The notes under the pieces were generated by a model. It had not been told where the DNA came from and searched no databases. It saw nothing but the letters and a program-made list of their open reading frames with translations. From Deltaproteobacteria bacterium (lineage in GTDB: Bacteria > Bdellovibrionota_C > UBA2361 > J135): DNA of 64,000 nucleotides. Both the position numbers and the translations under genes were made by a program. Location: positions 15,406-79,405 of the forward strand of contig JACKAH010000002.1 of assembly GCA_020635175.1 (NCBI GenBank), in the 5' to 3' direction. Shown here piece by piece: positions 1 through 64,000 of this stretch (position 1 is its first letter; each line of letters opens with the position of its first letter).

Positions 1-32
1 GTCGTTAAGTATAAGGGATTTAACGACCTAGT

Positions 33-58
33 GTGGTCGAGGCAAATGCTTCGACCAC
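33..58 (-). terminator. Stem-loop just downstream of the minus-strand OMP gene; a second hairpin lies at 1-27
   Basis: gtggtcga (33-40) pairs with tcgaccac (51-58). The stem extends through g41/t50, g42/c49 and c43/g48 around an AAAT loop. A second 8-bp hairpin, gtcgttaa (1-8) with ttaacgac (20-27), follows. Neither has a clear U-tract on the minus strand. Confidence 0.35.
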
Positions 59-63
59 CTTTA

Positions 64-1104
64 TTAGCTTCTAAACCTACGGGATAGAGTAAATTGAACT
101 CTATAATCAGGTGTTAGCTCTTCTGATGAATCATCTTTCTTAATTGGAAAATCTATTCCAAGACTTCCATACCAAAGTCCTGAATTTGAAAAGCTAAGCT
201 GAGGGCCAAGGTAAAGGACAGTGTCATCTGATCCCTCAATATCTGAACCATTAATCTGATCTTTTGATTTTATTTCGCCTGAGAAGCGTAATCGAAGATC
301 GACCGTTGAATCCTCGCTAGGTGCGTAGAAGTAACCTGCTGCTAAGTTGAACTGTAGGTCATTGCCGTACTGATAATCATAATCACCTTCGGTTCTAATT
401 GATCCCTGCAAGCTCCCACTGTAAGAGATAAACCTGTACTGACCAAAGAAGCTAGCCCCAAGTATATAATCTAAAGATCCGCTTCCAAGGGCTAAATCGT
501 CGCCAGCAACAAAATTTCCATCTACGCTTCCATGTCGAAATATAGATCTCTCTTCAGCCTCGTCTTGCTCCTCAGCTAATCTGTCTGAATCACCACTTGG
601 CAGTTTGAATCCGCCGAAGAACTCATAGAAAAAGGAGCTTTCGCTAGAATAGATTTGTGCTGGTGTGTATTTAAAAAGGAGTGAGATATCACCTAGTCCG
701 GATTCCGAACCAGTTTCAATTACATTATCACTAATGCGTCTAAACTTTCGCTCTATTAGCGGTAGGTTCACCTGAACTCCAAATCTGTCAGTAAATCTAT
801 ATCCTGAGTAGATCTGTGTAGTGAAACTTTCAAGATGTTGCTTACCTAATATCTCTCTTCCAGGCAGTAAAGCAGGGGAGCCAAAGGATGTGTATTGGTG
901 AGTTGCTCCGATAAAGAAGGAATCTGCACTGACCCCTTGTGCTTCGATACTGTTATAGACGGCGCAGAGATCGCAAGCAGAAGAAACTCCAGCTCCAAGG
1001 GTAATGCAGCAAGCGAACATTAGAAATGTTCGCCTTAGCCAAATTGGTAACTTATTTCTACTCGATTTACTTAACATCAAAGAATACCACATCTTCAGGT
1101 CCAA
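64..1104 (-). CDS. Putative outer-membrane beta-barrel protein; the mature N-terminus carries a CxxC motif
   Basis: Signal peptide ...LMFACCITLGAGVSSA followed by CDLCAVYNS. Alternating amphipathic strands run throughout (DLRLRFSGEIKS, LYLGPQLSFSNSGLWYGSLGIDF) and the protein is rich in Gly/Ser/Tyr. The start is probably an internal Met (MLSKSS...), because the ORF overlaps the upstream gene by 38 nt. Confidence 0.6.
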   Translation of the reverse strand: MDLKMWYSLMLSKSSRNKLPIWLRRTFLMFACCITLGAGVSSACDLCAVYNSIEAQGVSADSFFIGATHQYTSFGSPALLPGREILGKQHLESFTTQIYSGYRFTDRFGVQVNLPLIERKFRRISDNVIETGSESGLGDISLLFKYTPAQIYSSESSFFYEFFGGFKLPSGDSDRLAEEQDEAEERSIFRHGSVDGNFVAGDDLALGSGSLDYILGASFFGQYRFISYSGSLQGSIRTEGDYDYQYGNDLQFNLAAGYFYAPSEDSTVDLRLRFSGEIKSKDQINGSDIEGSDDTVLYLGPQLSFSNSGLWYGSLGIDFPIKKDDSSEELTPDYRVQFTLSRRFRS

Positions 1105-1528
1105 CTTTTACGTGATTATTGTCTCTTAGTTCAAATCTTAATGTATGTGTTCCAGATTCTAATTCAGCTGGAAGTTGATATGAGTCATCTATTTGCCAGC
1201 TGGTAAGATGGTGGTCCGTCCCATCAGCATCATCTAAGTAAACATGATAGTGACCCTCATTGGCGTCGGGGTTGAGTTCGTCGCTTAAATGGTTTGTCTC
1301 CGTGTCATGTGCGGACTCTGTTCTTAAGTTAAAAGGCACTGCTAGTGTAAAATTTGTTGTCTCAACCATGTATGAAACAAGATCGCCTGGTGCATAGCTA
1401 GATTTGTTGTCAGTAAGACTTGCTCTTATGGTGACTGATTCGTCAACCAAAGAGACACTTTCACTTGAGGTGCTTGAACCTCCACAGCCAATTACTAATA
1501 AAAGAAGTGGTGCAATTAGTTTTTTCAT
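1067..1528 (-). CDS. Putative metal-binding lipoprotein (His-rich; resembles the DUF4399 family)
   Basis: Lipobox MKKLIAPLLLLVIGC at the internal Met at 1528. The 35 codons upstream of it in the tracked ORF do not look like signal sequence. His/Asp-rich motifs are present: ESAHDTETNH and NEGHYHVYLDDADGTDHH. Confidence 0.55.
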   Translation of the reverse strand: MKKLIAPLLLLVIGCGGSSTSSESVSLVDESVTIRASLTDNKSSYAPGDLVSYMVETTNFTLAVPFNLRTESAHDTETNHLSDELNPDANEGHYHVYLDDADGTDHHLTSWQIDDSYQLPAELESGTHTLRFELRDNNHVKVGPEDVVFFDVK

Positions 1529-1720
1529 TTTTAAAACTCCGAAAAAGATTTCATTCATTGAATGCAATTTCGGGGACTTAAAATCAATGTGGCAAAATGT
1601 CGCGCTGTATGGCTTTGATTTTACTGAGTTCAATCAGGATTTTTTTAAGATTTAGATAGTTTTCTGCTCTGTATGTAGTATATTCATTTGGTTTCTAGTT
1701 AAAGATAGAGGGTGGTTACT

Positions 1721-2887
1721 ATGACAGATAGGGTGCGTCGTGATATCTCTTACGATCCAGCTTTAATGCGGCAAGTTACAGTTAAGGTTAACGCTCTAGA
1801 GGGTGTAAATTTAGGGCAAGGACTGTGCTTACTCGATCCTCCAGATGCTGTTTTAGAGGGAGCTAGAAAAGCAATTTCTGATGGTTTCAATGTATGTCCA
1901 CCAATGGATGGCGTTGCTCCACTGAGAGAGCAGGTACTCAAAAGAGTCCAAGATTTTAACAAGATTAATTGTGATGCAGGAAACCTATTGATTACCGCTG
2001 GAGCCACCGCAGCGTTTGAGACAATTTGTCAGACTCTGATTAATCCTGGTGATGAGGTGATCTTATTTTCTCCACTCTATCCTTTTCATTTGAATCCGTT
2101 ACAAAGATCTAGAGCAAAAATTAAAACAGTTGATCTAATGCCTCCAAAGTGGAGCTTTGATCTTGAGCAGCTTGAAAAGCAGATAACACCTGCTACGAAA
2201 TTTGTGCTTTTGAATTCACCACACAACCCAACTGGTAAAGTATTTACAAAGGAGGAATTGATCTCAATAGGTAAACTTTGTCTCAAGCATGATATCTTAT
2301 GCGTTACTGATGAAGTTTATGAATGTATGACATACGATGGATATGAGCCTGTGTCCTTAGCATCGTTTCCTGAGTTTAAGAATAATTGTATTATGATGGG
2401 TTCATTCTCAAAGACCTTTGCAATTACTGGTTGGCGTGTCGGTTATATGCTTGCCCCAGATTCTATTGTCGATGCGTTTAAATCAGTGTCTGATTTTGTC
2501 TATCTGGGATCGCCAACACCGCTACAACATGGTGTAGCGTATGCGTTAGAGAATGTTCCAGCTTCTTATTATTCAGAGCTCAATAAAACATATCTAAAGA
2601 AAAGATCGCTACTAGCCAATGCACTTGAAGCAGGAGGGTTGCCATACTTTCAAACTCAAGGAGCATATTATCTAGTTGTTGATACTAGAGAGCGCTTTCC
2701 TGGGAAGTCATCGCTTCAAGCTGTTACCGAATTGGTTGAAAAGGTTGGAGTAGGGGCAGTCCCAGCTGAAGATTTTCTATTGCCGGAGCATAGATCTGAT
2801 TTGTCTAAGGCAAATTTTCTTAGGTTTAGCTTTGCTGTTCCAGATTCAATGATTGAAGCAGCTGCAGAGAGGCTTAAGCAGCTTTAG
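1721..2887 (+). CDS. Class I/II PLP-dependent aminotransferase
   Basis: NSPHNPTGKVF and the PLP-lysine motif SFSKTFAITGWRVGY. Length is about 390 aa. The ATG at 1721 follows agagggtgg; the tracked ORF starts at a GTG at 1712. Confidence 0.85.
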   Translation: MTDRVRRDISYDPALMRQVTVKVNALEGVNLGQGLCLLDPPDAVLEGARKAISDGFNVCPPMDGVAPLREQVLKRVQDFNKINCDAGNLLITAGATAAFETICQTLINPGDEVILFSPLYPFHLNPLQRSRAKIKTVDLMPPKWSFDLEQLEKQITPATKFVLLNSPHNPTGKVFTKEELISIGKLCLKHDILCVTDEVYECMTYDGYEPVSLASFPEFKNNCIMMGSFSKTFAITGWRVGYMLAPDSIVDAFKSVSDFVYLGSPTPLQHGVAYALENVPASYYSELNKTYLKKRSLLANALEAGGLPYFQTQGAYYLVVDTRERFPGKSSLQAVTELVEKVGVGAVPAEDFLLPEHRSDLSKANFLRFSFAVPDSMIEAAAERLKQL

Positions 2888-2922
2888 GCTGAGATCGCAT
2901 GTAGCATTTGCTAGTCTTCCGA

Positions 2923-5217
2923 TTATCTAAGCGGTGAGTGATACCCATTGCCTTGCGAGCTTTCTTCTTCATCTTCTTCAATTGTGTAGTCAGTGCCACG
3001 TACGAGTTTTGAATTAATTGATGGAAGTAGTGGAGAGTAGGTCCCGTAGGTTACTAATAACAGGTACTGCTCGGCTCTAGATATCGCGGTGTAAAGTAAG
3101 TTTCGTCCTAAGTTGCTGTCAGGATAAGATTTAGCAGATGGGTTCCAGATTAGTGCAGAAAAGAATTCAAGCCCTTTAACACTTTTAACATCGGAGATCA
3201 CGATCCCTGAATCAAACGAAAATGTTTCATCGTCCCCAAGTCTAACCGATCCACCCAGTGAAGGCTCAAGAAGTGATAGCACATATTTTGCCTCTTTCTT
3301 ATCCTTGCAGATTACAGCAGTTAGTGTGTGAGGGTATCTCTCCCTAGTTGTCGTTAGCCACTGAATGACATCTGATATAAAGTGCTCCTCCTCGCGTGCA
3401 TGAATCCACTTAGGAGCTTTTCCAGCGCGACCTCCCTCTGTCCTGTTTGTGCCTAGCACATGATCAGCTAACTTCATAATCTGTGCAGTTGATCGATGTG
3501 AAACGTGCAAAGAAACAAAACTCGAGTACTCATCTCCTAAGTCCCAATGTGTTCTAAGCTGATCCCAGCCAGGGAAGGTAGAAGATTCATCAATGCTTTG
3601 TGCGACGTCTCCAACTATTGTCAAATCTCTATTGCTCTTAACGCTGTCAATTATCGTTGCGAAATGTAATGCACTAAAATCCTGTGCCTCATCAAGAACG
3701 ATATGTCCATATCTTCGTATTTGACCACTAGGTGTTGTTAAGCCACCATTCTTAAGCTGTGCAAGTCTAAGAAAAAGGGTTTCATCACCATATTCAAGCG
3801 TCTCGTCTGAGAGATTTCGTTTCATCCTTTCGTAAAGAGTAGAAACTAGTTCCTTGTCTATTAATTTTGTTTGGTCGTGAGAGATAATAGAAGCAGGGTT
3901 GTTCAGGATTTGTAAGATATCTTCTCTATATAACTGCATGCGTTTTAGAAGAGTCGCTATAACTTTATCAGCGTTTTCGAGACCTTTTGCTTTTGGGTGA
4001 TCTTTTGCAATCTTTGTTAACCCTGTACGGACCCCTGTTTCAAGTTCATGTAGCATTCTGAGTGGAGCAACGTAAATACCGGTTTTGTCTTTGACAGAGC
4101 AGAACTTACTAAAGATGTCTTTCAACCCTGATGGAAGGTCTTCCCAAACCAACTGTTCATTGAGAACCTGCACTAGTCTAACGCTTTGAGCTTGAATGTA
4201 TTCATCAATCGCTTTCATTATGGCAATCGAAGTTTTGACTCGCATAAGTGAGGCAGGTGGCTTATCAGTTGAATAGTGTAGGGGAATGTCGGTCGCCTTA
4301 CGCTCCTCAATAAAATATTTCAGATGTTCATAGGCCCATTCTCGATAAGTGGCAATTCTTACACCATGAATCTCCATCGAGGGTAACGTCTGAGAGATAT
4401 AGTTCTTCAAGGATTTATTGTGAACGAGGACTACAACTTCATCTTCATTTAAATCTGAGTTATCTTCATGCAGAAGCCAAGCTAACCTATGTAGTGCTAC
4501 AGTGGTTTTGCCTGAGCCTGCGATCCCCTGAATCATTACCGCAGTTTTCGCGTCTTCAGTAATCATCTGAAATTGATCGGATGTTATCAAGGATAGAATG
4601 TTAGGAAGCTCGGCAGAGCCTGCTTCTCCACGTGACCTTGCTTGCGAACCTGAGGATTTCCACTCTTCGCCTTCCAGATAGTAGCTTCCCTGCTTGCATG
4701 TAAGGCTTTGAAGCTTGTCTCTTGTTATCCTCACAGTATTTCTGAGTGTAACAACACCTTCTCTATCGTGTCCTTGTATCTCCTCGAAATACTCGTCGCC
4801 TTCCTGGTATTCGTAATAAAGCTTAGAGATGGGAGCCTTACGCCAGTCGATAATTCGACACTCAGGATTTGCTGCATGACCAATCTTATATTCCAAAGAT
4901 TTTGATTGGCCGTTTATCTCTTCCTTAAGCTTAATTCGAGCAAAATAGGGACTTTTAAGCAGCTTATCTATATCTTCTAGCTCTTGCGTCTTCATGTCTC
5001 GCAGCTGATGAGAAACTGATTCGTCTGATGCAATTTGCGCTTTATCCTCGTCACGTTGAGCTGCAACTAGTTCGGAAGTTAATTCTCTCGCTCGCTTGCT
5101 TTCAGTCACAAGTTTTATAGCGCCTCGATCTTTTTGATCTTCAAGTGAGGAGTATGTTTTTGAGAGAGCTTTCTGCTCTTCCTCAATGATTTTAAGATCT
5201 TCTTCTGTTAGAGACAT
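2923..5217 (-). CDS. helD: UvrD/Rep-superfamily helicase, HelD (helicase IV)-like
   Basis: N-terminal coiled-coil. HelD-type motifs PYFARIKL and RIIDWRKAPISKLYY. Walker A GIAGSGKTT, then HIVLDEAQDF, and the C-terminal motif LLYTAISRAEQYLLLV. Confidence 0.75.
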   Translation of the reverse strand: MSLTEEDLKIIEEEQKALSKTYSSLEDQKDRGAIKLVTESKRARELTSELVAAQRDEDKAQIASDESVSHQLRDMKTQELEDIDKLLKSPYFARIKLKEEINGQSKSLEYKIGHAANPECRIIDWRKAPISKLYYEYQEGDEYFEEIQGHDREGVVTLRNTVRITRDKLQSLTCKQGSYYLEGEEWKSSGSQARSRGEAGSAELPNILSLITSDQFQMITEDAKTAVMIQGIAGSGKTTVALHRLAWLLHEDNSDLNEDEVVVLVHNKSLKNYISQTLPSMEIHGVRIATYREWAYEHLKYFIEERKATDIPLHYSTDKPPASLMRVKTSIAIMKAIDEYIQAQSVRLVQVLNEQLVWEDLPSGLKDIFSKFCSVKDKTGIYVAPLRMLHELETGVRTGLTKIAKDHPKAKGLENADKVIATLLKRMQLYREDILQILNNPASIISHDQTKLIDKELVSTLYERMKRNLSDETLEYGDETLFLRLAQLKNGGLTTPSGQIRRYGHIVLDEAQDFSALHFATIIDSVKSNRDLTIVGDVAQSIDESSTFPGWDQLRTHWDLGDEYSSFVSLHVSHRSTAQIMKLADHVLGTNRTEGGRAGKAPKWIHAREEEHFISDVIQWLTTTRERYPHTLTAVICKDKKEAKYVLSLLEPSLGGSVRLGDDETFSFDSGIVISDVKSVKGLEFFSALIWNPSAKSYPDSNLGRNLLYTAISRAEQYLLLVTYGTYSPLLPSINSKLVRGTDYTIEEDEEESSQGNGYHSPLR

Positions 5218-5445
5218 TGTTTTATACAGTAGAATAAATCGTACTTAATAAAGTCAGTTAGAATAAGTTAAAATATGACAAACATCAATTTTAGTCTGTT
5301 AAAATTTGAGATTTTTCTACTCAAAAGCGAAAGTAATACTTTGATATGCTTAGAATTACATGCTTTTTGACCTTTTTAACCTTGCACAAGCTCCCCTTTT
5401 CCTTTTAATTGCATGATACAGGAGTAGTGGAACACAGAAGGATCC

Positions 5446-5493
5446 CACGAGTGCTTAAACCGATGTTTTTAGCTTCGGGCGGTTGAACTCGTG
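5446..5493 (+). other. Nested stem-loop in the putative nuo leader
   Basis: cacgagt (5446-5452) pairs with actcgtg (5487-5493). An inner pair aaccg/cggtt is also present. The element lies about 70 nt upstream of the nuoC GTG start. Confidence 0.2.
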
Positions 5494-5564
5494 ACAGTAA
5501 TATATATTTGTACTAATCATCTGTTACTGGACTTGGTGTCCGTGTGTAGCCCTCGGAGGAGAGT

Positions 5565-6143
5565 GTGCATCAAGAGAAAACAAAACATTTACAAGACCTC
5601 TTATCTTCAAAATTTAAGCAGCAGATTGTCGTATCGAAAATCGATTTAGGCGATCTTGTCGTTGAAATTCAACGTGAATCAGTTGGCGAATTCTTTAAGC
5701 GATTAAAAGAAGATCCTGATCTGACTTTCAACATGTTAACTGACGTTACTGCTGTTGATTGGCTCGATAAGAAATCCAATAGATTTGAAGTTGTTTACCA
5801 CCTGCGTAGTTTTGAACATGGTTATTTTGTGCGAGTAAAAGTCGCCTTGCCAGAGAGCGATCCAACGATTGACTCAGTTTTGCCTTATTGGCATGCCGCA
5901 GATTTCTTAGAGTCTGAAGTTTGGGACATGTATGGAATTAACTTTCGAAACAATCCCGACATTAGAAGAATGATGATGTATGAAGAGTTTGAAGGACATC
6001 CTTTGCGAAAAGATTATCCTGTACAAGGGAAGCAGCCACGTATTGAGATGCGTTATCCTGAAGTGAGAAATACTGCAAAAGATATGGTCAGACATACATT
6101 AGTCCAGATTAATAAGTCAGACAGAGCTGGAGGTGCTGCGTGA
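5565..6143 (+). CDS. nuoC: NADH-quinone oxidoreductase subunit C
   Basis: 30-kDa subunit motifs LTDVTAVDW, SEVWDMYGINF and HPLRKDYP. GTG start preceded by ggaggagag. Confidence 0.92.
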   Translation: MHQEKTKHLQDLLSSKFKQQIVVSKIDLGDLVVEIQRESVGEFFKRLKEDPDLTFNMLTDVTAVDWLDKKSNRFEVVYHLRSFEHGYFVRVKVALPESDPTIDSVLPYWHAADFLESEVWDMYGINFRNNPDIRRMMMYEEFEGHPLRKDYPVQGKQPRIEMRYPEVRNTAKDMVRHTLVQINKSDRAGGAA

Positions 6144-7396
6144 GCTTAAAAAGACACCTCTTTAATGAAGATCTTGGGATAGGTGGTGTTAGCACACATA
6201 TGCGTCCTCGCGCACTAAATGATGATCTGCATACTGAGACTATGATCCTTAATATGGGACCAGCTCATCCAGCTACGCACGGCACAGCGCGTATCGCGGT
6301 TGAACTTTCAGGTGAAGAGATTATTGATGCAGCTGTTGAGGTTGGATATCTACATCGTGGTTTTGAGAAGATGTGTGAAACGGTCGACTACAACCAGGTC
6401 ATTCCGTATACAGATAGACTTAATTACGTTTCTCCTATTATCAACAATGTCGGTTGGTCTCTAGCTGTCGAAAAGTTGCTTGGAGTTGAGGTTCCAAAGC
6501 GCGCTCAATACATCCGTGTAATACTATCAGAGATCTCTCGAATCTGTGATCATCTAACTTGCCTTGGCGCAAGTGCGATGGAATTAGGCGCATTTACCGC
6601 GTTTCTGTATTTAGTTGAAGCTCGTGAGTACCTTTGGGATTTAGTTGAAGAGGTAACAGGTGCTCGATTAACTATTTCTTATACTCGAGTCGGAGGGTTG
6701 AAACATGATCTAACTGCTGACTTTGCGGAGAAAATGCATGAGGCATTCAAGGGTGTCAGATTTCATTTAGATAATTCAGATCGGCTGCTTTCGAGGAATA
6801 GAATATTCTTAGATAGGATGTGTGATGTAGCTGTCGTGTCTAAGGAAAAAGCTTTTAGTTATGGATTAACGGGACCAATTCTACGTGCTTCGGGTGGTGA
6901 TTTCGATATTCGAAAGGCGAACCCATATTCCTCTTATGAAGATTTTGATTTTGAAGTTCCTTTAGGCACAAAGGGAGATAATTACGATAGGTTCAATGTG
7001 CGCTTTGAGGAGATGAAGCAGTCGATGAGCATCTGCGAACAGGCAATCGCAAACCTACCAGATGGACCGATATCGATCGACGATCCGCATGTGGTGCTTG
7101 AGGATAAGGATGAAGTTTATAAATCCATTGATGGCATGATAAATCACTTTGAACTAGTGATTCGTGGTGTTGAGCCTCCAGCTGGAGAGGTTTACATGTC
7201 TGTTGAAGGTGGTAATGGAGAAGTAGGTTTCTACGTTGTCTCAGATGGTAGTGGGAAGCCGTATAGGTGTCGCGTACGCCCACCAAGTTACATTCATATG
7301 GGCATTATTAAAGAGATGTTGTTAGGCCATTCTATCGCTGACGTTGTTCCAACATTTGGAATGATCAATATGATTGGTGGAGAGTGTGATAGGTAA
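6140..7396 (+). CDS. nuoD: NADH-quinone oxidoreductase subunit D
   Basis: MILNMGPAHPATHG, YTDRLNYVS and the C-terminal MIGGECDR. Overlaps nuoC by 4 nt. Confidence 0.95.
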   Translation: MSLKRHLFNEDLGIGGVSTHMRPRALNDDLHTETMILNMGPAHPATHGTARIAVELSGEEIIDAAVEVGYLHRGFEKMCETVDYNQVIPYTDRLNYVSPIINNVGWSLAVEKLLGVEVPKRAQYIRVILSEISRICDHLTCLGASAMELGAFTAFLYLVEAREYLWDLVEEVTGARLTISYTRVGGLKHDLTADFAEKMHEAFKGVRFHLDNSDRLLSRNRIFLDRMCDVAVVSKEKAFSYGLTGPILRASGGDFDIRKANPYSSYEDFDFEVPLGTKGDNYDRFNVRFEEMKQSMSICEQAIANLPDGPISIDDPHVVLEDKDEVYKSIDGMINHFELVIRGVEPPAGEVYMSVEGGNGEVGFYVVSDGSGKPYRCRVRPPSYIHMGIIKEMLLGHSIADVVPTFGMINMIGGECDR

Positions 7397-7406
7397 GGAT
7401 ATATAG

Positions 7407-7955
7407 ATGGGACTTTCTCAAGAAGCAGACAGAAAAATAGAAGAGATTAAGGCGAAGTACCCAAATGCAAGGTCGGCAATTATGCCTGCACTTTACATGG
7501 CACAGGAGGAGCTTGGGCACCTTACAGGAGATGCTATTGCGTGGGTTGCTGATAAAGTTGGCGTTTCACCTGCACACGTTATGGAAGTGGCAACCTTTTA
7601 CACCATGTATTACAAGCACCCCGTTGGGAAGTATCACTTTCAGGTTTGTAGAACGCTCTCTTGTGCAATACGAGGAGCCAAAGAGCTAACAAAGCATTTA
7701 CACCAAAAGTTTGGAATTTTACCTCATGAAGTGTCAGGTGATGGCATGTGGAGCTACGAAGAAGTTGAATGCTTAGGTTCATGCGGAACAGCTCCGATGT
7801 GTGAAATTAACGATGTGTATTTTGAAAATCTTACCCCTGAAAAATTGGAGGAGATTATCAAGGAGCTGGAAGCAACTCAGCCTGATATTAGATATTCAAC
7901 GTTGAAGGATGCAATTGGTGCAGGTATGAAAAATACACGTTCGGAGGTAATCTAG
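7407..7955 (+). CDS. nuoE: NADH-quinone oxidoreductase subunit E (2Fe-2S)
   Basis: Thioredoxin-like 2Fe-2S cysteines in FQVCRTLSCAIRG and VECLGSCGTAPMC. Confidence 0.93.
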   Translation: MGLSQEADRKIEEIKAKYPNARSAIMPALYMAQEELGHLTGDAIAWVADKVGVSPAHVMEVATFYTMYYKHPVGKYHFQVCRTLSCAIRGAKELTKHLHQKFGILPHEVSGDGMWSYEEVECLGSCGTAPMCEINDVYFENLTPEKLEEIIKELEATQPDIRYSTLKDAIGAGMKNTRSEVI

Positions 7956-9256
7956 TGTCAGAGCACTTACAGATTCTGTTGAAAGATATTAAAGAACCAG
8001 ACCTTCATACACTTGAGGGATACGAAAAGCGTGGTGGATATCAAACTATCCGGAAGGTTCTTCAGATGGATCCTCTTAAAGTAATTGAAGAGGTAAAGGC
8101 CTCAGGGCTTAGAGGACGTGGGGGAGCTGGTTTCCCTACGGGTCTAAAGTGGAGTTTTGTTCCACGTGATACCGGAAAACCTGTGTATCTCTTAATGAAT
8201 TCTGATGAAAGTGAACCTGGAACTTTTAAAGACAGAGTTCTTCTAGAAAAAAATCCACACCTTTGTATTGAGGGAATGTTGATTGCTGCCTGGGCTTTGC
8301 AGAGTAACTGGTCCTGCAACTATATTAGAGGCGAGTACGCCTATCCTTATGAACGGTTTAATAATGCCGTAAAGGAAGCGTATGAAAAAGGATATTTAGG
8401 TGACGGAGTTTTTGGAAGTAGCTTTAAGCATGACATGGTTACTCATCGCGGTGCAGGTGCATATATATGTGGTGAAGAAACAGGTCTAATTGAATCGCTT
8501 GAAGGTAAAAAAGGTCAGCCGAGATTAAAGCCTCCTTATCCTGCCGTGGTTGGTGTTTATGGTTGCCCGACTGTAGTAAATAACACAGAGACATTAGCAA
8601 CGCTTCCATGGATTATGCAGCATGGGGGCAGCGAATACGCAGCAATTGGCACAGAAAAATCTACAGGTACAAAACTTTTTAGTGCCTCAGGTCATATCAA
8701 TAAGCCGGGTGTCTACGAAGTCGAGCTAGGTTATCCAATTCTAGATTTCATAAAGAACGAATGTGGTGGGATCCTTGATGGAAAAGAGCTGAAATGCATC
8801 ATTCCAGGAGGATCTTCTGTTCCCGTTTTAAAAGCAGATGAACTCGAAGGTGTAAATTTAGATTACGAATCAATTCAGGCTGCTGGCTCAATGCTTGGTT
8901 CAGGAGGTTTCATCGTTATGGATGAAACAACTGATATGGTTGAAGTTGCTTTAAACCTTGCACACTTTTACGCACATGAATCTTGTGGACAGTGTACACC
9001 GTGCCGTGAAGGTGGCCACTGGATTGAAAAAATCTTTAAACGAATTGCTTTTGGGCAGGGTACAGAAAGGGATATGGATCTGATTAAGGATCTTTGTAAA
9101 CAAATTGGAGGTCACACGATCTGTCCGTTTGGTGATGCCCTTATAACTCCTGCATTAAGCTGCATGAAGAAATATCCAGATGAGTTTAAGATCAAGATAG
9201 AGCGTGCTTTAAATGGGAACCCTGTTAAAGCAACAGATTTACATTATACATTTTAG
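7955..9256 (+). CDS. nuoF: NADH-quinone oxidoreductase subunit F (FMN/NADH site, 4Fe-4S)
   Basis: GLRGRGGAGFPTGLKW, YICGEETGLIESLEG and ESCGQCTPCREG. Confidence 0.95.
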   Translation: MSEHLQILLKDIKEPDLHTLEGYEKRGGYQTIRKVLQMDPLKVIEEVKASGLRGRGGAGFPTGLKWSFVPRDTGKPVYLLMNSDESEPGTFKDRVLLEKNPHLCIEGMLIAAWALQSNWSCNYIRGEYAYPYERFNNAVKEAYEKGYLGDGVFGSSFKHDMVTHRGAGAYICGEETGLIESLEGKKGQPRLKPPYPAVVGVYGCPTVVNNTETLATLPWIMQHGGSEYAAIGTEKSTGTKLFSASGHINKPGVYEVELGYPILDFIKNECGGILDGKELKCIIPGGSSVPVLKADELEGVNLDYESIQAAGSMLGSGGFIVMDETTDMVEVALNLAHFYAHESCGQCTPCREGGHWIEKIFKRIAFGQGTERDMDLIKDLCKQIGGHTICPFGDALITPALSCMKKYPDEFKIKIERALNGNPVKATDLHYTF

Positions 9257-9262
9257 AGCAAC

Positions 9263-10912
9263 ATGGCTGAAACTGAGCTTGTAAAAATTACTATCGATGA
9301 CAAACAGATTGAGGTACCGAAAGGTATGAATCTGGTCGAAGCTGCGGCATCTACTGGAACTTTCATTCCTCATTATTGTTACCACCCTGATCTTTCAATC
9401 GCTGGTAATTGCCGAATGTGCCAGATTGAAATTGAAGGTAGACCAAAACTTGAAATTGCATGTAACACTATGGTGCAAGATGGCATGGTGATTAGAACTC
9501 ATCATACTAGCAAGTTGGTTGAGGATGCGCAGGCAGCGACGTTAGAGTTTATCTTAATCAACCATCCGCTTGATTGTACAGTTTGTGATCAGTCAGGTCA
9601 CTGTAAGCTTCAGGATTATCATTATAAGTATAATGCTCAGCCTAGTCGTTTTGAGGAAGACAAGGTTAATAAGGTAAAGGCTCAACCATTAGGACCTCAC
9701 GTAATTCTTGATGGTGAACGTTGTATTATGTGTACACGCTGTATCCGTTTCTGTGACGAGGTAGCTGAAACTAGTGAGCTTGGAATGCTTAATAGGGGAG
9801 ATAAGTCCGTTATTACTGTTGGCGAAGGTCAGCAGCTTGATAACCCACTCTCTGGCTCAGTTGTCGATCTTTGTCCTGTAGGAGCGCTGACTCATAGAGA
9901 TTGGAGATTTAATAGTAGAATTTGGTATACGCGCGAAACAGAAAGCATCTGCACAGGTTGTTCGACGGGCTGTAACGTTAAAGTTGCCGTGCGGGACAAC
10001 CAAGTGGTCCAAGTCAAAGCTCGCTACAATGAGTTTGTAAATAAAGAGTGGATGTGTGATGAGGGCAGATACGGCTTTCATCGATTTATTCCAGAAAATA
10101 GATTGCTTTCTCCTGTGCTTAAAGGTTCTCAGTGTTCGATTGAGCAAGCTTTAGCAGAAGCAAAAAAATTATCGGCTCAAAACCTGTATATTTTTATTTC
10201 GCCAGATTTAACTCTTGAAGAGATGACACTTGTTAAGAAATTCATTGATTCTAAATTTTCAGAAGCCACTCCCGTTGTTGCATATCGTAAGCGAGAATTA
10301 TCTGAGCTCGAAGCCAAGTTAATCAGTCCAAACTTTGCTGCTAACATCATGGGAGCAGAAGCTGCTGGTCTTGTAAACGGAAATGCTCAGCAAAATTATG
10401 AGGATGCGCTTGCGGCGCTTAGGTCAGGAAAAGCAGAATCGGTTTTGTTTATTGGCGAACGTTCGCTGTTCGCTGAGGATAGAACTGATGAACTATTGGC
10501 TTCAGTCTCTAAGGTAGGTCTAAGTATTGGAATTTTAGCTGATGCCGATAGCTCCTTGGTAAGAGCATTAAGTGTAGTTTTCCCTGAGAGAGTTATAGCT
10601 GAGAAATCAGGATTAATGATCAACCAGATTAAGAGGCTTCAGTATCTTGATCGATTGTTAGATTTTCCAGTTGGAACTGAGTCTGCTTGGAGAATTCTAG
10701 ATCGAATCTCAGCTGAGTTGGGAGCTAAGCTTACCGCAGCTAAAAATGATCGTGATTTTACTTTAGAGTTTTTTGCTTCACACGAGAACTTTCAGCATAC
10801 GACTATACAGGATGTAAAAGGTCAGGGAATTGCGTTAGACGGATCAGGTGAAACTGATAGTGATAAGCGAGAAGTTTATTCTCCATTTTTGACAGCTTTA
10901 GGAAAATACTAA
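9263..10912 (+). CDS. nuoG: NADH-quinone oxidoreductase subunit G (short form, 549 aa)
   Basis: 2Fe-2S N-terminus (HYCYHPDLSIAGNCRMCQIE), HPLDCTVCDQSGHCKLQD, CIMCTRCIRFC and DLCPVGAL. The C-terminal molybdopterin-like region is short. Confidence 0.9.
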   Translation: MAETELVKITIDDKQIEVPKGMNLVEAAASTGTFIPHYCYHPDLSIAGNCRMCQIEIEGRPKLEIACNTMVQDGMVIRTHHTSKLVEDAQAATLEFILINHPLDCTVCDQSGHCKLQDYHYKYNAQPSRFEEDKVNKVKAQPLGPHVILDGERCIMCTRCIRFCDEVAETSELGMLNRGDKSVITVGEGQQLDNPLSGSVVDLCPVGALTHRDWRFNSRIWYTRETESICTGCSTGCNVKVAVRDNQVVQVKARYNEFVNKEWMCDEGRYGFHRFIPENRLLSPVLKGSQCSIEQALAEAKKLSAQNLYIFISPDLTLEEMTLVKKFIDSKFSEATPVVAYRKRELSELEAKLISPNFAANIMGAEAAGLVNGNAQQNYEDALAALRSGKAESVLFIGERSLFAEDRTDELLASVSKVGLSIGILADADSSLVRALSVVFPERVIAEKSGLMINQIKRLQYLDRLLDFPVGTESAWRILDRISAELGAKLTAAKNDRDFTLEFFASHENFQHTTIQDVKGQGIALDGSGETDSDKREVYSPFLTALGKY

Positions 10913-10915
10913 CAG

Positions 10916-12007
10916 ATGGAATGGTTGATTCTTTTTCTAAAGGTCTTTGTTGTCTTTCAAGTAGCACAGGGACTTGCTTCGCTTTGTGTATGGGTTGAGC
11001 GCAAAGGTTCGGCTCTGATCCAAGATAGAATCGGCGCTAACAGAGCAGGCGCCTTTGCCCAGACAGACATTCTATTACTAAAGCCTGTGATGCCAATTAT
11101 TAGGCTTTTGGGTGTGCTGGGGATTATTAATACGTTGGTGTGTGATGCAGTAAAAGCTCTATTTAAAGAAGACTTTCTGCCTGAAAACACTTCAAACTTT
11201 GTTCATTCGCTAGCCCCATTTATGGGAGCGTTTCCTGTGTTTGTAGCATATGCGCTAATTCCAATTGCGCCGGATTTTACAATCGCTGGTTATTATATTC
11301 GACCACAAGTTGCATCATTAGACGTAGGTATTTTGTTTATTTTTGCAATGGGCTCGATAGCGGTCTATGGCGCTACGATTGCTGGATGGGTTGGAAATAA
11401 TAAGTTCTCACTTTTAGGTGGGCTGAGAACAGCTGCTCAGATGATCTCTTACGAACTTGCATTAGGGTTAAGTTTGGTTTGCATGGTCATTCTGTACGGG
11501 ACATTAGATCTGTATGAAATGATAGAGGCACAATCCACTTTACTATTTGGATTTTTGCCAGCCTGGGGAGTCTTTACACAGCCGATAGCTTTTATCATCT
11601 TCTTTATTGCAGGGATGGCTGAAACTAAAAGAGCCCCATTTGATCTGCCTGAAGCAGAATCTGAACTTGTCGCCGGTTATTTTACAGAATATTCAGGGAT
11701 GAAGTTCTTATTGTTTTGGCTGGGCGAATTTGCTGAGATTGCCTTACTTTCTGCCTTAATGGTTATCATGTTTTTTGGTGGCTGGGATATTCCATTCGTT
11801 CATTATCCAGAAACATGGTGGGGTGCATTGATTGGTCACGCAGTATTCATGGCGAAAGTTAGTTTCTTTTGTGTACTACAGATTGTAATTCGTTGGACGT
11901 TACCTCGTTTTAGATATGACCAATTAATGACTATGGGTTGGAAGATGCTTCTTCCGATTGCGATGTTTAACTTGCTCCTAACAGGCGCACTTAAATTACT
12001 AATGTAA
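10916..12007 (+). CDS. nuoH: NADH-quinone oxidoreductase subunit H
   Basis: Polytopic membrane protein with RAPFDLPEAESELVAGYFTEYSGMKF. Confidence 0.93.
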   Translation: MEWLILFLKVFVVFQVAQGLASLCVWVERKGSALIQDRIGANRAGAFAQTDILLLKPVMPIIRLLGVLGIINTLVCDAVKALFKEDFLPENTSNFVHSLAPFMGAFPVFVAYALIPIAPDFTIAGYYIRPQVASLDVGILFIFAMGSIAVYGATIAGWVGNNKFSLLGGLRTAAQMISYELALGLSLVCMVILYGTLDLYEMIEAQSTLLFGFLPAWGVFTQPIAFIIFFIAGMAETKRAPFDLPEAESELVAGYFTEYSGMKFLLFWLGEFAEIALLSALMVIMFFGGWDIPFVHYPETWWGALIGHAVFMAKVSFFCVLQIVIRWTLPRFRYDQLMTMGWKMLLPIAMFNLLLTGALKLLM

Positions 12008-12011
12008 CTCT

Positions 12012-12503
12012 ATGGAAGATATTGTTTGGTATTTACTTTCAACGGTTGCGTTACTATCTGCGATAGCAGTAGTGATGATTCCAAAGCCGCTCTACAGCGC
12101 TTTCGCGCTAGTTTTGCACATGTTTATGATTGCAGGTTTGTTTGCGATGCTGGATGCGCACTTCTTAGCAACTGCTCAGATCATTGTATATGCTGGAGCT
12201 ATCATGGTTTTGGTTATTTTTGTAATCATGCTGCTTTCTTTGCAGGGAGCTGAGGAGAGACCTTCACTCTTATTTTCAGTTGCTTCGTTTGCAATAGTTG
12301 CTGCACTAGCGCGCTACATTGTGCCAAGACTGGATGCTGCGTTTGGTAGCTCTGGAACTGACCTAGCTGGTACAGTTAAATCAGTTGGTGAGCTTCTGTA
12401 TACCAAATATATATTTCCATTTGAGGCTGCCTCAGTCCTAATCATGGTGGCAATTGTCGGAGCTGTAATCTTGTCGAAAAGGGAGAAGAAAGATGCCGCT
12501 TAA
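12012..12503 (+). CDS. nuoJ: NADH-quinone oxidoreductase subunit J
   Basis: A 163-aa protein with about 5 TM segments, located between nuoH and nuoK. C-terminal [17 protein letters not shown]. Confidence 0.88.
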
Positions 12504-12792
12504 TTACTATATAGTATTAGCAACAATTCTTTTCTCGATAGGCATGTTTGGCGTAATTCTAAGAAAGAACACCATCGTAATGTTTATGTGCATTGAGATG
12601 ATGTTAAACGCTGTGAATCTTTCTTTTGTTGCGTTTTCAAAGTTCCACGGGAATTTAGAGGGCCAAATTGGCGTTTTCTTTATCATGGTTGTTGCTGCAG
12701 CTGAGGCTTCGGTTGGGCTAGCAATTATTATTTCCGTTTTTAGAGCAATCGTCTCGGTAGAAACTTCAGATTCTAATGAGTTAAAATTATGA
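12493..12792 (+). CDS. nuoK: NADH-quinone oxidoreductase subunit K
   Basis: A 99-aa, 3-TM protein with [10 protein letters not shown] and [12 protein letters not shown]. Confidence 0.92.
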
Positions 12793-14681
12793 CCTCACAC
12801 GAAGCACATCAAGTTCAACTTGGTTTAATACCGCTCTTCCCATTGTTAGGATCGGCGCTTGCGTTTGTTATTGGTAAAAAGAACAAGGCGCTGTCTGGAT
12901 GGATTGCAACCATAGCTGCAGTATGCTCTTTCGCATCAGTTTTTAATTTTTTTCGCAGTCTACCTGAGGGTGGAGTTTTTGAAGATAAGCTTTTTACCTG
13001 GTTTTCGATAGGTGGGTTTACTGCTGATTTTACCTTTAGGTTCGATTCTCTTACTGCAGTCATGTGCCTTGTCGTAACTGGAGTTGGAAGCCTAATTCAT
13101 CTTTATTCGATTGGGTACATGAATGAGGAGCCTTCTAAGCATAGATACTTTTCATATCTAAATTTATTTTTGTTTTCTATGCTCCTGTTAGTGTTGGGTG
13201 GAAACCTATTGATTCTCTTTATCGGCTGGGAAGGGGTAGGGCTATGTTCATATCTCTTGATCGGATTTTGGTTTAAGAACGAAGCCTTTGCTCGCGCTGG
13301 TCGTAAGGCTTTTGTAGTTAATAGAATCGGAGATGCTGGCTTTCTAATTGCAATTTTCCTCTGCGCCGGAATATTTGGAACGATAGATTTTGCTGAGCTT
13401 GCTGCAAAGTTTGTTCATAATACCAATATGGATTTATTGGTACCGATCGTTACAGGTATCGCCATCTGTCTTTTCATAGGAGCTACTGGTAAGTCAGCTC
13501 AGATCCCTCTGTTTGTCTGGTTGCCTGATGCAATGGCTGGCCCAACACCTGTCTCTGCTCTTATCCATGCTGCAACGATGGTTACTGCAGGTGTGTACAT
13601 GATGGCCAGGACACACTTTATCTTTGATATGGCACCATACGCTATGATGATAGTTTCAATTGTAGCTGTGCTCACTGCCTTTGTTGCTGGGACAATTGCT
13701 ATCACACAAAATGATATTAAGAAGGTGTTAGCTTACTCAACTGTTAGCCAACTTGGTTTTATGTTTATGGCTGCTGGGGCTGGAGCTTATTGGATTGCTG
13801 TTTTCCACCTGGTAACCCATGCATTCTTTAAGGCATGTCTATTCCTGTGTTCGGGCTCAGTTATACACTCCTGCCATCATGAGCAGGATATGCGTGAGAT
13901 GGGAGGTCTGGCCAAAGTTATGCCGATAACATTTGTTACATACCTAATCTCTACAATCGCAATCTCAGGTATCGCTCCTTTGAGTGGTTATTATTCGAAG
14001 CATGCAATTTTAGGTGCGATGGAACACAATCCTAATCCCTTTATGGCGCAATTTGCTGAGTGGTTAGTTTTGGCAGCTTCTATTACAGCGGTAATTACCG
14101 CTTTTTATATGACTCGTTCTTTGGCTATGACGTTTCTAGGTACTTACCGAGGTCACGCCCACCCGCATGAATCACCTTTACTAATGACAATACCACTTAT
14201 CGTTCTCGCTAGCTTGGCTAGCATAGCAGGTTTCTACGGAGAGGATCTCTATGCTTATCTGCATCATGTTGTTCCTGACAATGGCCATCATTTTCATCAT
14301 GAAAGTATGGCTGACGCTCTAGTTCATAGCTGGACCGCAATTTTGGGCGTATTAGCTGCATTGCTTTTGTATACAAATCTTAAGGTAATCCCTCAGAAGG
14401 TTTCTCAAGCCTTCCCGCTACTCAATAAGCTACTCAGTAATAAGTATTATATAGATGAAATTTACAACATGTTTGTAGTGAAGCCGTTAGAGGGGTTAGC
14501 GGGAATATTTTTTAATCGCATAGATAGAGGAGTCGTTGACGGCGCAGTGAATGGTACTGGAATGGTAGTAGAGATTAGTGGCGAGGTTGCTCGAACAGTT
14601 CAGACTGGGCAGATTCGTAGCTATCTATTTATGATGGTGCTTGGAATGTTGTTCGTGATTGGCCTTTATATTGTGGCATAG
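12789..14681 (+). CDS. nuoL: NADH-quinone oxidoreductase subunit L
   Basis: Antiporter-like subunit with [15 protein letters not shown] and [31 protein letters not shown]. Confidence 0.94.
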
Positions 14682-14695
14682 GAGAGATTGATTAG

Positions 14696-16312
14696 ATGAC
14701 TCTGGATCCATTAGGCAGTTTGCTAAACGTTTTTAATCAAAATTTACTAAGTGCGATAATCTTTGCTCCGCTGTTAGGAGCTCTTTGGCTATATGTCTTC
14801 CCTAAGAAGGAAGATGGAAGCATTTATAGAGGAGTAGCATTTCTCTGGGGCATGATTACATTTGGTCTTTCATGTTTGATGCTCTTGAAGTTTAACTCGG
14901 AATCCTCTGCGCTACAGCTTAGAGAGCATGCTAGTTGGATTCAGGGGTTTGGTGTCCATTATTCTTTGGGCGTTGATGGCATTAGTGTGTTTTTAGTGAT
15001 GCTTACAACGTTTTTAATGCCGATAGTAGTGTTAGCTTCACATTCTGTGAAAACTAACCTTAGGTCTTATTTGGCGAATATGCTGTTGCTAGAGACCGCA
15101 ATGCTCGGAACATTATTAGCGTTAGATTCTTTTCTCTTTTATATTTTCTGGGAGATGATGCTCTTTCCAATGTACTTCTTGATTGGAATATGGGGAGGTC
15201 CTCGCAGAATATACGCAACTTTGAAGTTTGTTCTGTATACAGTGTTTGGTTCAGTGCTTATGTTGATTGCCTTGCTCTACACCGTTTGGCAACATGCTGA
15301 GCAGTCTGGAGCTGTAAGTTTCTTAATCGCAGATCTCGTTAAAACAAACTTTTCACTTCAGGAAGAGATATTGCTTTTTGCGGCATTCGCTCTAGCATTT
15401 GGCATTAAAGTTCCTATTTTCCCATTTCATACTTGGCTACCTGATGCTCACGTTGAAGCCCCAACTGGTGGTTCTGTCGTTCTAGCAGGAGTTTTGTTAA
15501 AGATGGGACTATATGGGTTTATTAGATTTGCTTACCCACTTTTTCCGAATGGGGCAGAAGTCTTTGCGCCATACTTAGCGATACTAGCGGTAATTGGAAT
15601 TGTTTATGGAGCTTTAGTAGCTTGGGCTCAATCTGATGTTAAGAAACTTGTAGCGTATTCCTCAGTTTCACATCTTGGCTACTGTGTACTTGGCTTTGTC
15701 GCGTTTAATACGATCTCTGCAACGGGCTCAATATATCAGATGCTGAACCATGGTATTTCAACAGGTGCGCTCTTTTTACTTGTTGGAGTGCTTTATGATC
15801 GTAGACATACACGTGAGATCTCTGAATATGGTGGATTAGCTTCCAAGGTTCCAGTCTTTGCCTTTCTCTTTTTAGTCTTTACTTTAAGCTCAATTGCATT
15901 GCCGTTAACAAACGGTTTTGTCGGTGAATTCTTGATCCTTTATGGAAGCTTTCAAACTTTTCCATTAATTACAATTGTTGCAGTGAGTGGTGTTGTCCTG
16001 GGTGCAATCTATATGTTGACCTTATACCTAAAGACAATGTTTGGTGAGATTGATGAAGCTAAAAATGGATCTTTGACAGACGTCAATACTAGGGAGTTAG
16101 TAACCTTGTTGCCCTTACTGTTTATGGTCTTTTATATGGGAATCTTTCCACAGAAAATGCTTTCAATGATAGAGCCTTCCGTAGTTTCTTATATCCAGAT
16201 GGTAGAGGAGAGAAAAGATGATTTGACAGCTTATGTCGACGATCATTCTAGTGGAAATTTAAGAGTAGTTAATGGCGTTACACAGTTAATTGAGGAGGAA
16301 GAGCGTGTCTAG
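14696..16312 (+). CDS. nuoM: NADH-quinone oxidoreductase subunit M
   Basis: FYIFWEMMLFPMYFLIGIWGG, PFHTWLPDAHVEAPTGGSVVLAGVLLK and VAYSSVSHLG. Confidence 0.94.
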   Translation: MTLDPLGSLLNVFNQNLLSAIIFAPLLGALWLYVFPKKEDGSIYRGVAFLWGMITFGLSCLMLLKFNSESSALQLREHASWIQGFGVHYSLGVDGISVFLVMLTTFLMPIVVLASHSVKTNLRSYLANMLLLETAMLGTLLALDSFLFYIFWEMMLFPMYFLIGIWGGPRRIYATLKFVLYTVFGSVLMLIALLYTVWQHAEQSGAVSFLIADLVKTNFSLQEEILLFAAFALAFGIKVPIFPFHTWLPDAHVEAPTGGSVVLAGVLLKMGLYGFIRFAYPLFPNGAEVFAPYLAILAVIGIVYGALVAWAQSDVKKLVAYSSVSHLGYCVLGFVAFNTISATGSIYQMLNHGISTGALFLLVGVLYDRRHTREISEYGGLASKVPVFAFLFLVFTLSSIALPLTNGFVGEFLILYGSFQTFPLITIVAVSGVVLGAIYMLTLYLKTMFGEIDEAKNGSLTDVNTRELVTLLPLLFMVFYMGIFPQKMLSMIEPSVVSYIQMVEERKDDLTAYVDDHSSGNLRVVNGVTQLIEEEERV

Positions 16313-17777
16313 CTATTTTTCATCGGCAGATCTTTTTCGAATAGCGCCATTGGTCGTACTTAGCTTTGGGGCTTTTTGTTTACTTCTAATGGAGGTCTTT
16401 ATTAAGGGAGCTTGGGATAAAGCTCGCACAGCTGGACTTTTTACTCTAGTAGCTTTTGTTAGTCTTTACTATTACCGTGGTCAATTCTTTGAGGGAAGTA
16501 CAGCCTTTCAGGGTTTGCTATTTACCGATCCTTATACATTCTTTTTCGCAGCCTTGATTTTAATCGGAACGTTTATAACCCGGCTGTTAAGTGATGAAAG
16601 GTTAAGAGAAGAGGGCGTTGGTGCACAAGCTGAGTACTTCTCATTGTTGTTGATGTGCTCTGTCGGCGCGATGATATTTGTTGCCGCTCGGGAATTGATT
16701 GTGCTCTTTTTAGGCCTTGAAATTATGTCAATTGCGCTTTACTGCTTATGCGGTTCAGCTCTTTGGTCGACGCGTTCAAGTGAATCTGCACTTAAATACT
16801 TTTTACTCGGTTCCTTTAGCTCTGCTGTAATGCTATTTGGCATGTCTTTACTTTATGGTTTAAGTGGCACTCTTGTAATTCCTGATATTGCAAGCGCTCT
16901 GAGCTCAATGCCTGCTGAGAATATGGGGATATTGCTCGTAGCAATTGGCTTAATGCTTGTAGGTTTTGGATTTAAAATAGGATTGGTTCCATTTCATTTT
17001 TGGGCACCAGATGTCTATCAAGGTTCACCAACACCGATCACTGCTTATATGGCATGCGTTGTTAAGGCTGCTGCTGTGGCTGCCGCAATTCGTGTAATGA
17101 CTCTTTTGTTTGTTCATGGAGACCTCTTTAGTGTTTGGTCTGATGCAATCTGGTTTATCGCCGCTATCACAATGACGATTGGTAACCTGTCAGCGTTACG
17201 ACAACGAAGCGTCAAACGAATGCTTGCTTATTCAAGTATTGCTCATGCTGGCTATATGTTTGTCGCGTTTATCGCTCCAGAAACAGGAGGTCTTTCGGCG
17301 ATACTTTTTTACTTAGTAACTTATACTGCTATGACTTTCGGTGCTTTTGGAATCACTATGATAGTGGCAAATAGCTTTCCGGAGAAAACAGATGCAGATG
17401 ATATCTCTAATTTTAATGGTTTAGGTTTTACGAGACCAATGTTAGGCGTCTTGATGACAATCTTTATGTTTTCGTTAGCGGGTCTTCCTCCTGGATTAGC
17501 TGGACTTTTAGGTAAATTTTACCTGTTTAATGCAGCAGTTAAAGCAAATTTTATCTCTATAGCTGTAATTGGCGTTTTAAACTCAGCGATCTCCTGCTAC
17601 TATTATTTGAACGTACTTGTTGCAATGTATTTCCGAAAAGGGGAAGTGTCACCGTCTCATCCAGTTGGAATGCCAATGGCAGGGGCGTTAGGTGTTTGTG
17701 CCGCTGCTAGTATTTTTCTAGGAGTATTCCCCTCAAAGTTGTATGAAATTGCAGCATACGTTGTGACCACATTCTAG
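16305..17777 (+). CDS. nuoN: NADH-quinone oxidoreductase subunit N
   Basis: PFHFWAPDVYQGSPTPITAYM and LAYSSIAHAGY. The tracked ORF begins at a TTG at 16290. The GTG at 16305 lies directly after gaggaggaag and is the more likely start. Confidence 0.92.
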   Translation: MSSYFSSADLFRIAPLVVLSFGAFCLLLMEVFIKGAWDKARTAGLFTLVAFVSLYYYRGQFFEGSTAFQGLLFTDPYTFFFAALILIGTFITRLLSDERLREEGVGAQAEYFSLLLMCSVGAMIFVAARELIVLFLGLEIMSIALYCLCGSALWSTRSSESALKYFLLGSFSSAVMLFGMSLLYGLSGTLVIPDIASALSSMPAENMGILLVAIGLMLVGFGFKIGLVPFHFWAPDVYQGSPTPITAYMACVVKAAAVAAAIRVMTLLFVHGDLFSVWSDAIWFIAAITMTIGNLSALRQRSVKRMLAYSSIAHAGYMFVAFIAPETGGLSAILFYLVTYTAMTFGAFGITMIVANSFPEKTDADDISNFNGLGFTRPMLGVLMTIFMFSLAGLPPGLAGLLGKFYLFNAAVKANFISIAVIGVLNSAISCYYYLNVLVAMYFRKGEVSPSHPVGMPMAGALGVCAAASIFLGVFPSKLYEIAAYVVTTF

Positions 17778-17792
17778 TTTAACGACACGTTA

Positions 17793-18548
17793 ATGCATTT
17801 TACTCGAGTTGATTGCGATATCTATGATGGGAGTAAGAGCTCCGAAGGAGGAGAGAGCTTTGCTGTGCTTAATCCCTCAGGAACTCCCGGTTGTGCAGTC
17901 TTAGGTATGACATCTGCTGCAAGAGATGGAGTTAGTAGCCACGTCGCCTCAAGGCTAGCGTTAGAGCATTACTTAGATTCGATTCAGAATTTTTTCCAAA
18001 CTAAGTCTATAAATCAAACATCAATAGAGTTGCAAACTGACTTGAATCTTGAAGTCCTAGAGGATGCTTTTCGTGAAGCAAATAGATCGGTCTACGAATT
18101 TGGTCATAAGCTAGCGGCAGGCGGACGAATGGCAGCTTCATTAATGGGAGTTGTGCTTTGTGGAGATGTTATCGCTGCTGGTAAGGCAGATACAGGAAAT
18201 GCTTACCTGATAAGAAGAGGCGAGGTCGTTCCATTTTTTGTTGAGGATGCAGCATTAAACGACAAGGGCAAACAACAAAACTATGTCGGCGCGCACTCAA
18301 TGGTTAATGTAGAGCTGTCATCAATTTTCCTAGAATCTAATGATAGAATAGTCGTCTTTTCGCGATCTCTTACAGAAAATGAGGAATCGAAGTTCATTGA
18401 TTTAGCACCAGGGTTAGATACTACTGTTGTTAAGCCGGCTAAGTTATTTGCAGAAAAGATTTTTTCTAGGTCGAGCGAACCACCATCTATTTTTGTAATC
18501 TCAATCGGACCTGCTGGAATATATCTTTCTGAGGAGATTGCTGTATGA
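17793..18548 (+). CDS. PP2C/SpoIIE-like fold protein with degenerate catalytic motifs
   Basis: GMTSAARDGVSSHVASRLALE resembles PP2C GMGGHxxGExAS. MAASLMGVVLCGDVIAAGKADTGNAYLIRRGEV resembles TTLvaaliddrlyvANvGDSRaYLlRdGel, but the GDSR aspartate position reads DTGN. Its stop overlaps the gnd start (ATGA). Confidence 0.5.
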   Translation: MHFTRVDCDIYDGSKSSEGGESFAVLNPSGTPGCAVLGMTSAARDGVSSHVASRLALEHYLDSIQNFFQTKSINQTSIELQTDLNLEVLEDAFREANRSVYEFGHKLAAGGRMAASLMGVVLCGDVIAAGKADTGNAYLIRRGEVVPFFVEDAALNDKGKQQNYVGAHSMVNVELSSIFLESNDRIVVFSRSLTENEESKFIDLAPGLDTTVVKPAKLFAEKIFSRSSEPPSIFVISIGPAGIYLSEEIAV

Positions 18549-19969
18549 GCAATGCTGACATTGGAATGATCGGTTTGGCAGTGATGGGCGCCAATTTGAT
18601 TCGCAATATTGAGAGAAATAAATATAGCTGTGTTGTTTATAACAGAACGTCTGCGGTGACTGAAAAATTCATGCAGGAGCAACAGGGGAAGAACTTCATT
18701 GCTGCTGATTCTTTACAGTCTCTAGTCAGTGCTCTTAAACGCCCGAGAAAGATTTTAGTTATGGTAAAAGCTGGAGATCCAGTTGATGCTGTTATTGAAT
18801 CGTTAATTCCTTTGCTGGATCAAGGCGATATCATTTGTGATCTTGGAAACTCTCATTATCTTGATACAATTAGACGTGAAAAGTACTGTAAAGATAAGGG
18901 TTTGTTGTTTATAGGGGTTGGTGTTTCTGGTGGTGAAGAGGGAGCATTGAACGGTCCGAGTATCATGCCTGGCGGAGATAAATCTGCGTGGAGCGAGTTG
19001 AGCGAAGTCTTTGATGCGATCTCTGCCAAAGTGCCAGAGCCTTGCCATGTTTACATAGGTCCAAATGGCGCAGGCCATTTTGTAAAAACAGTTCACAATG
19101 GCATTGAGTATGGAGACATGCAGCTTATTGCTGAAAGTTATGATCTGCTGCGAAAAGTTAAGAATTTAAAGCCTGATCAGCTTCATTCAGTATTTCAGGA
19201 TTGGAATCAAGGTGTTCTTTCCTCTTTCTTAGTTGAGATAACAGCAGAGATTTTTCTTCAAAAAGACGATCAAGCCGAGGGGTATCTTGTCGATCATATT
19301 TTAGATAAGGCAAAGCAAAAAGGTACAGGTAAGTGGACTGCTGAGAGTGCTCTTGAATTGGGGATTCCCATCCCTGTTATCGCTGCAGCTGTAACTGCAC
19401 GTGGACTGAGTATGCTAAAAAATGAGCGTAAAATTGCTTCGACAATTCTATCAAGCGAGAAAGTTCAGGAGACGCTTATTCCTGACGGTGATTTCATTTC
19501 TGCCGTACATGACGCACTTTATTGCTCTAAAATAGTAAGTTATGCACAAGGACTTGCGTTATTGAGTGCTGCTTCCGCCGAATATGATTGGGATTTAAAG
19601 CTTGATCAGATTGCTGCTATATGGCGAGGAGGGTGTATCATTAGAGCTAAGTTTTTAGCTGAGATAATGAGGGCTTATAAAGATAACCCAAAATTGAGTA
19701 ATCTACTTTTGGACCCTGTAATTCAAACTGAAATTGAGAATAGACTGCCTGCATGGAGAAGAGTAGTTGCTCAAGCCTCGCTCTTTGGAATACCAATTTT
19801 GGGATTTAGCTCAGCTTTGTCATATTACGATAGTTATAGAACTGCCAATCTTCCGCAGAATTTAACCCAAGCCCAACGTGATTTTTTTGGAGCTCATACG
19901 TTTGAGAGAACAGATAAGGAAGGTAGTTTTCACGCAGAGTGGGGCCAAATTAACACATCGACTAAATGA
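18545..19969 (+). CDS. gnd: 6-phosphogluconate dehydrogenase, decarboxylating
   Basis: IGMIGLAVMGANLIRN (NADP-binding fold), GVSGGEEGALNGPSIMPGG, HNGIEYGDMQLIAE and QRDFFGAHTFER. Confidence 0.95.
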   Translation: MSNADIGMIGLAVMGANLIRNIERNKYSCVVYNRTSAVTEKFMQEQQGKNFIAADSLQSLVSALKRPRKILVMVKAGDPVDAVIESLIPLLDQGDIICDLGNSHYLDTIRREKYCKDKGLLFIGVGVSGGEEGALNGPSIMPGGDKSAWSELSEVFDAISAKVPEPCHVYIGPNGAGHFVKTVHNGIEYGDMQLIAESYDLLRKVKNLKPDQLHSVFQDWNQGVLSSFLVEITAEIFLQKDDQAEGYLVDHILDKAKQKGTGKWTAESALELGIPIPVIAAAVTARGLSMLKNERKIASTILSSEKVQETLIPDGDFISAVHDALYCSKIVSYAQGLALLSAASAEYDWDLKLDQIAAIWRGGCIIRAKFLAEIMRAYKDNPKLSNLLLDPVIQTEIENRLPAWRRVVAQASLFGIPILGFSSALSYYDSYRTANLPQNLTQAQRDFFGAHTFERTDKEGSFHAEWGQINTSTK

Positions 19970-20862
19970 AAAATGATCTTTCTGCACAAGACTTTAAAGC
20001 CAGGCAAAAACTTGTTCAGTTTGGTCTTTTTGCAACTTTAGGCTCACTAATCCCCACTGGCTATGCCGCATACATATCAAATTCAGTAACTTTACTAACC
20101 GATCTTCTGCGCTGCTTCGCAGAGTTTTTTGCTATTTTTATTTCGTGGTTGGTTATTCGTAAAATCTCAAATGAAGATAAATCAAGCTATAACTACGGAT
20201 TTGGAAAGTTAGAACAATTTGCCAGTTTGGCTGTAGCGCTTGCCTTGTTTTCAACGTTTTTGATCTCGTTCTTTTCAGGTGTTGAACGTTTGTTTGAACC
20301 AGAAAAGTTGGATAACAGCTTTTTTGGCTTTGTCTTTGCTATTTTCTCTGTAATTGGCAATTCGATACTTTGGTTTAAGAACTACTATTATTTTTTAAAT
20401 GATCCATCGCCAGTTGTTGATTCTCAATGGAGGCTTTTCAGAGCAAAAGCGTTTGCGACTTTTGTTGTTGCTATCTCACTCGGCTTAGGCCTGATTTGGG
20501 GATCGAATGGTTGGACGATTTATGCTGACCCAGTTGGCTCATTACTGCTTTCTATGTTTCTACTCTTTTCTGCGATTACACTAATTTCAAATTCTATGTC
20601 TGATTTGATTGATAGAACAATCAAAGAGGAGCTGCAGCTTATAGTTTTGAAGTGCTTGATATCTCATGAAGATAGTTATCGTGGTTTAGATCATATTCGT
20701 TCAAGAAAATCTGGAAATAGAATTTTTATAGATCTCTTTCTTGAGTTTAATCCTGCTGACACTATTGCAGATCTGAAAAATGTCTCTGATAAAATCACAA
20801 AGGATCTCCTTAATCATATACCAAATGCTGAAATTACGGTTGTAAGCGTTGTTAAAAAATAG
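19966..20862 (+). CDS. Cation diffusion facilitator (CDF) family transporter
   Basis: Six predicted TM segments followed by a cytoplasmic C-terminal domain (...IRSRKSGNRIFIDLFLEF...). The start overlaps the gnd stop (ATGA). Confidence 0.7.
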   Translation: MKNDLSAQDFKARQKLVQFGLFATLGSLIPTGYAAYISNSVTLLTDLLRCFAEFFAIFISWLVIRKISNEDKSSYNYGFGKLEQFASLAVALALFSTFLISFFSGVERLFEPEKLDNSFFGFVFAIFSVIGNSILWFKNYYYFLNDPSPVVDSQWRLFRAKAFATFVVAISLGLGLIWGSNGWTIYADPVGSLLLSMFLLFSAITLISNSMSDLIDRTIKEELQLIVLKCLISHEDSYRGLDHIRSRKSGNRIFIDLFLEFNPADTIADLKNVSDKITKDLLNHIPNAEITVVSVVKK

Positions 20863-23019
20863 CTAGGCGTTACTAGCATGAAATTGACCAGGTTCAATTC
20901 TGGCCGATAAGATATTTATTTCATCCAAAAGTTCTGACGGGGTAAAAGGCTTTGAGAGGAATCTGACTATTTTGTCCGGTAATTCATCAATTGAGAGCTG
21001 ATTCGGAGCATGTCCAGATATGAGCAAAATCGCAATATCAGGGAGCAGCTTCCTAACCTTTTGGGCTAAGATCTCACCACTAGTATCAGGTAATCCTACA
21101 TCTGAAATTATAAGATCGAAATCCTTCGTTCTTTCTATGGTATTGAGAGCCTCTGTTCCATTTCTAACTGAAACGAGTTCAAAACTATGGGGTTCTAAAA
21201 TTTGAACAATTAGATCTCTGACAAGTTCTTCATCTTCACAAATCAGTATTTTTTTAATTCTATTTCTATTTGCTGCAGACTCGAGTGTTGAAAATCTCTG
21301 TTCTAGCTCTTCGAGCGCAGCAGGGAAAAAAATTGAGAAAGTTGTTCCTTTATTTAACTCAGATTGTACCGCTATATGTCCGTTTGAGTTTTTGACTATT
21401 CCATGTACCGTAGAAAGGCCTAATCCTGTTCCCTTTTCAAGCCCTTTGGTTGTATAAAATGGCTCAAAGATTCTAGATATAGTTTCTTTAGACATGCCTG
21501 TTCCATCATCACTTACAGATAGCTTGAAATGCAGTCCAGTAGTTTGGACCGCATTTTCTAAGACGTATTTTTGATCGATATAAACGGTTTCTGTCCTTAT
21601 TTCTATAACTCCCGATGAGTCAACAGCATCCCTAGCGTTTAGGGTTAAATTTAACAAGATCTGCTCCAGATGAATTGGGTCCAATTTAACCTTTGTGTTC
21701 TTTGTCAGAAAATTTCGTTTCAAAGTAATTGTCTTAGGTAATAGCTGTAGCAAAAGAGAGCATGTTCCTTCGATAATCTCATTTGGGTTAACTACTTTGG
21801 GCGTTATGATCTCTTTACGCCCAAACGTTAGAAGTTTGTTGACCAAGGCAGCCGCACGCTCGCTTGCATTTTCAATTTGCTGAACATTATTTCGAATATT
21901 GGAATCTTGAGATAGCTGCTGAATTACCAATTGTGCGTTCCCTAATATAACCCCAAGCATGTTGTTAAAATCATGAGCAACACCACCGGCTAGTTGTCCG
22001 ATTGCCTCCATTTTTTGTGATTGAAGCAATTGCTTCTCAAGTTCTAGTTGTATCTTCTCTGCCTCTTTTTTCTCTGAGATATCTCGACCAACAACAAGTA
22101 AGCCTTTTCTTTCGCCGTTGCTGTGAAATACAGGGACTTTTATTACGTCAACTGTTATCTGCGAGCCGTCGTCTTTCTTAACTACTTGCTCACCTCTCCA
22201 GAAATGGGTTTGCTGCCAAGCGTCCTCATCGCTATCCTTGCAGTTCTCCCAGATCTTCTGATACTGCGGTGAGATCTCAGCAAGTTCCTTGCCAGTTTTT
22301 CCCCTAAAAACCGCTTCGTTAAGTCCAAAGATCTTTTGACCAAAAGAATTAACCTCAAGCCATCGCCCTTTAGAGTCCTTAAAACATACAAAATCAGGAA
22401 TTGCATTAATTAAGGTTCTTAATTGTTTTTCTTTCTCTGCAATCTCAGTCTTACTTACCGCAAGTTCTGAGATAATTATCTCGCGTTCCAATTCTGCAGA
22501 TACTCTTGGGACTAGCGACTGTAAACTCTCAATAATTTTATCCGAGTTTGGTAAGTCTTTTTTGTTCATCACGGACAATAGTCCAATAACTTCACCGCTA
22601 GTGTTGAAAAGAGGAGTTCCGGCATATGCATGGATCTGTTTTTCAACTAGATAAGTGTCATCTGGAAAACGTTCTTGTACATTTGAAGGATAGATACAAA
22701 GTCGTTTGTCAGAGACATTTTGACAGGGGGTCCCACTCATTTGATATGAAAAGCAATCTAGGAACTCATCCTTTTCTAGAAAAGCTATCGTAGAAATTGT
22801 TTGATCTAAAAAATTAGTTTTGCCAATAAACGCAAAATCGACCTGATGTTCCTTGCATAGTTTTTTAAGTAAGGCTTTGAAAAAAGAGTCTCCTACAAAA
22901 CAGGTTAGGTCGTCTTGTGGGGGCCTGTTACTAAAGATTTCTAGTGATTTACTAAGATTTTCTGACAACCCTCTTAGAATGGGCGTTGAGTGTCTCTTTT
23001 TTTTAAGTGCATTGTTCAA
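20863..23019 (-). CDS. Hybrid sensor histidine kinase/response regulator (GAF-PAS-HisKA-HATPase-REC)
   Basis: H-box GGVAHDFNNMLGVI. N, G1 and G2 boxes (LNLTLNARDA, DDGTGM, GTGLGLS). C-terminal receiver (ILICEDEE...IISDVGLPDTSG...LSKPF). Confidence 0.9.
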   Translation of the reverse strand: MNNALKKKRHSTPILRGLSENLSKSLEIFSNRPPQDDLTCFVGDSFFKALLKKLCKEHQVDFAFIGKTNFLDQTISTIAFLEKDEFLDCFSYQMSGTPCQNVSDKRLCIYPSNVQERFPDDTYLVEKQIHAYAGTPLFNTSGEVIGLLSVMNKKDLPNSDKIIESLQSLVPRVSAELEREIIISELAVSKTEIAEKEKQLRTLINAIPDFVCFKDSKGRWLEVNSFGQKIFGLNEAVFRGKTGKELAEISPQYQKIWENCKDSDEDAWQQTHFWRGEQVVKKDDGSQITVDVIKVPVFHSNGERKGLLVVGRDISEKKEAEKIQLELEKQLLQSQKMEAIGQLAGGVAHDFNNMLGVILGNAQLVIQQLSQDSNIRNNVQQIENASERAAALVNKLLTFGRKEIITPKVVNPNEIIEGTCSLLLQLLPKTITLKRNFLTKNTKVKLDPIHLEQILLNLTLNARDAVDSSGVIEIRTETVYIDQKYVLENAVQTTGLHFKLSVSDDGTGMSKETISRIFEPFYTTKGLEKGTGLGLSTVHGIVKNSNGHIAVQSELNKGTTFSIFFPAALEELEQRFSTLESAANRNRIKKILICEDEELVRDLIVQILEPHSFELVSVRNGTEALNTIERTKDFDLIISDVGLPDTSGEILAQKVRKLLPDIAILLISGHAPNQLSIDELPDKIVRFLSKPFTPSELLDEINILSARIEPGQFHASNA

Positions 23020-23391
23020 CAGACAATCCTCTTAAAATAACAACGTGCTACCTAATTATATTTGCTAGAGGGCCTAAAATCTAAATAAAACGACCTGCCT
23101 TCGTAACTATTTGAAATGACTAATTTTACTGCTTCTTGGTGAGATTCTTTTCGCGCTACTTCTGCTTAGAATTCCCTAATTGTCGAGCACTTGAGATAAA
23201 TGGCTGTGAATGTTATGCTTTCGGCACTGGTAACGCAGCTCTCTGTTGTGCTTTCAGCGTAACGGTGCGTTATTAAATGTTTTTCTAATTGTCTTTCCCG
23301 ACAGTTATGTTTTTTGGTTCTACTCACTCGTCATCTGAGTGATGTAGTAGAGTCGTTTTGTGTCATTTAGTGAAGTGAGTTTGCTTAGATA

Positions 23392-23865
23392 ATGAAGAGC
23401 TATACTGAAATTTTGAACCTGATTAAGCCAGTCGTAGAGGATGAGGGCTTCGAATTGTTCGATGTGGATCTGCCGGTCGGACAAAACAGAAGGCTGACAA
23501 TCTATATTGCGGCAAAAAAGGGATCGGCTCGAGAAGTACAGCTAGATGATTGTGCCAAAGTGAGTCGTCGATTGAGTCATCTCTTCGATGTAGAGTTAGA
23601 TTTACCTGGAAAATATGTATTAGAGGTGTCTTCACCGGGTATTAACCGTAGACTACGACGGGTAGAGCATTTTCAGGATGCAGTTGGCGAACATGTAAAG
23701 ATAGTTTTTGATAATGATTCTGGTAAGTCGGAGACTGTTTCCGGTGCAATTCTTGAGTGCTCAGATTCGGCACTTAAGATGAGAGAAGATGTTCATCAGT
23801 CAGACATAGAGGTCTCTTTAGCTGCGATTAGAAAGGCTCGAGTAGATTTTATTTTTGATAGTTAA
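23392..23865 (+). CDS. rimP: Ribosome maturation factor RimP
   Basis: LEVSSPGINRRL motif, and the position immediately upstream of nusA. Confidence 0.9.
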   Translation: MKSYTEILNLIKPVVEDEGFELFDVDLPVGQNRRLTIYIAAKKGSAREVQLDDCAKVSRRLSHLFDVELDLPGKYVLEVSSPGINRRLRRVEHFQDAVGEHVKIVFDNDSGKSETVSGAILECSDSALKMREDVHQSDIEVSLAAIRKARVDFIFDS

Positions 23866-23874
23866 TTTACGCTA

Positions 23875-25377
23875 GTGAGTAAGAGTATGGGATTTGATTT
23901 AAATGCAATCTTAAATCAGCTTGGAAAAGATAAGGGCATCGATAGACAGGTGCTTGTAGAGGCCGTTGAGTCAGCGATGCTGTCAGCAGCCAGAAAGCAC
24001 TACGGTCATAACTTGAACCTTGAAACCCAGTTCGATGAAGAGACTGGTGAAATAGAGGTAATTGAATTTAAGACCGTAGTTGAAAAAGTAGAGGATCCAG
24101 CTACTCAGCTATCTACTGATCAGGCTAGAGCGGAATTTGATGCTGATGCTCAAGTAGGTGATGAGCTTGGTCGTAAGCTAGATACTACAGTCCTAGGTAG
24201 GATTGCTGCACAGACTGCTAAACAAGTTATTATACAAAAAGTAAGAGATGCAGAGCGCGGTGTCATTTATGGTGAATATAAAGATAGAAAGGGCGATCTA
24301 ATTAATGGAATCGTTCAAAGATATGAGAGAGGAAACCTAATTGTTAACTTAGGTCGAACTGATGCAGTGCTTCCTCGCCGCGAACAGATCATAAAGGAAC
24401 GTTATCGCCGCGGTGATAGACTTAGAAGTATGATCTTGGATGTTGATCCAACTGCTAGAGGATCACAGATTATTTTAACCCGAAGTCATCCAGATTTCTT
24501 GAAGAAGCTGTTCGAGCTTGAAGTTCCTGAAATTGCAGAAAATGTAGTTGAGATTAAAGCAGCAGCGCGAGAACCAGGCGAGAGAGCTAAGATAGCAGTT
24601 TACTCAAATGATCCAGGAGTTGATCCTGTTGGAGCTTGTGTCGGTATTAAAGGATCGAGAGTTCAAGCTGTTGTTACAGAGTTGCGTGGTGAGCGAATAG
24701 ACATAATTGTCTGGAGCCCAGATGCACCATCATTTGTAGCACGTGCTTTAGCCCCCGCAGAAGTTTCAAGGGTTCTTGTGGATGAAGATGAACAATCGAT
24801 GGAAGTAATTGTTGCAGATGATCAGCTTTCCTTAGCAATTGGTCGTCGAGGCCAGAATGTTAAATTGGCAAGTAAACTTACAGGCTGGAAGATTGATGTG
24901 AGGAGCGTTTCAGTTGTCGAAGAGGAAACTAAGCGTGCTCGTCAGGCACTAGAAGCTATTCCTGCTATCGGAATAACTCATGCGGAAATGCTTTTCCAAG
25001 GCGGATACAGAACAGTTAAGGAAGTTGCTGATTCTTCGCTTGAAGATCTTCTTGAGATTGAAGGTATGACTGGCGAAGTTGCGTCTGACATTTTGAAAAA
25101 TGCTAAGACTTATGCTGAAGAGCATGCTGACGATGAGCTAACAACTGAGTCTGAGGCTGATGACGCAGCAAAATTAAGTGAATTGGATAAGCTTGGTTTA
25201 AGTGACGAGGTAAAGCAGCAGCTACTAGAAGCAGGGTATACTTCAATACCTAAGCTTGCTTTAGCTGAAGCTGATGATTTGGTTGCGCTTGCAAAACTTA
25301 GCGAGGAGGATGCCGAAAGGGTGCGTGATGTAACAGACACCTTTTTGAAGGGCAGACCTGCTGAAACAGCATTTTAA
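23875..25377 (+). CDS. nusA: Transcription termination/antitermination factor NusA
   Basis: S1 and KH domains (ACVGIKGSRVQAV, LAIGRRGQNVKLASKLTGWKIDV) plus C-terminal acidic HhH repeats. The start is either the GTG at 23875 or the ATG at 23887. Confidence 0.95.
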   Translation: MSKSMGFDLNAILNQLGKDKGIDRQVLVEAVESAMLSAARKHYGHNLNLETQFDEETGEIEVIEFKTVVEKVEDPATQLSTDQARAEFDADAQVGDELGRKLDTTVLGRIAAQTAKQVIIQKVRDAERGVIYGEYKDRKGDLINGIVQRYERGNLIVNLGRTDAVLPRREQIIKERYRRGDRLRSMILDVDPTARGSQIILTRSHPDFLKKLFELEVPEIAENVVEIKAAAREPGERAKIAVYSNDPGVDPVGACVGIKGSRVQAVVTELRGERIDIIVWSPDAPSFVARALAPAEVSRVLVDEDEQSMEVIVADDQLSLAIGRRGQNVKLASKLTGWKIDVRSVSVVEEETKRARQALEAIPAIGITHAEMLFQGGYRTVKEVADSSLEDLLEIEGMTGEVASDILKNAKTYAEEHADDELTTESEADDAAKLSELDKLGLSDEVKQQLLEAGYTSIPKLALAEADDLVALAKLSEEDAERVRDVTDTFLKGRPAETAF

Positions 25378-25378
25378 G

Positions 25379-25714
25379 ATGTCTGAGAAATTGGCCCCTG
25401 TAAGGAGATGTATTGCTTGCAGAAAACGTGGACCAAAAGAAGTTTTTTTAAGGTTTGTTTGCATTACGACAGGAGTATTGCTTGACGAAAAGCAGAAACT
25501 TCCTGGACGTGGAGCATATTTGCATCGAAGCTATGAGTGTTTATCTAAAGCTTCAGATGTAAAAAAGTGGGAACGTGCTTTTCGCCTTGGTAGAGGGCAG
25601 GTAAACAAGAAGCAAATGGTAGATCTAGTTGCAGCTTGTTTATCAAATTTGGATTTATCCAAAGAAATTCCTGAGAGTAGTACGTCTCAGGGAAAAAAGT
25701 TAAGATTTTTTTAG
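25379..25714 (+). CDS. ylxR: YlxR/DUF448 family RNA-binding protein
   Basis: RRCIACRKRGPKEVFLRF and GRGAYLH motifs. Lies between nusA and infB. Confidence 0.85.
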   Translation: MSEKLAPVRRCIACRKRGPKEVFLRFVCITTGVLLDEKQKLPGRGAYLHRSYECLSKASDVKKWERAFRLGRGQVNKKQMVDLVAACLSNLDLSKEIPESSTSQGKKLRFF

Positions 25715-25719
25715 ATTAA

Positions 25720-28308
25720 ATGGCAAAGATAAGAATATACGAATTAGCAAAAGAGCTTGGTGTCGAAAACAAGGCCATCATTACACTTGCCGAGAACTTA
25801 GGAATGCAAGGCAAAACGTCACATTCAAATTCTTTGGAGGACGACGAAGCAGAACAGATTCGTAGAGCAGTGATCCGTAATACGTTAGGCAGTGCTTCAG
25901 ATAATGGCGTTCAGGAAACAGTGAAACGTGATTCAGCGGGTCGTGCGGTTACAGTTCGCCGGAAGGGGAACATTATTCGACGTCGTAAGAAAGACGAAGA
26001 AGAGGCTCAAGCTGAGGCAGCAGAGGAGATTGTTACTTTTGAGACCGAATCAGAAAGCTCGCCAGTTGAGGAGATTTTTTTCGAGCAAGCCCCAAGTTCT
26101 GAGCAGAATTTAGAAACCGAAGATGCTGTACAACAAATGGAAGCGTCTGACAGTGAAGTTGAGAAGGTTGAAGCTCTTGAAGCAAAACAGGTAGAGGAAG
26201 TAGCTCAAGAGCAGGAAGTAGAGAAAAAAGAGTCAGGTCCCCGAGTCCTTGGAAGAATTTCTCTGCCAGAAGCTACAAAGCCAAAACCAAAGTCCAAAGC
26301 CAAGAAGTCTTTTTCTGATCAGCCAGAACAGTCAACGTCTGATGACGATGATGAAGGTAAAGGCAAGGGCGGGAAGAGAAAACGTGAAAAACGTTCACGC
26401 CGTAAAGAATTTACCCGTGGTGATCTAGTCGATTACGATGGGCGGATGGCTAAAAAACAGCAGAAGAAAAAGCGAAATGACAAAGGCTTTGAAGAAGAGC
26501 TGGAAGAGAAGCCAATACATGAGATCAAAGAAACCAAAGCCTCTAAGAAGATTGTCAAAATTGATGAGGTAATCACTGTTGGTGAACTTGCCAGTGCTAT
26601 GAGCTTAAAGGCTGGAGAGGTGATTTCAAAGTTGATTGAGCTTGGACAGATGGCAACGATTAACCAAGCAATTGATTACGATACTGCAAACATTATTGCT
26701 GAAGAGTTTGGTTATCAAGTTGAGTCTGTTGCTTTTGATGAAGATGTAATTTTAGAAGGGGATATTGAGGAAACTGAAGAGTCTTTCCTCCCAAGAGCTC
26801 CAGTCGTTACAGTGATGGGGCACGTAGATCATGGTAAAACCTCTCTACTCGATACGATCAGAGATTCCTCTGTCGTTGACAAAGAGCACGGTGGGATTAC
26901 ACAGCACATCGGAGCTTACCAGGTAATCTTGCCTGACGGTCAAGCTATCGCTTTTATTGATACTCCAGGCCACGCTGCATTTACAGAAATGAGAGCACGC
27001 GGAGCTCAGGTAACTGATATTGTGATTCTTGTAGTTGCTGCAGATGATGGAGTAATGCCACAAACAAAAGAAGCTATCGATCATGCTAAGGCAGCAGGTG
27101 TTCCGATTGTTGTCGCTGTCAACAAGATGGACAAGGAAGGAGCGAACCCAGATCGAGTCAAGCAACAGTTAGCTGATCTTGGCTTACAGCCTGAAGAATG
27201 GGGTGGTCAGACTATGTTCTACCCGGTTTCTGCGCTTAAGAATGAAGGGATTAAAGAACTTCTAGAAGGTGTTTTGTTACAGGCTGAGGTTCTGGAATTA
27301 AAAGCAAACCCAGATAGGCGCGCAGCAGGTACTATTATTGAATCGAGACAAGATAAGGGACGAGGAATTGTCGCCACAGTACTGGTTCAAAAAGGAACAT
27401 TAAAAGTCGGGGACGCTTTTGTGTCTGGGGCAGAAAGTGGCCGCGTTCGTTCTATGCTCGATCATTTAGGACAAAAAGTTGATGTTGCTGGACCCTCAGT
27501 GCCAGTTGAAATTACAGGTCTAAGCGGTATTCCTGATGCAGGGGATGATTTCTATGTCGTAGAAACTGATTCAAAAGCACGACAGGTTGCTGCTGCTCGT
27601 TTGGATAAGAAACTTAAGAAAGATCAACTTGCTTCAAGCGGTGGTCCAATTAGTTTTGAAGAATTTTCAAAACGTGCTGCAGCCGAAGATATGGCTGAGC
27701 TAAACGTTATTATTAAAGCTGATGTTCAAGGTTCGGTTGAAGCTGTCAAGCAGGCACTTGAAAAGTTGATTTATGAAAAAGTTAAGGTTCATGTTGTCAG
27801 TGCAGGTGTTGGTGGAATAACTGAAGGCGATATCAAGTTAGCACAAGCTTCAAAAGCTGTAGTCGTTGGATTTGGTGTTAGAGCAGAGCCGCGCGCTGCT
27901 AGAGAGGCAGAAGCTGCCGGAGTACAACTTAGATACTATAACGTAATCTATGAACTAGTTGATGATGTTAAGAAAGCGCTAGCCGGACTACTTGAGCCTG
28001 ATAAGAAGGAAAATGAACTTGGAAGAGTTGAAGTACGAGAAACCTTTGTTGTTCCTAAAATTGGGACAATCGCTGGGTGCTACGTTGTCGATGGTATTGT
28101 TAAACGTGGCTCATTCGCACGATTACTTCGTGATAGTCGAGTAGTTCATGAAGGCAAGATGTCCAGCCTTAGAAGGTTCAAAGACGACGTAAGAGAAGTG
28201 CAAAGTGGCTATGAGTGTGGAATTGGATTAGATCGATTCAATGACGTAAAGATCGGAGACGTCATGGAGATTTTTGAAATTCAAGAAGTTGCTGCTACGC
28301 TTGAGTAG
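25720..28308 (+). CDS. infB: Translation initiation factor IF-2
   Basis: G domain VVTVMGHVDHGKTSLLD, DTPGHAAF and NKMD. Charged low-complexity N-terminal region. Confidence 0.97.
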   Translation: MAKIRIYELAKELGVENKAIITLAENLGMQGKTSHSNSLEDDEAEQIRRAVIRNTLGSASDNGVQETVKRDSAGRAVTVRRKGNIIRRRKKDEEEAQAEAAEEIVTFETESESSPVEEIFFEQAPSSEQNLETEDAVQQMEASDSEVEKVEALEAKQVEEVAQEQEVEKKESGPRVLGRISLPEATKPKPKSKAKKSFSDQPEQSTSDDDDEGKGKGGKRKREKRSRRKEFTRGDLVDYDGRMAKKQQKKKRNDKGFEEELEEKPIHEIKETKASKKIVKIDEVITVGELASAMSLKAGEVISKLIELGQMATINQAIDYDTANIIAEEFGYQVESVAFDEDVILEGDIEETEESFLPRAPVVTVMGHVDHGKTSLLDTIRDSSVVDKEHGGITQHIGAYQVILPDGQAIAFIDTPGHAAFTEMRARGAQVTDIVILVVAADDGVMPQTKEAIDHAKAAGVPIVVAVNKMDKEGANPDRVKQQLADLGLQPEEWGGQTMFYPVSALKNEGIKELLEGVLLQAEVLELKANPDRRAAGTIIESRQDKGRGIVATVLVQKGTLKVGDAFVSGAESGRVRSMLDHLGQKVDVAGPSVPVEITGLSGIPDAGDDFYVVETDSKARQVAAARLDKKLKKDQLASSGGPISFEEFSKRAAAEDMAELNVIIKADVQGSVEAVKQALEKLIYEKVKVHVVSAGVGGITEGDIKLAQASKAVVVGFGVRAEPRAAREAEAAGVQLRYYNVIYELVDDVKKALAGLLEPDKKENELGRVEVRETFVVPKIGTIAGCYVVDGIVKRGSFARLLRDSRVVHEGKMSSLRRFKDDVREVQSGYECGIGLDRFNDVKIGDVMEIFEIQEVAATLE

Positions 28309-28325
28309 TTATTGGAGGTACTTCC

Positions 28326-28679
28326 ATGGCCGAGCAGAGGCGAGTTTATAAATTAGCAGAGCGGATTAAATCTGCCGTTGCGCTCCGGGTACCGTATCTT
28401 TCAGATCCTCGATTAGAATTAGTAACTATTACCTCAGTTCAATTAAGTAAAGATTTACGAATTGCAAAGATTTACTGGACTGTAAGTGGTGGCAAGGAAA
28501 GAATTGCTCAGGCTAAAGAGGGCTTTGACGCAGCTCGTAGGAAGTTGAGAGCTGATGTAAGTTCTGCATTAGGAATGCGTTCTAATCCTGAATTACGATT
28601 TTATTATGATGATACCTTAGACGTGCTAGAGCAAACAGGTGCGCTCATGGATAAAGTCAAGGGTGATGACCATGACTAA
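28326..28679 (+). CDS. rbfA: Ribosome-binding factor A
   Basis: VTITSVQLSKDLRIAKIYW and PELRFYYD. Confidence 0.92.
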   Translation: MAEQRRVYKLAERIKSAVALRVPYLSDPRLELVTITSVQLSKDLRIAKIYWTVSGGKERIAQAKEGFDAARRKLRADVSSALGMRSNPELRFYYDDTLDVLEQTGALMDKVKGDDHD

Positions 28680-29646
28680 AGCTACTGAGATATCGAAAAT
28701 AGCTGAAGAGCTATTGAAAGCTCAAAAATGTTTAGTTCTAAGTCATTATAATCCTGATGGGGATGCTCTTGGTTCGAGCTTGGCGGTTGCAAATGCATTG
28801 CAAAATTTAGGTAAAGAAGTCGTTTCTTATAATGAGTCACATATCCCGGAGAAATATCACTTTTTACCTGGTTCTAAGCAGATAGTCTCAACTTTACCAG
28901 AGGCCTCGTTCGATATGATCGTAGTTTGTGATTGTGGTGATGTTTCTCGAATGGGAGACCTTACTTCAGTTAAGCTTGGGAATCACAGTACTATATTGAA
29001 CATTGATCACCATATTTCAAATACAAATTTTGGTACTTACAACCTAGTTGAGACTGAACGTAGCTCTACTGCTGAAATAGTTTATAATTTGCTTTCTGAG
29101 ATGAAAGTTGAGATTACCCCTGATATTGCAAGTTGCCTTTTTACAGGAATCCTTACAGACACCGGCTCCTTTAGATATCAATGTACCGGAGTTGAAACGT
29201 TTAATATTGCTGCTGAGCTTTTAAAATTTGGCGCTCGTGCTCAAGAGGTTGCTCACGAGATTTATGAAAGACGCAGTAGAGCTTCAGTTCTGTTATGCTC
29301 CAGTGCACTTGCAAACATGAAGTTTCATAAGGATGGAAAGGTCGCAGAAGTCTTTGTTTCGAAAGAGATGATGGACTCATTCTCAGCCACTGCTGATGAT
29401 ACTGAAGGGTTAGTTGAAGAAGCAAGAGCTGTTGATGGAGTTTTGGTTTCCGTTTTTATTAGAGAGCAAGATGGTATTTGGAGGATAAGTTTAAGATCAA
29501 GCGATCCAGATCATTACGATGTTTCTCAAGTGGCTTCAAGCTTTGGCGGAGGTGGACATAAGGCTGCAGCGGCTTTTAGATCAAAGCGTGCTCTTGAAGA
29601 TTTTCGCCCTGCATTAATAGAAAAACTTGAACAATTAGTCTCATAG
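28666..29646 (+). CDS. nrnA: DHH/DHHA1 phosphoesterase (NrnA-like nanoRNase/pAp phosphatase)
   Basis: SHYNPDGDALGS, IDHH and GGGGHKAAAAF. The likely start is an ATG at 28666 or 28672, overlapping the rbfA stop. Confidence 0.85.
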   Translation: MTMTKATEISKIAEELLKAQKCLVLSHYNPDGDALGSSLAVANALQNLGKEVVSYNESHIPEKYHFLPGSKQIVSTLPEASFDMIVVCDCGDVSRMGDLTSVKLGNHSTILNIDHHISNTNFGTYNLVETERSSTAEIVYNLLSEMKVEITPDIASCLFTGILTDTGSFRYQCTGVETFNIAAELLKFGARAQEVAHEIYERRSRASVLLCSSALANMKFHKDGKVAEVFVSKEMMDSFSATADDTEGLVEEARAVDGVLVSVFIREQDGIWRISLRSSDPDHYDVSQVASSFGGGGHKAAAAFRSKRALEDFRPALIEKLEQLVS

Positions 29647-29654
29647 TTTGTGTA

Positions 29655-30539
29655 ATGAATAGAATTCAAGCACCTGGAGTTTTGTTGATTGATAAGCCCT
29701 TAGGTATCACGTCGCATAAGGCTATCTCTATCGTCAAGAAAACACTCGGCTTGAGTAAAATTGGACACGCAGGGACTCTGGATCCAGAAGCTAGTGGGCT
29801 TCTGATCTGTTTGTTAAATTCGGCAACAAGACTTGCAAAATATGCTGAATCTGGAAAGAAAACCTATAGTGGTGAAATTCAGTTTGGAATTACTACAACT
29901 ACAGATGATTTAGCCGGCGAGATGCTTTCACAGGCTGACAATCTTCCAGCATTTGCACAAATCGAAAGTCTCGCCAAAAAATTGGTTGGTAAAATTAGCC
30001 AAATCCCTCCTCAATATAGTGCTATTAAAGTGTCAGGCAAACGAAGCTATGAATTAGCTCGTTCCGGGCGCAAAGCTGAGCTAAGCGCAAGAGAGATAGA
30101 AGTGTTTTCATTTACACTTTCTCCTATGCTCGAAGGCCGCGTTTCTTTTGTGCTTGAGTGTTCAAAAGGTACGTATGTTAGATCAATTGCAAGGGATTTG
30201 GGTGAGATGCTAGGTTGTGGTGCGGCATTAGCTTCTTTGCGTCGAGAGGCATCTTTTCCATTTAATGTGAACTCAGCAAGTAAGTTAGAAAATGTCTCAG
30301 CCAGAGAGATCCTTTCAGTTAAAAGTTTGTTTTCTGATGTAGAACATTTCGAAATTGAGGAAAGTAACCTTCCTTATTTTAGAAATGGAAATGAGTCACA
30401 AATTAATGCGGTCTTAAAAGCCAGAGGTACTAATAATTCCGCGCCTTTAGCAATCTATTATGAGAAGAAAAACCTTGAGCAGCCATTAGGCTTATTGCAT
30501 AACAGTGAAGGCTCTTGGTCGATCGCTGTTAATTTTTAG
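29655..30539 (+). CDS. truB: tRNA pseudouridine(55) synthase
   Basis: LLIDKPLGITSH, GHAGTLDPEASGLL and QIPPQYSAIKV. Confidence 0.94.
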   Translation: MNRIQAPGVLLIDKPLGITSHKAISIVKKTLGLSKIGHAGTLDPEASGLLICLLNSATRLAKYAESGKKTYSGEIQFGITTTTDDLAGEMLSQADNLPAFAQIESLAKKLVGKISQIPPQYSAIKVSGKRSYELARSGRKAELSAREIEVFSFTLSPMLEGRVSFVLECSKGTYVRSIARDLGEMLGCGAALASLRREASFPFNVNSASKLENVSAREILSVKSLFSDVEHFEIEESNLPYFRNGNESQINAVLKARGTNNSAPLAIYYEKKNLEQPLGLLHNSEGSWSIAVNF

Positions 30540-30557
30540 AATTTTGTAGGAGAAGAG

Positions 30558-31877
30558 ATGTCATCGTTGGCAGTAGTTGGAGCACAGTGGGGAGATGAAG
30601 GTAAGGGTAAACTTGTAGATTACTTAACTTCTCAAGCTGATTTTGTGGTCCGTTTTCAAGGTGGAAATAATGCTGGGCATACACTAGTTGTAGACGGGGT
30701 GACTACAAAATTAAGCCTTGTTCCATCAGGGATATTGCATGAGGCAACTTGCTGCTTACTTGGTGCAGGGGTTGTCGTGAATCCGGAAGTTTTTATTCAG
30801 GAAGTTAATGGACTCAAAAAAGCTGGAGTCAGAGTTGATCCATCAAGGCTCGTAATCGATCGAGACGCTCATCTGATTTTGGATTATCACATTGAGATCG
30901 ATAAGGCTCGAGAAGAGATGCGAGGCAAAGATAAGATAGGTACAACAGGGCGTGGAATTGGCCCATGTTATGAAGATCGTGCGCAGAGAGTCGGAGTTAG
31001 GTTTGCTGAGCTAAGGCTCTTAAGTGAGCTTAAGCCAAGATTGCAAAAGCTTGTTGAGCATAAAAATAGATATCTTGTTGATCTACTAGGTGCTGAATCA
31101 CCTGTCGACTTTGATAGTCTCTGGTCAAAACTAGAAAACATCTCAGAGATTTTATCTCCTTATATCGGTGATGTGAGTCATTTATTAAATCGTGCAAGAT
31201 TACAGGAAAAGAAGATTGTTTTTGAAGGAGCACAAGGAACGCTTCTAGATCAAACTTTTGGAACGGTTCCGTTTGTTACCTCTTCCAATACTATTTCTGG
31301 TGCAATCACTACCGGCTGCGGTGTTGGCCCAAAGACAGTTGATTATGTCTTAGGGGTAGCAAAGGCTTATTGTACAAGAGTAGGAAGTGGACCATTCCCG
31401 ACAGAATTAGAAGGTGAGACAAGTGACTATCTAAGAGAAAAGGGTAGTGAATTTGGAACTGTAACAAATAGGCCGAGAAGGTGTGGTTGGTTTGATGCAG
31501 TCGCAATGAAAAGGGCAGTTGGTTTGAATGGTCTTGATTCATTAGTGATAACAAAGCTAGACGTCCTTAGTGGACTTGAGGACTTGAAGGTTTGTATAAA
31601 GTATAAAATTGATGGCAAGGAGATAGAAGAATATCCGTCACTTTCTTCTGAGCTTGAAAAAGTTGAGCCTGAGTACATAACTCTTGATGGATGGAGTGAA
31701 GATATCACTTCTGTACGCAAATGGCATGAGTTGCCCCCTGCTGCTAGATTGTATATCAGCACGTTATCTGAAATCCTTGGTATCCCTGTAAGTATTGTGA
31801 GTGTCGGAGCGGAGAGAGAATCAACTCTCTTTTCTAGAAGTGCTAAATTTGTGAAAAACTTTATGATGTCAGTATGA
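30558..31877 (+). CDS. purA: Adenylosuccinate synthetase
   Basis: GAQWGDEGKGK, GGNNAGHT, GTTGRGIGPCYEDR and RRCGWFD. Confidence 0.97.
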   Translation: MSSLAVVGAQWGDEGKGKLVDYLTSQADFVVRFQGGNNAGHTLVVDGVTTKLSLVPSGILHEATCCLLGAGVVVNPEVFIQEVNGLKKAGVRVDPSRLVIDRDAHLILDYHIEIDKAREEMRGKDKIGTTGRGIGPCYEDRAQRVGVRFAELRLLSELKPRLQKLVEHKNRYLVDLLGAESPVDFDSLWSKLENISEILSPYIGDVSHLLNRARLQEKKIVFEGAQGTLLDQTFGTVPFVTSSNTISGAITTGCGVGPKTVDYVLGVAKAYCTRVGSGPFPTELEGETSDYLREKGSEFGTVTNRPRRCGWFDAVAMKRAVGLNGLDSLVITKLDVLSGLEDLKVCIKYKIDGKEIEEYPSLSSELEKVEPEYITLDGWSEDITSVRKWHELPPAARLYISTLSEILGIPVSIVSVGAERESTLFSRSAKFVKNFMMSV

Positions 31878-33232
31878 ACGTAATAGCAAAAAAAACTCAG
31901 AATCAATATTCGATTCTTATAATCGATGACGAGGAAGCAATTCGTAAAACATTAACGAGCGTCTTTCAAGATGAAGGATACTTAGTAGAGAGTGCGTCTG
32001 ATGGAGAAAAAGGCTTAGCTGCTCTGTCAAAAGTTAAGCCCTCATTGGTTCTGCTTGATATCTGGATGCCAGGAATGGATGGTATTGAAACTTTGAAGCG
32101 TATTAGAGAGGAGTTTCCTGATCTGCCTGTAATCATGATTAGTGGACACGCTACAATTGCAACAGCTACTGAAGCAATGAAGCTAGGTGCTGCCGATTTT
32201 ATTGAGAAACCGCTTGATTTGAGCAGTACTTTGGAATCAGCCAGAAGATCTCTTGGCATGCTAGATGAAGCTAAGCAAGAGAGTGGATATCGCCAGTTCG
32301 CAGAAAATTGTGTTGACCAATCGGAGAATTTTAAAAATCGAAAAATAGAAGCGCTTAATCCAATTGTATTTGCAGATAGATCGCTTGCAGGAAGGTCCTT
32401 TCCACAAAGAACACTTAAGAGTTCAGCTTTATTGTATGGACAAGGTCTTCACAGTGGTAAAAAAAGTGGTTTAATATTGGAGCCATTGCCTGAAAATTCT
32501 GGAATTCACTTTATTGGAGTAAGTGAAACTACAGCAGTTCCTGCACACGTTAACTTTGTAGAATCAACAGGTTTTGCCACAACGGTTCGACTTGGAAAAA
32601 CACAAGCAGGTACGATTGAGCATTTGATGTCAGCTCTGCATGCATATGGTATTACCAATTTGTTAATTAAGTGTAATGGCGAAGTCCCAGTAATGGATGG
32701 GTCAGCGATTGAATTTTGTTCGCTTTTTGATGATATAGGTGTTGAAGACCAGAATGGCGAGTGGTTTGAGATCGAGATAAAAGAAAAGCTCACTGTTGGT
32801 AATGACTCTGAATTTATTACAATTGAGCCTGCTGATTCATTTACAATTGACTATACTCTTTCCTATCCTGAACCATTAGGTCATCAACATATGGTTTTTA
32901 CACTGAATGACGTTGATTCGTATAAGCAAGAGATTGCACCTGCTAGAACATTTGGGTTTGTTAAAGACATAGAGTGGCTTCAAAGCCAGGGACTTGCTTT
33001 AGGAGGTCGATTCGATAACTTCGTTCTTTTTGGCGAAGAGGGAACGATTAATTGCGAATTACGATTTGAGAATGAGCCAGTTAGGCACAAAGTTTTAGAT
33101 GCCATTGGTGATTTATTCCTGCTAGGCCGTCGAATCCGTGGTAAGGTAACTGCTAGAATGAGCGGACATTCTGATAATATCGCTCTACTTTCAAAGATAA
33201 GAGACAAGCTAAAAGAGGCGGCGCAGAATTAG
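31874..33232 (+). CDS. lpxC: Response-regulator receiver domain fused to UDP-3-O-acyl-N-acetylglucosamine deacetylase
   Basis: N-terminal REC, about residues 10-125: ILIIDDEE, LLDIWMPGMDG, MISGH, IEKPL. C-terminal LpxC from RTLKSSALLYGQGLHSGKKS onward: TIEHLMSALHAYGI, FGFVKDIEWLQSQGLALGG, VRHKVLDAIGDLFLLG and SGHSDN. The start overlaps the purA stop (ATGA). Confidence 0.9.
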   Translation: MNVIAKKTQNQYSILIIDDEEAIRKTLTSVFQDEGYLVESASDGEKGLAALSKVKPSLVLLDIWMPGMDGIETLKRIREEFPDLPVIMISGHATIATATEAMKLGAADFIEKPLDLSSTLESARRSLGMLDEAKQESGYRQFAENCVDQSENFKNRKIEALNPIVFADRSLAGRSFPQRTLKSSALLYGQGLHSGKKSGLILEPLPENSGIHFIGVSETTAVPAHVNFVESTGFATTVRLGKTQAGTIEHLMSALHAYGITNLLIKCNGEVPVMDGSAIEFCSLFDDIGVEDQNGEWFEIEIKEKLTVGNDSEFITIEPADSFTIDYTLSYPEPLGHQHMVFTLNDVDSYKQEIAPARTFGFVKDIEWLQSQGLALGGRFDNFVLFGEEGTINCELRFENEPVRHKVLDAIGDLFLLGRRIRGKVTARMSGHSDNIALLSKIRDKLKEAAQN

Positions 33233-33879
33233 TTCCTTCTTAAGCGCTTTTTTCTTTGAACATGCATAAATAGAACTAAGCCTAGAATCCCTAGTATAAG
33301 GAAGGCATATGCCCAAGAAGGCCATTTCTTAGCCTCTTCATAGCTTATCTGCCCAGGGACAGTAAAACTGTTAAGGAAGTTCTTCCTATAATCAAGCTGC
33401 TGGTCATAGTCTTCAAACTTATCCATGTAAGTTAGAATAAAATGCTTATTCTTTGTTGATACCAATGAGACTGATGCAATCAAGTCATTGTCTCCAAGTA
33501 AGTATTTTACGTTTGCAGTTAGGAGATCCCCAATCTTTGTTTTAACCATCTCTGTAGAGAGAATTTCGGCGCCAGTGATGCCAGCTTTTTTATAGTCAGC
33601 CAGAACCTTCTCTGCCCAAGCCTCTTGGCTAATAGTTCTTATTGGCATGGACTTAGCTTGAGGGATTACGTTAAATATCGGAAATTTGTCTGGTATTTTC
33701 TGTACAATAACAGCAACTTCAGGGATTGGATCCTGGCTTAGCATGAAGTTTTCAGGCAGTTCGACAGTAAAGTCGTATTTTGGGTGAGTGAAGATTGTGT
33801 CGTCTGGTTCTTGGGAGAATGCAAAATTGGTCCATAAAAATGCTAAACACGCCAGTACTAATTTCAATCTTAAATTCAT
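33229..33879 (-). CDS. Hypothetical exported protein with a C-terminal membrane anchor
   Basis: N-terminal signal peptide MNLRLKLVLACLAFLWTNFAFSQ. C-terminal TM segment WAYAFLILGILGLVLF followed by a basic tail RKKRLRRN. I recognised no family. Confidence 0.5.
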   Translation of the reverse strand: MNLRLKLVLACLAFLWTNFAFSQEPDDTIFTHPKYDFTVELPENFMLSQDPIPEVAVIVQKIPDKFPIFNVIPQAKSMPIRTISQEAWAEKVLADYKKAGITGAEILSTEMVKTKIGDLLTANVKYLLGDNDLIASVSLVSTKNKHFILTYMDKFEDYDQQLDYRKNFLNSFTVPGQISYEEAKKWPSWAYAFLILGILGLVLFMHVQRKKRLRRN

Positions 33880-34074
33880 GATTCCTGAGAATTCGTTATT
33901 GTCATAAGACTAGATTAAGCCCGTTATATCGAGAGAAAAAGAGCCTATTCATCTTTTTTTTGTTGATCTGTTTCAAAATCAAACCTATATTCCAAAAAGA
34001 GTCGTTTAGAGAGAATGTATTGAACGGCTAATTTATGACTTTTATTTAACAACTGTTTAACCAAGGAGTCTTTC

Positions 34075-34575
34075 ATGGCAAGAAAGGTAGCCAAAAAATC
34101 GGCAAAAACAAAAACTAAAGCAAAAACAAAAAAAGCAACTACTCGCAAGAGTACTGCGCGTAAAGGTGCAACAAAGAAAACAGCTAAAAAAGCAAAAACA
34201 ACAAAAACTAAAAAAACAACTACTAAGGCAGCTGCTAAGCCAGCTCCAGTTCAGAAACAACGCAAGGCTTCAGTCCCAAGAAATAGACATACATTAAGCT
34301 ACACACAGACTGAGTGGTTTGATAATGTTATGGGCTTTTGTGGTCTTGAGAAGAGATCTCAAGCTAAAGAACTTTGCACAGATATGAACATGCTTATCTC
34401 TGAGTGCTTGAAGAAAGGATACAAGATTCCTCTTATGGGCCTTGGAAAAATGTATGTAAGAAAAAGCAAAGCTCGTATGGGAAGAAACCCAGCAACTGGT
34501 GAGCCAATCCATATTCCTGCTAAGAAAAGAATCCGTTTTACTGCTTCTAAAGCATTGAAAGAAAACGTTCTATAG
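34075..34575 (+). CDS. HU/IHF-family DNA-binding protein with a lysine-rich, histone H1-like N-terminal extension
   Basis: Residues about 1-65 are K/A/T repeats (KKSAKTKTKAKTKKATTRKSTARKGATKKTAKKAKTTKTKK...). The C-terminus matches the HU fold: GLGKMYVRKSKARMGRNPATGEPIHIPAKKRIRFTASKALKENV. SD aaggag lies upstream. Confidence 0.85.
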   Translation: MARKVAKKSAKTKTKAKTKKATTRKSTARKGATKKTAKKAKTTKTKKTTTKAAAKPAPVQKQRKASVPRNRHTLSYTQTEWFDNVMGFCGLEKRSQAKELCTDMNMLISECLKKGYKIPLMGLGKMYVRKSKARMGRNPATGEPIHIPAKKRIRFTASKALKENVL

Positions 34576-34586
34576 TACGGTAGCTA

Positions 34587-34626
34587 CTCTGCCTGCAGAT
34601 CTTAATAGGAGATACTGCAGGCAGAG
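34587..34626. terminator. Perfect 12-bp inverted repeat between convergent genes
   Basis: ctctgcctgcag (34587-34598) pairs with ctgcaggcagag (34615-34626) across a 16-nt loop. It lies between the HU-like gene (+) and the Fe-S oxidoreductase gene (-). Confidence 0.55.
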
Positions 34627-34673
34627 TGCTTCGAAATTCTCCTGCTCCCTCCCGCAAATCAATCAAATTCAGT

Positions 34674-36872
34674 CTATCTTTTAAGGTTTTCGAAGATAAC
34701 TTCCGCAATATCTTTAACCTGCATGCTATCGTCACGTTCAGTTAGCTTGACCCCATCTTCCATCATCTGCATGCAGAAAGGACACCCTGTTGCGATTTTA
34801 TTAGCACCAGTTTCGGCAGCTTGATCCGTTCGGAGTACATTTACACGTTCTCCAATCTTTAGATCCATCCAGAAATGTCCACCCCCAGCGCCACAGCACA
34901 TTCCTTTTTCTTTGCTTTTTTCCATCTCGAGTATTCGCAGACCGCTTACAGATTTAAGAGTCTCTCTTGGTGCGTCGTATTCATCATTGTACCGACCTAA
35001 ATAACATGGGTCATGAAAGGTGTAGCTTTGATCTGATTCATTAGTGTTTATCTTGCCTTGTGCAATCAGCCGCTTCAATAAAACAGAGTGGTGAATGATT
35101 TCAACTTCTTGACCATCATCGAGGTTTCCGAATTGAGGATACTCATTCTTAATTGTGTTAAAGCAGTGCGGGCAGTTTGCAACGAGGGTTTTGAACTGAA
35201 CTGATTTTAGCGTCTCGATATTTTGCTTAGCCAAGCTTTGAAATAGATTCTCTTCTCCTAGTCTTCGAGCTGGATCTCCAGTGCAGCCCTCAGCTGTGCC
35301 TAATATTCCGAATGATAACCCAGCATGTTCCATTAGTTGAACGAGGGAGCGAGCAATACTCTGTTTTCTTTTATCGTAAGCCGACACACAACCTACCCAA
35401 TAGAGGTAATCCACTGAGTCACCGGGTTCTAAGATCGGCACTTTTAACCCATCAAGCCATAGGATTCTATCTTCTGGTGCCCCATAAGGGTTTCCTCGAG
35501 TTTCAAGTGCCTTGAGGGTTGCCTGAGCTTCAGATGGGATTTCTCCTTCCATTAAAACCATATTTCTTCTGTTTTCGACAATTTGGTTTACATGGTTAAT
35601 TCCAACTGGACAGGCCTCAACGCATGCCATGCATGTTGTGCAGGACCAGAATGTGTCTTGGCTGATAACTTCGCCAGAAATTCTTTGCTCGGCAGATTTT
35701 CCAATTAACAAAACCGAATCATGTATCTTTTCATTCGAGGCTCTATAGCTTCCAGCAGTACTCGTGCCTTCTGAAAAGTCTGATGTGCTAACTCCGCTTG
35801 ACTGCAAAAAAAATGTTTGTAATTTCGAATCAAGTTCTACCAGAGGTTTAGGCATGAGAGACTCAGTTAATTCTCCTTTGCTATGTAAGGCTAGCGCGTG
35901 ATTTCTTGTATCTAAAATAAGCCACTTTGGAGAGAGTGGTTTGCCCGAAGCGTAAGCAGGGCAGACTGCTTGGCAGCGCCCACAGCTGGTACAAGCATCG
36001 AGATCGAGCAATTGCTTCCAGCTGTAGTCCTTAATTGTGCCAAGGCCAAGAGAAAACTCCTCACCAGCTTCAATCAATTCTTCAATGTTTCCAGGTGATG
36101 GAAGAGCACCTTTTGCTCTGCCAGAGTCTTGAAAGAACAGATTCGCAGAACTTGAGATTACATGAAAAAATTTTGTGTAAGGAAAAATTGCAGCTACAAA
36201 GAAAACTGTTAAAGTATGAAACCACCAGACGGAAAAATGAAGAGCTGATGTAGCTTCAAGAGAAAGACTCCAAAAAAATTTCGAAACCAAGAGTCCAATT
36301 GGAGAATATGCAGCCCAAGGATCATTAGTTGCATGAATTCTAAGCCCCTCGAGCAAAAATCCTTGTATGATTAGTAGGGCAAGTATTGATAACATCAGGG
36401 AGTCAGCAAAGCGGTTATGGAGTTGATCTGCTTTTTGAATGTATCGTCTATGTGCTACGACAGCGGTCCCGAGCAATACGCCAAATCCAAGAACATCAGA
36501 TAGGATTGTCACCGCTAAGTAAAACTCTCCCTCGTAAATTCTGATTCCAAGGTCATGATCTATTAGCACCATTGATGTGGCAAAAAGTAAGGAAAGGAAG
36601 CCTACATAGATCAAGGTATGAGCAATTCCAGGTGTCTTTTCACGAATTGTCTTTCTTTGAAAAAGAACGTCTCGAACTAAATTATGAAATCTTTCAATAT
36701 ATCGACCAAGGTGCTCTGGTTCAGCTTTTCCAGAGGACCAAAGCTCGACTCTTCGGAAAACTCCGGTAAAACCTATAAAAAGTGACACGACCATCAAGCT
36801 ATACATGATGATTACGTTGGCTGGGCTATCAATATTCCAAAGGATCTCTCTAGTCGCTTCTGCAGTATTCAT
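34674..36872 (-). CDS. Membrane-anchored (Fe-S)-binding oxidoreductase: polytopic His-rich N-terminal domain fused to a 2x[4Fe-4S] ferredoxin and two CCG (HdrD/GlpC/DsrK-like) domains
   Basis: About 6 TM helices in the first 250 aa or so. CTSCGRCQAVCP and CTTCMACVEACP. CCG-type cysteines at CPHCFNTIKNEY, DPCYLGRY, MCCGAGGG and GCPFCMQM. Confidence 0.8.
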   Translation of the reverse strand: MNTAEATREILWNIDSPANVIIMYSLMVVSLFIGFTGVFRRVELWSSGKAEPEHLGRYIERFHNLVRDVLFQRKTIREKTPGIAHTLIYVGFLSLLFATSMVLIDHDLGIRIYEGEFYLAVTILSDVLGFGVLLGTAVVAHRRYIQKADQLHNRFADSLMLSILALLIIQGFLLEGLRIHATNDPWAAYSPIGLLVSKFFWSLSLEATSALHFSVWWFHTLTVFFVAAIFPYTKFFHVISSSANLFFQDSGRAKGALPSPGNIEELIEAGEEFSLGLGTIKDYSWKQLLDLDACTSCGRCQAVCPAYASGKPLSPKWLILDTRNHALALHSKGELTESLMPKPLVELDSKLQTFFLQSSGVSTSDFSEGTSTAGSYRASNEKIHDSVLLIGKSAEQRISGEVISQDTFWSCTTCMACVEACPVGINHVNQIVENRRNMVLMEGEIPSEAQATLKALETRGNPYGAPEDRILWLDGLKVPILEPGDSVDYLYWVGCVSAYDKRKQSIARSLVQLMEHAGLSFGILGTAEGCTGDPARRLGEENLFQSLAKQNIETLKSVQFKTLVANCPHCFNTIKNEYPQFGNLDDGQEVEIIHHSVLLKRLIAQGKINTNESDQSYTFHDPCYLGRYNDEYDAPRETLKSVSGLRILEMEKSKEKGMCCGAGGGHFWMDLKIGERVNVLRTDQAAETGANKIATGCPFCMQMMEDGVKLTERDDSMQVKDIAEVIFENLKR

Positions 36873-37195
36873 TTTCGTCTTTAAAATATATTACGGTTGC
36901 TTACTTCTGGTTGTTTTAAGTCGTATACTAGCGCACCAAGGATGAATTGAGAATGGCTAATTGGTGTATCTTGTTGAAAACACTAGATTGTTGAAATTAG
37001 ATAGATTAAAAATGCATTGAAAACATTGACAATTTTCCGAATTGTTCTCATCATATTACTATAATGAATCCAAGTAATTCGACCGCGTTAACTCCGGAAT
37101 CTAAGCTCAATACAGCCTCATCTCTACGTACGTATTCAGAGTTGCCCGGGGGCTATTATATAATCTGTTAGTTCGGAGGTATCAAAACATTTCCA

Positions 37196-38569
37196 ATGGA
37201 GAGTGACAGTAGTCATTTATTAATAATCCTTGCACTTCTATTTGTAGGCTCCCTGTTCCTGTATTGTTTTTTCCTTGTTTCACGCATGGCCCTATCGAGA
37301 AGTAGCGCTTCTCTTTTAAAACAGATGGAAGCAGAGGATGTATTTTTCTCGCAAACTGCCAGAAATATCGTTTCTAATGTAGATGTGTATCTGTTGCGCT
37401 GTCAGATAGGTGAGATTTTTTCTGCAATTACTGCTGGTTGGATTCTTTCAAGCTTAGCTGGAGATTACATTCGACATACTTTGGTTGCGCAATTGTCTTT
37501 TGCTGAAGGGATAGAAAGTTTAGTTGTAACTTTTGCTTCGCTCCTCTTAGTTATTTGCGTAGCTACTACAGCGTTTCTCTTTATACAGATCGCAAAGTCT
37601 TTCATCTCGACAGATCCAGAAAAAATACTCTGCTATCTCTCTTTTCCAATCCTTTATGTCAGCGCTGTTTTTGCTCCGCTTGAATTTGTTGTAACAGCTG
37701 TTTCACGTAAGCTATTTCGACTTTTGCAAATCAGACGACCTGTTGAACGCGAGCTTGCTATCAGCGCAGAAGAGATTAGCGAAATAGTAGACTATAGCTC
37801 AGAAGCTGGTGAGATTGACGACGAAGAAAGAGAGATGATTCAGGGAGTTTTTGCCTTTGCTGACACTGTTGTTGAAGAGGTAATGACTCCTCGAAAAGAT
37901 ATTGCTTATGTCGGTTACAATGATTCTTTGGCAAAAATAGTTCAGGTGTTTCATGATACTGGGTTTTCTAGGTTGCTAGTCTGTGGAGAGGAATTGGATG
38001 ATGTCCGTGGTATCTTGTTAGCCAAAGATCTAATGCCATATGTTGGTCGAGAAACGGTTGAGTTTTCAATAAGCCAAATTATTAGAAATCCATATTTTGT
38101 ACCTGCGACTAAGCAGGTAGATGATCTTTTGCAGGAGTTAAAACAGAGGGCCTTGCATTTAGCTATTGTTCTTGACGAGCATGGTGGTGTGGATGGCATC
38201 GTTACGGTAGAAGATCTGCTCGAAGAGATCGTTGGTGAGATAGAAGATGAATTTGATTTCTCTGAGGATACACCTTGCGTTATCGTCGCTGAAAATGGGG
38301 ATCTCATAGTTGACGGCGGCTTTTCAGTATACGATTTAAACGAGGACTATAATTTCTCTCTTCCAAATGGTGAGTATCATACTCTCGCAGGCTTTGTCTT
38401 TCATCAGCTTGGTCGAATCCCTAGCGAAGACGAAGTTTTAGACTATGACGGTTTAAGTTTCAAAGTTGAAAAAGTAGACCAGAACAGAATTATTAGGGTT
38501 AGAATACTAGCTGGAGCAACAGCTGTTGAGGATTCAGCTAAGCTGCGTGTCGCCGGGTCAAAAGACTAG
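37196..38569 (+). CDS. CNNM/TlyC-family protein (DUF21 - CBS pair - CorC_HlyC)
   Basis: N-terminal 4-TM DUF21 region. VMTPRKDI starts the CBS pair. HLAIVLDEHGGVDGIVTVEDLLEEIVGEIEDEFD, then the C-terminal transporter-associated domain. Confidence 0.88.
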   Translation: MESDSSHLLIILALLFVGSLFLYCFFLVSRMALSRSSASLLKQMEAEDVFFSQTARNIVSNVDVYLLRCQIGEIFSAITAGWILSSLAGDYIRHTLVAQLSFAEGIESLVVTFASLLLVICVATTAFLFIQIAKSFISTDPEKILCYLSFPILYVSAVFAPLEFVVTAVSRKLFRLLQIRRPVERELAISAEEISEIVDYSSEAGEIDDEEREMIQGVFAFADTVVEEVMTPRKDIAYVGYNDSLAKIVQVFHDTGFSRLLVCGEELDDVRGILLAKDLMPYVGRETVEFSISQIIRNPYFVPATKQVDDLLQELKQRALHLAIVLDEHGGVDGIVTVEDLLEEIVGEIEDEFDFSEDTPCVIVAENGDLIVDGGFSVYDLNEDYNFSLPNGEYHTLAGFVFHQLGRIPSEDEVLDYDGLSFKVEKVDQNRIIRVRILAGATAVEDSAKLRVAGSKD

Positions 38570-38757
38570 AACCTCTCGAAATCACCCGATCTTCTCTTTT
38601 TCACTAAAATTGTGAATCGAATACTCCAGAAATTGAGTCGAAAGACTGGGGAAAATGTCAGATCTTGAATTTTATTACATGTAAATTCAATAACTTACAT
38701 TTTTAGCTAAGTTTAAGGTTTTTTTCTAGCTCAGTTCAAGCCAAAGGAAATTAACGT

Positions 38758-39345
38758 ATGGATCAAGAGGCAACTTCATCGTCTGAGGATGTAAACGAGA
38801 ATGAAGAAACTCAACAGGCTGAGGAAACAGCTGGTGAAACAAAGGTTAAATTTGCAACAGACAGATCTAAGGTAGATCAACTTCTTCAAGCAGACGTGGC
38901 TAGTTTGGGGAATAAGCCTGAAGTAAGTATCTCAGCAGTTGTTAAGATGATGGGTCTTGCAACATCTACTGAAGTAAAACTTTTAGAAGGAAAGTTTGAC
39001 CTGGTGTTAAGTCGTCTAAATAGCATGACTATGCGACTTGAAAGATTGATGCAAGATTTAGGAGATTTACCCTCAGGTGGAGATTTCGAGAGACTTGAAG
39101 CCCAATTTGTCGTCCTGCGTGGTCATATTAAAAACACATTAGATAACTTTTCAACGGGATCTGACGATGACGTTGACCAAGAAGAAGAGGCAAGTAAGGC
39201 AAAGATTAAAGAGTTTTTAAAGCAAAATTCACAAGCAATTGATACGAAAGAACTCTCAAGCGAAGCTTCAAAAGATTCGAGTGAAGAGCAAGAAGAGTTA
39301 GAAACTCCAGTTCAGGAAGAACAGGAAATTTCTGAAGAGGGATAA
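38758..39345 (+). CDS. Hypothetical acidic coiled-coil protein
   Basis: Glu/Asp-rich termini. The central segment VKMMGLATSTEVKLLEGKFDLVLSRLNSMTMRLERLMQDL has heptad character. No family assigned. Confidence 0.45.
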   Translation: MDQEATSSSEDVNENEETQQAEETAGETKVKFATDRSKVDQLLQADVASLGNKPEVSISAVVKMMGLATSTEVKLLEGKFDLVLSRLNSMTMRLERLMQDLGDLPSGGDFERLEAQFVVLRGHIKNTLDNFSTGSDDDVDQEEEASKAKIKEFLKQNSQAIDTKELSSEASKDSSEEQEELETPVQEEQEISEEG

Positions 39346-39372
39346 TTTAAATCCAAAAGCTGTAAGGTAAAA

Positions 39373-40122
39373 ATGGGTGCGTGCAATAATAAGCTAAAAG
39401 ATAGTATTGAGAAAGAAACCATAACTTCTCCAAAGAAATCCTCAAAGAAGCGCAGTAAAAGTTTTACGATTGATTTAAGAATTCATACGCCAGCATCAAT
39501 CGGTTATTTTGGTATAGAGGGTGTTGATACTGCACCTGCCATGGTTAGCCTAGCAAAGGTGAAAGGGATTGACTTAATTGCTGTTACAGATTTCTATACT
39601 GGTGAGTATATCGATAAGATTATGGATGCCGCAAAGGACACTCCTGTTACTATTATTCCGGGGGTTGATATCCGATGCTCGTTAAATAATTGTGATGACG
39701 TTGTGCTAACTTGTCTTTTTCCTGAGACATTTGGCTCAACTAATGTCCAAGATTATTTACACGCATTAGATATTCCTAAGTCGGTGGTGGGGAATAGAAA
39801 GTATCTGGTTCGTAAGAGCTTTGATACAATTTTGCAAACATTAGAAGATTTTGGAGGCGTTGCCTTGCCGAGTCGCATGGACAAAACCCCTCACAGATTA
39901 AGCGTCTTGCCGGCACTTATACAAGACTATGGTTTTAGAACATTTGATTTGGCTTATGCAGATTCAACTGAATATTTTAAAGCCAAGTGGCCAAAAATAA
40001 AATTCAATCTGTTTAGCTTTTCAAATGCGAATTCTTTAGCTCAGCTTGGTAGCCGTACTGCTAAGGTTAAAATGTCTGATGCTACGTTTCAAGGATTAGC
40101 TCAGCTCACTTCTAGAGTATAG
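39373..40122 (+). CDS. PHP-domain-like protein with degenerate metal-binding motifs
   Basis: IDLRIHTPAS resembles PHP motif I (DLHxHT), with the first His replaced by Arg. IAVTDFYT resembles motif II (iTDH), with His replaced by Phe. Confidence 0.5.
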   Translation: MGACNNKLKDSIEKETITSPKKSSKKRSKSFTIDLRIHTPASIGYFGIEGVDTAPAMVSLAKVKGIDLIAVTDFYTGEYIDKIMDAAKDTPVTIIPGVDIRCSLNNCDDVVLTCLFPETFGSTNVQDYLHALDIPKSVVGNRKYLVRKSFDTILQTLEDFGGVALPSRMDKTPHRLSVLPALIQDYGFRTFDLAYADSTEYFKAKWPKIKFNLFSFSNANSLAQLGSRTAKVKMSDATFQGLAQLTSRV

Positions 40123-40209
40123 AAAGGAGATTTTCCGAGTTCTACTTTACTTTCCTGTCTGATACGTTACAGTTACGAACTGTATATGCATCGTATTACA
40201 GGATCATAA

Positions 40210-41139
40210 ATGAAAACCTTATCATTGATTTTTCTGACGCTTCTGCTTTTAAATCAATCTATTGCTCATGCTGAATTTCCAGAAAAACCGATTACGATAG
40301 TCGTCTATACAGCCCCAGGGGGCTTGATCGATGTTACTGCACGTTTTGTAGCAAATATAGCGAAGAAGAAATATACTGATGTACCGGTAATTGTCCAAAA
40401 TAAAAAAGGGGCAGGTGGTGTAGTTGCAACTACTTATACGCTCTCAAAACCTAGTGATGGATATACCGTGCTAGGAATTACAAGCTCTCTAATCTCCAAG
40501 ATGATTAAATCTGGTCAGGAAGACAAGCTTGATCAGCTACATTTTCTTTCTCGAATGGTCGTTGATTATGAAAGTTTGATAGTTAACCCGAAAAAGGGTT
40601 TAGCTGATTTTTCTGAATTGTTACAATCTGCGCAGAATATGCCTGGAAGCCAGATCTGGGTTGGTCCAGATGCTGGAGGTACTGATCATATTTTTGCCAA
40701 GAAATTTTGGGCAACTGCAAATATTAACGCCAAATGGATCCCGTATCGTAGTGGCGGAGAGGCTGTGGCAGCTTTACTAGGAGGCCATGGACAGGTTTAT
40801 GTTGGAAATCCTCAGGATGTAAAGGGGCGCCCAGATCTAAAAGTTGCTGCAGTTGCAGCCCCTGAACGACTAGATAAGTTCCCTGAAGCCCCCACCTTTG
40901 CCGAGCTCGGTTTTGATAGATTAACTGGGGAATCGCTGTGGAGAGGATTTGCAGTTAAAGCTGACACGCCTGATTCTGTGGTTAAAGCATTAGAAGAGCT
41001 TTTCAGAAACGTAAGCCAGGATCCTGAATGGATTAAATTTTGTAAAAATGGCGATGTATTACCTGTATTTGATATTGGGCAAGAATTCAAACAGATTGTT
41101 TATGATCAACGTGAGCAAGATAGAAAGGCTCTAATGTAA
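40210..41139 (+). CDS. tctC: Tripartite tricarboxylate transporter substrate-binding protein (Bug/TctC family)
   Basis: Signal peptide followed by FPEKPITIVVYTAPGGLIDVTARFVA. Family-typical length. Confidence 0.85.
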   Translation: MKTLSLIFLTLLLLNQSIAHAEFPEKPITIVVYTAPGGLIDVTARFVANIAKKKYTDVPVIVQNKKGAGGVVATTYTLSKPSDGYTVLGITSSLISKMIKSGQEDKLDQLHFLSRMVVDYESLIVNPKKGLADFSELLQSAQNMPGSQIWVGPDAGGTDHIFAKKFWATANINAKWIPYRSGGEAVAALLGGHGQVYVGNPQDVKGRPDLKVAAVAAPERLDKFPEAPTFAELGFDRLTGESLWRGFAVKADTPDSVVKALEELFRNVSQDPEWIKFCKNGDVLPVFDIGQEFKQIVYDQREQDRKALM

Positions 41140-42627
41140 ATGGAGCTACTTTCTCTCGACCTATTCTCGCAGGGTATTGCAGTTGTCTCTAGTCCTTTTG
41201 GTTTTGGGATGCTGCTTGCAGGTGTCATAGTTGGGATTATCATTGGAGCGACACCGGGAATGTCTCCTTCTATGGGGGTCGCATTACTCGTTCCATTTAG
41301 TTATGGCATGGATACTTCTGTTGCGTTTCTTTTTTTTGTAGCAACCTACCAGGCCGCAAACTATGGTGGCTCGATAACAGCGATAGCTATCAACACTCCT
41401 GGTACCGCATCTTCCGTTGTTACCGCATTAGATGGTTACAAGCTAACCAAGCAAGGTCGGGCGAAAGAAGCTCTTGCTACTGCTGTAACCGCTAGTGCTG
41501 TAGGTGGTTTGATCGGAGCTGTGCTATTGATTCTATTTGCACTTCCTCTAGCTCAAGTTGGGCTGTCATTTGGACCAGCTGAGTTCTTTTCTTTGGCACT
41601 CCTGGGTTTAGCAACAGTTATTGGACTGGGCGGGTCCGCTTGGATCCTATCAAGCCTTGCTGTGCTTCTTGGGATTTCACTTAGCATGATCGGTACGGAT
41701 CCTTTTAGTGGTGACACAAGGTTTACCTTCAATTTGGTTCAGTTGTATGATGGTTTTGCATTAATCCCCCTGATGATAGGTCTCTTCGCGGTTGCTGAAG
41801 TTTTTGATCAATTTCAAAAGTTAAAAACGAAAGGGGAGGTTGGCTCAGTTCTAACCAAGGGAGGATTTGAAATAAGGAGAATATTTTCTTATTGGAAAAC
41901 GTTGATAACTTCATCGTTCATAGGTACAGCAGTTGGTATTATTCCAGGAGCTGGTGCTACAATTGCCTCATTTTTATCCTACGGAATTGCTAAAAAACGC
42001 TCTAAGGAAGCTCATTTATTTGGCGATGGATCACATGAAGGGATAATTGCCAGCGAAGCTGCAAATAGCAGCTCTGTTGGAGGAGCATTGGTTCCTCTTT
42101 TAGCGTTGGGAATTCCAGGTAGTGCTACTGATGCTGTATTACTTGGTGCATTAACTCTGCATGGTTTGGTTGCTGGGCCAGAGCTGTTTCAAACAGATCC
42201 AGAGGTCGTTTATGGAATGTTTGTCGCTGTACTTTTGGCAAATTTGTTTGTGTTTATCTTTGGTTTATTAGGAAATTCATTATGGTTAAGGATAATATCA
42301 ATTCCCAGTAAGATTCTTTTGCCCCTTATCTTTGTTACTTGTATTTTTGGAAGTTATTTCGTTAAAAATTCTTACTTTGATGTGTACACCTGTCTTGGTT
42401 TTGGAGTTGTTGGATGGAGTTTAAAAAAAATCGGAGTACATCCAGCTATGGTTGTGCTTGGATTTGTGCTTGGTCCTCTTCTCGAGCTTAACTTTCGACG
42501 TGCATTGTTAATGGATGGATATTCTCTCTTCATTACTAAGCCGATTAGTCTTGCCTTTTTATTATTAGCGTTAGGCTTCTTTCTTTATCCACTGGTTGCG
42601 AGGTTTAGTGGGAAGGAGTCGAAGTAA
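41140..42627 (+). CDS. tctA: Tripartite tricarboxylate transporter large permease TctA
   Basis: A 495-aa polytopic membrane protein with GIIPGAGATIASFLSY and LGIPGSATDAVLLGAL. Starts 1 nt after the tctC stop. Confidence 0.85.
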   Translation: MELLSLDLFSQGIAVVSSPFGFGMLLAGVIVGIIIGATPGMSPSMGVALLVPFSYGMDTSVAFLFFVATYQAANYGGSITAIAINTPGTASSVVTALDGYKLTKQGRAKEALATAVTASAVGGLIGAVLLILFALPLAQVGLSFGPAEFFSLALLGLATVIGLGGSAWILSSLAVLLGISLSMIGTDPFSGDTRFTFNLVQLYDGFALIPLMIGLFAVAEVFDQFQKLKTKGEVGSVLTKGGFEIRRIFSYWKTLITSSFIGTAVGIIPGAGATIASFLSYGIAKKRSKEAHLFGDGSHEGIIASEAANSSSVGGALVPLLALGIPGSATDAVLLGALTLHGLVAGPELFQTDPEVVYGMFVAVLLANLFVFIFGLLGNSLWLRIISIPSKILLPLIFVTCIFGSYFVKNSYFDVYTCLGFGVVGWSLKKIGVHPAMVVLGFVLGPLLELNFRRALLMDGYSLFITKPISLAFLLLALGFFLYPLVARFSGKESK

Positions 42628-42757
42628 AAGTCTGCGTTTTCTTGCTAATAAGCGGATTTTTAATGGTTAATGATCCTCTTCTCGCACCCCTTCAAGTATG
42701 TTAACCTACGCTGGTCGTTTTGATAGAATAAGTTGTTGAAACTATTGAGTTGTTCAG

Positions 42758-45700
42758 TTGACACCTTTTGCCCATTTACATCTTCACACCCAGTACAGTC
42801 TCCTTGATGGAGTGAATAAGCTACCTAATGTGATTGAGCAAGCTCACGCTTTGGGGCAGCCGGCTATCGCGATGACAGATCACGGTAACATGCATGGGGC
42901 AATTCAGTTTTACGATCAAGCTAGAAATGTCGGAATTAAGCCTATAATTGGCTGTGAGCTCTATGTAACACCAGGTTCACGACATGAACGTAAGACCAGA
43001 GCACAAGGTGGAGCCGGAACACATCATCTAACCGTGCTCGCTGCAAATAACCAAGGTTATCAAAACCTATGTAGACTCGTGACTCTTGCTTATCGTGAGG
43101 GGTTTTATTTCAAGCCACGTGTCGATCATGAGCTGCTTGAAGAATATAGCGAAGGGGTAATTGCTTTAAGTGGCTGTTTAGCCGGTGAGCTAAATAGACA
43201 CGTTGAAATAGATGATTTCAAAAGCAGCAAAGCGTTGCTTGAATTTTATCTTAAGACTTTTGGAGATCGATTTTATCTTGAGGTACAGCCTCATATGATA
43301 TCCGAACAGCAGCGTCTAAACACTGCATGTTTTGATTTAGCAAAGGATATGAGCATTCCTGTAGTTGCGACTAATGATTGTCACTATGGAAGCGCCGACG
43401 ATCACTACGCTCAAGAGGTTCTAATGTGCGTCTCTACAGGAAAGCAGATTACCGACCCGGATAGAATTCGACATGAAGGGGTGCATCTACATCTCAAAAA
43501 AGGTGAGGAAGTACTTGAAGGATTGACTAGTTTTTCACGTGCTGAGGAGGCGCTTAGAAACACAGTAGAGATTGCTAACCGATGTAATGTCGAATTCGAT
43601 TTTAACACCTATTACATGCCTCGCTTTCAAGGCAGGCCTAATGATGACCTCTCTGATGATTTACGAAAGGTTGCGCTACTCGGATTGGAAAAGAGAATTG
43701 AAGAGAAGCGCGCTAATAGTGAAAGTTTTACTCAAGCTAAAGAAAACGAGTATCGTGAAAGATTAGAGCTCGAGCTCGAAACTATTATCTCCATGGGCTT
43801 TCCTGGATATTTTCTAATTGTGTCTGATTTTATTGTTTGGGCTAAGGAAAATGGAATTCCCGTTGGTCCTGGTCGAGGTAGCTGTGCAGGCTCACTTGTT
43901 TCTTATGCTATGCGAATTACAGAGATCGATCCGATTGAAAATAAGCTTCTTTTTGAAAGATTCTTAAATCCAGAACGGGTTAGTCTTCCTGATATCGATG
44001 TTGATTTCTGTATATACGGAAGAGATAAAGTTATTCAATACGTTGTTGAGCAGTACGGAAAAGAGAAAGTTGCACAAATTGGAACTTTTGGAACGCTTAA
44101 AGCAAAAGCCGCGATAAAGGATGTTGGTCGGGCGCTTGGCATGAGCTATGCAGAAACGGATAGAATTGCAAAACTGATTCCAGCTCCTCGCCAAGGATTT
44201 GATTTCTCCCTGACTGAATCTTTAAAGATGGAAAAGCGTTTAGCAGATTACGCAAAAGGTGAAGGGCGTGAACTAATTGAATTGGCATTGAAGCTTGAGG
44301 GATTAGTAAGGCATACCTCTACGCACGCTGCTGGGGTTGTGATCGGGGACAGGCCGTTGATTGATATGTTGCCGTTGATGGTCGATAAAGACGGTAACGA
44401 CGTAACTCAATTTGCAATGGGTTATGTCGAGAAGATAGGCCTTGTAAAATTTGATTTCTTAGGACTTAAAACTCTTACTGTTATTCATACCGCCTTGAAA
44501 CTTATTGAGGAGAGCCAAGGTGTTAAGATAGACCTGGATAACTTGCCGCTGGACGATCCAAAAACATACGCACTTCTGTGTGCAGGAAATACAACAGGGG
44601 TTTTTCAGCTTGAATCCTCAGGTATTACTGACATGACAAAGCGGTTAAAGCCGAGTTGTTTTGATGATCTTACTGCGATTTTGGCTCTGTATCGTCCAGG
44701 CCCTCTGGATGCCGGTATGGTCGATCGTTACATCGGCCGTAAACACGGTTCCGAACGAGTTGATTATTTGCATCCACTAATGACGGATATCTTAGCTGAT
44801 ACATATGGAATTATTGTGTATCAAGAGCAGATCATGCAACTTGCGCGAACTCTTGCTGGATACTCTCTCGGAGAAGCGGATCTCCTTCGTCGTGCAATGG
44901 GTAAGAAAAAGCCAGAGGAGATGGCTAAGCAAAGAATTCGTTTTGTCGCTGGTGCAAAAGAGAAAGGCATAGATCAAAAACTTGCTACAGAGATCTTTGA
45001 TCAAATGGAAACCTTTGCACGTTATGGTTTTAACCGAAGCCATTCTGCTGCATATGCCATGATTTCTTTCCAGACGGCTTACCTTAAAGCTCATTATAAG
45101 GTTGAGTTCATGGCGGCACTAATGTCGCATGAGATGGGTGATAGTGATAAGACTCTTAAGAATTTAACTGAATGTAGAGAGCAAAGTATTGAGGTTTTGC
45201 CTCCCGATGTTAATTACAGTTCAGCTGGATTTTCTGCGAATAAGGGAAGAATTCGCTTTGGGTTAGAGGCTGTTAAGGGAATAGGAGAAAAAGCTGTTCA
45301 GAAAATAATAGAAGCCCGTGAAGCTGAAGGGAAATTTAGCGACTTAGAAGATCTTTTAATGAGGGTAGATCCTCAATCTATAAATCGACGTGTGATTGAA
45401 AGTTTAGTTAAATGTGGAGCATTTGATTTTTCTGAAATCTCAAGATCTGAAATGTATGCAAGAGTTGAAGAGCTCTTAAAAGCATCTGCCTCATTTCATC
45501 GTGAAAAAGATACCAATCAGATAGGTCTTTTTGGAGGAGATGCAGGGCTTGAAGAGATCCCACGTAGAAGACTTAATCAACCTGAATGGCCGATAAATAA
45601 AAAACTTGCTTTTGAAAGAGAGGCATTAGGCTTTTATATCTCTGGACACCCGCTTGAGAAGTTTAAGAAGGAGTTAAAGCGGATTGGCGTTAGCTCAACT

Positions 45701-46228
45701 CGAGATGTGCTTCAAAAGAAACATGAGTGTAAAGTTCGTGTTAGTGGAGTTGTTACCGCTTTAAGATTGAAAAACACACGCAAGGGGGATCGATATGCCT
45801 CTTTCGTTTTAGAAGACTGGCTTGGAACTCTTGAGACTCTTGTATGGCCAGATGTTTACAGACAAATTGCTCATATTTTGGCAGCTGAAGATCCAGTTGT
45901 TTTAACTGGTAAGCTTGATGTGGGTGATGACCGACATGTGATAATTGCAGAAAATATCGAATCGTTGATTGATATCCGAGATACGACTGCGACGATTGGC
46001 ATAATGGAGCTTGAGGAGGCGGAGTGTAATGAGCCTTCAATTGAAAAATTGTCAGGTTTATTAAAGAGTTATCCTGGAAGTTGTCCTGTTAAGATTCGAA
46101 TAGATCATGTACCATATCCCGTGCAATTAAAAGACGATAGGGATGCTCCTATATGTGTGCAGCCTTCAGAAACTCTGTGCGAGGCTGTTGAACAGTTGTT
46201 TGGTAGGCCAGTGCTTTCCTTTTATTAA
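42758..46228 (+). CDS. dnaE: DNA polymerase III subunit alpha
   Basis: PHP N-terminus FAHLHLHTQYSLLDG, PGRGSCAGSLVSY, LPDIDVDF, FNRSHSAAYA and an OB-fold C-terminus. Apparent TTG start. Confidence 0.97.
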   Translation: MTPFAHLHLHTQYSLLDGVNKLPNVIEQAHALGQPAIAMTDHGNMHGAIQFYDQARNVGIKPIIGCELYVTPGSRHERKTRAQGGAGTHHLTVLAANNQGYQNLCRLVTLAYREGFYFKPRVDHELLEEYSEGVIALSGCLAGELNRHVEIDDFKSSKALLEFYLKTFGDRFYLEVQPHMISEQQRLNTACFDLAKDMSIPVVATNDCHYGSADDHYAQEVLMCVSTGKQITDPDRIRHEGVHLHLKKGEEVLEGLTSFSRAEEALRNTVEIANRCNVEFDFNTYYMPRFQGRPNDDLSDDLRKVALLGLEKRIEEKRANSESFTQAKENEYRERLELELETIISMGFPGYFLIVSDFIVWAKENGIPVGPGRGSCAGSLVSYAMRITEIDPIENKLLFERFLNPERVSLPDIDVDFCIYGRDKVIQYVVEQYGKEKVAQIGTFGTLKAKAAIKDVGRALGMSYAETDRIAKLIPAPRQGFDFSLTESLKMEKRLADYAKGEGRELIELALKLEGLVRHTSTHAAGVVIGDRPLIDMLPLMVDKDGNDVTQFAMGYVEKIGLVKFDFLGLKTLTVIHTALKLIEESQGVKIDLDNLPLDDPKTYALLCAGNTTGVFQLESSGITDMTKRLKPSCFDDLTAILALYRPGPLDAGMVDRYIGRKHGSERVDYLHPLMTDILADTYGIIVYQEQIMQLARTLAGYSLGEADLLRRAMGKKKPEEMAKQRIRFVAGAKEKGIDQKLATEIFDQMETFARYGFNRSHSAAYAMISFQTAYLKAHYKVEFMAALMSHEMGDSDKTLKNLTECREQSIEVLPPDVNYSSAGFSANKGRIRFGLEAVKGIGEKAVQKIIEAREAEGKFSDLEDLLMRVDPQSINRRVIESLVKCGAFDFSEISRSEMYARVEELLKASASFHREKDTNQIGLFGGDAGLEEIPRRRLNQPEWPINKKLAFEREALGFYISGHPLEKFKKELKRIGVSSTRDVLQKKHECKVRVSGVVTALRLKNTRKGDRYASFVLEDWLGTLETLVWPDVYRQIAHILAAEDPVVLTGKLDVGDDRHVIIAENIESLIDIRDTTATIGIMELEEAECNEPSIEKLSGLLKSYPGSCPVKIRIDHVPYPVQLKDDRDAPICVQPSETLCEAVEQLFGRPVLSFY

Positions 46229-47320
46229 GTGAGCTTAATGACAAGTACTCATGATAGATTAATGCCGCCGCTTTGGGTCGTCACATTGATCTTTGTAGCG
46301 TGCTGTTCTTGGCTACTCTTTGAATTAAAAGAGATGGTAACTCTTCTAGTAGTTGGCTACTGTATTGCATATCTCTTTGACCCATTCTTAGATTTCTTAG
46401 AGAAAAGAAAAATTTCTCGTACGGTTGGATTCTTTTTGATTCTTGCTGTGCTTTTAATCGGTCTCGTAATAATTGCTATTACGGCTATTCCTACCTTAAT
46501 TCAAGACTATCAGAAGTTAGTTACAAAGCTACCGACTTATACAGACTATATTAAAACAAAAATTTTACCGTTGCTTGTAAATGTTGAGGCCTATTTGCCT
46601 GCACATATGAAGATTGATCCTAAAAGTGTGCTGGATACAGTGATTCCTAACATTAATTTAGAAACGGTTGGTAAGATCTCGGATCACGTTCTCGGTGCGC
46701 TTTTAAAAGGCTATTCGGTAACATTAACCTTGATGAACTTCGTTCTACTGCCATTTATTGTTTTTTACATGGCAGTTGATATCGATGCGTTTCATCGGCA
46801 GACGCTGGCTCTTTTTCCTAAGAATGCTAGAGAGAGAGTTAGAAATATTTCTCAGACAATTAACGGATATGTTTCTGAGTTTGTGCGTGGCCAGTTGTTA
46901 GTCGGATTCATCTTGTTTGTTTTATATGCAATTGGCTTAGGCTTTATCGGAATTGAATTATGGTTCCTTTTGGCGTTGGTTGCAGGCTTTGCCAACATTG
47001 TGCCTTACTTGGGCTTATTGATAGGGATAGTATCTTCAACAGTAATGGCGCTTTTTACATTCGGTGATTTTACTCATGTCCTATATGTGTGGGGAGTCTT
47101 TATTATTGTTCAGGTATTGGAGGGTACATTCATTACTCCAAAAGTAATAGGAGATAAAGTTGGTATTCCGCCACTTGTAGTTATTTTATCTATTTTTGCC
47201 GGTGGTAAGCTTTTTGGGTTTATCGGAATTTTTCTCGCTGTACCAGGTGCGGCAATTCTGAAAGTTCTTGCCTCAGATACTCATGATTGGTTGATTACTA
47301 GAAACTCTGCAAAAGCTTGA
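46229..47320 (+). CDS. AI-2E family transporter (PerM/UPF0118)
   Basis: An 8-TM permease with the family-typical C-terminal segment FITPKVIGDKVGIPPLVVILS. Confidence 0.8.
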   Translation: MSLMTSTHDRLMPPLWVVTLIFVACCSWLLFELKEMVTLLVVGYCIAYLFDPFLDFLEKRKISRTVGFFLILAVLLIGLVIIAITAIPTLIQDYQKLVTKLPTYTDYIKTKILPLLVNVEAYLPAHMKIDPKSVLDTVIPNINLETVGKISDHVLGALLKGYSVTLTLMNFVLLPFIVFYMAVDIDAFHRQTLALFPKNARERVRNISQTINGYVSEFVRGQLLVGFILFVLYAIGLGFIGIELWFLLALVAGFANIVPYLGLLIGIVSSTVMALFTFGDFTHVLYVWGVFIIVQVLEGTFITPKVIGDKVGIPPLVVILSIFAGGKLFGFIGIFLAVPGAAILKVLASDTHDWLITRNSAKA

Positions 47321-47323
47321 TAA

Positions 47324-48274
47324 ATGCTCTTAAGTCGATCAACACAAGCAAAGGTCTGTATTCTTATTAATCCCCTATCAGGTGGCAGAAAAGGAGCGGC
47401 TCTCTCTCGAGTCATTCGTGAGTGGATAGACCAGACGAACCAGAGCATCGAAGTCGTAGATCTCGAATTGAATAGATTGAGGGAGCAGGTTGCAGAAGTT
47501 AGTAGCTTTGAGCGTTTGATAGTTGCAGGGGGAGATGGCACGGTTGCTTTAGTCGCCAGAGCGTTACGTGGAAGTCAAATACCAATCGGGATTTTGCCGC
47601 TTGGCACTGGGAATGATATGGCACGTGAGCTGGGTGTAAATTCGGCTGTTTCCCAAAGAAATTTTGAAGACTTAATACTAAAATGTCTTAATGCCAAATC
47701 CGTAACTTTTCATACTTGGAAAGTTTTATATGGACCTGAGCTTTCGTCTGAAGAATTCTTTATGAACTATATCTCTTTTGGATTTGATGCGAATGTTGTT
47801 GCTAGCTTTGGAAACACTAGATTGAAAAATTATTTTCTAATGCATCGATTCGGAATTTGGGGAAACCGCTTGAGTTATTTTAGTGCCGCACTAAAGAACT
47901 TGAGTTATAAATTCAATTCTACGCCATCTATTTCATCAGGTAGTGATTGCTATGAGTGTGCGGACAATATCAGAAGTCTAATTCTCCCCAACATTCGTTC
48001 AATTATGGGTCTTGGCAGTTCTGATCCCGGAGCCTCAGCTGAGGTTGACTCAATCTCGATGGTGCAGGTTGGGTCTATATCTCAGTATCTTTCTTTTCTA
48101 ATAGATAACAGACTCTCGATGATTCGACCAAGGATTTTGCCTGCTCAGAAAAATTGGCATTTAAAGCAGATGCCTGAAGTTATGGTTCAGATTGACGGTG
48201 AGCCAAGACCTGACATGATCTCCTCTGAATACAAAATTGAGCTTGGGTGCCCGCTAAATTTCCTACATTTTTAG
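47324..48274 (+). CDS. Diacylglycerol/lipid kinase catalytic-domain family protein
   Basis: ILINPLSGGRKG, VAGGDGTV and LPLGTGNDMAREL. Confidence 0.8.
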   Translation: MLLSRSTQAKVCILINPLSGGRKGAALSRVIREWIDQTNQSIEVVDLELNRLREQVAEVSSFERLIVAGGDGTVALVARALRGSQIPIGILPLGTGNDMARELGVNSAVSQRNFEDLILKCLNAKSVTFHTWKVLYGPELSSEEFFMNYISFGFDANVVASFGNTRLKNYFLMHRFGIWGNRLSYFSAALKNLSYKFNSTPSISSGSDCYECADNIRSLILPNIRSIMGLGSSDPGASAEVDSISMVQVGSISQYLSFLIDNRLSMIRPRILPAQKNWHLKQMPEVMVQIDGEPRPDMISSEYKIELGCPLNFLHF

Positions 48275-48308
48275 GCTATCCTGTCTATTTTATTCAATCT
48301 TATTAATA

Positions 48309-49166
48309 GTGTATACTTTCAGGATGCTTAAAATCAGTCCACAAATTGAGCGTCTTATAACTCTTGCATTAGAAGAGGATTTAGCATTTGGTGATGCAAC
48401 AAGTGCTGCTTGCATCGATCCTCTGCTTGCTAAGAAAGCTCAATTTATTACACGACAGAACATGATACTTTGTGGGACAAGTTTGGTTCCGCATATCATA
48501 TCACTTGCTGGCAGTTCATTGAAATTTTACACACAATATGACGATTCAGCTTTTGTAAGAAGAGGAGAGGCCTTTGCTGAGTTGCAAGGATCTGTTGCTG
48601 AGATTTTAGCTCTTGAAAGAACTATTTTGAATTTCTTGCAAAAACTTTGTGGGATATCTACATATGCGAATGAGTTAACAAAAAATTTAACTACACTGAA
48701 AATTTGCGACACACGAAAAACTACTCCTGGTTGGAGGGTTTTAGAGAAATATGCGGTTAAAGTTGGTGGTGCGAATAATCATAGATTTTCATTAAGTGAT
48801 ATGATTTTGGTGAAAGACAATCATATAGATGCGTGTGGAGATATTAGGTCTTGCCTAGAGCAGATCTATCTTAATAAAGCCCCATATATTCCAGTTGAAG
48901 TTGAAGTGAGAGATTATGAGGAGTTGCGTGTTGCATTAGAGTTTTCACCGAATGTGATTATGTTAGATAACATGACAAGCCAGCAGATCATAGAGAGTTT
49001 GCAGATAGTATCTGAAAGCGGTGTTGATTGTTTAATAGAAGTCTCAGGTGGTATTACCCCTGAGAGGCTGCAAGACCTAGAACAGATCGGAGTTAGTTTA
49101 GTTTCAATGGGGGCTTTAACACAAAAATCTGCCTGTATTGATATCTCACTCCAAATAGAAAGTTAA
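48309..49166 (+). CDS. nadC: Nicotinate-nucleotide pyrophosphorylase (carboxylating)
   Basis: ERTILNFLQKLCGI, DTRKTTPGWR, GGANNHRFSLSD and MLDNM. The ATG at 48324 is an alternative start. Confidence 0.92.
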   Translation: MYTFRMLKISPQIERLITLALEEDLAFGDATSAACIDPLLAKKAQFITRQNMILCGTSLVPHIISLAGSSLKFYTQYDDSAFVRRGEAFAELQGSVAEILALERTILNFLQKLCGISTYANELTKNLTTLKICDTRKTTPGWRVLEKYAVKVGGANNHRFSLSDMILVKDNHIDACGDIRSCLEQIYLNKAPYIPVEVEVRDYEELRVALEFSPNVIMLDNMTSQQIIESLQIVSESGVDCLIEVSGGITPERLQDLEQIGVSLVSMGALTQKSACIDISLQIES

Positions 49167-49180
49167 TTTTAAAGCTTCTA

Positions 49181-50029
49181 ATGAAAAATAGCTCAGATAA
49201 ATTTGACGATTTTGATCCAGGCCGGATGCATGTTTGGGAAAGCCAGGTGCTGCAAGGCATAGAAGAAAATCTTTCTTCATTGCATCCTCTTAATAATGAC
49301 TGGCTAGTTCGCTGTTATAGTACTGTGTCATCAACTATGGATGTTGGACACGAATTACTTGAAGATGTCTCTCCTGGTAGGCCAGGTTTAGTGCTTGCAA
49401 AAGAGCAAACTAAGGGGAGAGGACGACAGGGAAGAAGCTGGGAGTCTGCGGCTACAGGCTTTTATGCAACCTACTGCTTTGCCGTTCCTGACAATGTGCA
49501 GAATATATTTTCATTTCCATTGGTAGTTGCTTGTGCTTTGGCTGAGATGTTTGAATCATTTGGTTTAAAGGTCTGTGTTAAATGGCCCAACGACATCCTT
49601 TCGCGAGAGGGTGAAAAGCTTTCTGGAATATTAGTAGAGCTTGTTCAAGAGAAGGGATTTTACTATGTATTAGTAGGAGTTGGCGTAAATCTATTAGGAG
49701 AGCCGAAAAATCTACAATCTACAAGCTTGTTTTCACTGACAGGACGGCAGTTCTCTCCACCTCACATAGCTGTTGAATTAAGTGAGCGTCTCGCACTCTC
49801 ATTGGCACGCCTAGAAGAGAATGGTTTTATTTATTTTAAAGAGAATTGGCTTGAACGTGCTTGGCATTTGAATGAGAAGCTTACAGTGCACGTTTCTGAT
49901 GAATTAATAACTGGTACTTTTCGGGGTCTAAATGACCTTGGTCATCTTCTTTTAGAGATAGATGGTGAAGTTAAAGAGATCTCTTCGGGGATCGTTATGG
50001 GTGGAGGGGTCAATGTTGCTGACAGTTGA
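49181..50029 (+). CDS. birA: Biotin--[acetyl-CoA-carboxylase] ligase; no obvious N-terminal HTH
   Basis: TKGRGRQGRSWES, KWPNDIL and GILVE. Confidence 0.88.
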   Translation: MKNSSDKFDDFDPGRMHVWESQVLQGIEENLSSLHPLNNDWLVRCYSTVSSTMDVGHELLEDVSPGRPGLVLAKEQTKGRGRQGRSWESAATGFYATYCFAVPDNVQNIFSFPLVVACALAEMFESFGLKVCVKWPNDILSREGEKLSGILVELVQEKGFYYVLVGVGVNLLGEPKNLQSTSLFSLTGRQFSPPHIAVELSERLALSLARLEENGFIYFKENWLERAWHLNEKLTVHVSDELITGTFRGLNDLGHLLLEIDGEVKEISSGIVMGGGVNVADS

Positions 50030-50783
50030 TATTGGAAATTCAAACATTGTAATCGGTGTATTTGAACAGAATGAATTGCTGCATCAATTTCGACTTCGTA
50101 CAGATAAAGAGCAAACAGAAGATGGTTACGCAGCGTTGCTTTTGTCTCTGTTGAGGAATTTTGTTGATAAAGATTTGAAGTTTACGAACGCTGTTGTTTG
50201 TAGCGTTGTGCCAGTCTTAACATCAGTTATCGTGAATACAATTGAAAAATTGCTCAATGTTACATGTTTAGTGGTCGGACCCGGCATAAAGTCAGGTATT
50301 TCAATTCATGTAGATGATCCACGTTCGGTTGGTGCTGATCGCATAGTAAATGCGATTGCGACTAAAAAACTTTATGGCACTCCAGCCTTGGTAATCGATT
50401 TTGGTACTGCGACTACTTTTGATTTTATTGGAGAGAAGGGCAGTTACGAAGGAGGGATTATTGCTCCAGGTCTTGTAATCTCAACAGCTGCGCTTGTTCA
50501 GGCAGCAGCAAAGCTTCCTCAGATTGAGTTTAACTGGCCTGAGACTGTTGTAGGTAGAAATACCGTAGCAGCGATGCAATCAGGAACAATGCTAGGCTAC
50601 GCTTGTATGGTAGAGGGATTAGTAAAAGAGATAGAGAAAGAGCAAGGCAAGATAAAGTATATTATTGCAACGGGTGGTGTTGGAAACCTAATGAAGTCTC
50701 ATATACCTTGTATTCAAACTTATGATCCAACTCTTACGCTTAAGGGCATGCAGATAATAGCTGAAATTAACTTCTGTGATTAA
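50013..50783 (+). CDS. coaX: Type III pantothenate kinase
   Basis: MLLTVDIGNSN, VGADR, IDFGTATTFD and ATGG. The internal ATG at 50013 gives the canonical N-terminus. Confidence 0.9.
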   Translation: MLLTVDIGNSNIVIGVFEQNELLHQFRLRTDKEQTEDGYAALLLSLLRNFVDKDLKFTNAVVCSVVPVLTSVIVNTIEKLLNVTCLVVGPGIKSGISIHVDDPRSVGADRIVNAIATKKLYGTPALVIDFGTATTFDFIGEKGSYEGGIIAPGLVISTAALVQAAAKLPQIEFNWPETVVGRNTVAAMQSGTMLGYACMVEGLVKEIEKEQGKIKYIIATGGVGNLMKSHIPCIQTYDPTLTLKGMQIIAEINFCD

Positions 50784-50786
50784 GAA

Positions 50787-52409
50787 CTACATTAATGCAT
50801 TTATGTGAGCAAAGACTGTTGCGGCTCCATCTAGGCTCGTTTGTCGAAAAATACCGTTTGCAGCGTCTGAGATCATTTTGAGATCTGAGAAATCTTCCTT
50901 ATGTCCAATGCAGACTATGATTAGATTGATGTTGTTTCGACTGAATGTTTCACGCACAGTATCCAGAAGTCTTTTTAATGAGATATCAGAGTTCTTATCT
51001 CCACCGTCAGTTAGGAAGATGATTGTCTTTCTGTAACGCGGATCTGTCTGTCTTAGAGCAAATTGTATTGATTTGTTAATAGCATCGTAGACAGCACTTC
51101 CTCCCCTGGCATGCAATGTGTCTAAGGTTGGAATAATTTCGCCTGTATCTGAGACAAAATCGGAAACAACATGAAAATCAGAGGAGAAGGTTACCAGGGA
51201 TTTAAGATCTCTCCATGAAGTTGAGGCCATTGAGTTTCTAAATAGAGTTCGGCCAACCCTAAGAGCAGGACCTTCCATACTTCCGGAAGTATCTAAAACA
51301 TAGACAATGCTTGTTGGTCTCAGAATGTCAGGCCAGCGACTCATTAGAATATCGACAACCTCAGCTGAGACTGGCAAAAGAGCATTTGTACCTTTGCTAA
51401 CGTTCACGCCATATTCTTGGCTCAATGGGGGAGAAAGTGGAACTGCTGAGGCAGATGGTCTGTATCCATATGCAGCAATTGCGCTTTGTGATTCCTCTTC
51501 GGTTAAGAAAGTTGAAAATAATTCAAGTGCTCTTTTGTGTGCTGGGGTCAGCCAGTCAGCATCGGAGATGCAAAAATTATAATCCATCCAATATGTACCT
51601 TCTTTAGGATAAAGGGCTTTAATTGGTGCAGCTTTTCCATCTTTGAGAAAACGTTGATTGAATAAGGCAACCTGTTGTTCGGTAGTAAAAGTAAAATGAA
51701 CTTTTTCATTTTTTGCAGCTAGTACCTGACTTAGTAAAACAAAGTCGTCATCTCCGTATCCAGCAGCTCTGCTCTCATTTAATTCTAGTTGTTTCAAAAC
51801 TTCAGGCTTTTGAAGTATTGCTCCAGTCAAAACATTCGGCGACCCAGCAGCTAGATAGCTAAGCTGTATCAGGCTTGAAAGACCGGTTATGCTTGATGTC
51901 GGTGAGGCGTGATTAAAATTAAGCTGTCTTTTTGATGTATCCTGAGTTGAGTTGGCAGAAAAGCCGATATCTTTCCAGGAGATCTGGTCGTCTACTATAG
52001 TAAAGCGTTCTAAGTGTTTTTCTCGTGTCGCTACAACAATTGGAGAAGCAAATAGTTGATTACATCCAACCTGTTTTGGCCCCAGATTTTGAAGTTTTGA
52101 GTTAGTGTAACTTACGAGGGAGGTAGAGGCAGCTAACCAACCGTGTACCTTGAGTTGTCCTAGGGCGATTTTATTTGCCGCAACAAATGGTTCTTCGCTG
52201 ATTAGTGAGAAGCTAATCTGTGTTCCTTCAGGAAGAGAAATTCCCTTAGCATTAAAGAGCTGAATCATTCTCTTTAAATAACCAGTAAGCTTGTTATCAA
52301 CAACTAGTTTGACATTGATTGAGTTTGATTTTGCATTGTTTTGTGATTTCTTTGAACAAGAACTCAGCAAACTAAGGCAGAGAATGAAGCTTAATATTAA
52401 ACGTATCAT
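50787..52409 (-). CDS. Lipoprotein with an N-terminal solute-binding-like domain and a C-terminal von Willebrand A domain
   Basis: Lipobox LSLLSSCS. MIDAS motif VYVLDTSGSMEG, then TDGGD further downstream. Confidence 0.75.
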   Translation of the reverse strand: MIRLILSFILCLSLLSSCSKKSQNNAKSNSINVKLVVDNKLTGYLKRMIQLFNAKGISLPEGTQISFSLISEEPFVAANKIALGQLKVHGWLAASTSLVSYTNSKLQNLGPKQVGCNQLFASPIVVATREKHLERFTIVDDQISWKDIGFSANSTQDTSKRQLNFNHASPTSSITGLSSLIQLSYLAAGSPNVLTGAILQKPEVLKQLELNESRAAGYGDDDFVLLSQVLAAKNEKVHFTFTTEQQVALFNQRFLKDGKAAPIKALYPKEGTYWMDYNFCISDADWLTPAHKRALELFSTFLTEEESQSAIAAYGYRPSASAVPLSPPLSQEYGVNVSKGTNALLPVSAEVVDILMSRWPDILRPTSIVYVLDTSGSMEGPALRVGRTLFRNSMASTSWRDLKSLVTFSSDFHVVSDFVSDTGEIIPTLDTLHARGGSAVYDAINKSIQFALRQTDPRYRKTIIFLTDGGDKNSDISLKRLLDTVRETFSRNNINLIIVCIGHKEDFSDLKMISDAANGIFRQTSLDGAATVFAHINALM

Positions 52410-52470
52410 TTTAAACTAAACAGGTTTAGGCTCTTTCATCATATACATCCTACCTGTTCCCACAAGTGAT

Positions 52471-53514
52471 TCATTTTGCAAGAAATTTCTTGAATCTTTG
52501 TAGGATCTCTGGAAGTTTAGCTAATGCTGCAACCTGTCTTTTCCAGAGACTAGCAGGTATTGCTGGTATTCCTGCGTAATCTCCAGGTTCACGATAGGTT
52601 CCAAGTGCCCCAGATCTTCCAGCAAACCTACAGCCATCTGCAATTGTTGTATGATCCGCCACTCCAGCACCGCCACCTAAGGTAACTTGATTTCCGATTT
52701 TAGCGCTACCAGCTATGCCGGCTTGTCCACAAATGATAGTGGCCTGTCCGATCGTAACGTTATGTCCAACCTGCACAAGGTTATCAATCTTAGTCATTAG
52801 CCCGACTTTTGTGTTTCCGAGAGTAGCACGGTCAATACAGGTATTAGCGCCGATATCAACAAAATCTTCTAAGATAACCTTGCCAACTTGTGGTACGGGT
52901 AAAATACGATTGTTCTCTGCGTAGTAGCCAAATCCATCGGAGCCTATAACGGCGCCATTTTGTATAGTCACAAAATTTCCAAGAATAGTTCGTTCACGAA
53001 TAGATGCGTGTGAATGGATAGTTGTGCCACTTCCTACTTCAACTTCAGAGTAGATCGAAACGTGTGCAAAAATTGTAGAGTTGTCACCAATCTTTACATT
53101 AGGACCGATATAAACAAATGGATCTATATGCACATTCTTGCCAATTTCAGCAGTTGGATCTATTTCAGCATTCTTACTAATGCTGCGCTCTTCTTGAACC
53201 GACTCTAAGAGATGAGGTACTAGCTTTGACATCGCTGCAATAGGGTCATCTACTATTATTAATGCTAGTTTATCTTTCGCACTCTCAGTATCTAGCTCTT
53301 TCTTTACAAATAGGGCTACAATTGCCTTTGAAGAGATTATCCTTTCTAATGTCTTAGGACTTGATTTTGTATATAGTGAGATAGCATTATCGACTGGTTC
53401 ATCATTTGAACATATTGCAGAGACCGTAACTTCTCCTGAGCCTAGTACCTCGCCGTTGACGATTTTGGCTATCTCTTTAACTGAAAGTGACTTATTGCAT
53501 GGTCTAAAGTACAT
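52471..53514 (-). CDS. lpxD: UDP-3-O-(3-hydroxyacyl)glucosamine N-acyltransferase
   Basis: Extended left-handed beta-helix hexapeptide repeats (IGDNSTIFAHVSIY..., IGANTCIDRATLGNT, VQVGHNV). Confidence 0.92.
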   Translation of the reverse strand: MYFRPCNKSLSVKEIAKIVNGEVLGSGEVTVSAICSNDEPVDNAISLYTKSSPKTLERIISSKAIVALFVKKELDTESAKDKLALIIVDDPIAAMSKLVPHLLESVQEERSISKNAEIDPTAEIGKNVHIDPFVYIGPNVKIGDNSTIFAHVSIYSEVEVGSGTTIHSHASIRERTILGNFVTIQNGAVIGSDGFGYYAENNRILPVPQVGKVILEDFVDIGANTCIDRATLGNTKVGLMTKIDNLVQVGHNVTIGQATIICGQAGIAGSAKIGNQVTLGGGAGVADHTTIADGCRFAGRSGALGTYREPGDYAGIPAIPASLWKRQVAALAKLPEILQRFKKFLAK

Positions 53515-53606
53515 ATTTGGTTGCTAGTTTGATAAATTTGCTCAATAAAGTTCAAATATATATATTCACAGCTGCTAACTATATAATTTTAATAAAGTAA
53601 ATACCA

Positions 53607-54812
53607 GTGTCATTGCCGATTTCATATAAAGATGTGACTGATGCTCTTGTTAGGATTCGTAAAGGATTACCCATAACTCCCGTCACTCAATCTCTGCTTT
53701 TTAGTGAGATTAGTGGTCGAGAGGTCTTTATCAAATGGGACAATAAGTTTCGTTCTGGAGCATTTAAAGAAAGGGGTGCGCTTAATTTTCTAAGTGCTCT
53801 TGAGCCTGAGCAAAGAAAGTCAGGGGTTTGTGCAGCAAGTGCTGGAAACCATGCGCAGGGTGTTAGTCTGCATGCCCAATCTCTTCAAATTCCCACAACA
53901 ATTGTTATGCCGATATATGCTCCTTTAGTTAAGATACAGGCCGTCGAGCGAGCCGGTGCTGAGGTTGTTTTGGAAGGTGAGAATTTTGATGAGTCACTTG
54001 CTTACTGTTTAGAGGTCGAAAAGCCAAAAGGTAAAATCTTAATACATGCTTTTGATGATCCATGGATTATGGCGGGACAAGGCACATCAGCGCTTGAGAT
54101 ATTGGATCAAGTTCCTGATCTAGATTCGATTATAGTTCCGATAGGCGGTGGCGGTTTAATTTCAGGAATTGCTACAGCAATTAAACATCAAAAACCTGAC
54201 GTATATGTCCTAGGTGTTCAGTCTCAATGGGCTAAATCTGGTGGCCCTAAGAAAAGCTCCAATAAGCTTGGTCCATTCACTACTACAATTGCTGACGGTA
54301 TAGCTGTAAAAACTATAGGAAGCTTAAATCGACAGGTCATTGATGCACTGGTTGATGATGTTGTAACTGTCACAGAAGACGATATTGCTCGAGCAATTGT
54401 TAAGTATCTAGAAGCTGAAAAGACAGTTGTAGAGGGAGCAGGAGCTGCAGCTCTTGCTGCTTTGCTTGCAAATGCATTGCCTGCACGTTACAAACGAACT
54501 GTTTTGCTTGCGTGTGGTAGTAATATTGATATGAACCTTTTATCAACATTGATTCAAAGAGATCTAGTCGAACGAGGTCGATGGTTGCGTTACACGATCT
54601 CAGTGCCAGATCGTCCTGGACTTTTAAGTTCAATCTCAGGTTTGTTAGCTTCTGAATCTGCTAACATTATGGACGTTAGACATAATCGTTTTGCTGCAAT
54701 TCCTGGTCATGTAGAGATGGAATTCCTTGTGGAAGTTCGAAATGCCGATCATGGTAAGAAGATCTTGAAGATGTTTGCAGATAAGGGCGTGACTGTAGTT
54801 GAATCGAATTAA
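53607..54812 (+). CDS. ilvA: Threonine ammonia-lyase (short form with one ACT-like C-terminal domain)
   Basis: PLP lysine context SGAFKERGALN, then AASAGNHAQGVS and PIGGGGLISG. The C-terminal region of about 80 aa looks regulatory. GTG start. Confidence 0.85.
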   Translation: MSLPISYKDVTDALVRIRKGLPITPVTQSLLFSEISGREVFIKWDNKFRSGAFKERGALNFLSALEPEQRKSGVCAASAGNHAQGVSLHAQSLQIPTTIVMPIYAPLVKIQAVERAGAEVVLEGENFDESLAYCLEVEKPKGKILIHAFDDPWIMAGQGTSALEILDQVPDLDSIIVPIGGGGLISGIATAIKHQKPDVYVLGVQSQWAKSGGPKKSSNKLGPFTTTIADGIAVKTIGSLNRQVIDALVDDVVTVTEDDIARAIVKYLEAEKTVVEGAGAAALAALLANALPARYKRTVLLACGSNIDMNLLSTLIQRDLVERGRWLRYTISVPDRPGLLSSISGLLASESANIMDVRHNRFAAIPGHVEMEFLVEVRNADHGKKILKMFADKGVTVVESN

Positions 54813-54841
54813 AAAAAACGGCGCTTAGTTTCCCAAGCGCC
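54811..54841 (-). terminator. Rho-independent terminator oriented for a minus-strand transcript
   Basis: ggcgctt (54820-54826) pairs with aagcgcc (54835-54841) across an 8-nt loop. On the minus strand the hairpin is followed by T8 (the complement of a8 at 54811-54818). On the plus strand only ccattctt follows. Confidence 0.65.
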
Positions 54842-54847
54842 CCATTC

Positions 54848-54949
54848 TTACAAGAAGTCAATTATGCATTCGCAAGTTACCTCAAACCGTGGGGAAGCTA
54901 AGTAAGGGGGAGGGGAGAGAGCACGATCTGAAGCTTCCGTTGTACACAT
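54848..54949 (-). CDS. Candidate small ORF (33 aa), or the body of an sRNA
   Basis: My own minus-strand translation gives aagggagatt ATG ... = MCTTEASDRALSPPPYLASPRFEVTCECIIDFL*. A GGGAG SD lies 3 nt upstream. The stop lies 6 nt before the terminator hairpin. It is below the ORF-track size cutoff. Confidence 0.25.
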   Translation of the reverse strand: MCTTEASDRALSPPPYLASPRFEVTCECIIDFL

Positions 54950-55195
54950 AATCTCCCTTTCAATTAGGATCACGTGGAGCGGCTATTGTGTCAATATAAC
55001 GAGGTTTTAGTAAAATTGCTTAAGGCTGAAAATCTATAGTTGTTTAAGGTGGTTATTCTGCTGATCCAAAAAATACTGAAGCTAAAATGTGGTATTTTCC
55101 TACGATGAATAGCTGTTTGGAGAGCTATGCAGTTTTCCTAAAAGTTACACGATAAAATATAGATAATAGATATCAAATTTCATGTTGAGCACGAG

Positions 55196-55978
55196 ATGTT
55201 TACAATTCATGAACAACCTTCAAACATTGCTGATCTCAATCAGAGGATTAGTGAATTAACTTCTGAGATTTTTTCTGCTCTAAGCCCAAGGCAGGAGTCA
55301 TTAGTCTTTCCAAGAGGGCACTGCTTTATTCCAAATGAGATTCATCAGGGCAAGTTCTATATCGTTAGAGAAGGTTTTCTCTGTTTCCAATTATCTGATC
55401 ACACCTTGTTATTTTTTGAGAAGGGAGATGTTATCGGTTGGGGAGATAGTTTGCCCACAGCTTGTAAAATCGTTACCGACTGTGACGTAGTAGTTGATGA
55501 GTTTTCAAAAGTAGATTTTCTTTCTCATATTTCTAATGATGTAGAGTTGTCAGCTAAATGGGCTCAGTTTATTGATATAAATCATAGTCTTTTGTTCTCT
55601 TTCATCGCTGAGAAGTATCGTGATGAATTTGCTGCAGATCCTAAGACAAAGCATTTTAGAGCTGGAGATGTGATTATCCACGAAAAGGAAGCTGCAGCTG
55701 AAGTCTTTACGCTTTTGCACGGTACTGCTGATGTCTTCGTTGATGATGTTCAGGTTGGGGAGGTTTTATCAGGAGAGATCTTTGGTGCAATGGCTGCCGC
55801 TATAAATACCCCGAGATCTGCAACAGTTAAAGCAAGAACAGATTGCTTAGTTGCGGTAGTTGAAAAAGATGATTTCTTAAATTTAGTCAGAACACATCCA
55901 AAAACAATTCTAAAGATGTTTGAAGATATGTCGCGAGTTGTAATTTCACAAAATGAAAAGTTAGCCGCTAAGGGATAG
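55196..55978 (+). CDS. Stand-alone cyclic-nucleotide-binding domain protein (two CAP_ED-like domains)
   Basis: The second domain is canonical: FRAGDVIIHEKEAAAEVFTLLHGTADVF...GEIFGAMAAAINTPRSATVKA. The first domain is divergent. There is no output domain. Confidence 0.8.
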   Translation: MFTIHEQPSNIADLNQRISELTSEIFSALSPRQESLVFPRGHCFIPNEIHQGKFYIVREGFLCFQLSDHTLLFFEKGDVIGWGDSLPTACKIVTDCDVVVDEFSKVDFLSHISNDVELSAKWAQFIDINHSLLFSFIAEKYRDEFAADPKTKHFRAGDVIIHEKEAAAEVFTLLHGTADVFVDDVQVGEVLSGEIFGAMAAAINTPRSATVKARTDCLVAVVEKDDFLNLVRTHPKTILKMFEDMSRVVISQNEKLAAKG

Positions 55979-56030
55979 TGGCGTTCGAAATATTACAGAA
56001 TTAAAAATCACAAATAATTAGGCTTGGCGA

Positions 56031-56078
56031 GCGGGGGCCAGAGAGGTTTGCCTTAGCAAAAACCTATCTGACCCCCGC
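56031..56078. terminator. GC-rich extended hairpin between convergent genes
   Basis: gcggggg (56031-56037) pairs with cccccgc (56072-56078). An inner pairing gaggttt/aaacct(a)tc is also present. It lies 33 nt downstream of the minus-strand HAD-like stop and 53 nt downstream of the plus-strand cNMP-binding gene. Confidence 0.55.
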
Positions 56079-56110
56079 CCGCCTGCAGAAGCACTCCGAG
56101 AAGTCGTCGG

Positions 56111-57088
56111 TCAGGCGCTCGCGCCAGCTGTGACGGTATCCGGGTCCGCGTCGGGGATCGGATGCTCGACGCGCAGTCGCTCGACGAGCGGCATCCAGCT
56201 CTCAGCAGGCATGTAGATGATCTCGAAGTAGGTCCTCTTCTTCATGCCATCAGCGTCGCGGCTGAGATGCGCTCCTTGTTCGATCATGTCGGCGAGGCGA
56301 CTGAGTTCGGTCGAGAGACGCCTGTCAGTTGCACAGAGCAGGACTCGACCACCGGCTCGCCAGGCCGAGATGACGCCTTCCGCGGTGTTCTCGAAGCAGA
56401 GACCGGGCAGATCTGCTCCCATCTTCTCGCAGGCCATCCGGAACGGTTTTCCGTGAGGCTTGCCGTATCCAGGCGGGATCTGATCGCCAGTGACCCGATG
56501 TGCGTGGAAGCTATCCAGGCCGAAGATCTTGAAGAAGTGACCGAGGTTCGTGCTGTCGGTGTTGGTCACCGTCGTGCTCTCGAACCCAAGCGCGTGCAGG
56601 TGTGCCATCAGTGGCAGAAAGCCATCGACCACTTCGAAGTCACCGCTTTCGCCTGTACGAGCCAGCTCCTCCAGGTGCTCGCTCAGGATCTGCTTCTTGA
56701 GCGCGACCAGCTCCTCGGGTTCGACTCCTTCGAACAGAGCGATCAGCTCCGGTGGCAGGTTGTCCTGTTGATGTCTGATGCGGTGCAGCACCTGACGGAA
56801 GGCGAGGATCTCCTGCCCCCCGAAACAGGATCCGAGAGTTCGCCACTCGGGTTCGTGAAGACGCTGTCGGATGCGTCGCTCCAGAGCGAGTCTCTGAAAA
56901 CGAGCATGGATGTGCTCAGTAGCGACCTGACTTCCGTCGAAGTCCCAGCAACATCGTCTAGGTTGTCTTGCGATCAGGATGCTGCCAGTGAAGTCAGACA
57001 GCGCAAAGATTTGAGGTGTGGGTGTTACCACCTGTAGCCCTCCCGCCAGGTGTAGTGGTTTTGTGATCTCGTCGTTTGACGATTGCAT
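56111..57088 (-). CDS. HAD-superfamily (subfamily IA-like) hydrolase with an atypical motif IV
   Basis: Motif I WDFDGS (D48/D50). Helical cap of about residues 55-160. Motif II TTVTNT, motif III GKPHGKPF. Motif IV FENTAEGVISAWRAGG reads EN where ED is usual. There is no SD before the ATG at 57088. An in-frame GTG at 57031 is preceded by GGGAGGG (57038-57044) with 6-nt spacing. Confidence 0.7.
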   Translation of the reverse strand: MQSSNDEITKPLHLAGGLQVVTPTPQIFALSDFTGSILIARQPRRCCWDFDGSQVATEHIHARFQRLALERRIRQRLHEPEWRTLGSCFGGQEILAFRQVLHRIRHQQDNLPPELIALFEGVEPEELVALKKQILSEHLEELARTGESGDFEVVDGFLPLMAHLHALGFESTTVTNTDSTNLGHFFKIFGLDSFHAHRVTGDQIPPGYGKPHGKPFRMACEKMGADLPGLCFENTAEGVISAWRAGGRVLLCATDRRLSTELSRLADMIEQGAHLSRDADGMKKRTYFEIIYMPAESWMPLVERLRVEHPIPDADPDTVTAGASA

Positions 57089-57093
57089 GCAGG

Positions 57094-57146
57094 GGACATG
57101 CGGCTAGATATCTTGCTTTGGTTAAAAGAGATCTAGTCGCATGTCC
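57094..57146. other. Long imperfect inverted repeat abutting the start of the GC-rich gene
   Basis: ggacatgcg+gctagat (57094-57109) pairs with atctag+t+cgcatgtcc (57131-57146), giving 9-bp and 6-bp stems around a 21-nt loop. It lies 5 nt upstream (minus-strand sense) of the ATG at 57088. Confidence 0.5.
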
Positions 57147-57208
57147 TAAACTTGCATTTGTGCACTACATGAAAACGGGAGGAGAAAAACCAAATATAAA
57201 TCTCTAGC

Positions 57209-57244
57209 CCTCAACTCATATTGATCTTGAAAATTTAGTTGAGG
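57209..57244. other. 8-bp stem-loop in the manA upstream region
   Basis: cctcaact (57209-57216) pairs with agttgagg (57237-57244) across a 20-nt loop. Confidence 0.3.
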
Positions 57245-57299
57245 CAATTCAACTACTCAGGCCTACAGATCCAAAGAAACGTTAGCTAATTACTAATAC

Positions 57300-58700
57300 A
57301 TGAGTAAGGTTATTGCAATCATACCACAGGTAGCTGCCTTGGTTGTATTGCATAAAATTCTGCAGTATAAAGAGGCTCCTATGGAATGCGGTATCGACGA
57401 GTCTGATGGTTTAGATGATCAAGGATTGCCACTTAGTGGCGCTGACGATAGTGGTGTCTCAGGAGATTTGGAAATTGTTGCAGAAACTAGGAGAGAACTA
57501 GTGATTGACCATCCCCTTGCATTAACTGGAGTTTTACAGACCTACGGTTGGGGAAAGATAGGTGAGCTCTCAAAAGCAGCTCAACTGCACGGTGAATTCG
57601 ATCAGGGAACACCTTACGCTGAGCTTTGGTTGGGGGTTCATCCAAATGGCCAAGCTATCACCACTCTGAATGGCCAGACTACAAACTTTGCAGATATCTG
57701 TGCAGCATCCCCTACACAAATTTTAGGTCCTCAAGTTCAAGAATTATACGGAGAGCTTCCGTTCCTCTTTAAAGTCTTAAGCATTGGACAACCACTTTCA
57801 ATTCAGGCCCATCCCGACCCCGAGCTTGCTAAAGTTTTACATGCGGCTGATCCAGATCATTATCCCGATGATAGACACAAGCCTGAGATAGCGATTGCAA
57901 TTACGTATCTAGAGTATCTACGTGGTTTTAGATCTATCTCAGAAATTTCGGAGAATTTTAAAAGGAGAGAACCCTTAAAAAAACTTTTAGGGCCAGATCT
58001 AGCACAACGTCTCCAAGATTATGCGAATCATGATTCAGAGCAACTTCTAAGAGATGTTTATCAAGCAGTTATGCGAGCTGATGCTGATCTTTTAGAAACA
58101 GTAACTACTGAAATGCTAAGCGCTATAGACGTTGAAGGCGAGGTATCACGCGAAGATGAATGGTTTAAAACTCTAGCTGAAGATTACCCAAAAGGTGATG
58201 TCGGTATGATTAGCTTTTATCTGCTAAATCTTGGGCGGATTGAAAAGGGTCAGGCTATCTTCACTGGTCCTGGTATCCCGCATGCTTATCTTGCTGGAGA
58301 TATTGTCGAGGTGATGTCGAACTCTGATAATACTGTAAGAGGTGGCATTACTCCTAAGTTTATCGATGTTGAAAACCTCTTATCAATGCTGACCTATGAA
58401 CAGGGCCAGATGCCTCTCGTTGAGACAACGCCTTTAAGTCAAAGTAAAGGAGTAAGATATGTTACTCCAGCCCCTGAATTTGTAGTCGATTTATTTGATA
58501 ATGATTGTATTTCAGAGCAGCATTCAACTAATCAAGGTGTTCAGCTTGTTTTTTGCTTGTCTGGGAGTGCAAATTTAGAAGTGTCTGGATCTGCCTTTGA
58601 GCTAAAGCCTGGAGGCGCTTTAATTATACCAGCATCTTGTCCTGATTATACTTTAACCGTAAATGAAGGATCCATGTTTAGAGTTAGTGTTGCCGCGTAA
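57300..58700 (+). CDS. manA: Mannose-6-phosphate isomerase, class I, with an acidic N-terminal extension
   Basis: ELWLGVHPNG, LPFLFKVLSIGQPLSIQAHPD, HKPEIAIAIT and IPHAYLAGDIVEVMSNSDNTVRGGITPKF. The conserved core begins near residue 75. The internal ATG at 57381 is preceded by aagagg and may be the true start. Confidence 0.9.
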   Translation: MSKVIAIIPQVAALVVLHKILQYKEAPMECGIDESDGLDDQGLPLSGADDSGVSGDLEIVAETRRELVIDHPLALTGVLQTYGWGKIGELSKAAQLHGEFDQGTPYAELWLGVHPNGQAITTLNGQTTNFADICAASPTQILGPQVQELYGELPFLFKVLSIGQPLSIQAHPDPELAKVLHAADPDHYPDDRHKPEIAIAITYLEYLRGFRSISEISENFKRREPLKKLLGPDLAQRLQDYANHDSEQLLRDVYQAVMRADADLLETVTTEMLSAIDVEGEVSREDEWFKTLAEDYPKGDVGMISFYLLNLGRIEKGQAIFTGPGIPHAYLAGDIVEVMSNSDNTVRGGITPKFIDVENLLSMLTYEQGQMPLVETTPLSQSKGVRYVTPAPEFVVDLFDNDCISEQHSTNQGVQLVFCLSGSANLEVSGSAFELKPGGALIIPASCPDYTLTVNEGSMFRVSVAA

Positions 58701-58703
58701 GTT

Positions 58704-60104
58704 ATGTTTAATCAAATTACCCATCCGTTAGTTCTTAAGTATCTGCCAGCTGCAAAACCTGAAAATTATGATGATCTATTTGATGAGCTGCTCGCTGCTG
58801 CTAAGAGGACTTCAACGGGAGAAGAAGGGCAAAAATTTGCTGCACTTCAAAGTTTTGTGCCGGTGGAGACGAGCGAAGCTCTATCTGAGCAGATCTTAGT
58901 AATTGATGTAGGTGGCACATACGTTCGAGTTGCACTTAGAGCAATTGATGCTGAGGGAAATTGTAATTGGCAAGCTCTGCTTAGGGCTAGAAATTATGAA
59001 CTGATTAAGGAGGATATCTCTGGAACTCTATTTTCTCAGATGAGAGAGTGTGTGGTTCGTCAGGTTATAGATAAGCTTGAGGAACTTTCGATTGATAAAG
59101 CTTCTATTAGTGGTCTTGGTATAGTTTGGTCAAATGCACTTAATTGCTATGAGCTTAAGGAAAATGGATGCAGAGGTGTCTCTGGTCAAGTTGTAGGAAA
59201 AGATCACGGTAAGTTTTATGTTAAGGGAGAGCCTTGGAATCCAGATCTACATGATGGTGATGATATCGGTCTTGCTTTCTTAGAGACCTTCAAGGAATTT
59301 GGCTTTAAAATGAAAGCCTTTGTGATTTCAAACGATACTATCTTTACTCAAAAAACTGTACCAGAAGCAACTTCAGGTATGGTTGCTTCTACTGGAACAA
59401 ACGTGACTTATATTGAGCCAGGAGAGAAGCTGCTTAGAAACTCAGAAGCTGGAAATGCTTTTATAGTTCCAGAAAAATTTCAGCACAAAGCAGATCAGAT
59501 CTCAGAAGATCTTTTTAATATAGAATGTTTTATAGCAGGTCGAGCTATGCAACGTAGGTTTGCTTCTCATTTAGTTTATTTGGCTAAAGAGATTTGCTCA
59601 GATAATTCACAGTCTAAAGAGTTAAGAGGAAGATGTCAGAAGATCTTAGATAGATTATGTAGGGATAATTTTTATCTAACTGCATTTAAAGGTAAAGACT
59701 TAACAGCGCTCGTCTCAAAGGACTTTGAGCGTTTTCTTGAGCTGCGTGAAGACGATGCTGAGTTATATCGTGACGATGAGTTTCTAGAGTTACTACGACA
59801 AATTGCACTAAATATTGTGCTGCGAGGTGGAACACATGCCGCAATGTTAGCATACGTCTCTGTTTACAATCAGTTAGAGAACGGAGAAGATGGTTTAGTT
59901 ATTGCCTTAGACAGTAGTCAAGCACATCTATTACCTTTTTATTATGACGCCTTTAAACAAGAGTTTAATCAGATTCTAAAATCTCGTTGCCCAGGTAAAG
60001 ATATATCTGTTGAGCTTATTGATCAGGGTGAAGGTAGGGTGATAACAGTTCCTATGCGCGGTGCTGCTTCTGCAGTAAATGATTTTTTAGCAATGGGTGC
60101 ATAA
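58704..60104 (+). CDS. Hexokinase-fold sugar kinase (divergent)
   Basis: ILVIDVGGTYVRVAL compares with hexokinase LAxDLGGTNFRV. VISNDTIFT compares with LxNDTVGT. VASTGTNVTYIE compares with GTGxNxxYxE. VIALDSSQAHLLPFY compares with DGSVYxxxPxF. Confidence 0.65.
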   Translation: MFNQITHPLVLKYLPAAKPENYDDLFDELLAAAKRTSTGEEGQKFAALQSFVPVETSEALSEQILVIDVGGTYVRVALRAIDAEGNCNWQALLRARNYELIKEDISGTLFSQMRECVVRQVIDKLEELSIDKASISGLGIVWSNALNCYELKENGCRGVSGQVVGKDHGKFYVKGEPWNPDLHDGDDIGLAFLETFKEFGFKMKAFVISNDTIFTQKTVPEATSGMVASTGTNVTYIEPGEKLLRNSEAGNAFIVPEKFQHKADQISEDLFNIECFIAGRAMQRRFASHLVYLAKEICSDNSQSKELRGRCQKILDRLCRDNFYLTAFKGKDLTALVSKDFERFLELREDDAELYRDDEFLELLRQIALNIVLRGGTHAAMLAYVSVYNQLENGEDGLVIALDSSQAHLLPFYYDAFKQEFNQILKSRCPGKDISVELIDQGEGRVITVPMRGAASAVNDFLAMGA

Positions 60105-60106
60105 AA

Positions 60107-60421
60107 GTGATACTTACAAATCTTGAGTCTGTGCCAGGGAGAGTCATAGTTGAACACTACGGCTTAGTGCAAGGTAGTACTATTAGGGCAAAGCATATCG
60201 GTAGAGATATTGCTGCTGGCATTAAGAATATTTTTGGTGGTGAACTTAGAGGTTACACTGAATTGTTAAATGAATCTCGCGAGCAGTCAATTCAACGCAT
60301 GGTTCAGCAGGCTCATTCGCTCGGAGCTAATGCTATTATTAATGTGCGATTTTCAACCTCTTCAATTACTGCTGGCGCTTCTGAGCTGTTTGTTTATGGT
60401 ACAGCAGTAAGTGTGCAGTAA
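60107..60421 (+). CDS. ybjQ: YbjQ/UPF0145 family protein
   Basis: Whole-length resemblance: ...SVPGRVIVEHYGLVQGSTIRAKHIGRDIAAGIKNIFGGELRGYTELL...GANAIINVRF... GTG start. Confidence 0.85.
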   Translation: MILTNLESVPGRVIVEHYGLVQGSTIRAKHIGRDIAAGIKNIFGGELRGYTELLNESREQSIQRMVQQAHSLGANAIINVRFSTSSITAGASELFVYGTAVSVQ

Positions 60422-60424
60422 GCT

Positions 60425-60871
60425 ATGGACTGGAGTGTCGTTTTATTAATCCTAGTCGGATACCTCTCTGGTAAAGCGATTGAGAAAAACCATTTAAAAA
60501 AACTTTCCCTTCAGGAACAGTCATTACGGGACGTGCCGGTACTTTCTACTAGAACTATTTCACCTGAATGGAAAATTACTAGGACACACCTCGTTTCAGG
60601 TTCAACGGTAATCTCGATTGATTATTTTAAACGCTTTGCCGCAGCGATTCGTAACATATTTGGAGGGAACGTTAGATCTTTTGAGCCTGTGCTAGATCGA
60701 GCCAGAAGAGATGCGTTAGTAAAGATGAGAAGCTCTGCCCGATCGTTAGGGGCCTCTTATGTAATTAACGTACGTATGGAAACTTCTCGAATTGGTGTCA
60801 ACAAGCGCGGTAAGGGTGTTGGCTGTGCAGAGGTTCTTGCCTATGGCACAGCAATAATTCTTGAGAAGTAA
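60425..60871 (+). CDS. Membrane-anchored YbjQ-like domain protein
   Basis: N-terminal TM segment WSVVLLILVGYLSG, then FAAAIRNIFGGNVRSFEPVLDRARRDALVKM...GASYVINVRMET...VLAYGTA. Confidence 0.7.
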   Translation: MDWSVVLLILVGYLSGKAIEKNHLKKLSLQEQSLRDVPVLSTRTISPEWKITRTHLVSGSTVISIDYFKRFAAAIRNIFGGNVRSFEPVLDRARRDALVKMRSSARSLGASYVINVRMETSRIGVNKRGKGVGCAEVLAYGTAIILEK

Positions 60872-60877
60872 AATCTG

Positions 60878-61765
60878 ATGAAGATTAACTACACTGAACC
60901 TGATCATAAAGTAAATCAGGGAGCGCCAGAGGGGCTTTCAGGTGTGTTGCTGAATGTTGCATTGATTGCTCTGACAGTCTTTCTCTTTATCTTTGTTCTT
61001 CGTTACACAATTAGTTTGGCTGCACCACATATTCCATTTTCAGTTGAACTTAAGCTTAGAGGAATATTCTCGACTTTTGTCAGCGGATATACACTAAAAG
61101 ATTCAGCTGAAGTTGAAGATTATCTCGAAAATCTGGTTGGCGATGTGAAGCGAAATTTTGCTTCTGAAGTTCCAGACGTTAGTGCCACAGCACTCTGCAT
61201 AAAAGAGGAGAATGCATTTGCATTACCTGGCGCACAAATCGTGATAACTTCTGGATTGATCAATGAACTTGATTCAGAAGAGGAGCTTCTCTTCGTCTTG
61301 TCACATGAGGTAGGTCATATCGTTCATAGAGATAATATGAAGGGTTTAGGTGAGATGTTGTTGCAGGTAGGGCTGGCAGTTGTTTTAGGACCTTTTTTGC
61401 CTCAAGAGACAGGTTCGGTTTTTTCTAACACAAATATCTGGACCTCAAGGTCTTTCACTAGAGCTCAGGAGTACAAAGCTGATGATTTTGGAGTCATGGT
61501 GCTAGCAAAGGAAGTCGGCTCCGTTGCAGCAAGTCTTTCCGTTTTTGATAAATTCAACAAGATGGAGGAGAAAATGGGGATTAGAAAGGGCGACTTGGCA
61601 CAGTCTCTTTCTGCGACTCATCCACATTCCTTAGATCGAAGTAAGCGGGTAAAATTAGGGGAATTTAAAAATCTACTTACAGAGATTCAGCGTAACAGCG
61701 CTTCCTTTAGTAACTTTAAGCAAGCTGTTAAAGAAAAATGTGCTCTTCAATTAGCTAAAGACTGA
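60878..61765 (+). CDS. M48-family zinc metallopeptidase, membrane-anchored
   Basis: N-terminal TM segment LLNVALIALTVFLFIFVL. HExxH motif in LSHEVGHIVHRD. Downstream E/D in AQEYKADDFG. Confidence 0.8.
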   Translation: MKINYTEPDHKVNQGAPEGLSGVLLNVALIALTVFLFIFVLRYTISLAAPHIPFSVELKLRGIFSTFVSGYTLKDSAEVEDYLENLVGDVKRNFASEVPDVSATALCIKEENAFALPGAQIVITSGLINELDSEEELLFVLSHEVGHIVHRDNMKGLGEMLLQVGLAVVLGPFLPQETGSVFSNTNIWTSRSFTRAQEYKADDFGVMVLAKEVGSVAASLSVFDKFNKMEEKMGIRKGDLAQSLSATHPHSLDRSKRVKLGEFKNLLTEIQRNSASFSNFKQAVKEKCALQLAKD

Positions 61766-62766
61766 ATTAGTTTTAGTTGCTCTTTTAGATCAAATAGCTG
61801 TTCATGCCAGTAGCGACTGGAATTAAAATCGATAAATGTTCTTTTGAAGGCAGGATCTTCCCAGCGTCGAGCAATCCAAGCGCTAAAATGGATGAAGCGA
61901 AGTGCTCTTAGAGGTTCGATTAGTTTAAGAGAGCGATGGTCAAATTCAAACATCTGCTCGTATGCATCAATCAAAATATCTCGTCGTAACTGAGACTCCT
62001 GATCTCTGCCTGGTACTACCAGCCAGATATCCTGGATGCCTGGACCAACCAACATGTCATCAAAATCCACCCAGAAGGGGCCACTATCACTCCAGATTAA
62101 ATTGCCAAGGTGGCAATCTCCATGTATTCGATGAGTTTTAACTCCATTAAAAAGAGGGGTGCTTTCTTTACAGATCTCTCTAACGGTCAGTTCATATTCA
62201 GCTTTGATTTCTGGGAGTAAGAAATTATGTGTTAAAAGATATTCAAGATTTTGAATTCCATATGTTTCTGGGTTTATTCTCAATCGATCTGGCGCGTCTT
62301 TTGCTGCTCCAGTTCCATGCATTCTAGCTAGTAGTCTTCCAACTTGCTCAAGTTGTTGATCGTTGAATTCGTCAGGAGTTCGACCACCCTTTTTGGGAAA
62401 GACAGCAAAAAAGATTCCCGTGCCAGATTCAGTATGAACCGACATGCCTGATTCTAATTTTAGTGGAGCAACAACTGGGATTTCATTTTCAACCAAGTCA
62501 AACAAGAACTGATGCTCTTGTTCTATCTGCTCCCTGCTCCAACGACCAGGACGATAAAATTTTACAATCCGAAATCGCTCGCTTGGTGATTTAATCTTGT
62601 CAGAGTCAACTTCAACCTCAACCTCATAGACTCTATTTTCCATGCTATTTAAAGCTAGGCAGCGACCAGTGCACTCAAAGCCTAATGCTTCAACGGCCTC
62701 TAGGATTCTTTCTGGTGTTAGATCGTAGAAAAATTGTGTTTCGCCCTCAGGCTGATTCTTCATCAC
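61747..62766 (-). CDS. srkA: Stress-response serine/threonine kinase SrkA (YihE/RdoA family)
   Basis: LNSMENRVYEV, VKFYRPGRWSREQIEQEHQF, IHGDCHLGNLIW, VDFDD and EPLRALRFIHFSAWIARRWEDPAF. Confidence 0.9.
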   Translation of the reverse strand: MMKNQPEGETQFFYDLTPERILEAVEALGFECTGRCLALNSMENRVYEVEVEVDSDKIKSPSERFRIVKFYRPGRWSREQIEQEHQFLFDLVENEIPVVAPLKLESGMSVHTESGTGIFFAVFPKKGGRTPDEFNDQQLEQVGRLLARMHGTGAAKDAPDRLRINPETYGIQNLEYLLTHNFLLPEIKAEYELTVREICKESTPLFNGVKTHRIHGDCHLGNLIWSDSGPFWVDFDDMLVGPGIQDIWLVVPGRDQESQLRRDILIDAYEQMFEFDHRSLKLIEPLRALRFIHFSAWIARRWEDPAFKRTFIDFNSSRYWHEQLFDLKEQLKLIQSLAN

Positions 62767-63550
62767 TACTCTTAGGTTCAGTCATTTTTACCACAACAAT
62801 ACTGAGACCGTATAGAATTAACAAGGGACCGGCCATTAATAGCTGAGTTACAACATCAGGAGGTGTTAAAATAGCACCAATTGCAAACGCGGCAACAATT
62901 GCATATCTAAATGCACCAATCAGCATCTTTGAATTGATTATCCTAAGTTTGCCAAGAAAGAATGCAACTATAGGCATTTCAAAAATTAGACCAAAAGCAA
63001 TTAATGCTTTCGCGATAAACCCTACATGCTCAGCGATCCTAACAGTAGGAGTTACATTAATAGATTGATACTGCTGAAAGAAAAATTCAAAAGCAAAAGG
63101 CAAAACGACAGAATAGCAAAACCATAAACCTACTAGAAAAAGTAGGGTGGTAGATAATATAAAAGGTAAGGCTAACTTTTTCTCCTGCTCAAGTAGTCCA
63201 GGTTGAATAAAGAGCCAAAGTTGCAGAAATAAAATCGGTGATGAGATTACAACTCCACCAGCAACAGCCATTTTAAGTTTTAACAGAAATGCCTCGGCAG
63301 GGCCGGTGCCAATTAAAGAGCTGCCATTGAAGTTCCTATAGTAAGGGGCTGAGAGAAGATCGAAAATTTCTGTAGAAAATAGATATGCAACTCCGGCACA
63401 GATTAGAATTGAGCCAAAGGAGTAAATAAAACGTTTTCTTAACTCGTGCAGATGCTCAATTAAAGGCATCTCCCCAGAGTTTGGATCAGTGATCATTTTT
63501 TGCGAATCATTCATCTTCTGACTTTTCTTTGACAGGCTCTTTTTGTTCAA
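62747..63550 (-). CDS. tatC: Twin-arginine translocase subunit TatC
   Basis: MPLIEHLHELRKR, six TM segments, and LTPPDVVTQ. The true start is probably an internal Met (63514 or 63496), because the tracked ORF overlaps tatA by 44 nt. Confidence 0.92.
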   Translation of the reverse strand: MNKKSLSKKSQKMNDSQKMITDPNSGEMPLIEHLHELRKRFIYSFGSILICAGVAYLFSTEIFDLLSAPYYRNFNGSSLIGTGPAEAFLLKLKMAVAGGVVISSPILFLQLWLFIQPGLLEQEKKLALPFILSTTLLFLVGLWFCYSVVLPFAFEFFFQQYQSINVTPTVRIAEHVGFIAKALIAFGLIFEMPIVAFFLGKLRIINSKMLIGAFRYAIVAAFAIGAILTPPDVVTQLLMAGPLLILYGLSIVVVKMTEPKSSDEESA

Positions 63551-63776
63551 TCTCTTCTTTTGCCGTTGTTAATTGTCTAACAGCCGATTTTTTTACCTCT
63601 TCTGCCGGAGTATAAACTGAATTGTAAAACTCTCTTCTAATAGAATCGGATCCTCTTTTAAACTCTCCAATGAATCTTCCAAGTTTTGAAGCCATCTCAG
63701 GAAGTTTTTCGGGACCAAAGACCAGCAGAATAACAATGAAAAGAAGCAAAATCTCAGGAATGCTGATACCAAACAT
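63507..63776 (-). CDS. tatA: Twin-arginine translocase TatA/TatB-family subunit
   Basis: MFGISIPEILLLFIVILLVFGPEKLPEMASKLGRFIGEFKRG. Confidence 0.9.
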   Translation of the reverse strand: MFGISIPEILLLFIVILLVFGPEKLPEMASKLGRFIGEFKRGSDSIRREFYNSVYTPAEEVKKSAVRQLTTAKEEIEQKEPVKEKSEDE

Positions 63777-63781
63777 CTATT

Positions 63782-64000
63782 TACTCAAATTTAAGGATTG
63801 AATCAGTCTTGTATTCGCTAATTTTATCTCTACCCTCTAACGAGCCAAGTTCAATTAGGAATAAGATCTTTTGAATATCAGCGCCACAAAGAGAGAGTAG
63901 CTTGCATGCAGCAGCTGCAGTTCCACCTGTGGCAAGTAGATCATCAACTAGCACTACTTTCTGTCCCTGTGTTACGGCACCATCGCAGATTTCAATTGCA
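63782..64000 (-). CDS. apt: Adenine phosphoribosyltransferase (3' part; the 5' end lies beyond the window)
   Basis: My own minus-strand translation gives ...VLVDDLLATGGTAAAACKLLSLCGADIQKILFLIELGSLEGRDKISEYKTDSILKFE*. This is the PRPP-binding loop VDDLLATGGT. Confidence 0.8.

What the first reader, a model, noticed from the sequence alone, without database searches (positions are those of the whole stretch)
31874..33232. Receiver domain fused to LpxC: possible phosphorelay control of the committed step of lipid A synthesis
A single 452-aa ORF encodes a complete CheY-like receiver followed by a full LpxC.
- **Receiver residues:** acidic pair in ILIIDDEE, phospho-acceptor in LLDIWMPGMDG, S/T in MISGH, and Lys in IEKPL.
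- **LpxC residues:** TIEHL, VRHKVLDAIGD and SGHSDN. I judge these by alignment from memory to the E. coli E78/H79, H238/D242/D246 and H265 contexts.

In established models, LpxC level is controlled by FtsH/LapB proteolysis. I am not aware of a described LpxC gated by an N-terminal receiver domain. The ORF is also translationally coupled to purA (ATGA overlap).
Basis: partly seen in the sequence, partly recalled or inferred. Interest (0 to 1): 0.7.

Follow-up and report, generated by a model that had tools for sequence, protein, structure and literature searches.

The report
NtrX-type receiver fused to LpxC
This is a real, widely conserved gene that joins a phosphorylation-controlled receiver switch, derived from the regulator NtrX, to LpxC, the enzyme that commits a cell to making lipid A; this suggests that several poorly studied bacterial phyla control outer-membrane synthesis directly through a sensor kinase rather than through the proteolysis known from E. 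coli.

Summary
ORF 31874..33232 (+) encodes a 452-aa protein with a complete receiver domain (aa 13-119), a roughly 55-aa disordered linker and a complete LpxC domain (aa 178-442).

- **Not an artefact:** two independent assemblies encode the identical protein. About 60 species-representative genomes, and at least 120 clusters at 90% identity, carry the same architecture.
- **Both domains look functional:** across 61 homologues the receiver phosphorylation pocket and all LpxC zinc and catalytic residues are invariant.
- **Origin:** the receiver is NtrX-type.
  - In relatives the fusion sits directly after a DUF4390 gene and an NtrY-type kinase, in the position NtrX normally occupies.
  - A second large family (about 730 aa, including Nitrospinota) fuses a whole NtrX-like regulator to LpxC.
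  - The LpxC domains of both fusion types form one clade, so the short form most likely arose by loss of the AAA+/HTH module.
- **Fit with known biology:** NtrYX lowers lpxC transcript levels in two alphaproteobacteria, and a response regulator in Desulfovibrio vulgaris has lpxC as its only target.
- **No E. coli-type degron:** none of the 61 fusions has the long C-terminal tail that carries the FtsH degron in E. coli LpxC.

I found no description of this fusion in the searchable literature. Not shown here: enzymatic regulation by phosphorylation, the cognate kinase in this genome (none is adjacent), and whether this is the organism's only LpxC.

The parts
31874..33232 (+). REC-LpxC fusion gene (452 aa; GenBank protein MCB9029638.1, annotated there as plain LpxC)
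   Evidence: ORF; both domains; identical protein in independent assemblies.
31910..32230 (+). Receiver (REC) domain, aa 13-119, NtrX-type
   Evidence: Pfam PF00072, E = 1.8e-32. The best NCBIfam receiver hit is NtrX, and the best PDB receiver hits are 4d6x and 5m7n. It is 48-61% identical to the receivers of NtrX-like regulators encoded beside NtrY-type kinases, against 31-39% for other receivers in the same loci. The AF2 model shows alternating strands and helices at pLDDT 95-98.
32057..32059 (+). Codon GAT for D62, the predicted phospho-acceptor aspartate, within LLDIWMPGMDG
   Evidence: Sequence. Invariant in 61 of 61 fusion homologues, together with D18, D19, S90 and K112.
32231..32404 (+). 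Inter-domain linker, aa 120-177. It is variable and mostly disordered, and carries a clade-specific motif, (I/L)NPxVF..L.G, at aa 160-172.
   Evidence: Linker length is 41-72 aa with no sequence conservation across 61 homologues. AF2 pLDDT is below 50 for aa 134-155 and about 80 for aa 160-170.
32405..33199 (+). LpxC (UDP-3-O-acyl-GlcNAc deacetylase) domain, aa 178-442
   Evidence: PF03331, E = 9.8e-82. TIGR00325 scores above its cutoff. Catalytic and zinc residues are invariant in 61 of 61. The model superposes on solved LpxC structures at TM 0.84-0.96 and rmsd 1.4-2.2 A.
30558..31877 (+). purA (adenylosuccinate synthetase). Its stop codon overlaps the fusion's start (ATGA). It is the last-but-one gene of a rimP-nusA-infB-DHH-truB-purA run.
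   Evidence: The same synteny occurs in L007, L012, L052 and L092.
33229..33879 (-). Convergent 216-aa gene of unknown function whose sequence reads as a signal peptide plus a C-terminal membrane anchor. It overlaps the fusion's stop by 4 nt, so it marks the end of the transcription unit.
   Evidence: No Pfam or NCBIfam hit. A homologue sits in the same position in L007, L009, L081 and L082.
52471..53514 (-). lpxD, the pathway step immediately after LpxC. It shows that this organism has a lipid A pathway.
   Evidence: TIGR01853 equivalog scores 322.2 bits against a cutoff of 242.5.
20863..23019 (-). The only histidine kinase in the window: a GAF-PAS-HisKA-HATPase-REC hybrid, CckA-like. It is a candidate phosphodonor by default only, with no specific evidence.
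   Evidence: Pfam and NCBIfam. It shows only generic 22-30% identity to NtrY-type kinases.

Best explanation
The gene encodes a catalytically competent LpxC whose N-terminus is a functional phospho-receiver inherited from an NtrX-family response regulator. A sensor kinase phosphorylates D62. That kinase is NtrY-type in the ancestral arrangement and is unidentified in this genome. The canonical S90/F109 switch then changes the receiver's signalling surface, and this alters LpxC output across a long flexible linker. The change could come from an intramolecular contact with the catalytic domain, as in CheB, or from phosphorylation-driven dimerisation. Flux into lipid A would therefore be set post-translationally by a two-component signal. 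This would replace two other modes of control: the transcriptional control of lpxC by NtrYX-type systems seen elsewhere, and the FtsH/LapB proteolysis of E. coli.

Shown here: the architecture, its conservation, intact active sites in both domains, the NtrX ancestry, and kinase adjacency in relatives.

Inferred: that phosphorylation changes LpxC activity, in which direction, which kinase acts in this organism, and that this is the housekeeping LpxC.
For: 1. Both domains are complete and score highly. The modelled LpxC domain superposes on LpxC crystal structures.
2. In 61 fusion homologues down to 43% identity, the receiver residues D18, D19, D62, S90 and K112 are invariant and F/Y109 is kept. 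The LpxC residues E249, H250, T359, H405, K406, D409, D413 and H432 are also invariant. A vestigial receiver would not keep this pocket.
3. The family is broad. The top 120 clusters at 90% identity all have this architecture. About 60 species-representative genomes carry it, labelled Bdellovibrionota, Syntrophorhabdaceae, Syntrophaceae/Thermodesulfobacteriota, Thermodesulfovibrionia, Aminicenantes/Acidobacteria and Chrysiogenia. There are about 20 clusters at 50% identity.
4. NtrX ancestry:
   - The best receiver hits are NtrX.
   - The receiver is 48-61% identical to the receivers of NtrX-like regulators, against 31-39% for other receivers.
   - The receiver tree groups the fusions with NtrX-like regulators.
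5. Cognate-kinase context in relatives:
   - In L048 the order is DUF4390 > NtrY-type kinase > REC-LpxC.
   - NtrY-type kinases lie directly upstream in L031, L035, L038 and L043.
   - 14 Bdellovibrionota loci carry a divergent pair, a PAS-HisKA-HATPase kinase plus an HDOD protein.
6. Fusions of a whole NtrX-like regulator to LpxC form a second large family. All of the top 120 clusters carry REC, Sigma54_activat and LpxC, and none of the 120 has GAFTGA.
7. The LpxC domains of short and long fusions form one clade. In 100 of 100 bootstrap replicates a split overlaps the fusion set at Jaccard 0.90 or more. Mean identity to the window's domain is 51% for long fusions and 39% for stand-alone LpxC.
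8. In other lineages a stand-alone lpxC lies immediately upstream of DUF4390-NtrY-NtrX.
9. Independent biology:
   - Deleting ntrYX raises lpxC mRNA 8.8-fold and increases LPS in R. sphaeroides (PMC7240162).
   - NtrYX inhibits lpxC transcription in C. crescentus (PMC12444477).
   - The D. vulgaris regulator DVU2934 has lpxC as its single target (PMC3333781).
   - DUF4390 (PlrP) is a third component of a subset of NtrYX-family systems (PMC13001219).
10. All 61 fusions end 5-16 aa after the LpxC domain, while E. coli LpxC has 27 residues after the aligned region, where its FtsH degron lies.
11. The window encodes lpxD, so a lipid A pathway exists.
Against: - No kinase, DUF4390 or HDOD gene is adjacent in this window or in its closest relatives (L007, L012, L052, L092). 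The gene sits at the end of a housekeeping operon.
- No biochemical data exist for any family member.
- The AF2 output gave no coordinates or PAE, so no receiver-LpxC interface could be examined. The pTM of 0.72 is ambiguous.
- The linker is long, variable and disordered, which fits an evolutionary remnant as well as a functional tether.
- LpxC is monomeric in known systems, so activation by dimerisation has no precedent for this enzyme.
- I could not test whether these genomes also carry a stand-alone lpxC.
- The lpxC-NtrYX adjacency was found through a receiver peptide pattern, so it is ascertainment-biased. Three informative contexts of stand-alone lpxC retrieved by LpxC similarity alone showed no such adjacency.
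Confidence: 0.6

Rival explanations
1. The receiver controls how much LpxC there is or where it is, not its catalysis. Phosphorylation would gate degradation by a AAA+ protease or recruitment to the membrane. This would be a functional substitute for the FtsH/LapB degron system, comparable to the phospho-dependent adaptors RssB and CpdR.
For: - In E. coli, LpxC is controlled mainly through its abundance (PMC12444477).
- The fusions lack the C-terminal degron region.
- RssB models are among the receiver hits.
- A long disordered linker could serve as a site where a protease engages.
Against: - Nothing in the sequence specifically points to a degron or a membrane anchor.
- The receiver is closer to NtrX than to RssB.
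- This rival shares every untested step with the main model.
Confidence: 0.15
2. The fusion is an accessory paralogue or a sensor rather than the housekeeping LpxC. The LpxC domain would bind or turn over the lipid A precursor to report pathway status, or would act on a related substrate, while a separate canonical LpxC carries the main flux.
For: - The fusion LpxC domains form their own clade, apart from almost all stand-alone LpxCs.
- In the long form, LpxC hangs on the C-terminus of a DNA-binding regulator. That position could suit a ligand-sensing module.
- Whether a second lpxC is present could not be checked.
Against: - The protein exceeds the curated cutoff of the lpxC equivalog model.
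- All zinc, catalytic and substrate-contacting residues tested are invariant in 61 of 61.
- The short form has no other output domain, so LpxC must be the output.
- The window and its close relatives place the gene in a conserved housekeeping operon.
- No second LpxC lies in the 64-kb window.
Confidence: 0.12
3. The receiver is an inert evolutionary leftover of an old NtrX-LpxC gene fusion, and LpxC works constitutively.
For: - The short form appears to derive from a longer NtrX-LpxC protein by loss of domains.
- The linker is unconserved.
- The gene has no kinase partner nearby in this genome.
Against: - The phospho-acceptor pocket and the switch residues are invariant across lineages that share only 36-65% identity.
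- The receiver is among the best-conserved parts of the protein.
- Kinases remain adjacent in at least 19 relatives' loci.
Confidence: 0.08
4. The fusion is an assembly or frameshift artefact that joins two separate genes.
For: Two low-coverage MAG loci have a broken linker: L018 has an in-frame TGA and L066 has a frameshift.
Against: - The window has a single uninterrupted ORF.
- Three independent assemblies encode the identical protein.
- Hundreds of homologues have the same architecture and length.
Confidence: 0.01

Closest known systems
NtrX of the NtrYX two-component family (including Bordetella PlrSR with its DUF4390 partner PlrP)
   Same: - The receiver is NtrX-type by sequence.
- In relatives, the fusion follows a DUF4390 gene and an NtrY-type kinase (NtrY_N, HAMP, PAS, HisKA, HATPase_c).
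- NtrYX is already linked to the cell envelope and to lpxC expression.
   Different: - The window protein has no AAA+ domain and no HTH. Its output is an enzyme, not DNA binding.
- No ntrY or DUF4390 gene lies in the window.
CheB (receiver plus methylesterase), the textbook response regulator with an enzymatic output
   Same: It has an N-terminal receiver, a flexible linker and a C-terminal hydrolase. From general knowledge, the unphosphorylated CheB receiver occludes the active site and phosphorylation relieves the block. This is the most likely working analogy.
   Different: The catalytic fold and chemistry are unrelated, because LpxC is a zinc amidase. The linker here is longer (41-72 aa). 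No interface could be examined here.
Long NtrX-LpxC fusions (about 730 aa: REC, sigma54-type AAA+, lid, sometimes HTH_8, then LpxC), found here in sequences labelled Nitrospinota, Schekmanbacteria and Tectomicrobia
   Same: - They share the same receiver type.
- Their LpxC domains fall in the same clade (51% mean identity to the window's domain).
- An NtrY-type kinase lies upstream in L061 and L063.
   Different: They retain the AAA+ and DNA-binding modules. They are probably the ancestral form of the short fusion. They are also uncharacterised: sources name them either 'LpxC' or 'NtrX'.
Desulfovibrio vulgaris DVU2931-DVU2934 system (PMC3333781)
   Same: It is a two-component system dedicated to lpxC, which is the single DNA target of the regulator DVU2934. 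The paper also notes that lpxC lies directly upstream of the orthologous operon in Syntrophobacter fumaroxidans. That resembles the lpxC > DUF4390 > NtrY > NtrX clusters seen here.
   Different: Control there is transcriptional and the proteins are separate. I did not test whether DVU2934 is orthologous to the NtrX-like regulators found here.
E. coli LpxC under FtsH/LapB(YciM)/YejM proteolytic control
   Same: It is the same enzyme at the same committed step, with identical catalytic residues.
   Different: E. coli LpxC has no receiver and carries a C-terminal degron tail. The fusions end 5-16 aa after the domain.
Bifunctional LpxC-FabZ proteins (NCBIfam NF009667)
   Same: This is a known case of LpxC within a multidomain protein.
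   Different: The partner is a metabolic enzyme at the C-terminus, not a signalling domain at the N-terminus. The window protein scores far below that model's cutoff (197 against 465 bits).

Membership tests
LpxC (UDP-3-O-acyl-GlcNAc deacetylase; PF03331 / TIGR00325) | Full-length match to the curated family models, above their cutoffs | tested here: met
   PF03331 scores 274.9 bits (cutoff 27) over model positions 1-266 of 268. The TIGR00325 equivalog scores 247.6 bits (cutoff 187.25).
LpxC (UDP-3-O-acyl-GlcNAc deacetylase; PF03331 / TIGR00325) | Zinc ligands H79, H238 and D242, and catalytic or substrate residues E78, H265, T191, K239 and D246 (E. coli numbering) | tested here: met
   H250, H405, D409, E249, H432, T359, K406 and D413 align to those residues. 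All are invariant in 61 of 61 fusion homologues.
LpxC (UDP-3-O-acyl-GlcNAc deacetylase; PF03331 / TIGR00325) | LpxC fold | tested here: met
   The AF2 model has pLDDT mostly above 90 in the domain. Foldseek matches solved LpxC structures at TM 0.84-0.96 (normalised to target) and rmsd 1.4-2.2 A. This is a predicted model, not a solved structure.
LpxC (UDP-3-O-acyl-GlcNAc deacetylase; PF03331 / TIGR00325) | Deacetylase activity, and being the genome's working LpxC | not testable with these tools
   No biochemistry is available. Only 64 kb of the genome is visible, with no second LpxC in it and lpxD present.
Response-regulator receiver domain (PF00072) | Match to the family model and a (beta-alpha)5 fold | tested here: met
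   PF00072 scores 112.2 bits (cutoff 30.2). The AF2 model shows five alternating strands and helices at pLDDT 95-98.
Response-regulator receiver domain (PF00072) | Phosphorylation pocket (acidic pair, acceptor Asp, Ser/Thr, Lys) plus the aromatic switch residue | tested here: met
   D18, D19, D62, S90 and K112 are present in 61 of 61 homologues. Position 109 is F in 59 and Y in 2.
Response-regulator receiver domain (PF00072) | Phosphotransfer from a cognate histidine kinase | not testable with these tools
   Kinases are adjacent in relatives: NtrY-type in L031, L035, L038, L043 and L048, and a PAS kinase in 14 clade-A loci. None is adjacent in the window.
NtrX family response regulators | NtrX-type receiver sequence | tested here: met
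   - The top NCBIfam receiver hit is NtrX, at 115.7 bits. That covers the receiver only and is far below the full-length cutoff of 600.
- The top PDB receiver hits are 4d6x and 5m7n. From memory, these are Brucella NtrX.
- The receiver is 48-61% identical to NtrX-like regulators encoded beside NtrY-type kinases.
- The receiver tree agrees.
NtrX family response regulators | Central sigma54-type AAA+ domain and C-terminal HTH | tested here: not met
   The window protein has no AAA+ or HTH hit. It is therefore not an NtrX, but a derivative that keeps only the NtrX receiver. The long fusions do have these domains.
NtrX family response regulators | Encoded next to ntrY, often with a DUF4390 gene | tested here: not met
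   The 64-kb window has no NtrY or DUF4390 homologue. The feature is met in the relatives L048, L031, L035, L038 and L043.
E. coli-type FtsH/LapB-regulated LpxC | C-terminal tail that carries the FtsH degron | tested here: not met
   Seven residues follow the aligned region in the query, against 27 in E. coli LpxC. Tails are 5-16 aa in all 61 fusions. Whether LapB or FtsH is present could not be checked.

The most novel reading that the evidence does not exclude
[quoted passage not shown] It would operate in at least six phyla through two related architectures, REC-LpxC and whole-NtrX-LpxC. These fusions would also act as a 'Rosetta stone', showing that the conserved core job of the enigmatic NtrYX family is to match lipid A and outer-membrane synthesis to an envelope or redox signal. 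In that reading, the transcriptional effects on lpxC seen in alphaproteobacteria and Desulfovibrio are the unfused version of the same circuit.
Probability: 0.4. Interest if true: 0.85.

Novelty: new variant of a known kind. Interest (0 to 1): 0.72.

Why it matters
LpxC is the flux-controlling, essential enzyme of lipid A synthesis and a major antibiotic target. All established control mechanisms act through proteolysis (FtsH/LapB/YejM), partner proteins (from memory, MurA in Pseudomonas) or transcription.

A receiver domain wired directly to LpxC would be a new, fast, signal-dependent mode of control. It occurs in ecologically important but poorly studied groups: Bdellovibrionota-like lineages, syntrophs, Aminicenantes, and, in the long form, Nitrospinota nitrite oxidisers.

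It also gives a concrete and testable handle on two open questions:
- What the NtrYX family fundamentally controls.
- How bacteria that lack an E. coli-type LpxC degron balance LPS against phospholipid synthesis.

The proteins are soluble, two-domain and easy to assay, so the hypothesis can be tested directly.

Tried and rejected
1. **Assembly or frameshift artefact.** Rejected. The two broken examples, L018 and L066, have single lesions inside the linker of low-coverage MAGs.
2. **Pseudo-receiver.** Rejected, because the pocket is invariant.
3. **A cognate kinase in the window.**
   - tblastn with NtrY-type kinases, DUF4390, the clade-A PAS kinase, HDOD and a PilS-like kinase found nothing specific.
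   - Pfam annotation of about 50 ORFs found only one kinase, a CckA-like hybrid 9 kb away.
4. **The clade-A PAS kinase (c7) as a trimmed NtrY.** Rejected. It shows only 21-27% generic identity.
5. **The PilS/PilR-like pair upstream of the Aminicenantes fusions as partner.** Considered unlikely. Its receiver is 46% identical and falls with the outgroups in the receiver tree.
6. **A less biased sample of stand-alone lpxC neighbourhoods** (7 look-ups). Four contigs were too short. The three usable ones showed no NtrYX next to lpxC, so the adjacency is lineage-specific and I cannot estimate how often it occurs.
7. **Receiver-LpxC interface from the AF2 model.** Not possible, because no coordinates or PAE are exposed. 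Foldseek against the PDB returned only single-domain LpxC structures.
8. **Literature searches.** I searched for 'REC-LpxC', LpxC with receiver / output domain / CheY-like / NtrX / Nitrospina, and 'LpxC domain' or 'fused to LpxC'. None found a description of the fusion. A look-up by the PMC id I recalled for the 2006 response-regulator census paper returned 'not held', so an incidental listing there cannot be excluded.
9. **First bootstrap attempt.** It timed out and was redone with a numpy implementation of neighbour joining.


Full report
**1. The observation**

The window holds one uninterrupted ORF at 31874..33232 (+) encoding 452 aa. Its ATG overlaps the TGA of purA (ATGA at 31874-31877), and no earlier in-frame start is possible.

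Domain hits:
- Pfam finds Response_reg at aa 14-119 (E = 1.8e-32) and a full-length LpxC at aa 178-442 (E = 9.8e-82).
- NCBI's lpxC equivalog model TIGR00325 is exceeded, at 247.6 bits against a cutoff of 187.25.

The fusion is not an assembly artefact:
- Two independent Logan assemblies and an NCBI MAG encode the identical protein. The NCBI record is MCB9029638.1, named simply 'LpxC'.
- The 120 best database clusters (62-68% identity, 433-465 aa) all carry both domains.

**2. Breadth and conservation**

A scan of one genome per species found full-length fusions in about 60 species. The submitters' labels are Bdellovibrionota/Bdellovibrionales, Syntrophorhabdaceae, Syntrophaceae/Thermodesulfobacteriota, Thermodesulfovibrionia, Acidobacteria/Aminicenantes and Chrysiogenia, with identities down to 43%. 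All are MAGs. An exhaustive search of 50%-identity representatives shows about 20 distinct clusters of this short architecture, down to about 36% identity.

In an alignment of 61 fusions:
- The receiver pocket is invariant (D18, D19, D62, S90, K112), and the aromatic switch position is F or Y.
- All eight LpxC zinc, catalytic and substrate residues are invariant.
- The linker between the domains is 41-72 aa with no conserved sequence. The exception is a clade-specific (I/L)NPxVF motif about 12 aa before the LpxC domain.
- All proteins end 5-16 aa after the LpxC domain. E. coli LpxC has 27 residues after the aligned region, and its FtsH degron lies there.

An AlphaFold2 model built on 49 sequences has mean pLDDT 89 and pTM 0.72. 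Both domains are confident and aa 134-155 are disordered. The LpxC part superposes on solved LpxC structures at TM 0.84-0.96, and no solved structure covers both domains. Coordinates and PAE were not available, so I could not examine a receiver-LpxC interface.

**3. Where the receiver comes from**

The receiver is NtrX-type:
- The best NCBIfam receiver hit is NtrX.
- The best PDB receiver hits are 4d6x and 5m7n. From memory, these are Brucella NtrX.

Synteny clustering of 82 loci with Pfam annotation revealed a conserved module: DUF4390, then an NtrY-type kinase (NtrY_N, HAMP, PAS, HisKA, HATPase_c), then an NtrX-like regulator (REC, Sigma54_activat, AAA lid). It appears in three arrangements:
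- **Beside a stand-alone lpxC.** In loci labelled Desulfobacterales (including cultured Desulfocicer vacuolatum), Geobacteraceae and Rokubacteria/Methylomirabilota, a stand-alone lpxC lies immediately upstream of the module.
- **With the short fusion in the NtrX position.** In L048 (Thermodesulfovibrionia) the order is DUF4390 > NtrY-type kinase > REC-LpxC. NtrY-type kinases also lie directly upstream of the short fusions in L031, L035, L038 and L043.
- **With a long fusion after the kinase.** In L061 and L063 the kinase is followed by a 731-aa protein that is a complete NtrX-like regulator fused to LpxC.

A database search with that long protein returned 120 clusters out of the top 120 with the same architecture (718-773 aa, 43-79% identity). 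Sources label them Nitrospinaceae, Nitrospina, Ca. Nitromaritima, Schekmanbacteria and Tectomicrobia. Some sit on 2-3 Mb contigs, and sources name them either 'LpxC' or 'NtrX'. None of the 120 has the GAFTGA sigma54-contact motif. From memory, that absence is typical of NtrX.

The window's receiver is 48-61% identical to the receivers of these NtrX-like regulators, against 31-39% for other receivers in the same loci. A receiver tree groups short fusions, long fusions and NtrX-like regulators together.

The LpxC domains of short and long fusions form one clade, apart from nearly all stand-alone LpxCs:
- In 100 of 100 bootstrap replicates, a split overlaps the fusion set at Jaccard 0.90 or more.
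- Mean identity to the window's domain is 51% for long fusions and 39% for stand-alone LpxC.
- Short forms are scattered among long forms within the clade.

The most economical reading is an old ntrX-lpxC gene fusion followed by repeated loss of the AAA+/HTH module. The variable linker would be what remains of that module. This rests on neighbour-joining trees only.

**4. Context in this genome**

The gene is the last in a housekeeping run, rimP-nusA-infB-DHH-truB-purA-fusion, followed by a convergent gene of unknown function. The same synteny holds in its closest relatives L007, L012, L052 and L092.

The 64-kb window has no NtrY, DUF4390, HDOD or clade-A kinase homologue. Its only kinase is a CckA-like hybrid 9 kb away on the other strand. 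The cognate phosphodonor here is therefore unknown.

The larger Bdellovibrionota clade differs. In 14 loci the fusion is divergently paired with a conserved operon of an HDOD protein and a soluble PAS-HisKA-HATPase kinase. That kinase is not specifically NtrY-like.

The window also encodes lpxD, so a lipid A pathway is present. No second LpxC lies in the window, but the rest of the genome could not be searched.

**5. Mechanism**

The best-supported model has three steps:
- A sensor kinase phosphorylates D62.
- The conserved S90/F109 switch changes the receiver's surface.
- This modulates LpxC through a long flexible tether, either by an intramolecular contact with the catalytic domain as in CheB, or by dimerisation.

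[quoted passage not shown] The direction of the effect is open. By analogy with NtrYX lowering lpxC expression, the phosphorylated form might be the less active one, but that is a guess.

Shown: architecture, conservation, intact sites, ancestry, and kinase adjacency in relatives. Inferred: everything about the effect of phosphorylation.

The rivals are control of stability or localisation, an accessory or sensor paralogue, and a vestigial receiver. None can be excluded without biochemistry and whole-genome checks. The invariant pocket argues against a vestigial receiver, and the equivalog score plus invariant catalytic residues argue against a non-enzyme.

**6. Comparison with what is known**

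- *Response regulators with enzymatic outputs.* CheB, PleD and RpfG are well-known examples, but I found none with an LpxC output.
- *The 2025 JBC review of lipid A regulation (PMC12444477).* It covers FtsH/LapB/YejM, Lon and partner proteins. [quoted passage not shown] The words 'receiver', 'fused' and 'response regulator' do not occur in it.
- *R. sphaeroides.* Deleting ntrYX raised lpxC mRNA 8.8-fold and increased LPS, without NtrX binding at lpxC (PMC7240162).
- *D. vulgaris.* The regulator DVU2934 has lpxC as its only target, and the authors noted lpxC next to the orthologous operon in Syntrophobacter (PMC3333781).
- *DUF4390.* The DUF4390 protein PlrP was reported in 2026 as a third component of a subset of NtrYX-family systems. 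That work covers Proteobacteria only and does not mention lpxC (PMC13001219).

The fusion therefore ties together several separate observations and suggests a direct, dedicated link between NtrYX-type signalling and LpxC.

On membership: the protein is an LpxC and contains a receiver domain, and all testable features of both were met. It is not an NtrX, because the AAA+ domain, the HTH and an adjacent ntrY are absent.

**7. Verdict**

The feature is real, conserved and, as far as I could search, undescribed. It is a new variant of a known kind: a response regulator with a new enzymatic output, and equally LpxC with a new regulatory module.

The main uncertainties are:
- the lack of any biochemical evidence;
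- the unknown kinase in this genome;
- the untested assumption that this is the organism's working LpxC;
- the ascertainment bias in the lpxC-NtrYX adjacency, which a small less-biased sample could not resolve.

Noticed in passing
L061 751-2946, L063 4636-6831; proteins P0121-P0240: There is a second, large fusion family of about 730 aa, in which a complete NtrX-like regulator (REC, sigma54-type AAA+ without GAFTGA, lid, sometimes HTH_8) is joined to a C-terminal LpxC. Sources label the sequences Nitrospinota, Schekmanbacteria and Tectomicrobia, some on 2-3 Mb contigs. Sources name them inconsistently as 'LpxC' or 'NtrX'.
   Followed up: partly
L073, L074, L076-L080, L071 (for example L077 5989-12538): A conserved cluster runs lpxC > DUF4390 > NtrY-type kinase > NtrX-like regulator > RsmD-like methyltransferase > CoaD-like gene. 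It occurs in loci labelled Desulfobacterales (including cultured Desulfocicer vacuolatum DSM 3385), Geobacteraceae and Rokubacteria. These loci were found through a receiver peptide pattern, so how often the cluster occurs is unknown.
   Followed up: partly
L001-L006, L008, L010, L011, L013, L014, L062, L064, L065 (for example L001 3517-5822): In the larger Bdellovibrionota clade the fusion is divergently paired with a conserved operon of an HDOD-domain protein and a soluble PAS-HisKA-HATPase kinase. An HDOD gene also lies 2.6 kb upstream of a long fusion on a 3.25-Mb contig (L091 6496-7353).
   Followed up: partly
window 32351-32389 (aa 160-172): A clade-specific linker motif, (I/L)NPxVF....L.G, lies just before the LpxC domain. 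It is conserved in the Bdellovibrionota-like and Syntrophorhabdia-like clades only and is modelled at pLDDT about 80, although the rest of the linker is disordered. Its docking site is unknown.
   Followed up: no
window 34075-34575 (+): An HU-type DNA-binding protein (PF00216 at aa 93-165) carries a roughly 90-aa Lys/Ala/Thr-rich, histone-H1-like N-terminal extension.
   Followed up: no
window 34674-36872 (-): A 732-aa membrane iron-sulfur protein combines a nitrate-reductase-gamma-like transmembrane N-terminus, 4Fe-4S ferredoxin-type domains and two CCG domains. This resembles a DsrMK/HdrD-like fusion.
   Followed up: no
window 33229-33879 (-): A 216-aa protein whose sequence reads as a signal peptide plus a C-terminal membrane anchor has no family hit. 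It is convergent with the fusion and overlaps its stop by 4 nt. It is conserved at the same position in L007, L009, L081 and L082.
   Followed up: partly
window 52471-53514 (-): lpxD stands alone, between a VWA-domain gene and a threonine-dehydratase-like gene, without the usual fabZ-lpxA-lpxB neighbours.
   Followed up: no
L018 about 1826; L066 about 6460: Two MAG loci have the fusion broken inside the linker. L018 has an in-frame TGA where relatives have GGA, and L066 has a frameshift. These may be sequencing errors in low-coverage bins, or natural splits of receiver and LpxC.
   Followed up: partly
L091 7678-15100 and 19195-22172: The long fusion on a 3.25-Mb contig is flanked by envelope-related genes (RlpA-like, LolA, RseP-like protease). 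It lies 7 kb upstream of rimP-nusA-infB, the same operon that precedes the short fusion in the window.
   Followed up: no
window 58704-60104 (+), 64-1633 (-), 17793-18548 (+), 38758-39345 (+): Several sizeable ORFs have no Pfam hit. One is a 466-aa ORF directly after a phosphomannose isomerase gene, and it also has no NCBIfam hit.
   Followed up: no

What the first reader, a model, noticed from the sequence alone, without database searches (positions are those of the whole stretch)
56021..57146. Sharply bounded islet of about 60% GC carrying one HAD-like gene in a 28-40% GC genome
**Composition.** GC content jumps within a few bases at both edges. My hand counts give 58-60% GC inside and 28-38% GC in the flanking lines. 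Codon choice is dominated by CTG, ATC, TTC, GAG and GCC-type codons, unlike every other gene in the window. A 291-aa shadow ORF appears on the opposite strand, as expected for high-GC DNA.

**Structure.** The segment carries its own GC-rich terminator hairpin (56031-56078) and a 53-nt inverted repeat at the other end (57094-57146). I saw no integrase, transposase, tRNA or target-site duplication.

**Protein.** It has HAD motifs I-III, but motif IV reads EN instead of ED. It also has N-terminal and C-terminal extensions of about 45 and 70 aa.

**Interpretation.** This is either a very recent single-gene acquisition from a high-GC donor by an unknown mechanism, or an assembly or contamination chimera. 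Its position divergent from the manA / hexokinase-like operon suggests a sugar-phosphate phosphatase role.
Basis: partly seen in the sequence, partly recalled or inferred. Interest (0 to 1): 0.75.

Follow-up and report, generated by a model that had tools for sequence, protein, structure and literature searches.

The report
Single foreign high-GC phosphatase gene islet
One complete gene for a rare sugar-phosphate phosphatase, with about 60% GC, sits in a 41% GC bacterial chromosome next to a mannose-6-phosphate isomerase gene; it is most likely an ordinary horizontal gene transfer, unusual mainly for its sharp left edge and for how rare the protein is.

Summary
Maximum-likelihood segmentation places a 60.1% GC block at 56021-57104, against 39.1% in the flanks and 41.2% for the whole window. 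Its one real gene, a HAD hydrolase on the minus strand, has GC3 of 0.69. The other 47 ORFs average 0.327 +/- 0.031, so z = 11.6. Tetranucleotide, dinucleotide and amino-acid composition are also foreign. Both hairpins and the 291-aa shadow ORF exist.

There are no repeats at the junctions and no tRNA or mobility gene. The window is core chromosome of an NCBI MAG labelled Deltaproteobacteria bacterium.

The protein is a C1-capped HAD-IA sugar-phosphatase-type enzyme. It has only two real relatives (41% and 32% identity) among 1.84 billion cluster representatives. All three share an E-N motif IV. The 29 other HADs aligned have E-D.

The one relative with readable context also lies divergent from a type I mannose-6-phosphate isomerase gene, in a uniformly ~50% GC contig. 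This argues against a chimera and for a functional link to manA.

Best reading: a real single-gene horizontal acquisition from an unsampled GC-rich donor, integration mechanism unknown. No reads or close host relatives were available, so misassembly is not formally excluded. This is a new member of a known kind, of modest interest.

The parts
56021..57104 (.). Compositional islet core, 60.1% GC. It may extend to 57146, the outer foot of the second hairpin.
   Evidence: Maximum-likelihood segmentation; GC profiles; tetranucleotide z = 16.7 and dinucleotide signature z = 4.9.
56026..56083 (-). GC-rich hairpin with a 24-bp imperfect stem and a 10-nt loop. It lies 27 nt downstream of the HAD stop codon and forms the left end of the islet. 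It is terminator-like but has no adjacent U-tract.
   Evidence: Inverted repeat I2, 88% complementary. Fold of -54.5 kcal/mol for 56000-56113 (-), z = -5.96. Unique in the window.
56111..57088 (-). Longest ORF of the HAD-IA hydrolase, 325 aa, identical to NCBI MCB9029657.1. The probable true CDS is 56111-57031 (GTG start, 306 aa). Motif I is D49-x-D51-G-S, motif II is T175, motif III is K210 and motif IV is E233-N234.
   Evidence: Pfam PF00702 and PF13419. Homologues P0002 and P0003. Exact protein match to the NCBI record. Structure model with pLDDT 79.9 and residues 1-20 disordered. Motif columns.
57038..57044 (-). Shine-Dalgarno-like GGGAGGG, 6 nt upstream of the GTG at 57031.
   Evidence: Read from the sequence. 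The ATG at 57088 has no such site.
57094..57146 (.). Inverted repeat with 21-nt arms (19 of 21 matching) and an 11-nt spacer, about 50% GC, just upstream of the HAD gene in the divergent HAD-manA intergenic region. It could be a 5' leader hairpin or an operator. It is unclear whether it belongs to the foreign DNA or to the host.
   Evidence: Fold z = -5.6 (minus strand) and -6.7 (plus strand). An alternative partner for its left arm lies at 57188-57209.
56162..57037 (+). Shadow ORF of 291 aa on the strand opposite the HAD gene. It is not a gene.
   Evidence: No Pfam or PHROG match. The codon-position GC pattern and all homology support the minus-strand frame.
57501..58700 (+). Type I mannose-6-phosphate isomerase (manA), host-like composition with GC3 of 0.30. 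The ORF is open from ATG 57300, but the probable start is GTG 57501 after AGGAGAG. It is the divergent neighbour of the HAD gene.
   Evidence: TIGR00218 at 235 bits. Pfam PMI domains. Homologues align only from residue 73. Sequence.
58704..60104 (+). Possible divergent hexokinase-type sugar kinase, immediately downstream of manA.
   Evidence: Pfam Hexokinase_1 at 21.2 bits and Hexokinase_2 at 21.5 bits, both just below their cut-offs but in the correct N-to-C order. No NCBIfam match. No PDB sequence match.
55196..55978 (+). Host cNMP-binding-domain protein. It converges on the HAD gene and ends 42 nt before the islet.
   Evidence: PF00027 at 79.8 bits. GC3 of 0.30.

Best explanation
The block 56021 to about 57104-57146 is one horizontally acquired gene unit. 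It consists of a terminator-like hairpin, the CDS, a ribosome-binding site and a short leader. It came from an unsampled donor with roughly 60-64% GC and now sits in a core-chromosome intergenic space of a 41% GC bacterium.

It encodes a C1-capped HAD subfamily IA phosphatase of the sugar- or polyol-phosphate type. The protein belongs to a very rare clade marked by E-N in place of E-D in motif IV.

**Shown:**
- the foreign composition at nucleotide, codon and amino-acid level;
- the intact HAD catalytic motifs;
- the absence of mobility signatures;
- the divergent pairing with a type I PMI gene, both here and in the one relative with readable context.

**Inferred:**
- The gene entered by illegitimate (end-joining type) recombination. 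The donor fragment was perhaps delimited at its hairpins.
- It was retained because its product acts on a hexose or polyol phosphate of the mannose-6-P / fructose-6-P node handled by the neighbouring manA and putative kinase. Its role may be to drain or buffer that phosphate pool.
For: **Foreign composition.**
- GC is 60.1% inside and 39.1% outside.
- GC3 is 0.69 against 0.327 +/- 0.031, z = 11.6.
- Tetranucleotide z = 16.7. The GC-normalised dinucleotide signature has z = 4.9, beyond every control window.
- GARP (Gly+Ala+Arg+Pro) content, FYMINK (Phe+Tyr+Met+Ile+Asn+Lys) content and R/(R+K) are all outside the range of the other 47 ORFs. The protein itself therefore evolved in a GC-rich genome.
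- GC1, GC2 and GC3 imply a source genome of 64, 64 and 60% GC.

**Real gene.**
- It passes the Pfam HAD thresholds.
- The profile matches the MtlD phosphatase domain at E = 3e-22, and also CbbY, HDHD1A and YniC.
- The fold search finds the same set.
- Motifs I-IV align, and E-N is specific to the three clade members, 3 of 3 against 0 of 29.

**Against a chimera.**
- The block is a whole gene unit within the space between two host genes.
- P0003, one of only two relatives at E < 1e-25 among 1.84 billion representatives, is also divergent from a PMI type I gene, in a uniformly 47-52% GC contig.
- The three closest manA homologues have no HAD neighbour. The pairing therefore follows this HAD clade, not manA in general.

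**Host context.** The surroundings are core chromosome: nuo, nusA-infB-truB, dnaE and lpxD-like genes.
Against: - Reads could not be mapped, and the record is a metagenome-assembled genome, so junction support is unknown.
- No donor or close copy was found anywhere. Neither the direction nor the date of transfer can be shown.
- No close relative of the host is available for an empty-site comparison.
- Conserved HAD-manA adjacency could instead mean the locus is ancestral. That fits a plain random insertion poorly.
- GC3 steps from 0.52 to 0.75 at codon 88 (p = 0.005). A simple one-piece transfer does not explain this.
- The substrate is unassigned, and N234 replaces a residue that normally binds Mg2+.
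- The linkage argument rests on a single independent locus.
Confidence: 0.65

Rival explanations
1. In-situ xenologous replacement. The lineage already had a native HAD partner divergent from manA. That copy was displaced, wholly or in part, by a homologue from a GC-rich organism carrying the same rare clade. The position is then ancestral and only the sequence is foreign.
For: - The HAD-manA divergent pair recurs in L002, where the HAD gene has the same GC as its genome.
- Divergence between the window and L002 is similar for the two genes: manA 38% identity and HAD 30-32%.
- The two-tier GC3 inside the gene could mark a recombination joint.
Against: - The intergenic DNA (57147-57500) and manA are host-like right up to the block. 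No flanking homology is visible that could have guided a replacement.
- The 5' third of the gene still has GC3 of 0.52, well above the host maximum of 0.40, so no native remnant can be identified.
- Only one other locus supports an ancestral pairing, and the closest manA homologues lack a HAD neighbour.
Confidence: 0.15
2. Assembly chimera or contamination. A fragment of about 1.1 kb from a GC-rich community member was spliced into the contig by the metagenome assembler or during binning.
For: - The source is a MAG contig of 182,581 bp.
- The sequence of this organism occurs only once in all searched collections.
- Exact look-ups of its proteins find no other contig.
- The left edge is base-sharp.
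- Both ends coincide with long palindromes, which are difficult for assemblers.
Against: - Two misjoins 1.1 kb apart would be needed, returning to the same host intergenic space and excising exactly one complete foreign gene unit.
- No repeat is shared between the junctions.
- The inserted gene belongs to a three-member clade whose other context-known member is also next to manA. By my estimate, chance adjacency would be on the order of 1 in 1000.
Confidence: 0.12
3. A mobile cassette: an integron gene cassette, an IS200/IS605-type hairpin-ended passenger element or a MITE-like element, mobilised in trans.
For: - It is a single gene bracketed by two strong hairpins.
- It has no target-site duplication, as expected for the IS200/IS605 type or for integron cassettes.
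Against: - The two hairpins are unrelated in sequence, and each is unique in the 64-kb window.
- The outer stem ends are GGCGGGC/GCTCGCC. They are not the RYYYAAC/GTTRRRY core sites of attC, as read.
- There are no terminal inverted repeats.
- No integrase or transposase ORF turned up among the ORFs of at least 150 aa that I scanned. About a dozen such ORFs were not scanned.
- No viral relatives were found.
Confidence: 0.04

Closest known systems
Genomic islets: single-gene or few-gene horizontally acquired inserts under 10 kb with atypical composition (my own knowledge of the genomic-island literature).
   Same: A sharp compositional anomaly confined to one gene unit in otherwise core chromosome, with foreign codon and amino-acid usage.
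   Different: There is no tRNA, integrase, direct repeat or phage/plasmid remnant. The donor is unidentifiable. The gene lies beside a functionally linked gene, as in the one other clade member whose context is known.
HAD superfamily, subfamily IA variant 3-type C1-capped phosphatases: A. baumannii MtlD mannitol-1-phosphate phosphatase domain (7ocn), CbbY (4uar), HDHD1A (3l5k), E. coli YniC (1te2), beta-phosphoglucomutase.
   Same: Rossmann-like core with a helical C1 cap inserted after motif I. Motifs I-III are conserved. The profile match has E = 3e-22 and Foldseek gives probability 1.00.
   Different: Identity to solved structures is only 14-19%. Motif IV is E-N instead of E-D (3 of 3 against 0 of 29). 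The clade has a conserved N-terminal strand and a C-terminal helical extension of about 70 aa. The whole protein scores far below the curated cut-off of every NCBIfam family it hits.
P0003 (Logan SRR27422807 contig, locus L002): a fusion of a degenerate sigma-54-type AAA+ domain to a HAD domain, divergent from manA.
   Same: Same HAD clade (E = 2e-25, E-N motif, same C-terminal extension) and the same divergent arrangement with a type I PMI gene.
   Different: It carries a 370-aa N-terminal AAA+ region that is absent here. Its gene has the same GC (48-51%) as its contig. No hairpins lie in its intergenic region.
Integron gene cassettes.
   Same: A single ORF followed by an imperfect palindrome, with no target-site duplication.
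   Different: No attC core sites, no integrase and no cassette array. The insert has its own upstream leader.

Membership tests
HAD superfamily (PF00702) | Whole-protein score above the Pfam gathering threshold. | tested here: met
   PF00702 scores 35.5 bits against a cut-off of 26.4. PF13419 scores 26.6 against 23.8.
HAD superfamily (PF00702) | Motif I DxDG(T/S), carrying the nucleophile and the general acid/base Asp. | tested here: met
   W-D49-F-D51-G-S53. The motif I Asp-Gly is D51-G52 in at least 90% of 32 aligned HADs.
HAD superfamily (PF00702) | Motif II Thr/Ser and motif III Lys. | tested here: met
   T175 is invariant in the clade. K210-P211 are invariant in all 32 sequences.
HAD superfamily (PF00702) | Motif IV acidic pair (E/D-D) that binds Mg2+. 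| tested here: inconclusive
   E233 is invariant, but position 234 is Asn in the three clade members and Asp in 29 of 29 others. Whether Asn still supports Mg2+ binding and catalysis cannot be judged from sequence.
HAD subfamily I (C1 cap), sugar-phosphatase type | Helical cap inserted directly after motif I, and closest structures being C1-capped phosphatases. | tested here: met
   The model has helices 58-145 between strand 45-49 and strand 170-174. The top Foldseek and profile hits are HDHD1A, CbbY, the MtlD phosphatase domain and YniC.
Named NCBIfam equivalogs (phosphoglycolate phosphatase, beta-PGM family) | Score above the curated cut-off. | tested here: not met
   The best hit is TIGR01449 at 24.6 bits against a cut-off of 180. 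TIGR02009 scores 22.2 against 153.
Classical genomic island | Atypical composition relative to the host. | tested here: met
Classical genomic island | tRNA or tmRNA attachment site, integrase and flanking direct repeats. | tested here: not met
   There is no tRNA in 64 kb. No significant direct repeat lies at the junctions. No integrase appears among the ORFs I scanned.
Integron gene cassette | An attC site with RYYYAAC ... GTTRRRY core sites at the 3' end of the ORF, and an integrase or array nearby. | tested here: not met
   The hairpin's outer stem is GGCGGGC.../...GCTCGCC and has no AAC/GTT cores. It is a single unit with no array.
IS, MITE or IS200/IS605 passenger element | Terminal inverted repeats, or similar subterminal hairpins at both ends, with further copies in the genome. 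| tested here: not met
   No terminal repeats were found. The hairpins are dissimilar and each is unique in the window. The rest of the genome is not available.
Recent horizontal transfer | A near-identical copy in a donor lineage, or absence from close relatives of the host. | not testable with these tools
   The best homologue has 41% identity. No close host relative exists in the GTDB representatives, the JGI metagenomes or the protein collection.

The most novel reading that the evidence does not exclude
The E-N HAD clade may be a dedicated partner of type I phosphomannose isomerase. It may even act as a sugar-phosphate sensor or slow phosphatase with a regulatory role. The fusion to a degenerate AAA+ regulator-like domain in P0003 and the loss of the Mg2+-binding Asp both hint at this. 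On this reading, the window records a replacement of that partner at its cognate locus by a copy from a distant GC-rich lineage, achieved without flanking homology.
Probability: 0.1. Interest if true: 0.55.

Novelty: new member of a known kind. Interest (0 to 1): 0.3.

Why it matters
If the junctions are confirmed, this is an unusually clean example of a one-gene transfer across a gap of about 20 GC points. The gene has little apparent amelioration, no mobility machinery, and sits beside a functionally related gene. That makes it useful as a test case for illegitimate integration and for selection on insertion site.

The protein defines a tiny HAD clade: three sequences in about 15 billion. 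It has a conserved Asp-to-Asn change in motif IV and is linked to manA in both loci where context is visible. This gives a concrete biochemical hypothesis, a phosphatase acting on mannose-6-P, fructose-6-P or a polyol phosphate.

None of this overturns current understanding. Atypical single genes are common in bacterial genomes.

Tried and rejected
- **Donor search.** The word-indexed search of 5.8 billion proteins found only the protein itself, both with the single sequence and with the clade profile. The exhaustive HMMER search found two relatives at 41% and 32% identity. Scans of JGI metagenomes and viral contigs with the clade profile found nothing. tblastn against plasmids gave only a 24%-identity Rhizobium hit. 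PHROGs gave none.\n- **Empty-site test in host relatives.** The manA scan of GTDB representatives gave only hits of 32-34% identity. The best manA homologue anywhere is 43% identical. The scan of JGI metagenomes with the cNMP-binding protein found nothing. Exact look-ups of the window's HAD and manA proteins found no other contig.\n- **Mobile-element signatures.** No terminal direct or inverted repeats were found, and no second copy of either hairpin. No attC core sites are present in the sequence. There are no tRNAs.\n- **Structured-RNA explanation.** No Rfam family reaches threshold. Only chance-level microRNA-model hits fall on the left hairpin.\n- **Shared regulatory motif.** No inverted repeat occurs in the L002 HAD-manA intergenic region.\n- **More distant HADs.** P0005 and P0006 have no manA neighbour, so the linkage is limited to the E-N clade.\n- **Literature.** Searches for a mannose-6-phosphate phosphatase gave nothing relevant.\n- **Shadow ORF as the real gene.** Rejected: it has no family match, and its frame is inconsistent with the codon-position GC pattern.
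Full report
**1. The observation**

The compositional anomaly is real and large.
- In 200-nt windows GC is 0.535-0.63 (mostly 0.575-0.63) from 56000 to 57099, and 0.32-0.475 on either side.
- At 1-kb resolution the bin 56001-57000 is 0.595. All 63 other bins lie between 0.367 and 0.443.
- A two-state maximum-likelihood segmentation of 55000-58000 puts the block at 56021..57104, with 60.1% GC inside and 39.1% outside.
- The left edge is abrupt: ...ACAAATAATT|AGGCTTGGCGAGCGGGGG.
- The right edge is graded: about 0.50-0.55 between 56900 and 57100, then 0.38-0.42.
- No 150-nt window elsewhere in the 64 kb exceeds 0.54.

The minus-strand ORF 56111-57088 has GC1/GC2/GC3 of 0.66/0.44/0.69. The 47 other ORFs of at least 150 aa have GC3 of 0.327 +/- 0.031 with a maximum of 0.40, so z = 11.6. 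GCC does not, at 0.22.

The anomaly is more than a GC effect.
- Tetranucleotide distance has z = 16.7.
- Karlin's GC-normalised dinucleotide signature has z = 4.9, beyond all 225 control windows.
- The protein's amino-acid make-up is also out of range: GARP (Gly+Ala+Arg+Pro) is 0.305, FYMINK (Phe+Tyr+Met+Ile+Asn+Lys) is 0.180 and R/(R+K) is 0.758. All three lie outside the range of every other ORF.

The protein itself therefore evolved in a GC-rich genome. The three codon positions imply a source genome of about 64, 64 and 60% GC.

- A hairpin at 56026-56083 has 24-nt arms that are 88% complementary and a fold z of -6.0.
- A palindrome at 57094-57146 has 21-nt arms matching at 19 of 21 positions and fold z of -5.6 and -6.7 on the two strands.
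- Each is unique in the window.

The 291-aa plus-strand ORF is a shadow ORF with no family match.

No tRNA and no Rfam family is present. There are no significant direct or inverted repeats between the two junctions.

**2. What it is**

*The host.* The protein is identical to NCBI MCB9029657.1, 'MAG: HAD family phosphatase [Deltaproteobacteria bacterium]', on a 182,581-bp contig. The window is ordinary core chromosome. It carries:
- a nuo operon, nusA-infB-truB, purA and an LpxC fusion;
- dnaE, nadC, birA and coaX;
- an lpxD-like gene, a threonine-dehydratase-like gene and tatC.

*The protein.* It passes the Pfam HAD thresholds but falls far below the cut-off of every NCBIfam family it hits.
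- A profile of the clade matches the phosphatase domain of Acinetobacter baumannii MtlD (mannitol-1-phosphate dehydrogenase/phosphatase, 7ocn) at E = 3e-22.
- The next matches are a HAD-IA variant 3 protein, CbbY, HDHD1A, beta-phosphoglucomutases and YniC.
- An AlphaFold model (pLDDT 79.9) shows the Rossmann-like core with a helical C1 cap between residues 58 and 145.
- Foldseek returns the same families at probability 1.00.
- Motif I (D49-x-D51-G-S), motif II (T175) and motif III (K210) are intact.

*Rarity.* The exhaustive search of 1.84 billion cluster representatives found only two real relatives.
- P0002 is 41% identical and 300 aa long.
- P0003 is 32% identical and 639 aa long, with its C-terminal half matching.
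- Everything else is a generic HAD at E > 1e-10.

*Clade signature.* In a 32-sequence alignment, motif IV is F-E-N-T in exactly these three proteins and E-D in the other 29. The C-terminal extension of about 70 aa and the N-terminal strand (residues 24-45) are conserved in the clade.

*Start codon.* Residues 1-19 are probably not translated, for three reasons.
- They have pLDDT below 50.
- P0002 starts where residue 20 aligns.
- The GTG at 57031 is preceded by GGGAGGG at the right spacing, whereas the ATG at 57088 has no such site.

**3. Context, the most informative result**

P0003 lies on a 13-kb Logan contig (L002). There it is transcribed divergently from a type I phosphomannose isomerase gene. 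This is the same arrangement as in the window, where HAD is on the minus strand and manA on the plus strand.
- L002 is uniformly 47-52% GC, including the HAD gene. High GC is therefore not a property of the family.
- P0002's contig is only 1,035 bp, at 49.6% GC, so it gives no context.
- The three closest manA homologues of the window (40-43% identity) have no HAD neighbour.
- The more distant HADs P0005 and P0006 have no manA neighbour.

The pairing therefore follows this particular HAD clade. By my estimate, chance adjacency to a given single-copy gene is on the order of 1 in 1000.

This has two consequences. The block is unlikely to be a random misassembly. And the enzyme most likely acts in the mannose-6-P / fructose-6-P node.

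*The neighbours.* The manA ORF is open from 57300. Homologues align only from residue 73, and a GTG at 57501 follows AGGAGAG. The divergent intergenic region is therefore about 410-470 nt, compared with 373 nt in L002. The ORF downstream of manA matches both hexokinase Pfam halves in the correct order, but both fall just below threshold. It has no PDB sequence match. 'Hexokinase-like' is therefore only tentative.

**4. How it most likely got there and what it does**

*Shown.* A complete gene unit with foreign composition lies in a host intergenic space: hairpin, CDS, Shine-Dalgarno site and leader. It has no tRNA, integrase, transposase, terminal repeats, attC cores or viral relatives.

*Inferred origin.* The gene was acquired horizontally from an unsampled GC-rich donor and integrated by illegitimate recombination. 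The foreign DNA ends 5 nt from the foot of the left hairpin. It may also end at the foot of the right palindrome. Breakage at hairpins could therefore have delimited the fragment, but this is speculation.

*Age.* GC3 is close to what GC1 and GC2 predict, so amelioration is limited. 'Very recent' cannot be claimed, because no donor copy exists.

*Inferred function.* The protein is a phosphatase acting on a hexose or polyol phosphate linked to PMI. It may drain or buffer the pool made by the putative kinase and manA. Its divergent transcription would allow opposite regulation.

*Alternative.* The pair could be ancestral, with the resident copy replaced in situ. That would explain the conserved position. 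However, no flanking homology or native remnant is visible.

**5. Unexplained**

GC3 inside the gene steps from 0.52 (codons 1-88) to 0.75 (codons 89-325). The permutation p is 0.005, and none of eight host control genes shows a step. Identity to P0002 does not change across this point. The cause could be a mosaic origin, selection on 5' mRNA structure, or chance. It remains open.

**6. What could not be done**

- No reads were available to test the junctions.
- No close relative of the host exists in the GTDB representatives, the JGI metagenomes or the protein collection. Presence/absence and dating tests were therefore impossible.
- I keep a chimera at about 0.12.

**7. Verdict**

This is a genuine, well-delimited single-gene compositional islet. 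It is best explained as a horizontal acquisition of a rare E-N-motif HAD-IA phosphatase that works with manA. It is a new member of a known kind, a genomic islet carrying a HAD phosphatase, and of modest interest at 0.3.

The most novel reading still open is that this clade is a dedicated, possibly regulatory, partner of PMI that was xenologously replaced at its cognate locus. I give that a probability of about 0.1.

Noticed in passing
window 56825-57088 versus 56111-56824: GC3 within the HAD gene is two-tiered. It is 0.52 for codons 1-88 and 0.75 for codons 89-325 (permutation p = 0.005). Eight host genes show no such step. The gene may be a mosaic.
   Followed up: partly
window 57300-57500: The first 67 codons of the annotated manA ORF have no counterpart in homologues and no Pfam match. 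A GTG at 57501 preceded by AGGAGAG is the likely start, so NCBI's 466-aa model is probably about 67 aa too long.
   Followed up: partly
window 57102-57123 and 57188-57209: The left arm of the 57094-57146 palindrome can also pair with a second partner 64 nt downstream (22 nt, 77% complementary). A further 8-bp stem lies at 57209-57245. Alternative structures or repeated CTAGA-type operator sites may exist in the HAD-manA intergenic region.
   Followed up: no
window 31874-33232 (+): A 452-aa protein fuses an N-terminal response-regulator receiver domain (PF00072, 112 bits) to a full LpxC deacetylase domain (PF03331, 275 bits). This architecture suggests phosphorelay control of lipid A synthesis.
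   Followed up: no
window 58704-60104 (+): A 466-aa protein downstream of manA matches Hexokinase_1 and Hexokinase_2 in the correct order, but both fall just below Pfam's cut-offs. It has no NCBIfam or PDB sequence match. It may be a very divergent hexokinase-type sugar kinase in a bacterium.
   Followed up: partly
L002 10001-11920 (+): P0003 fuses a degenerate sigma-54-interaction-type AAA+ domain to the E-N HAD domain. The AAA+ domain keeps a Walker A motif, but by eye has no GAFTGA loop and an altered Walker B. The gene lies divergent from manA. The architecture looks regulatory and seems undescribed.
   Followed up: partly
window 55196-55978 (+): This protein has a C-terminal cNMP-binding domain but no recognisable DNA-binding domain. 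Its N-terminal 140 aa match no family. No terminator of its own lies in the 42 nt before the islet, so it may rely on the islet's hairpin.
   Followed up: no
window 64-1104 (-) and 39373-40122 (+): ORFs of 346 aa and 249 aa with host-like composition have no Pfam match at E <= 1e-5.
   Followed up: no
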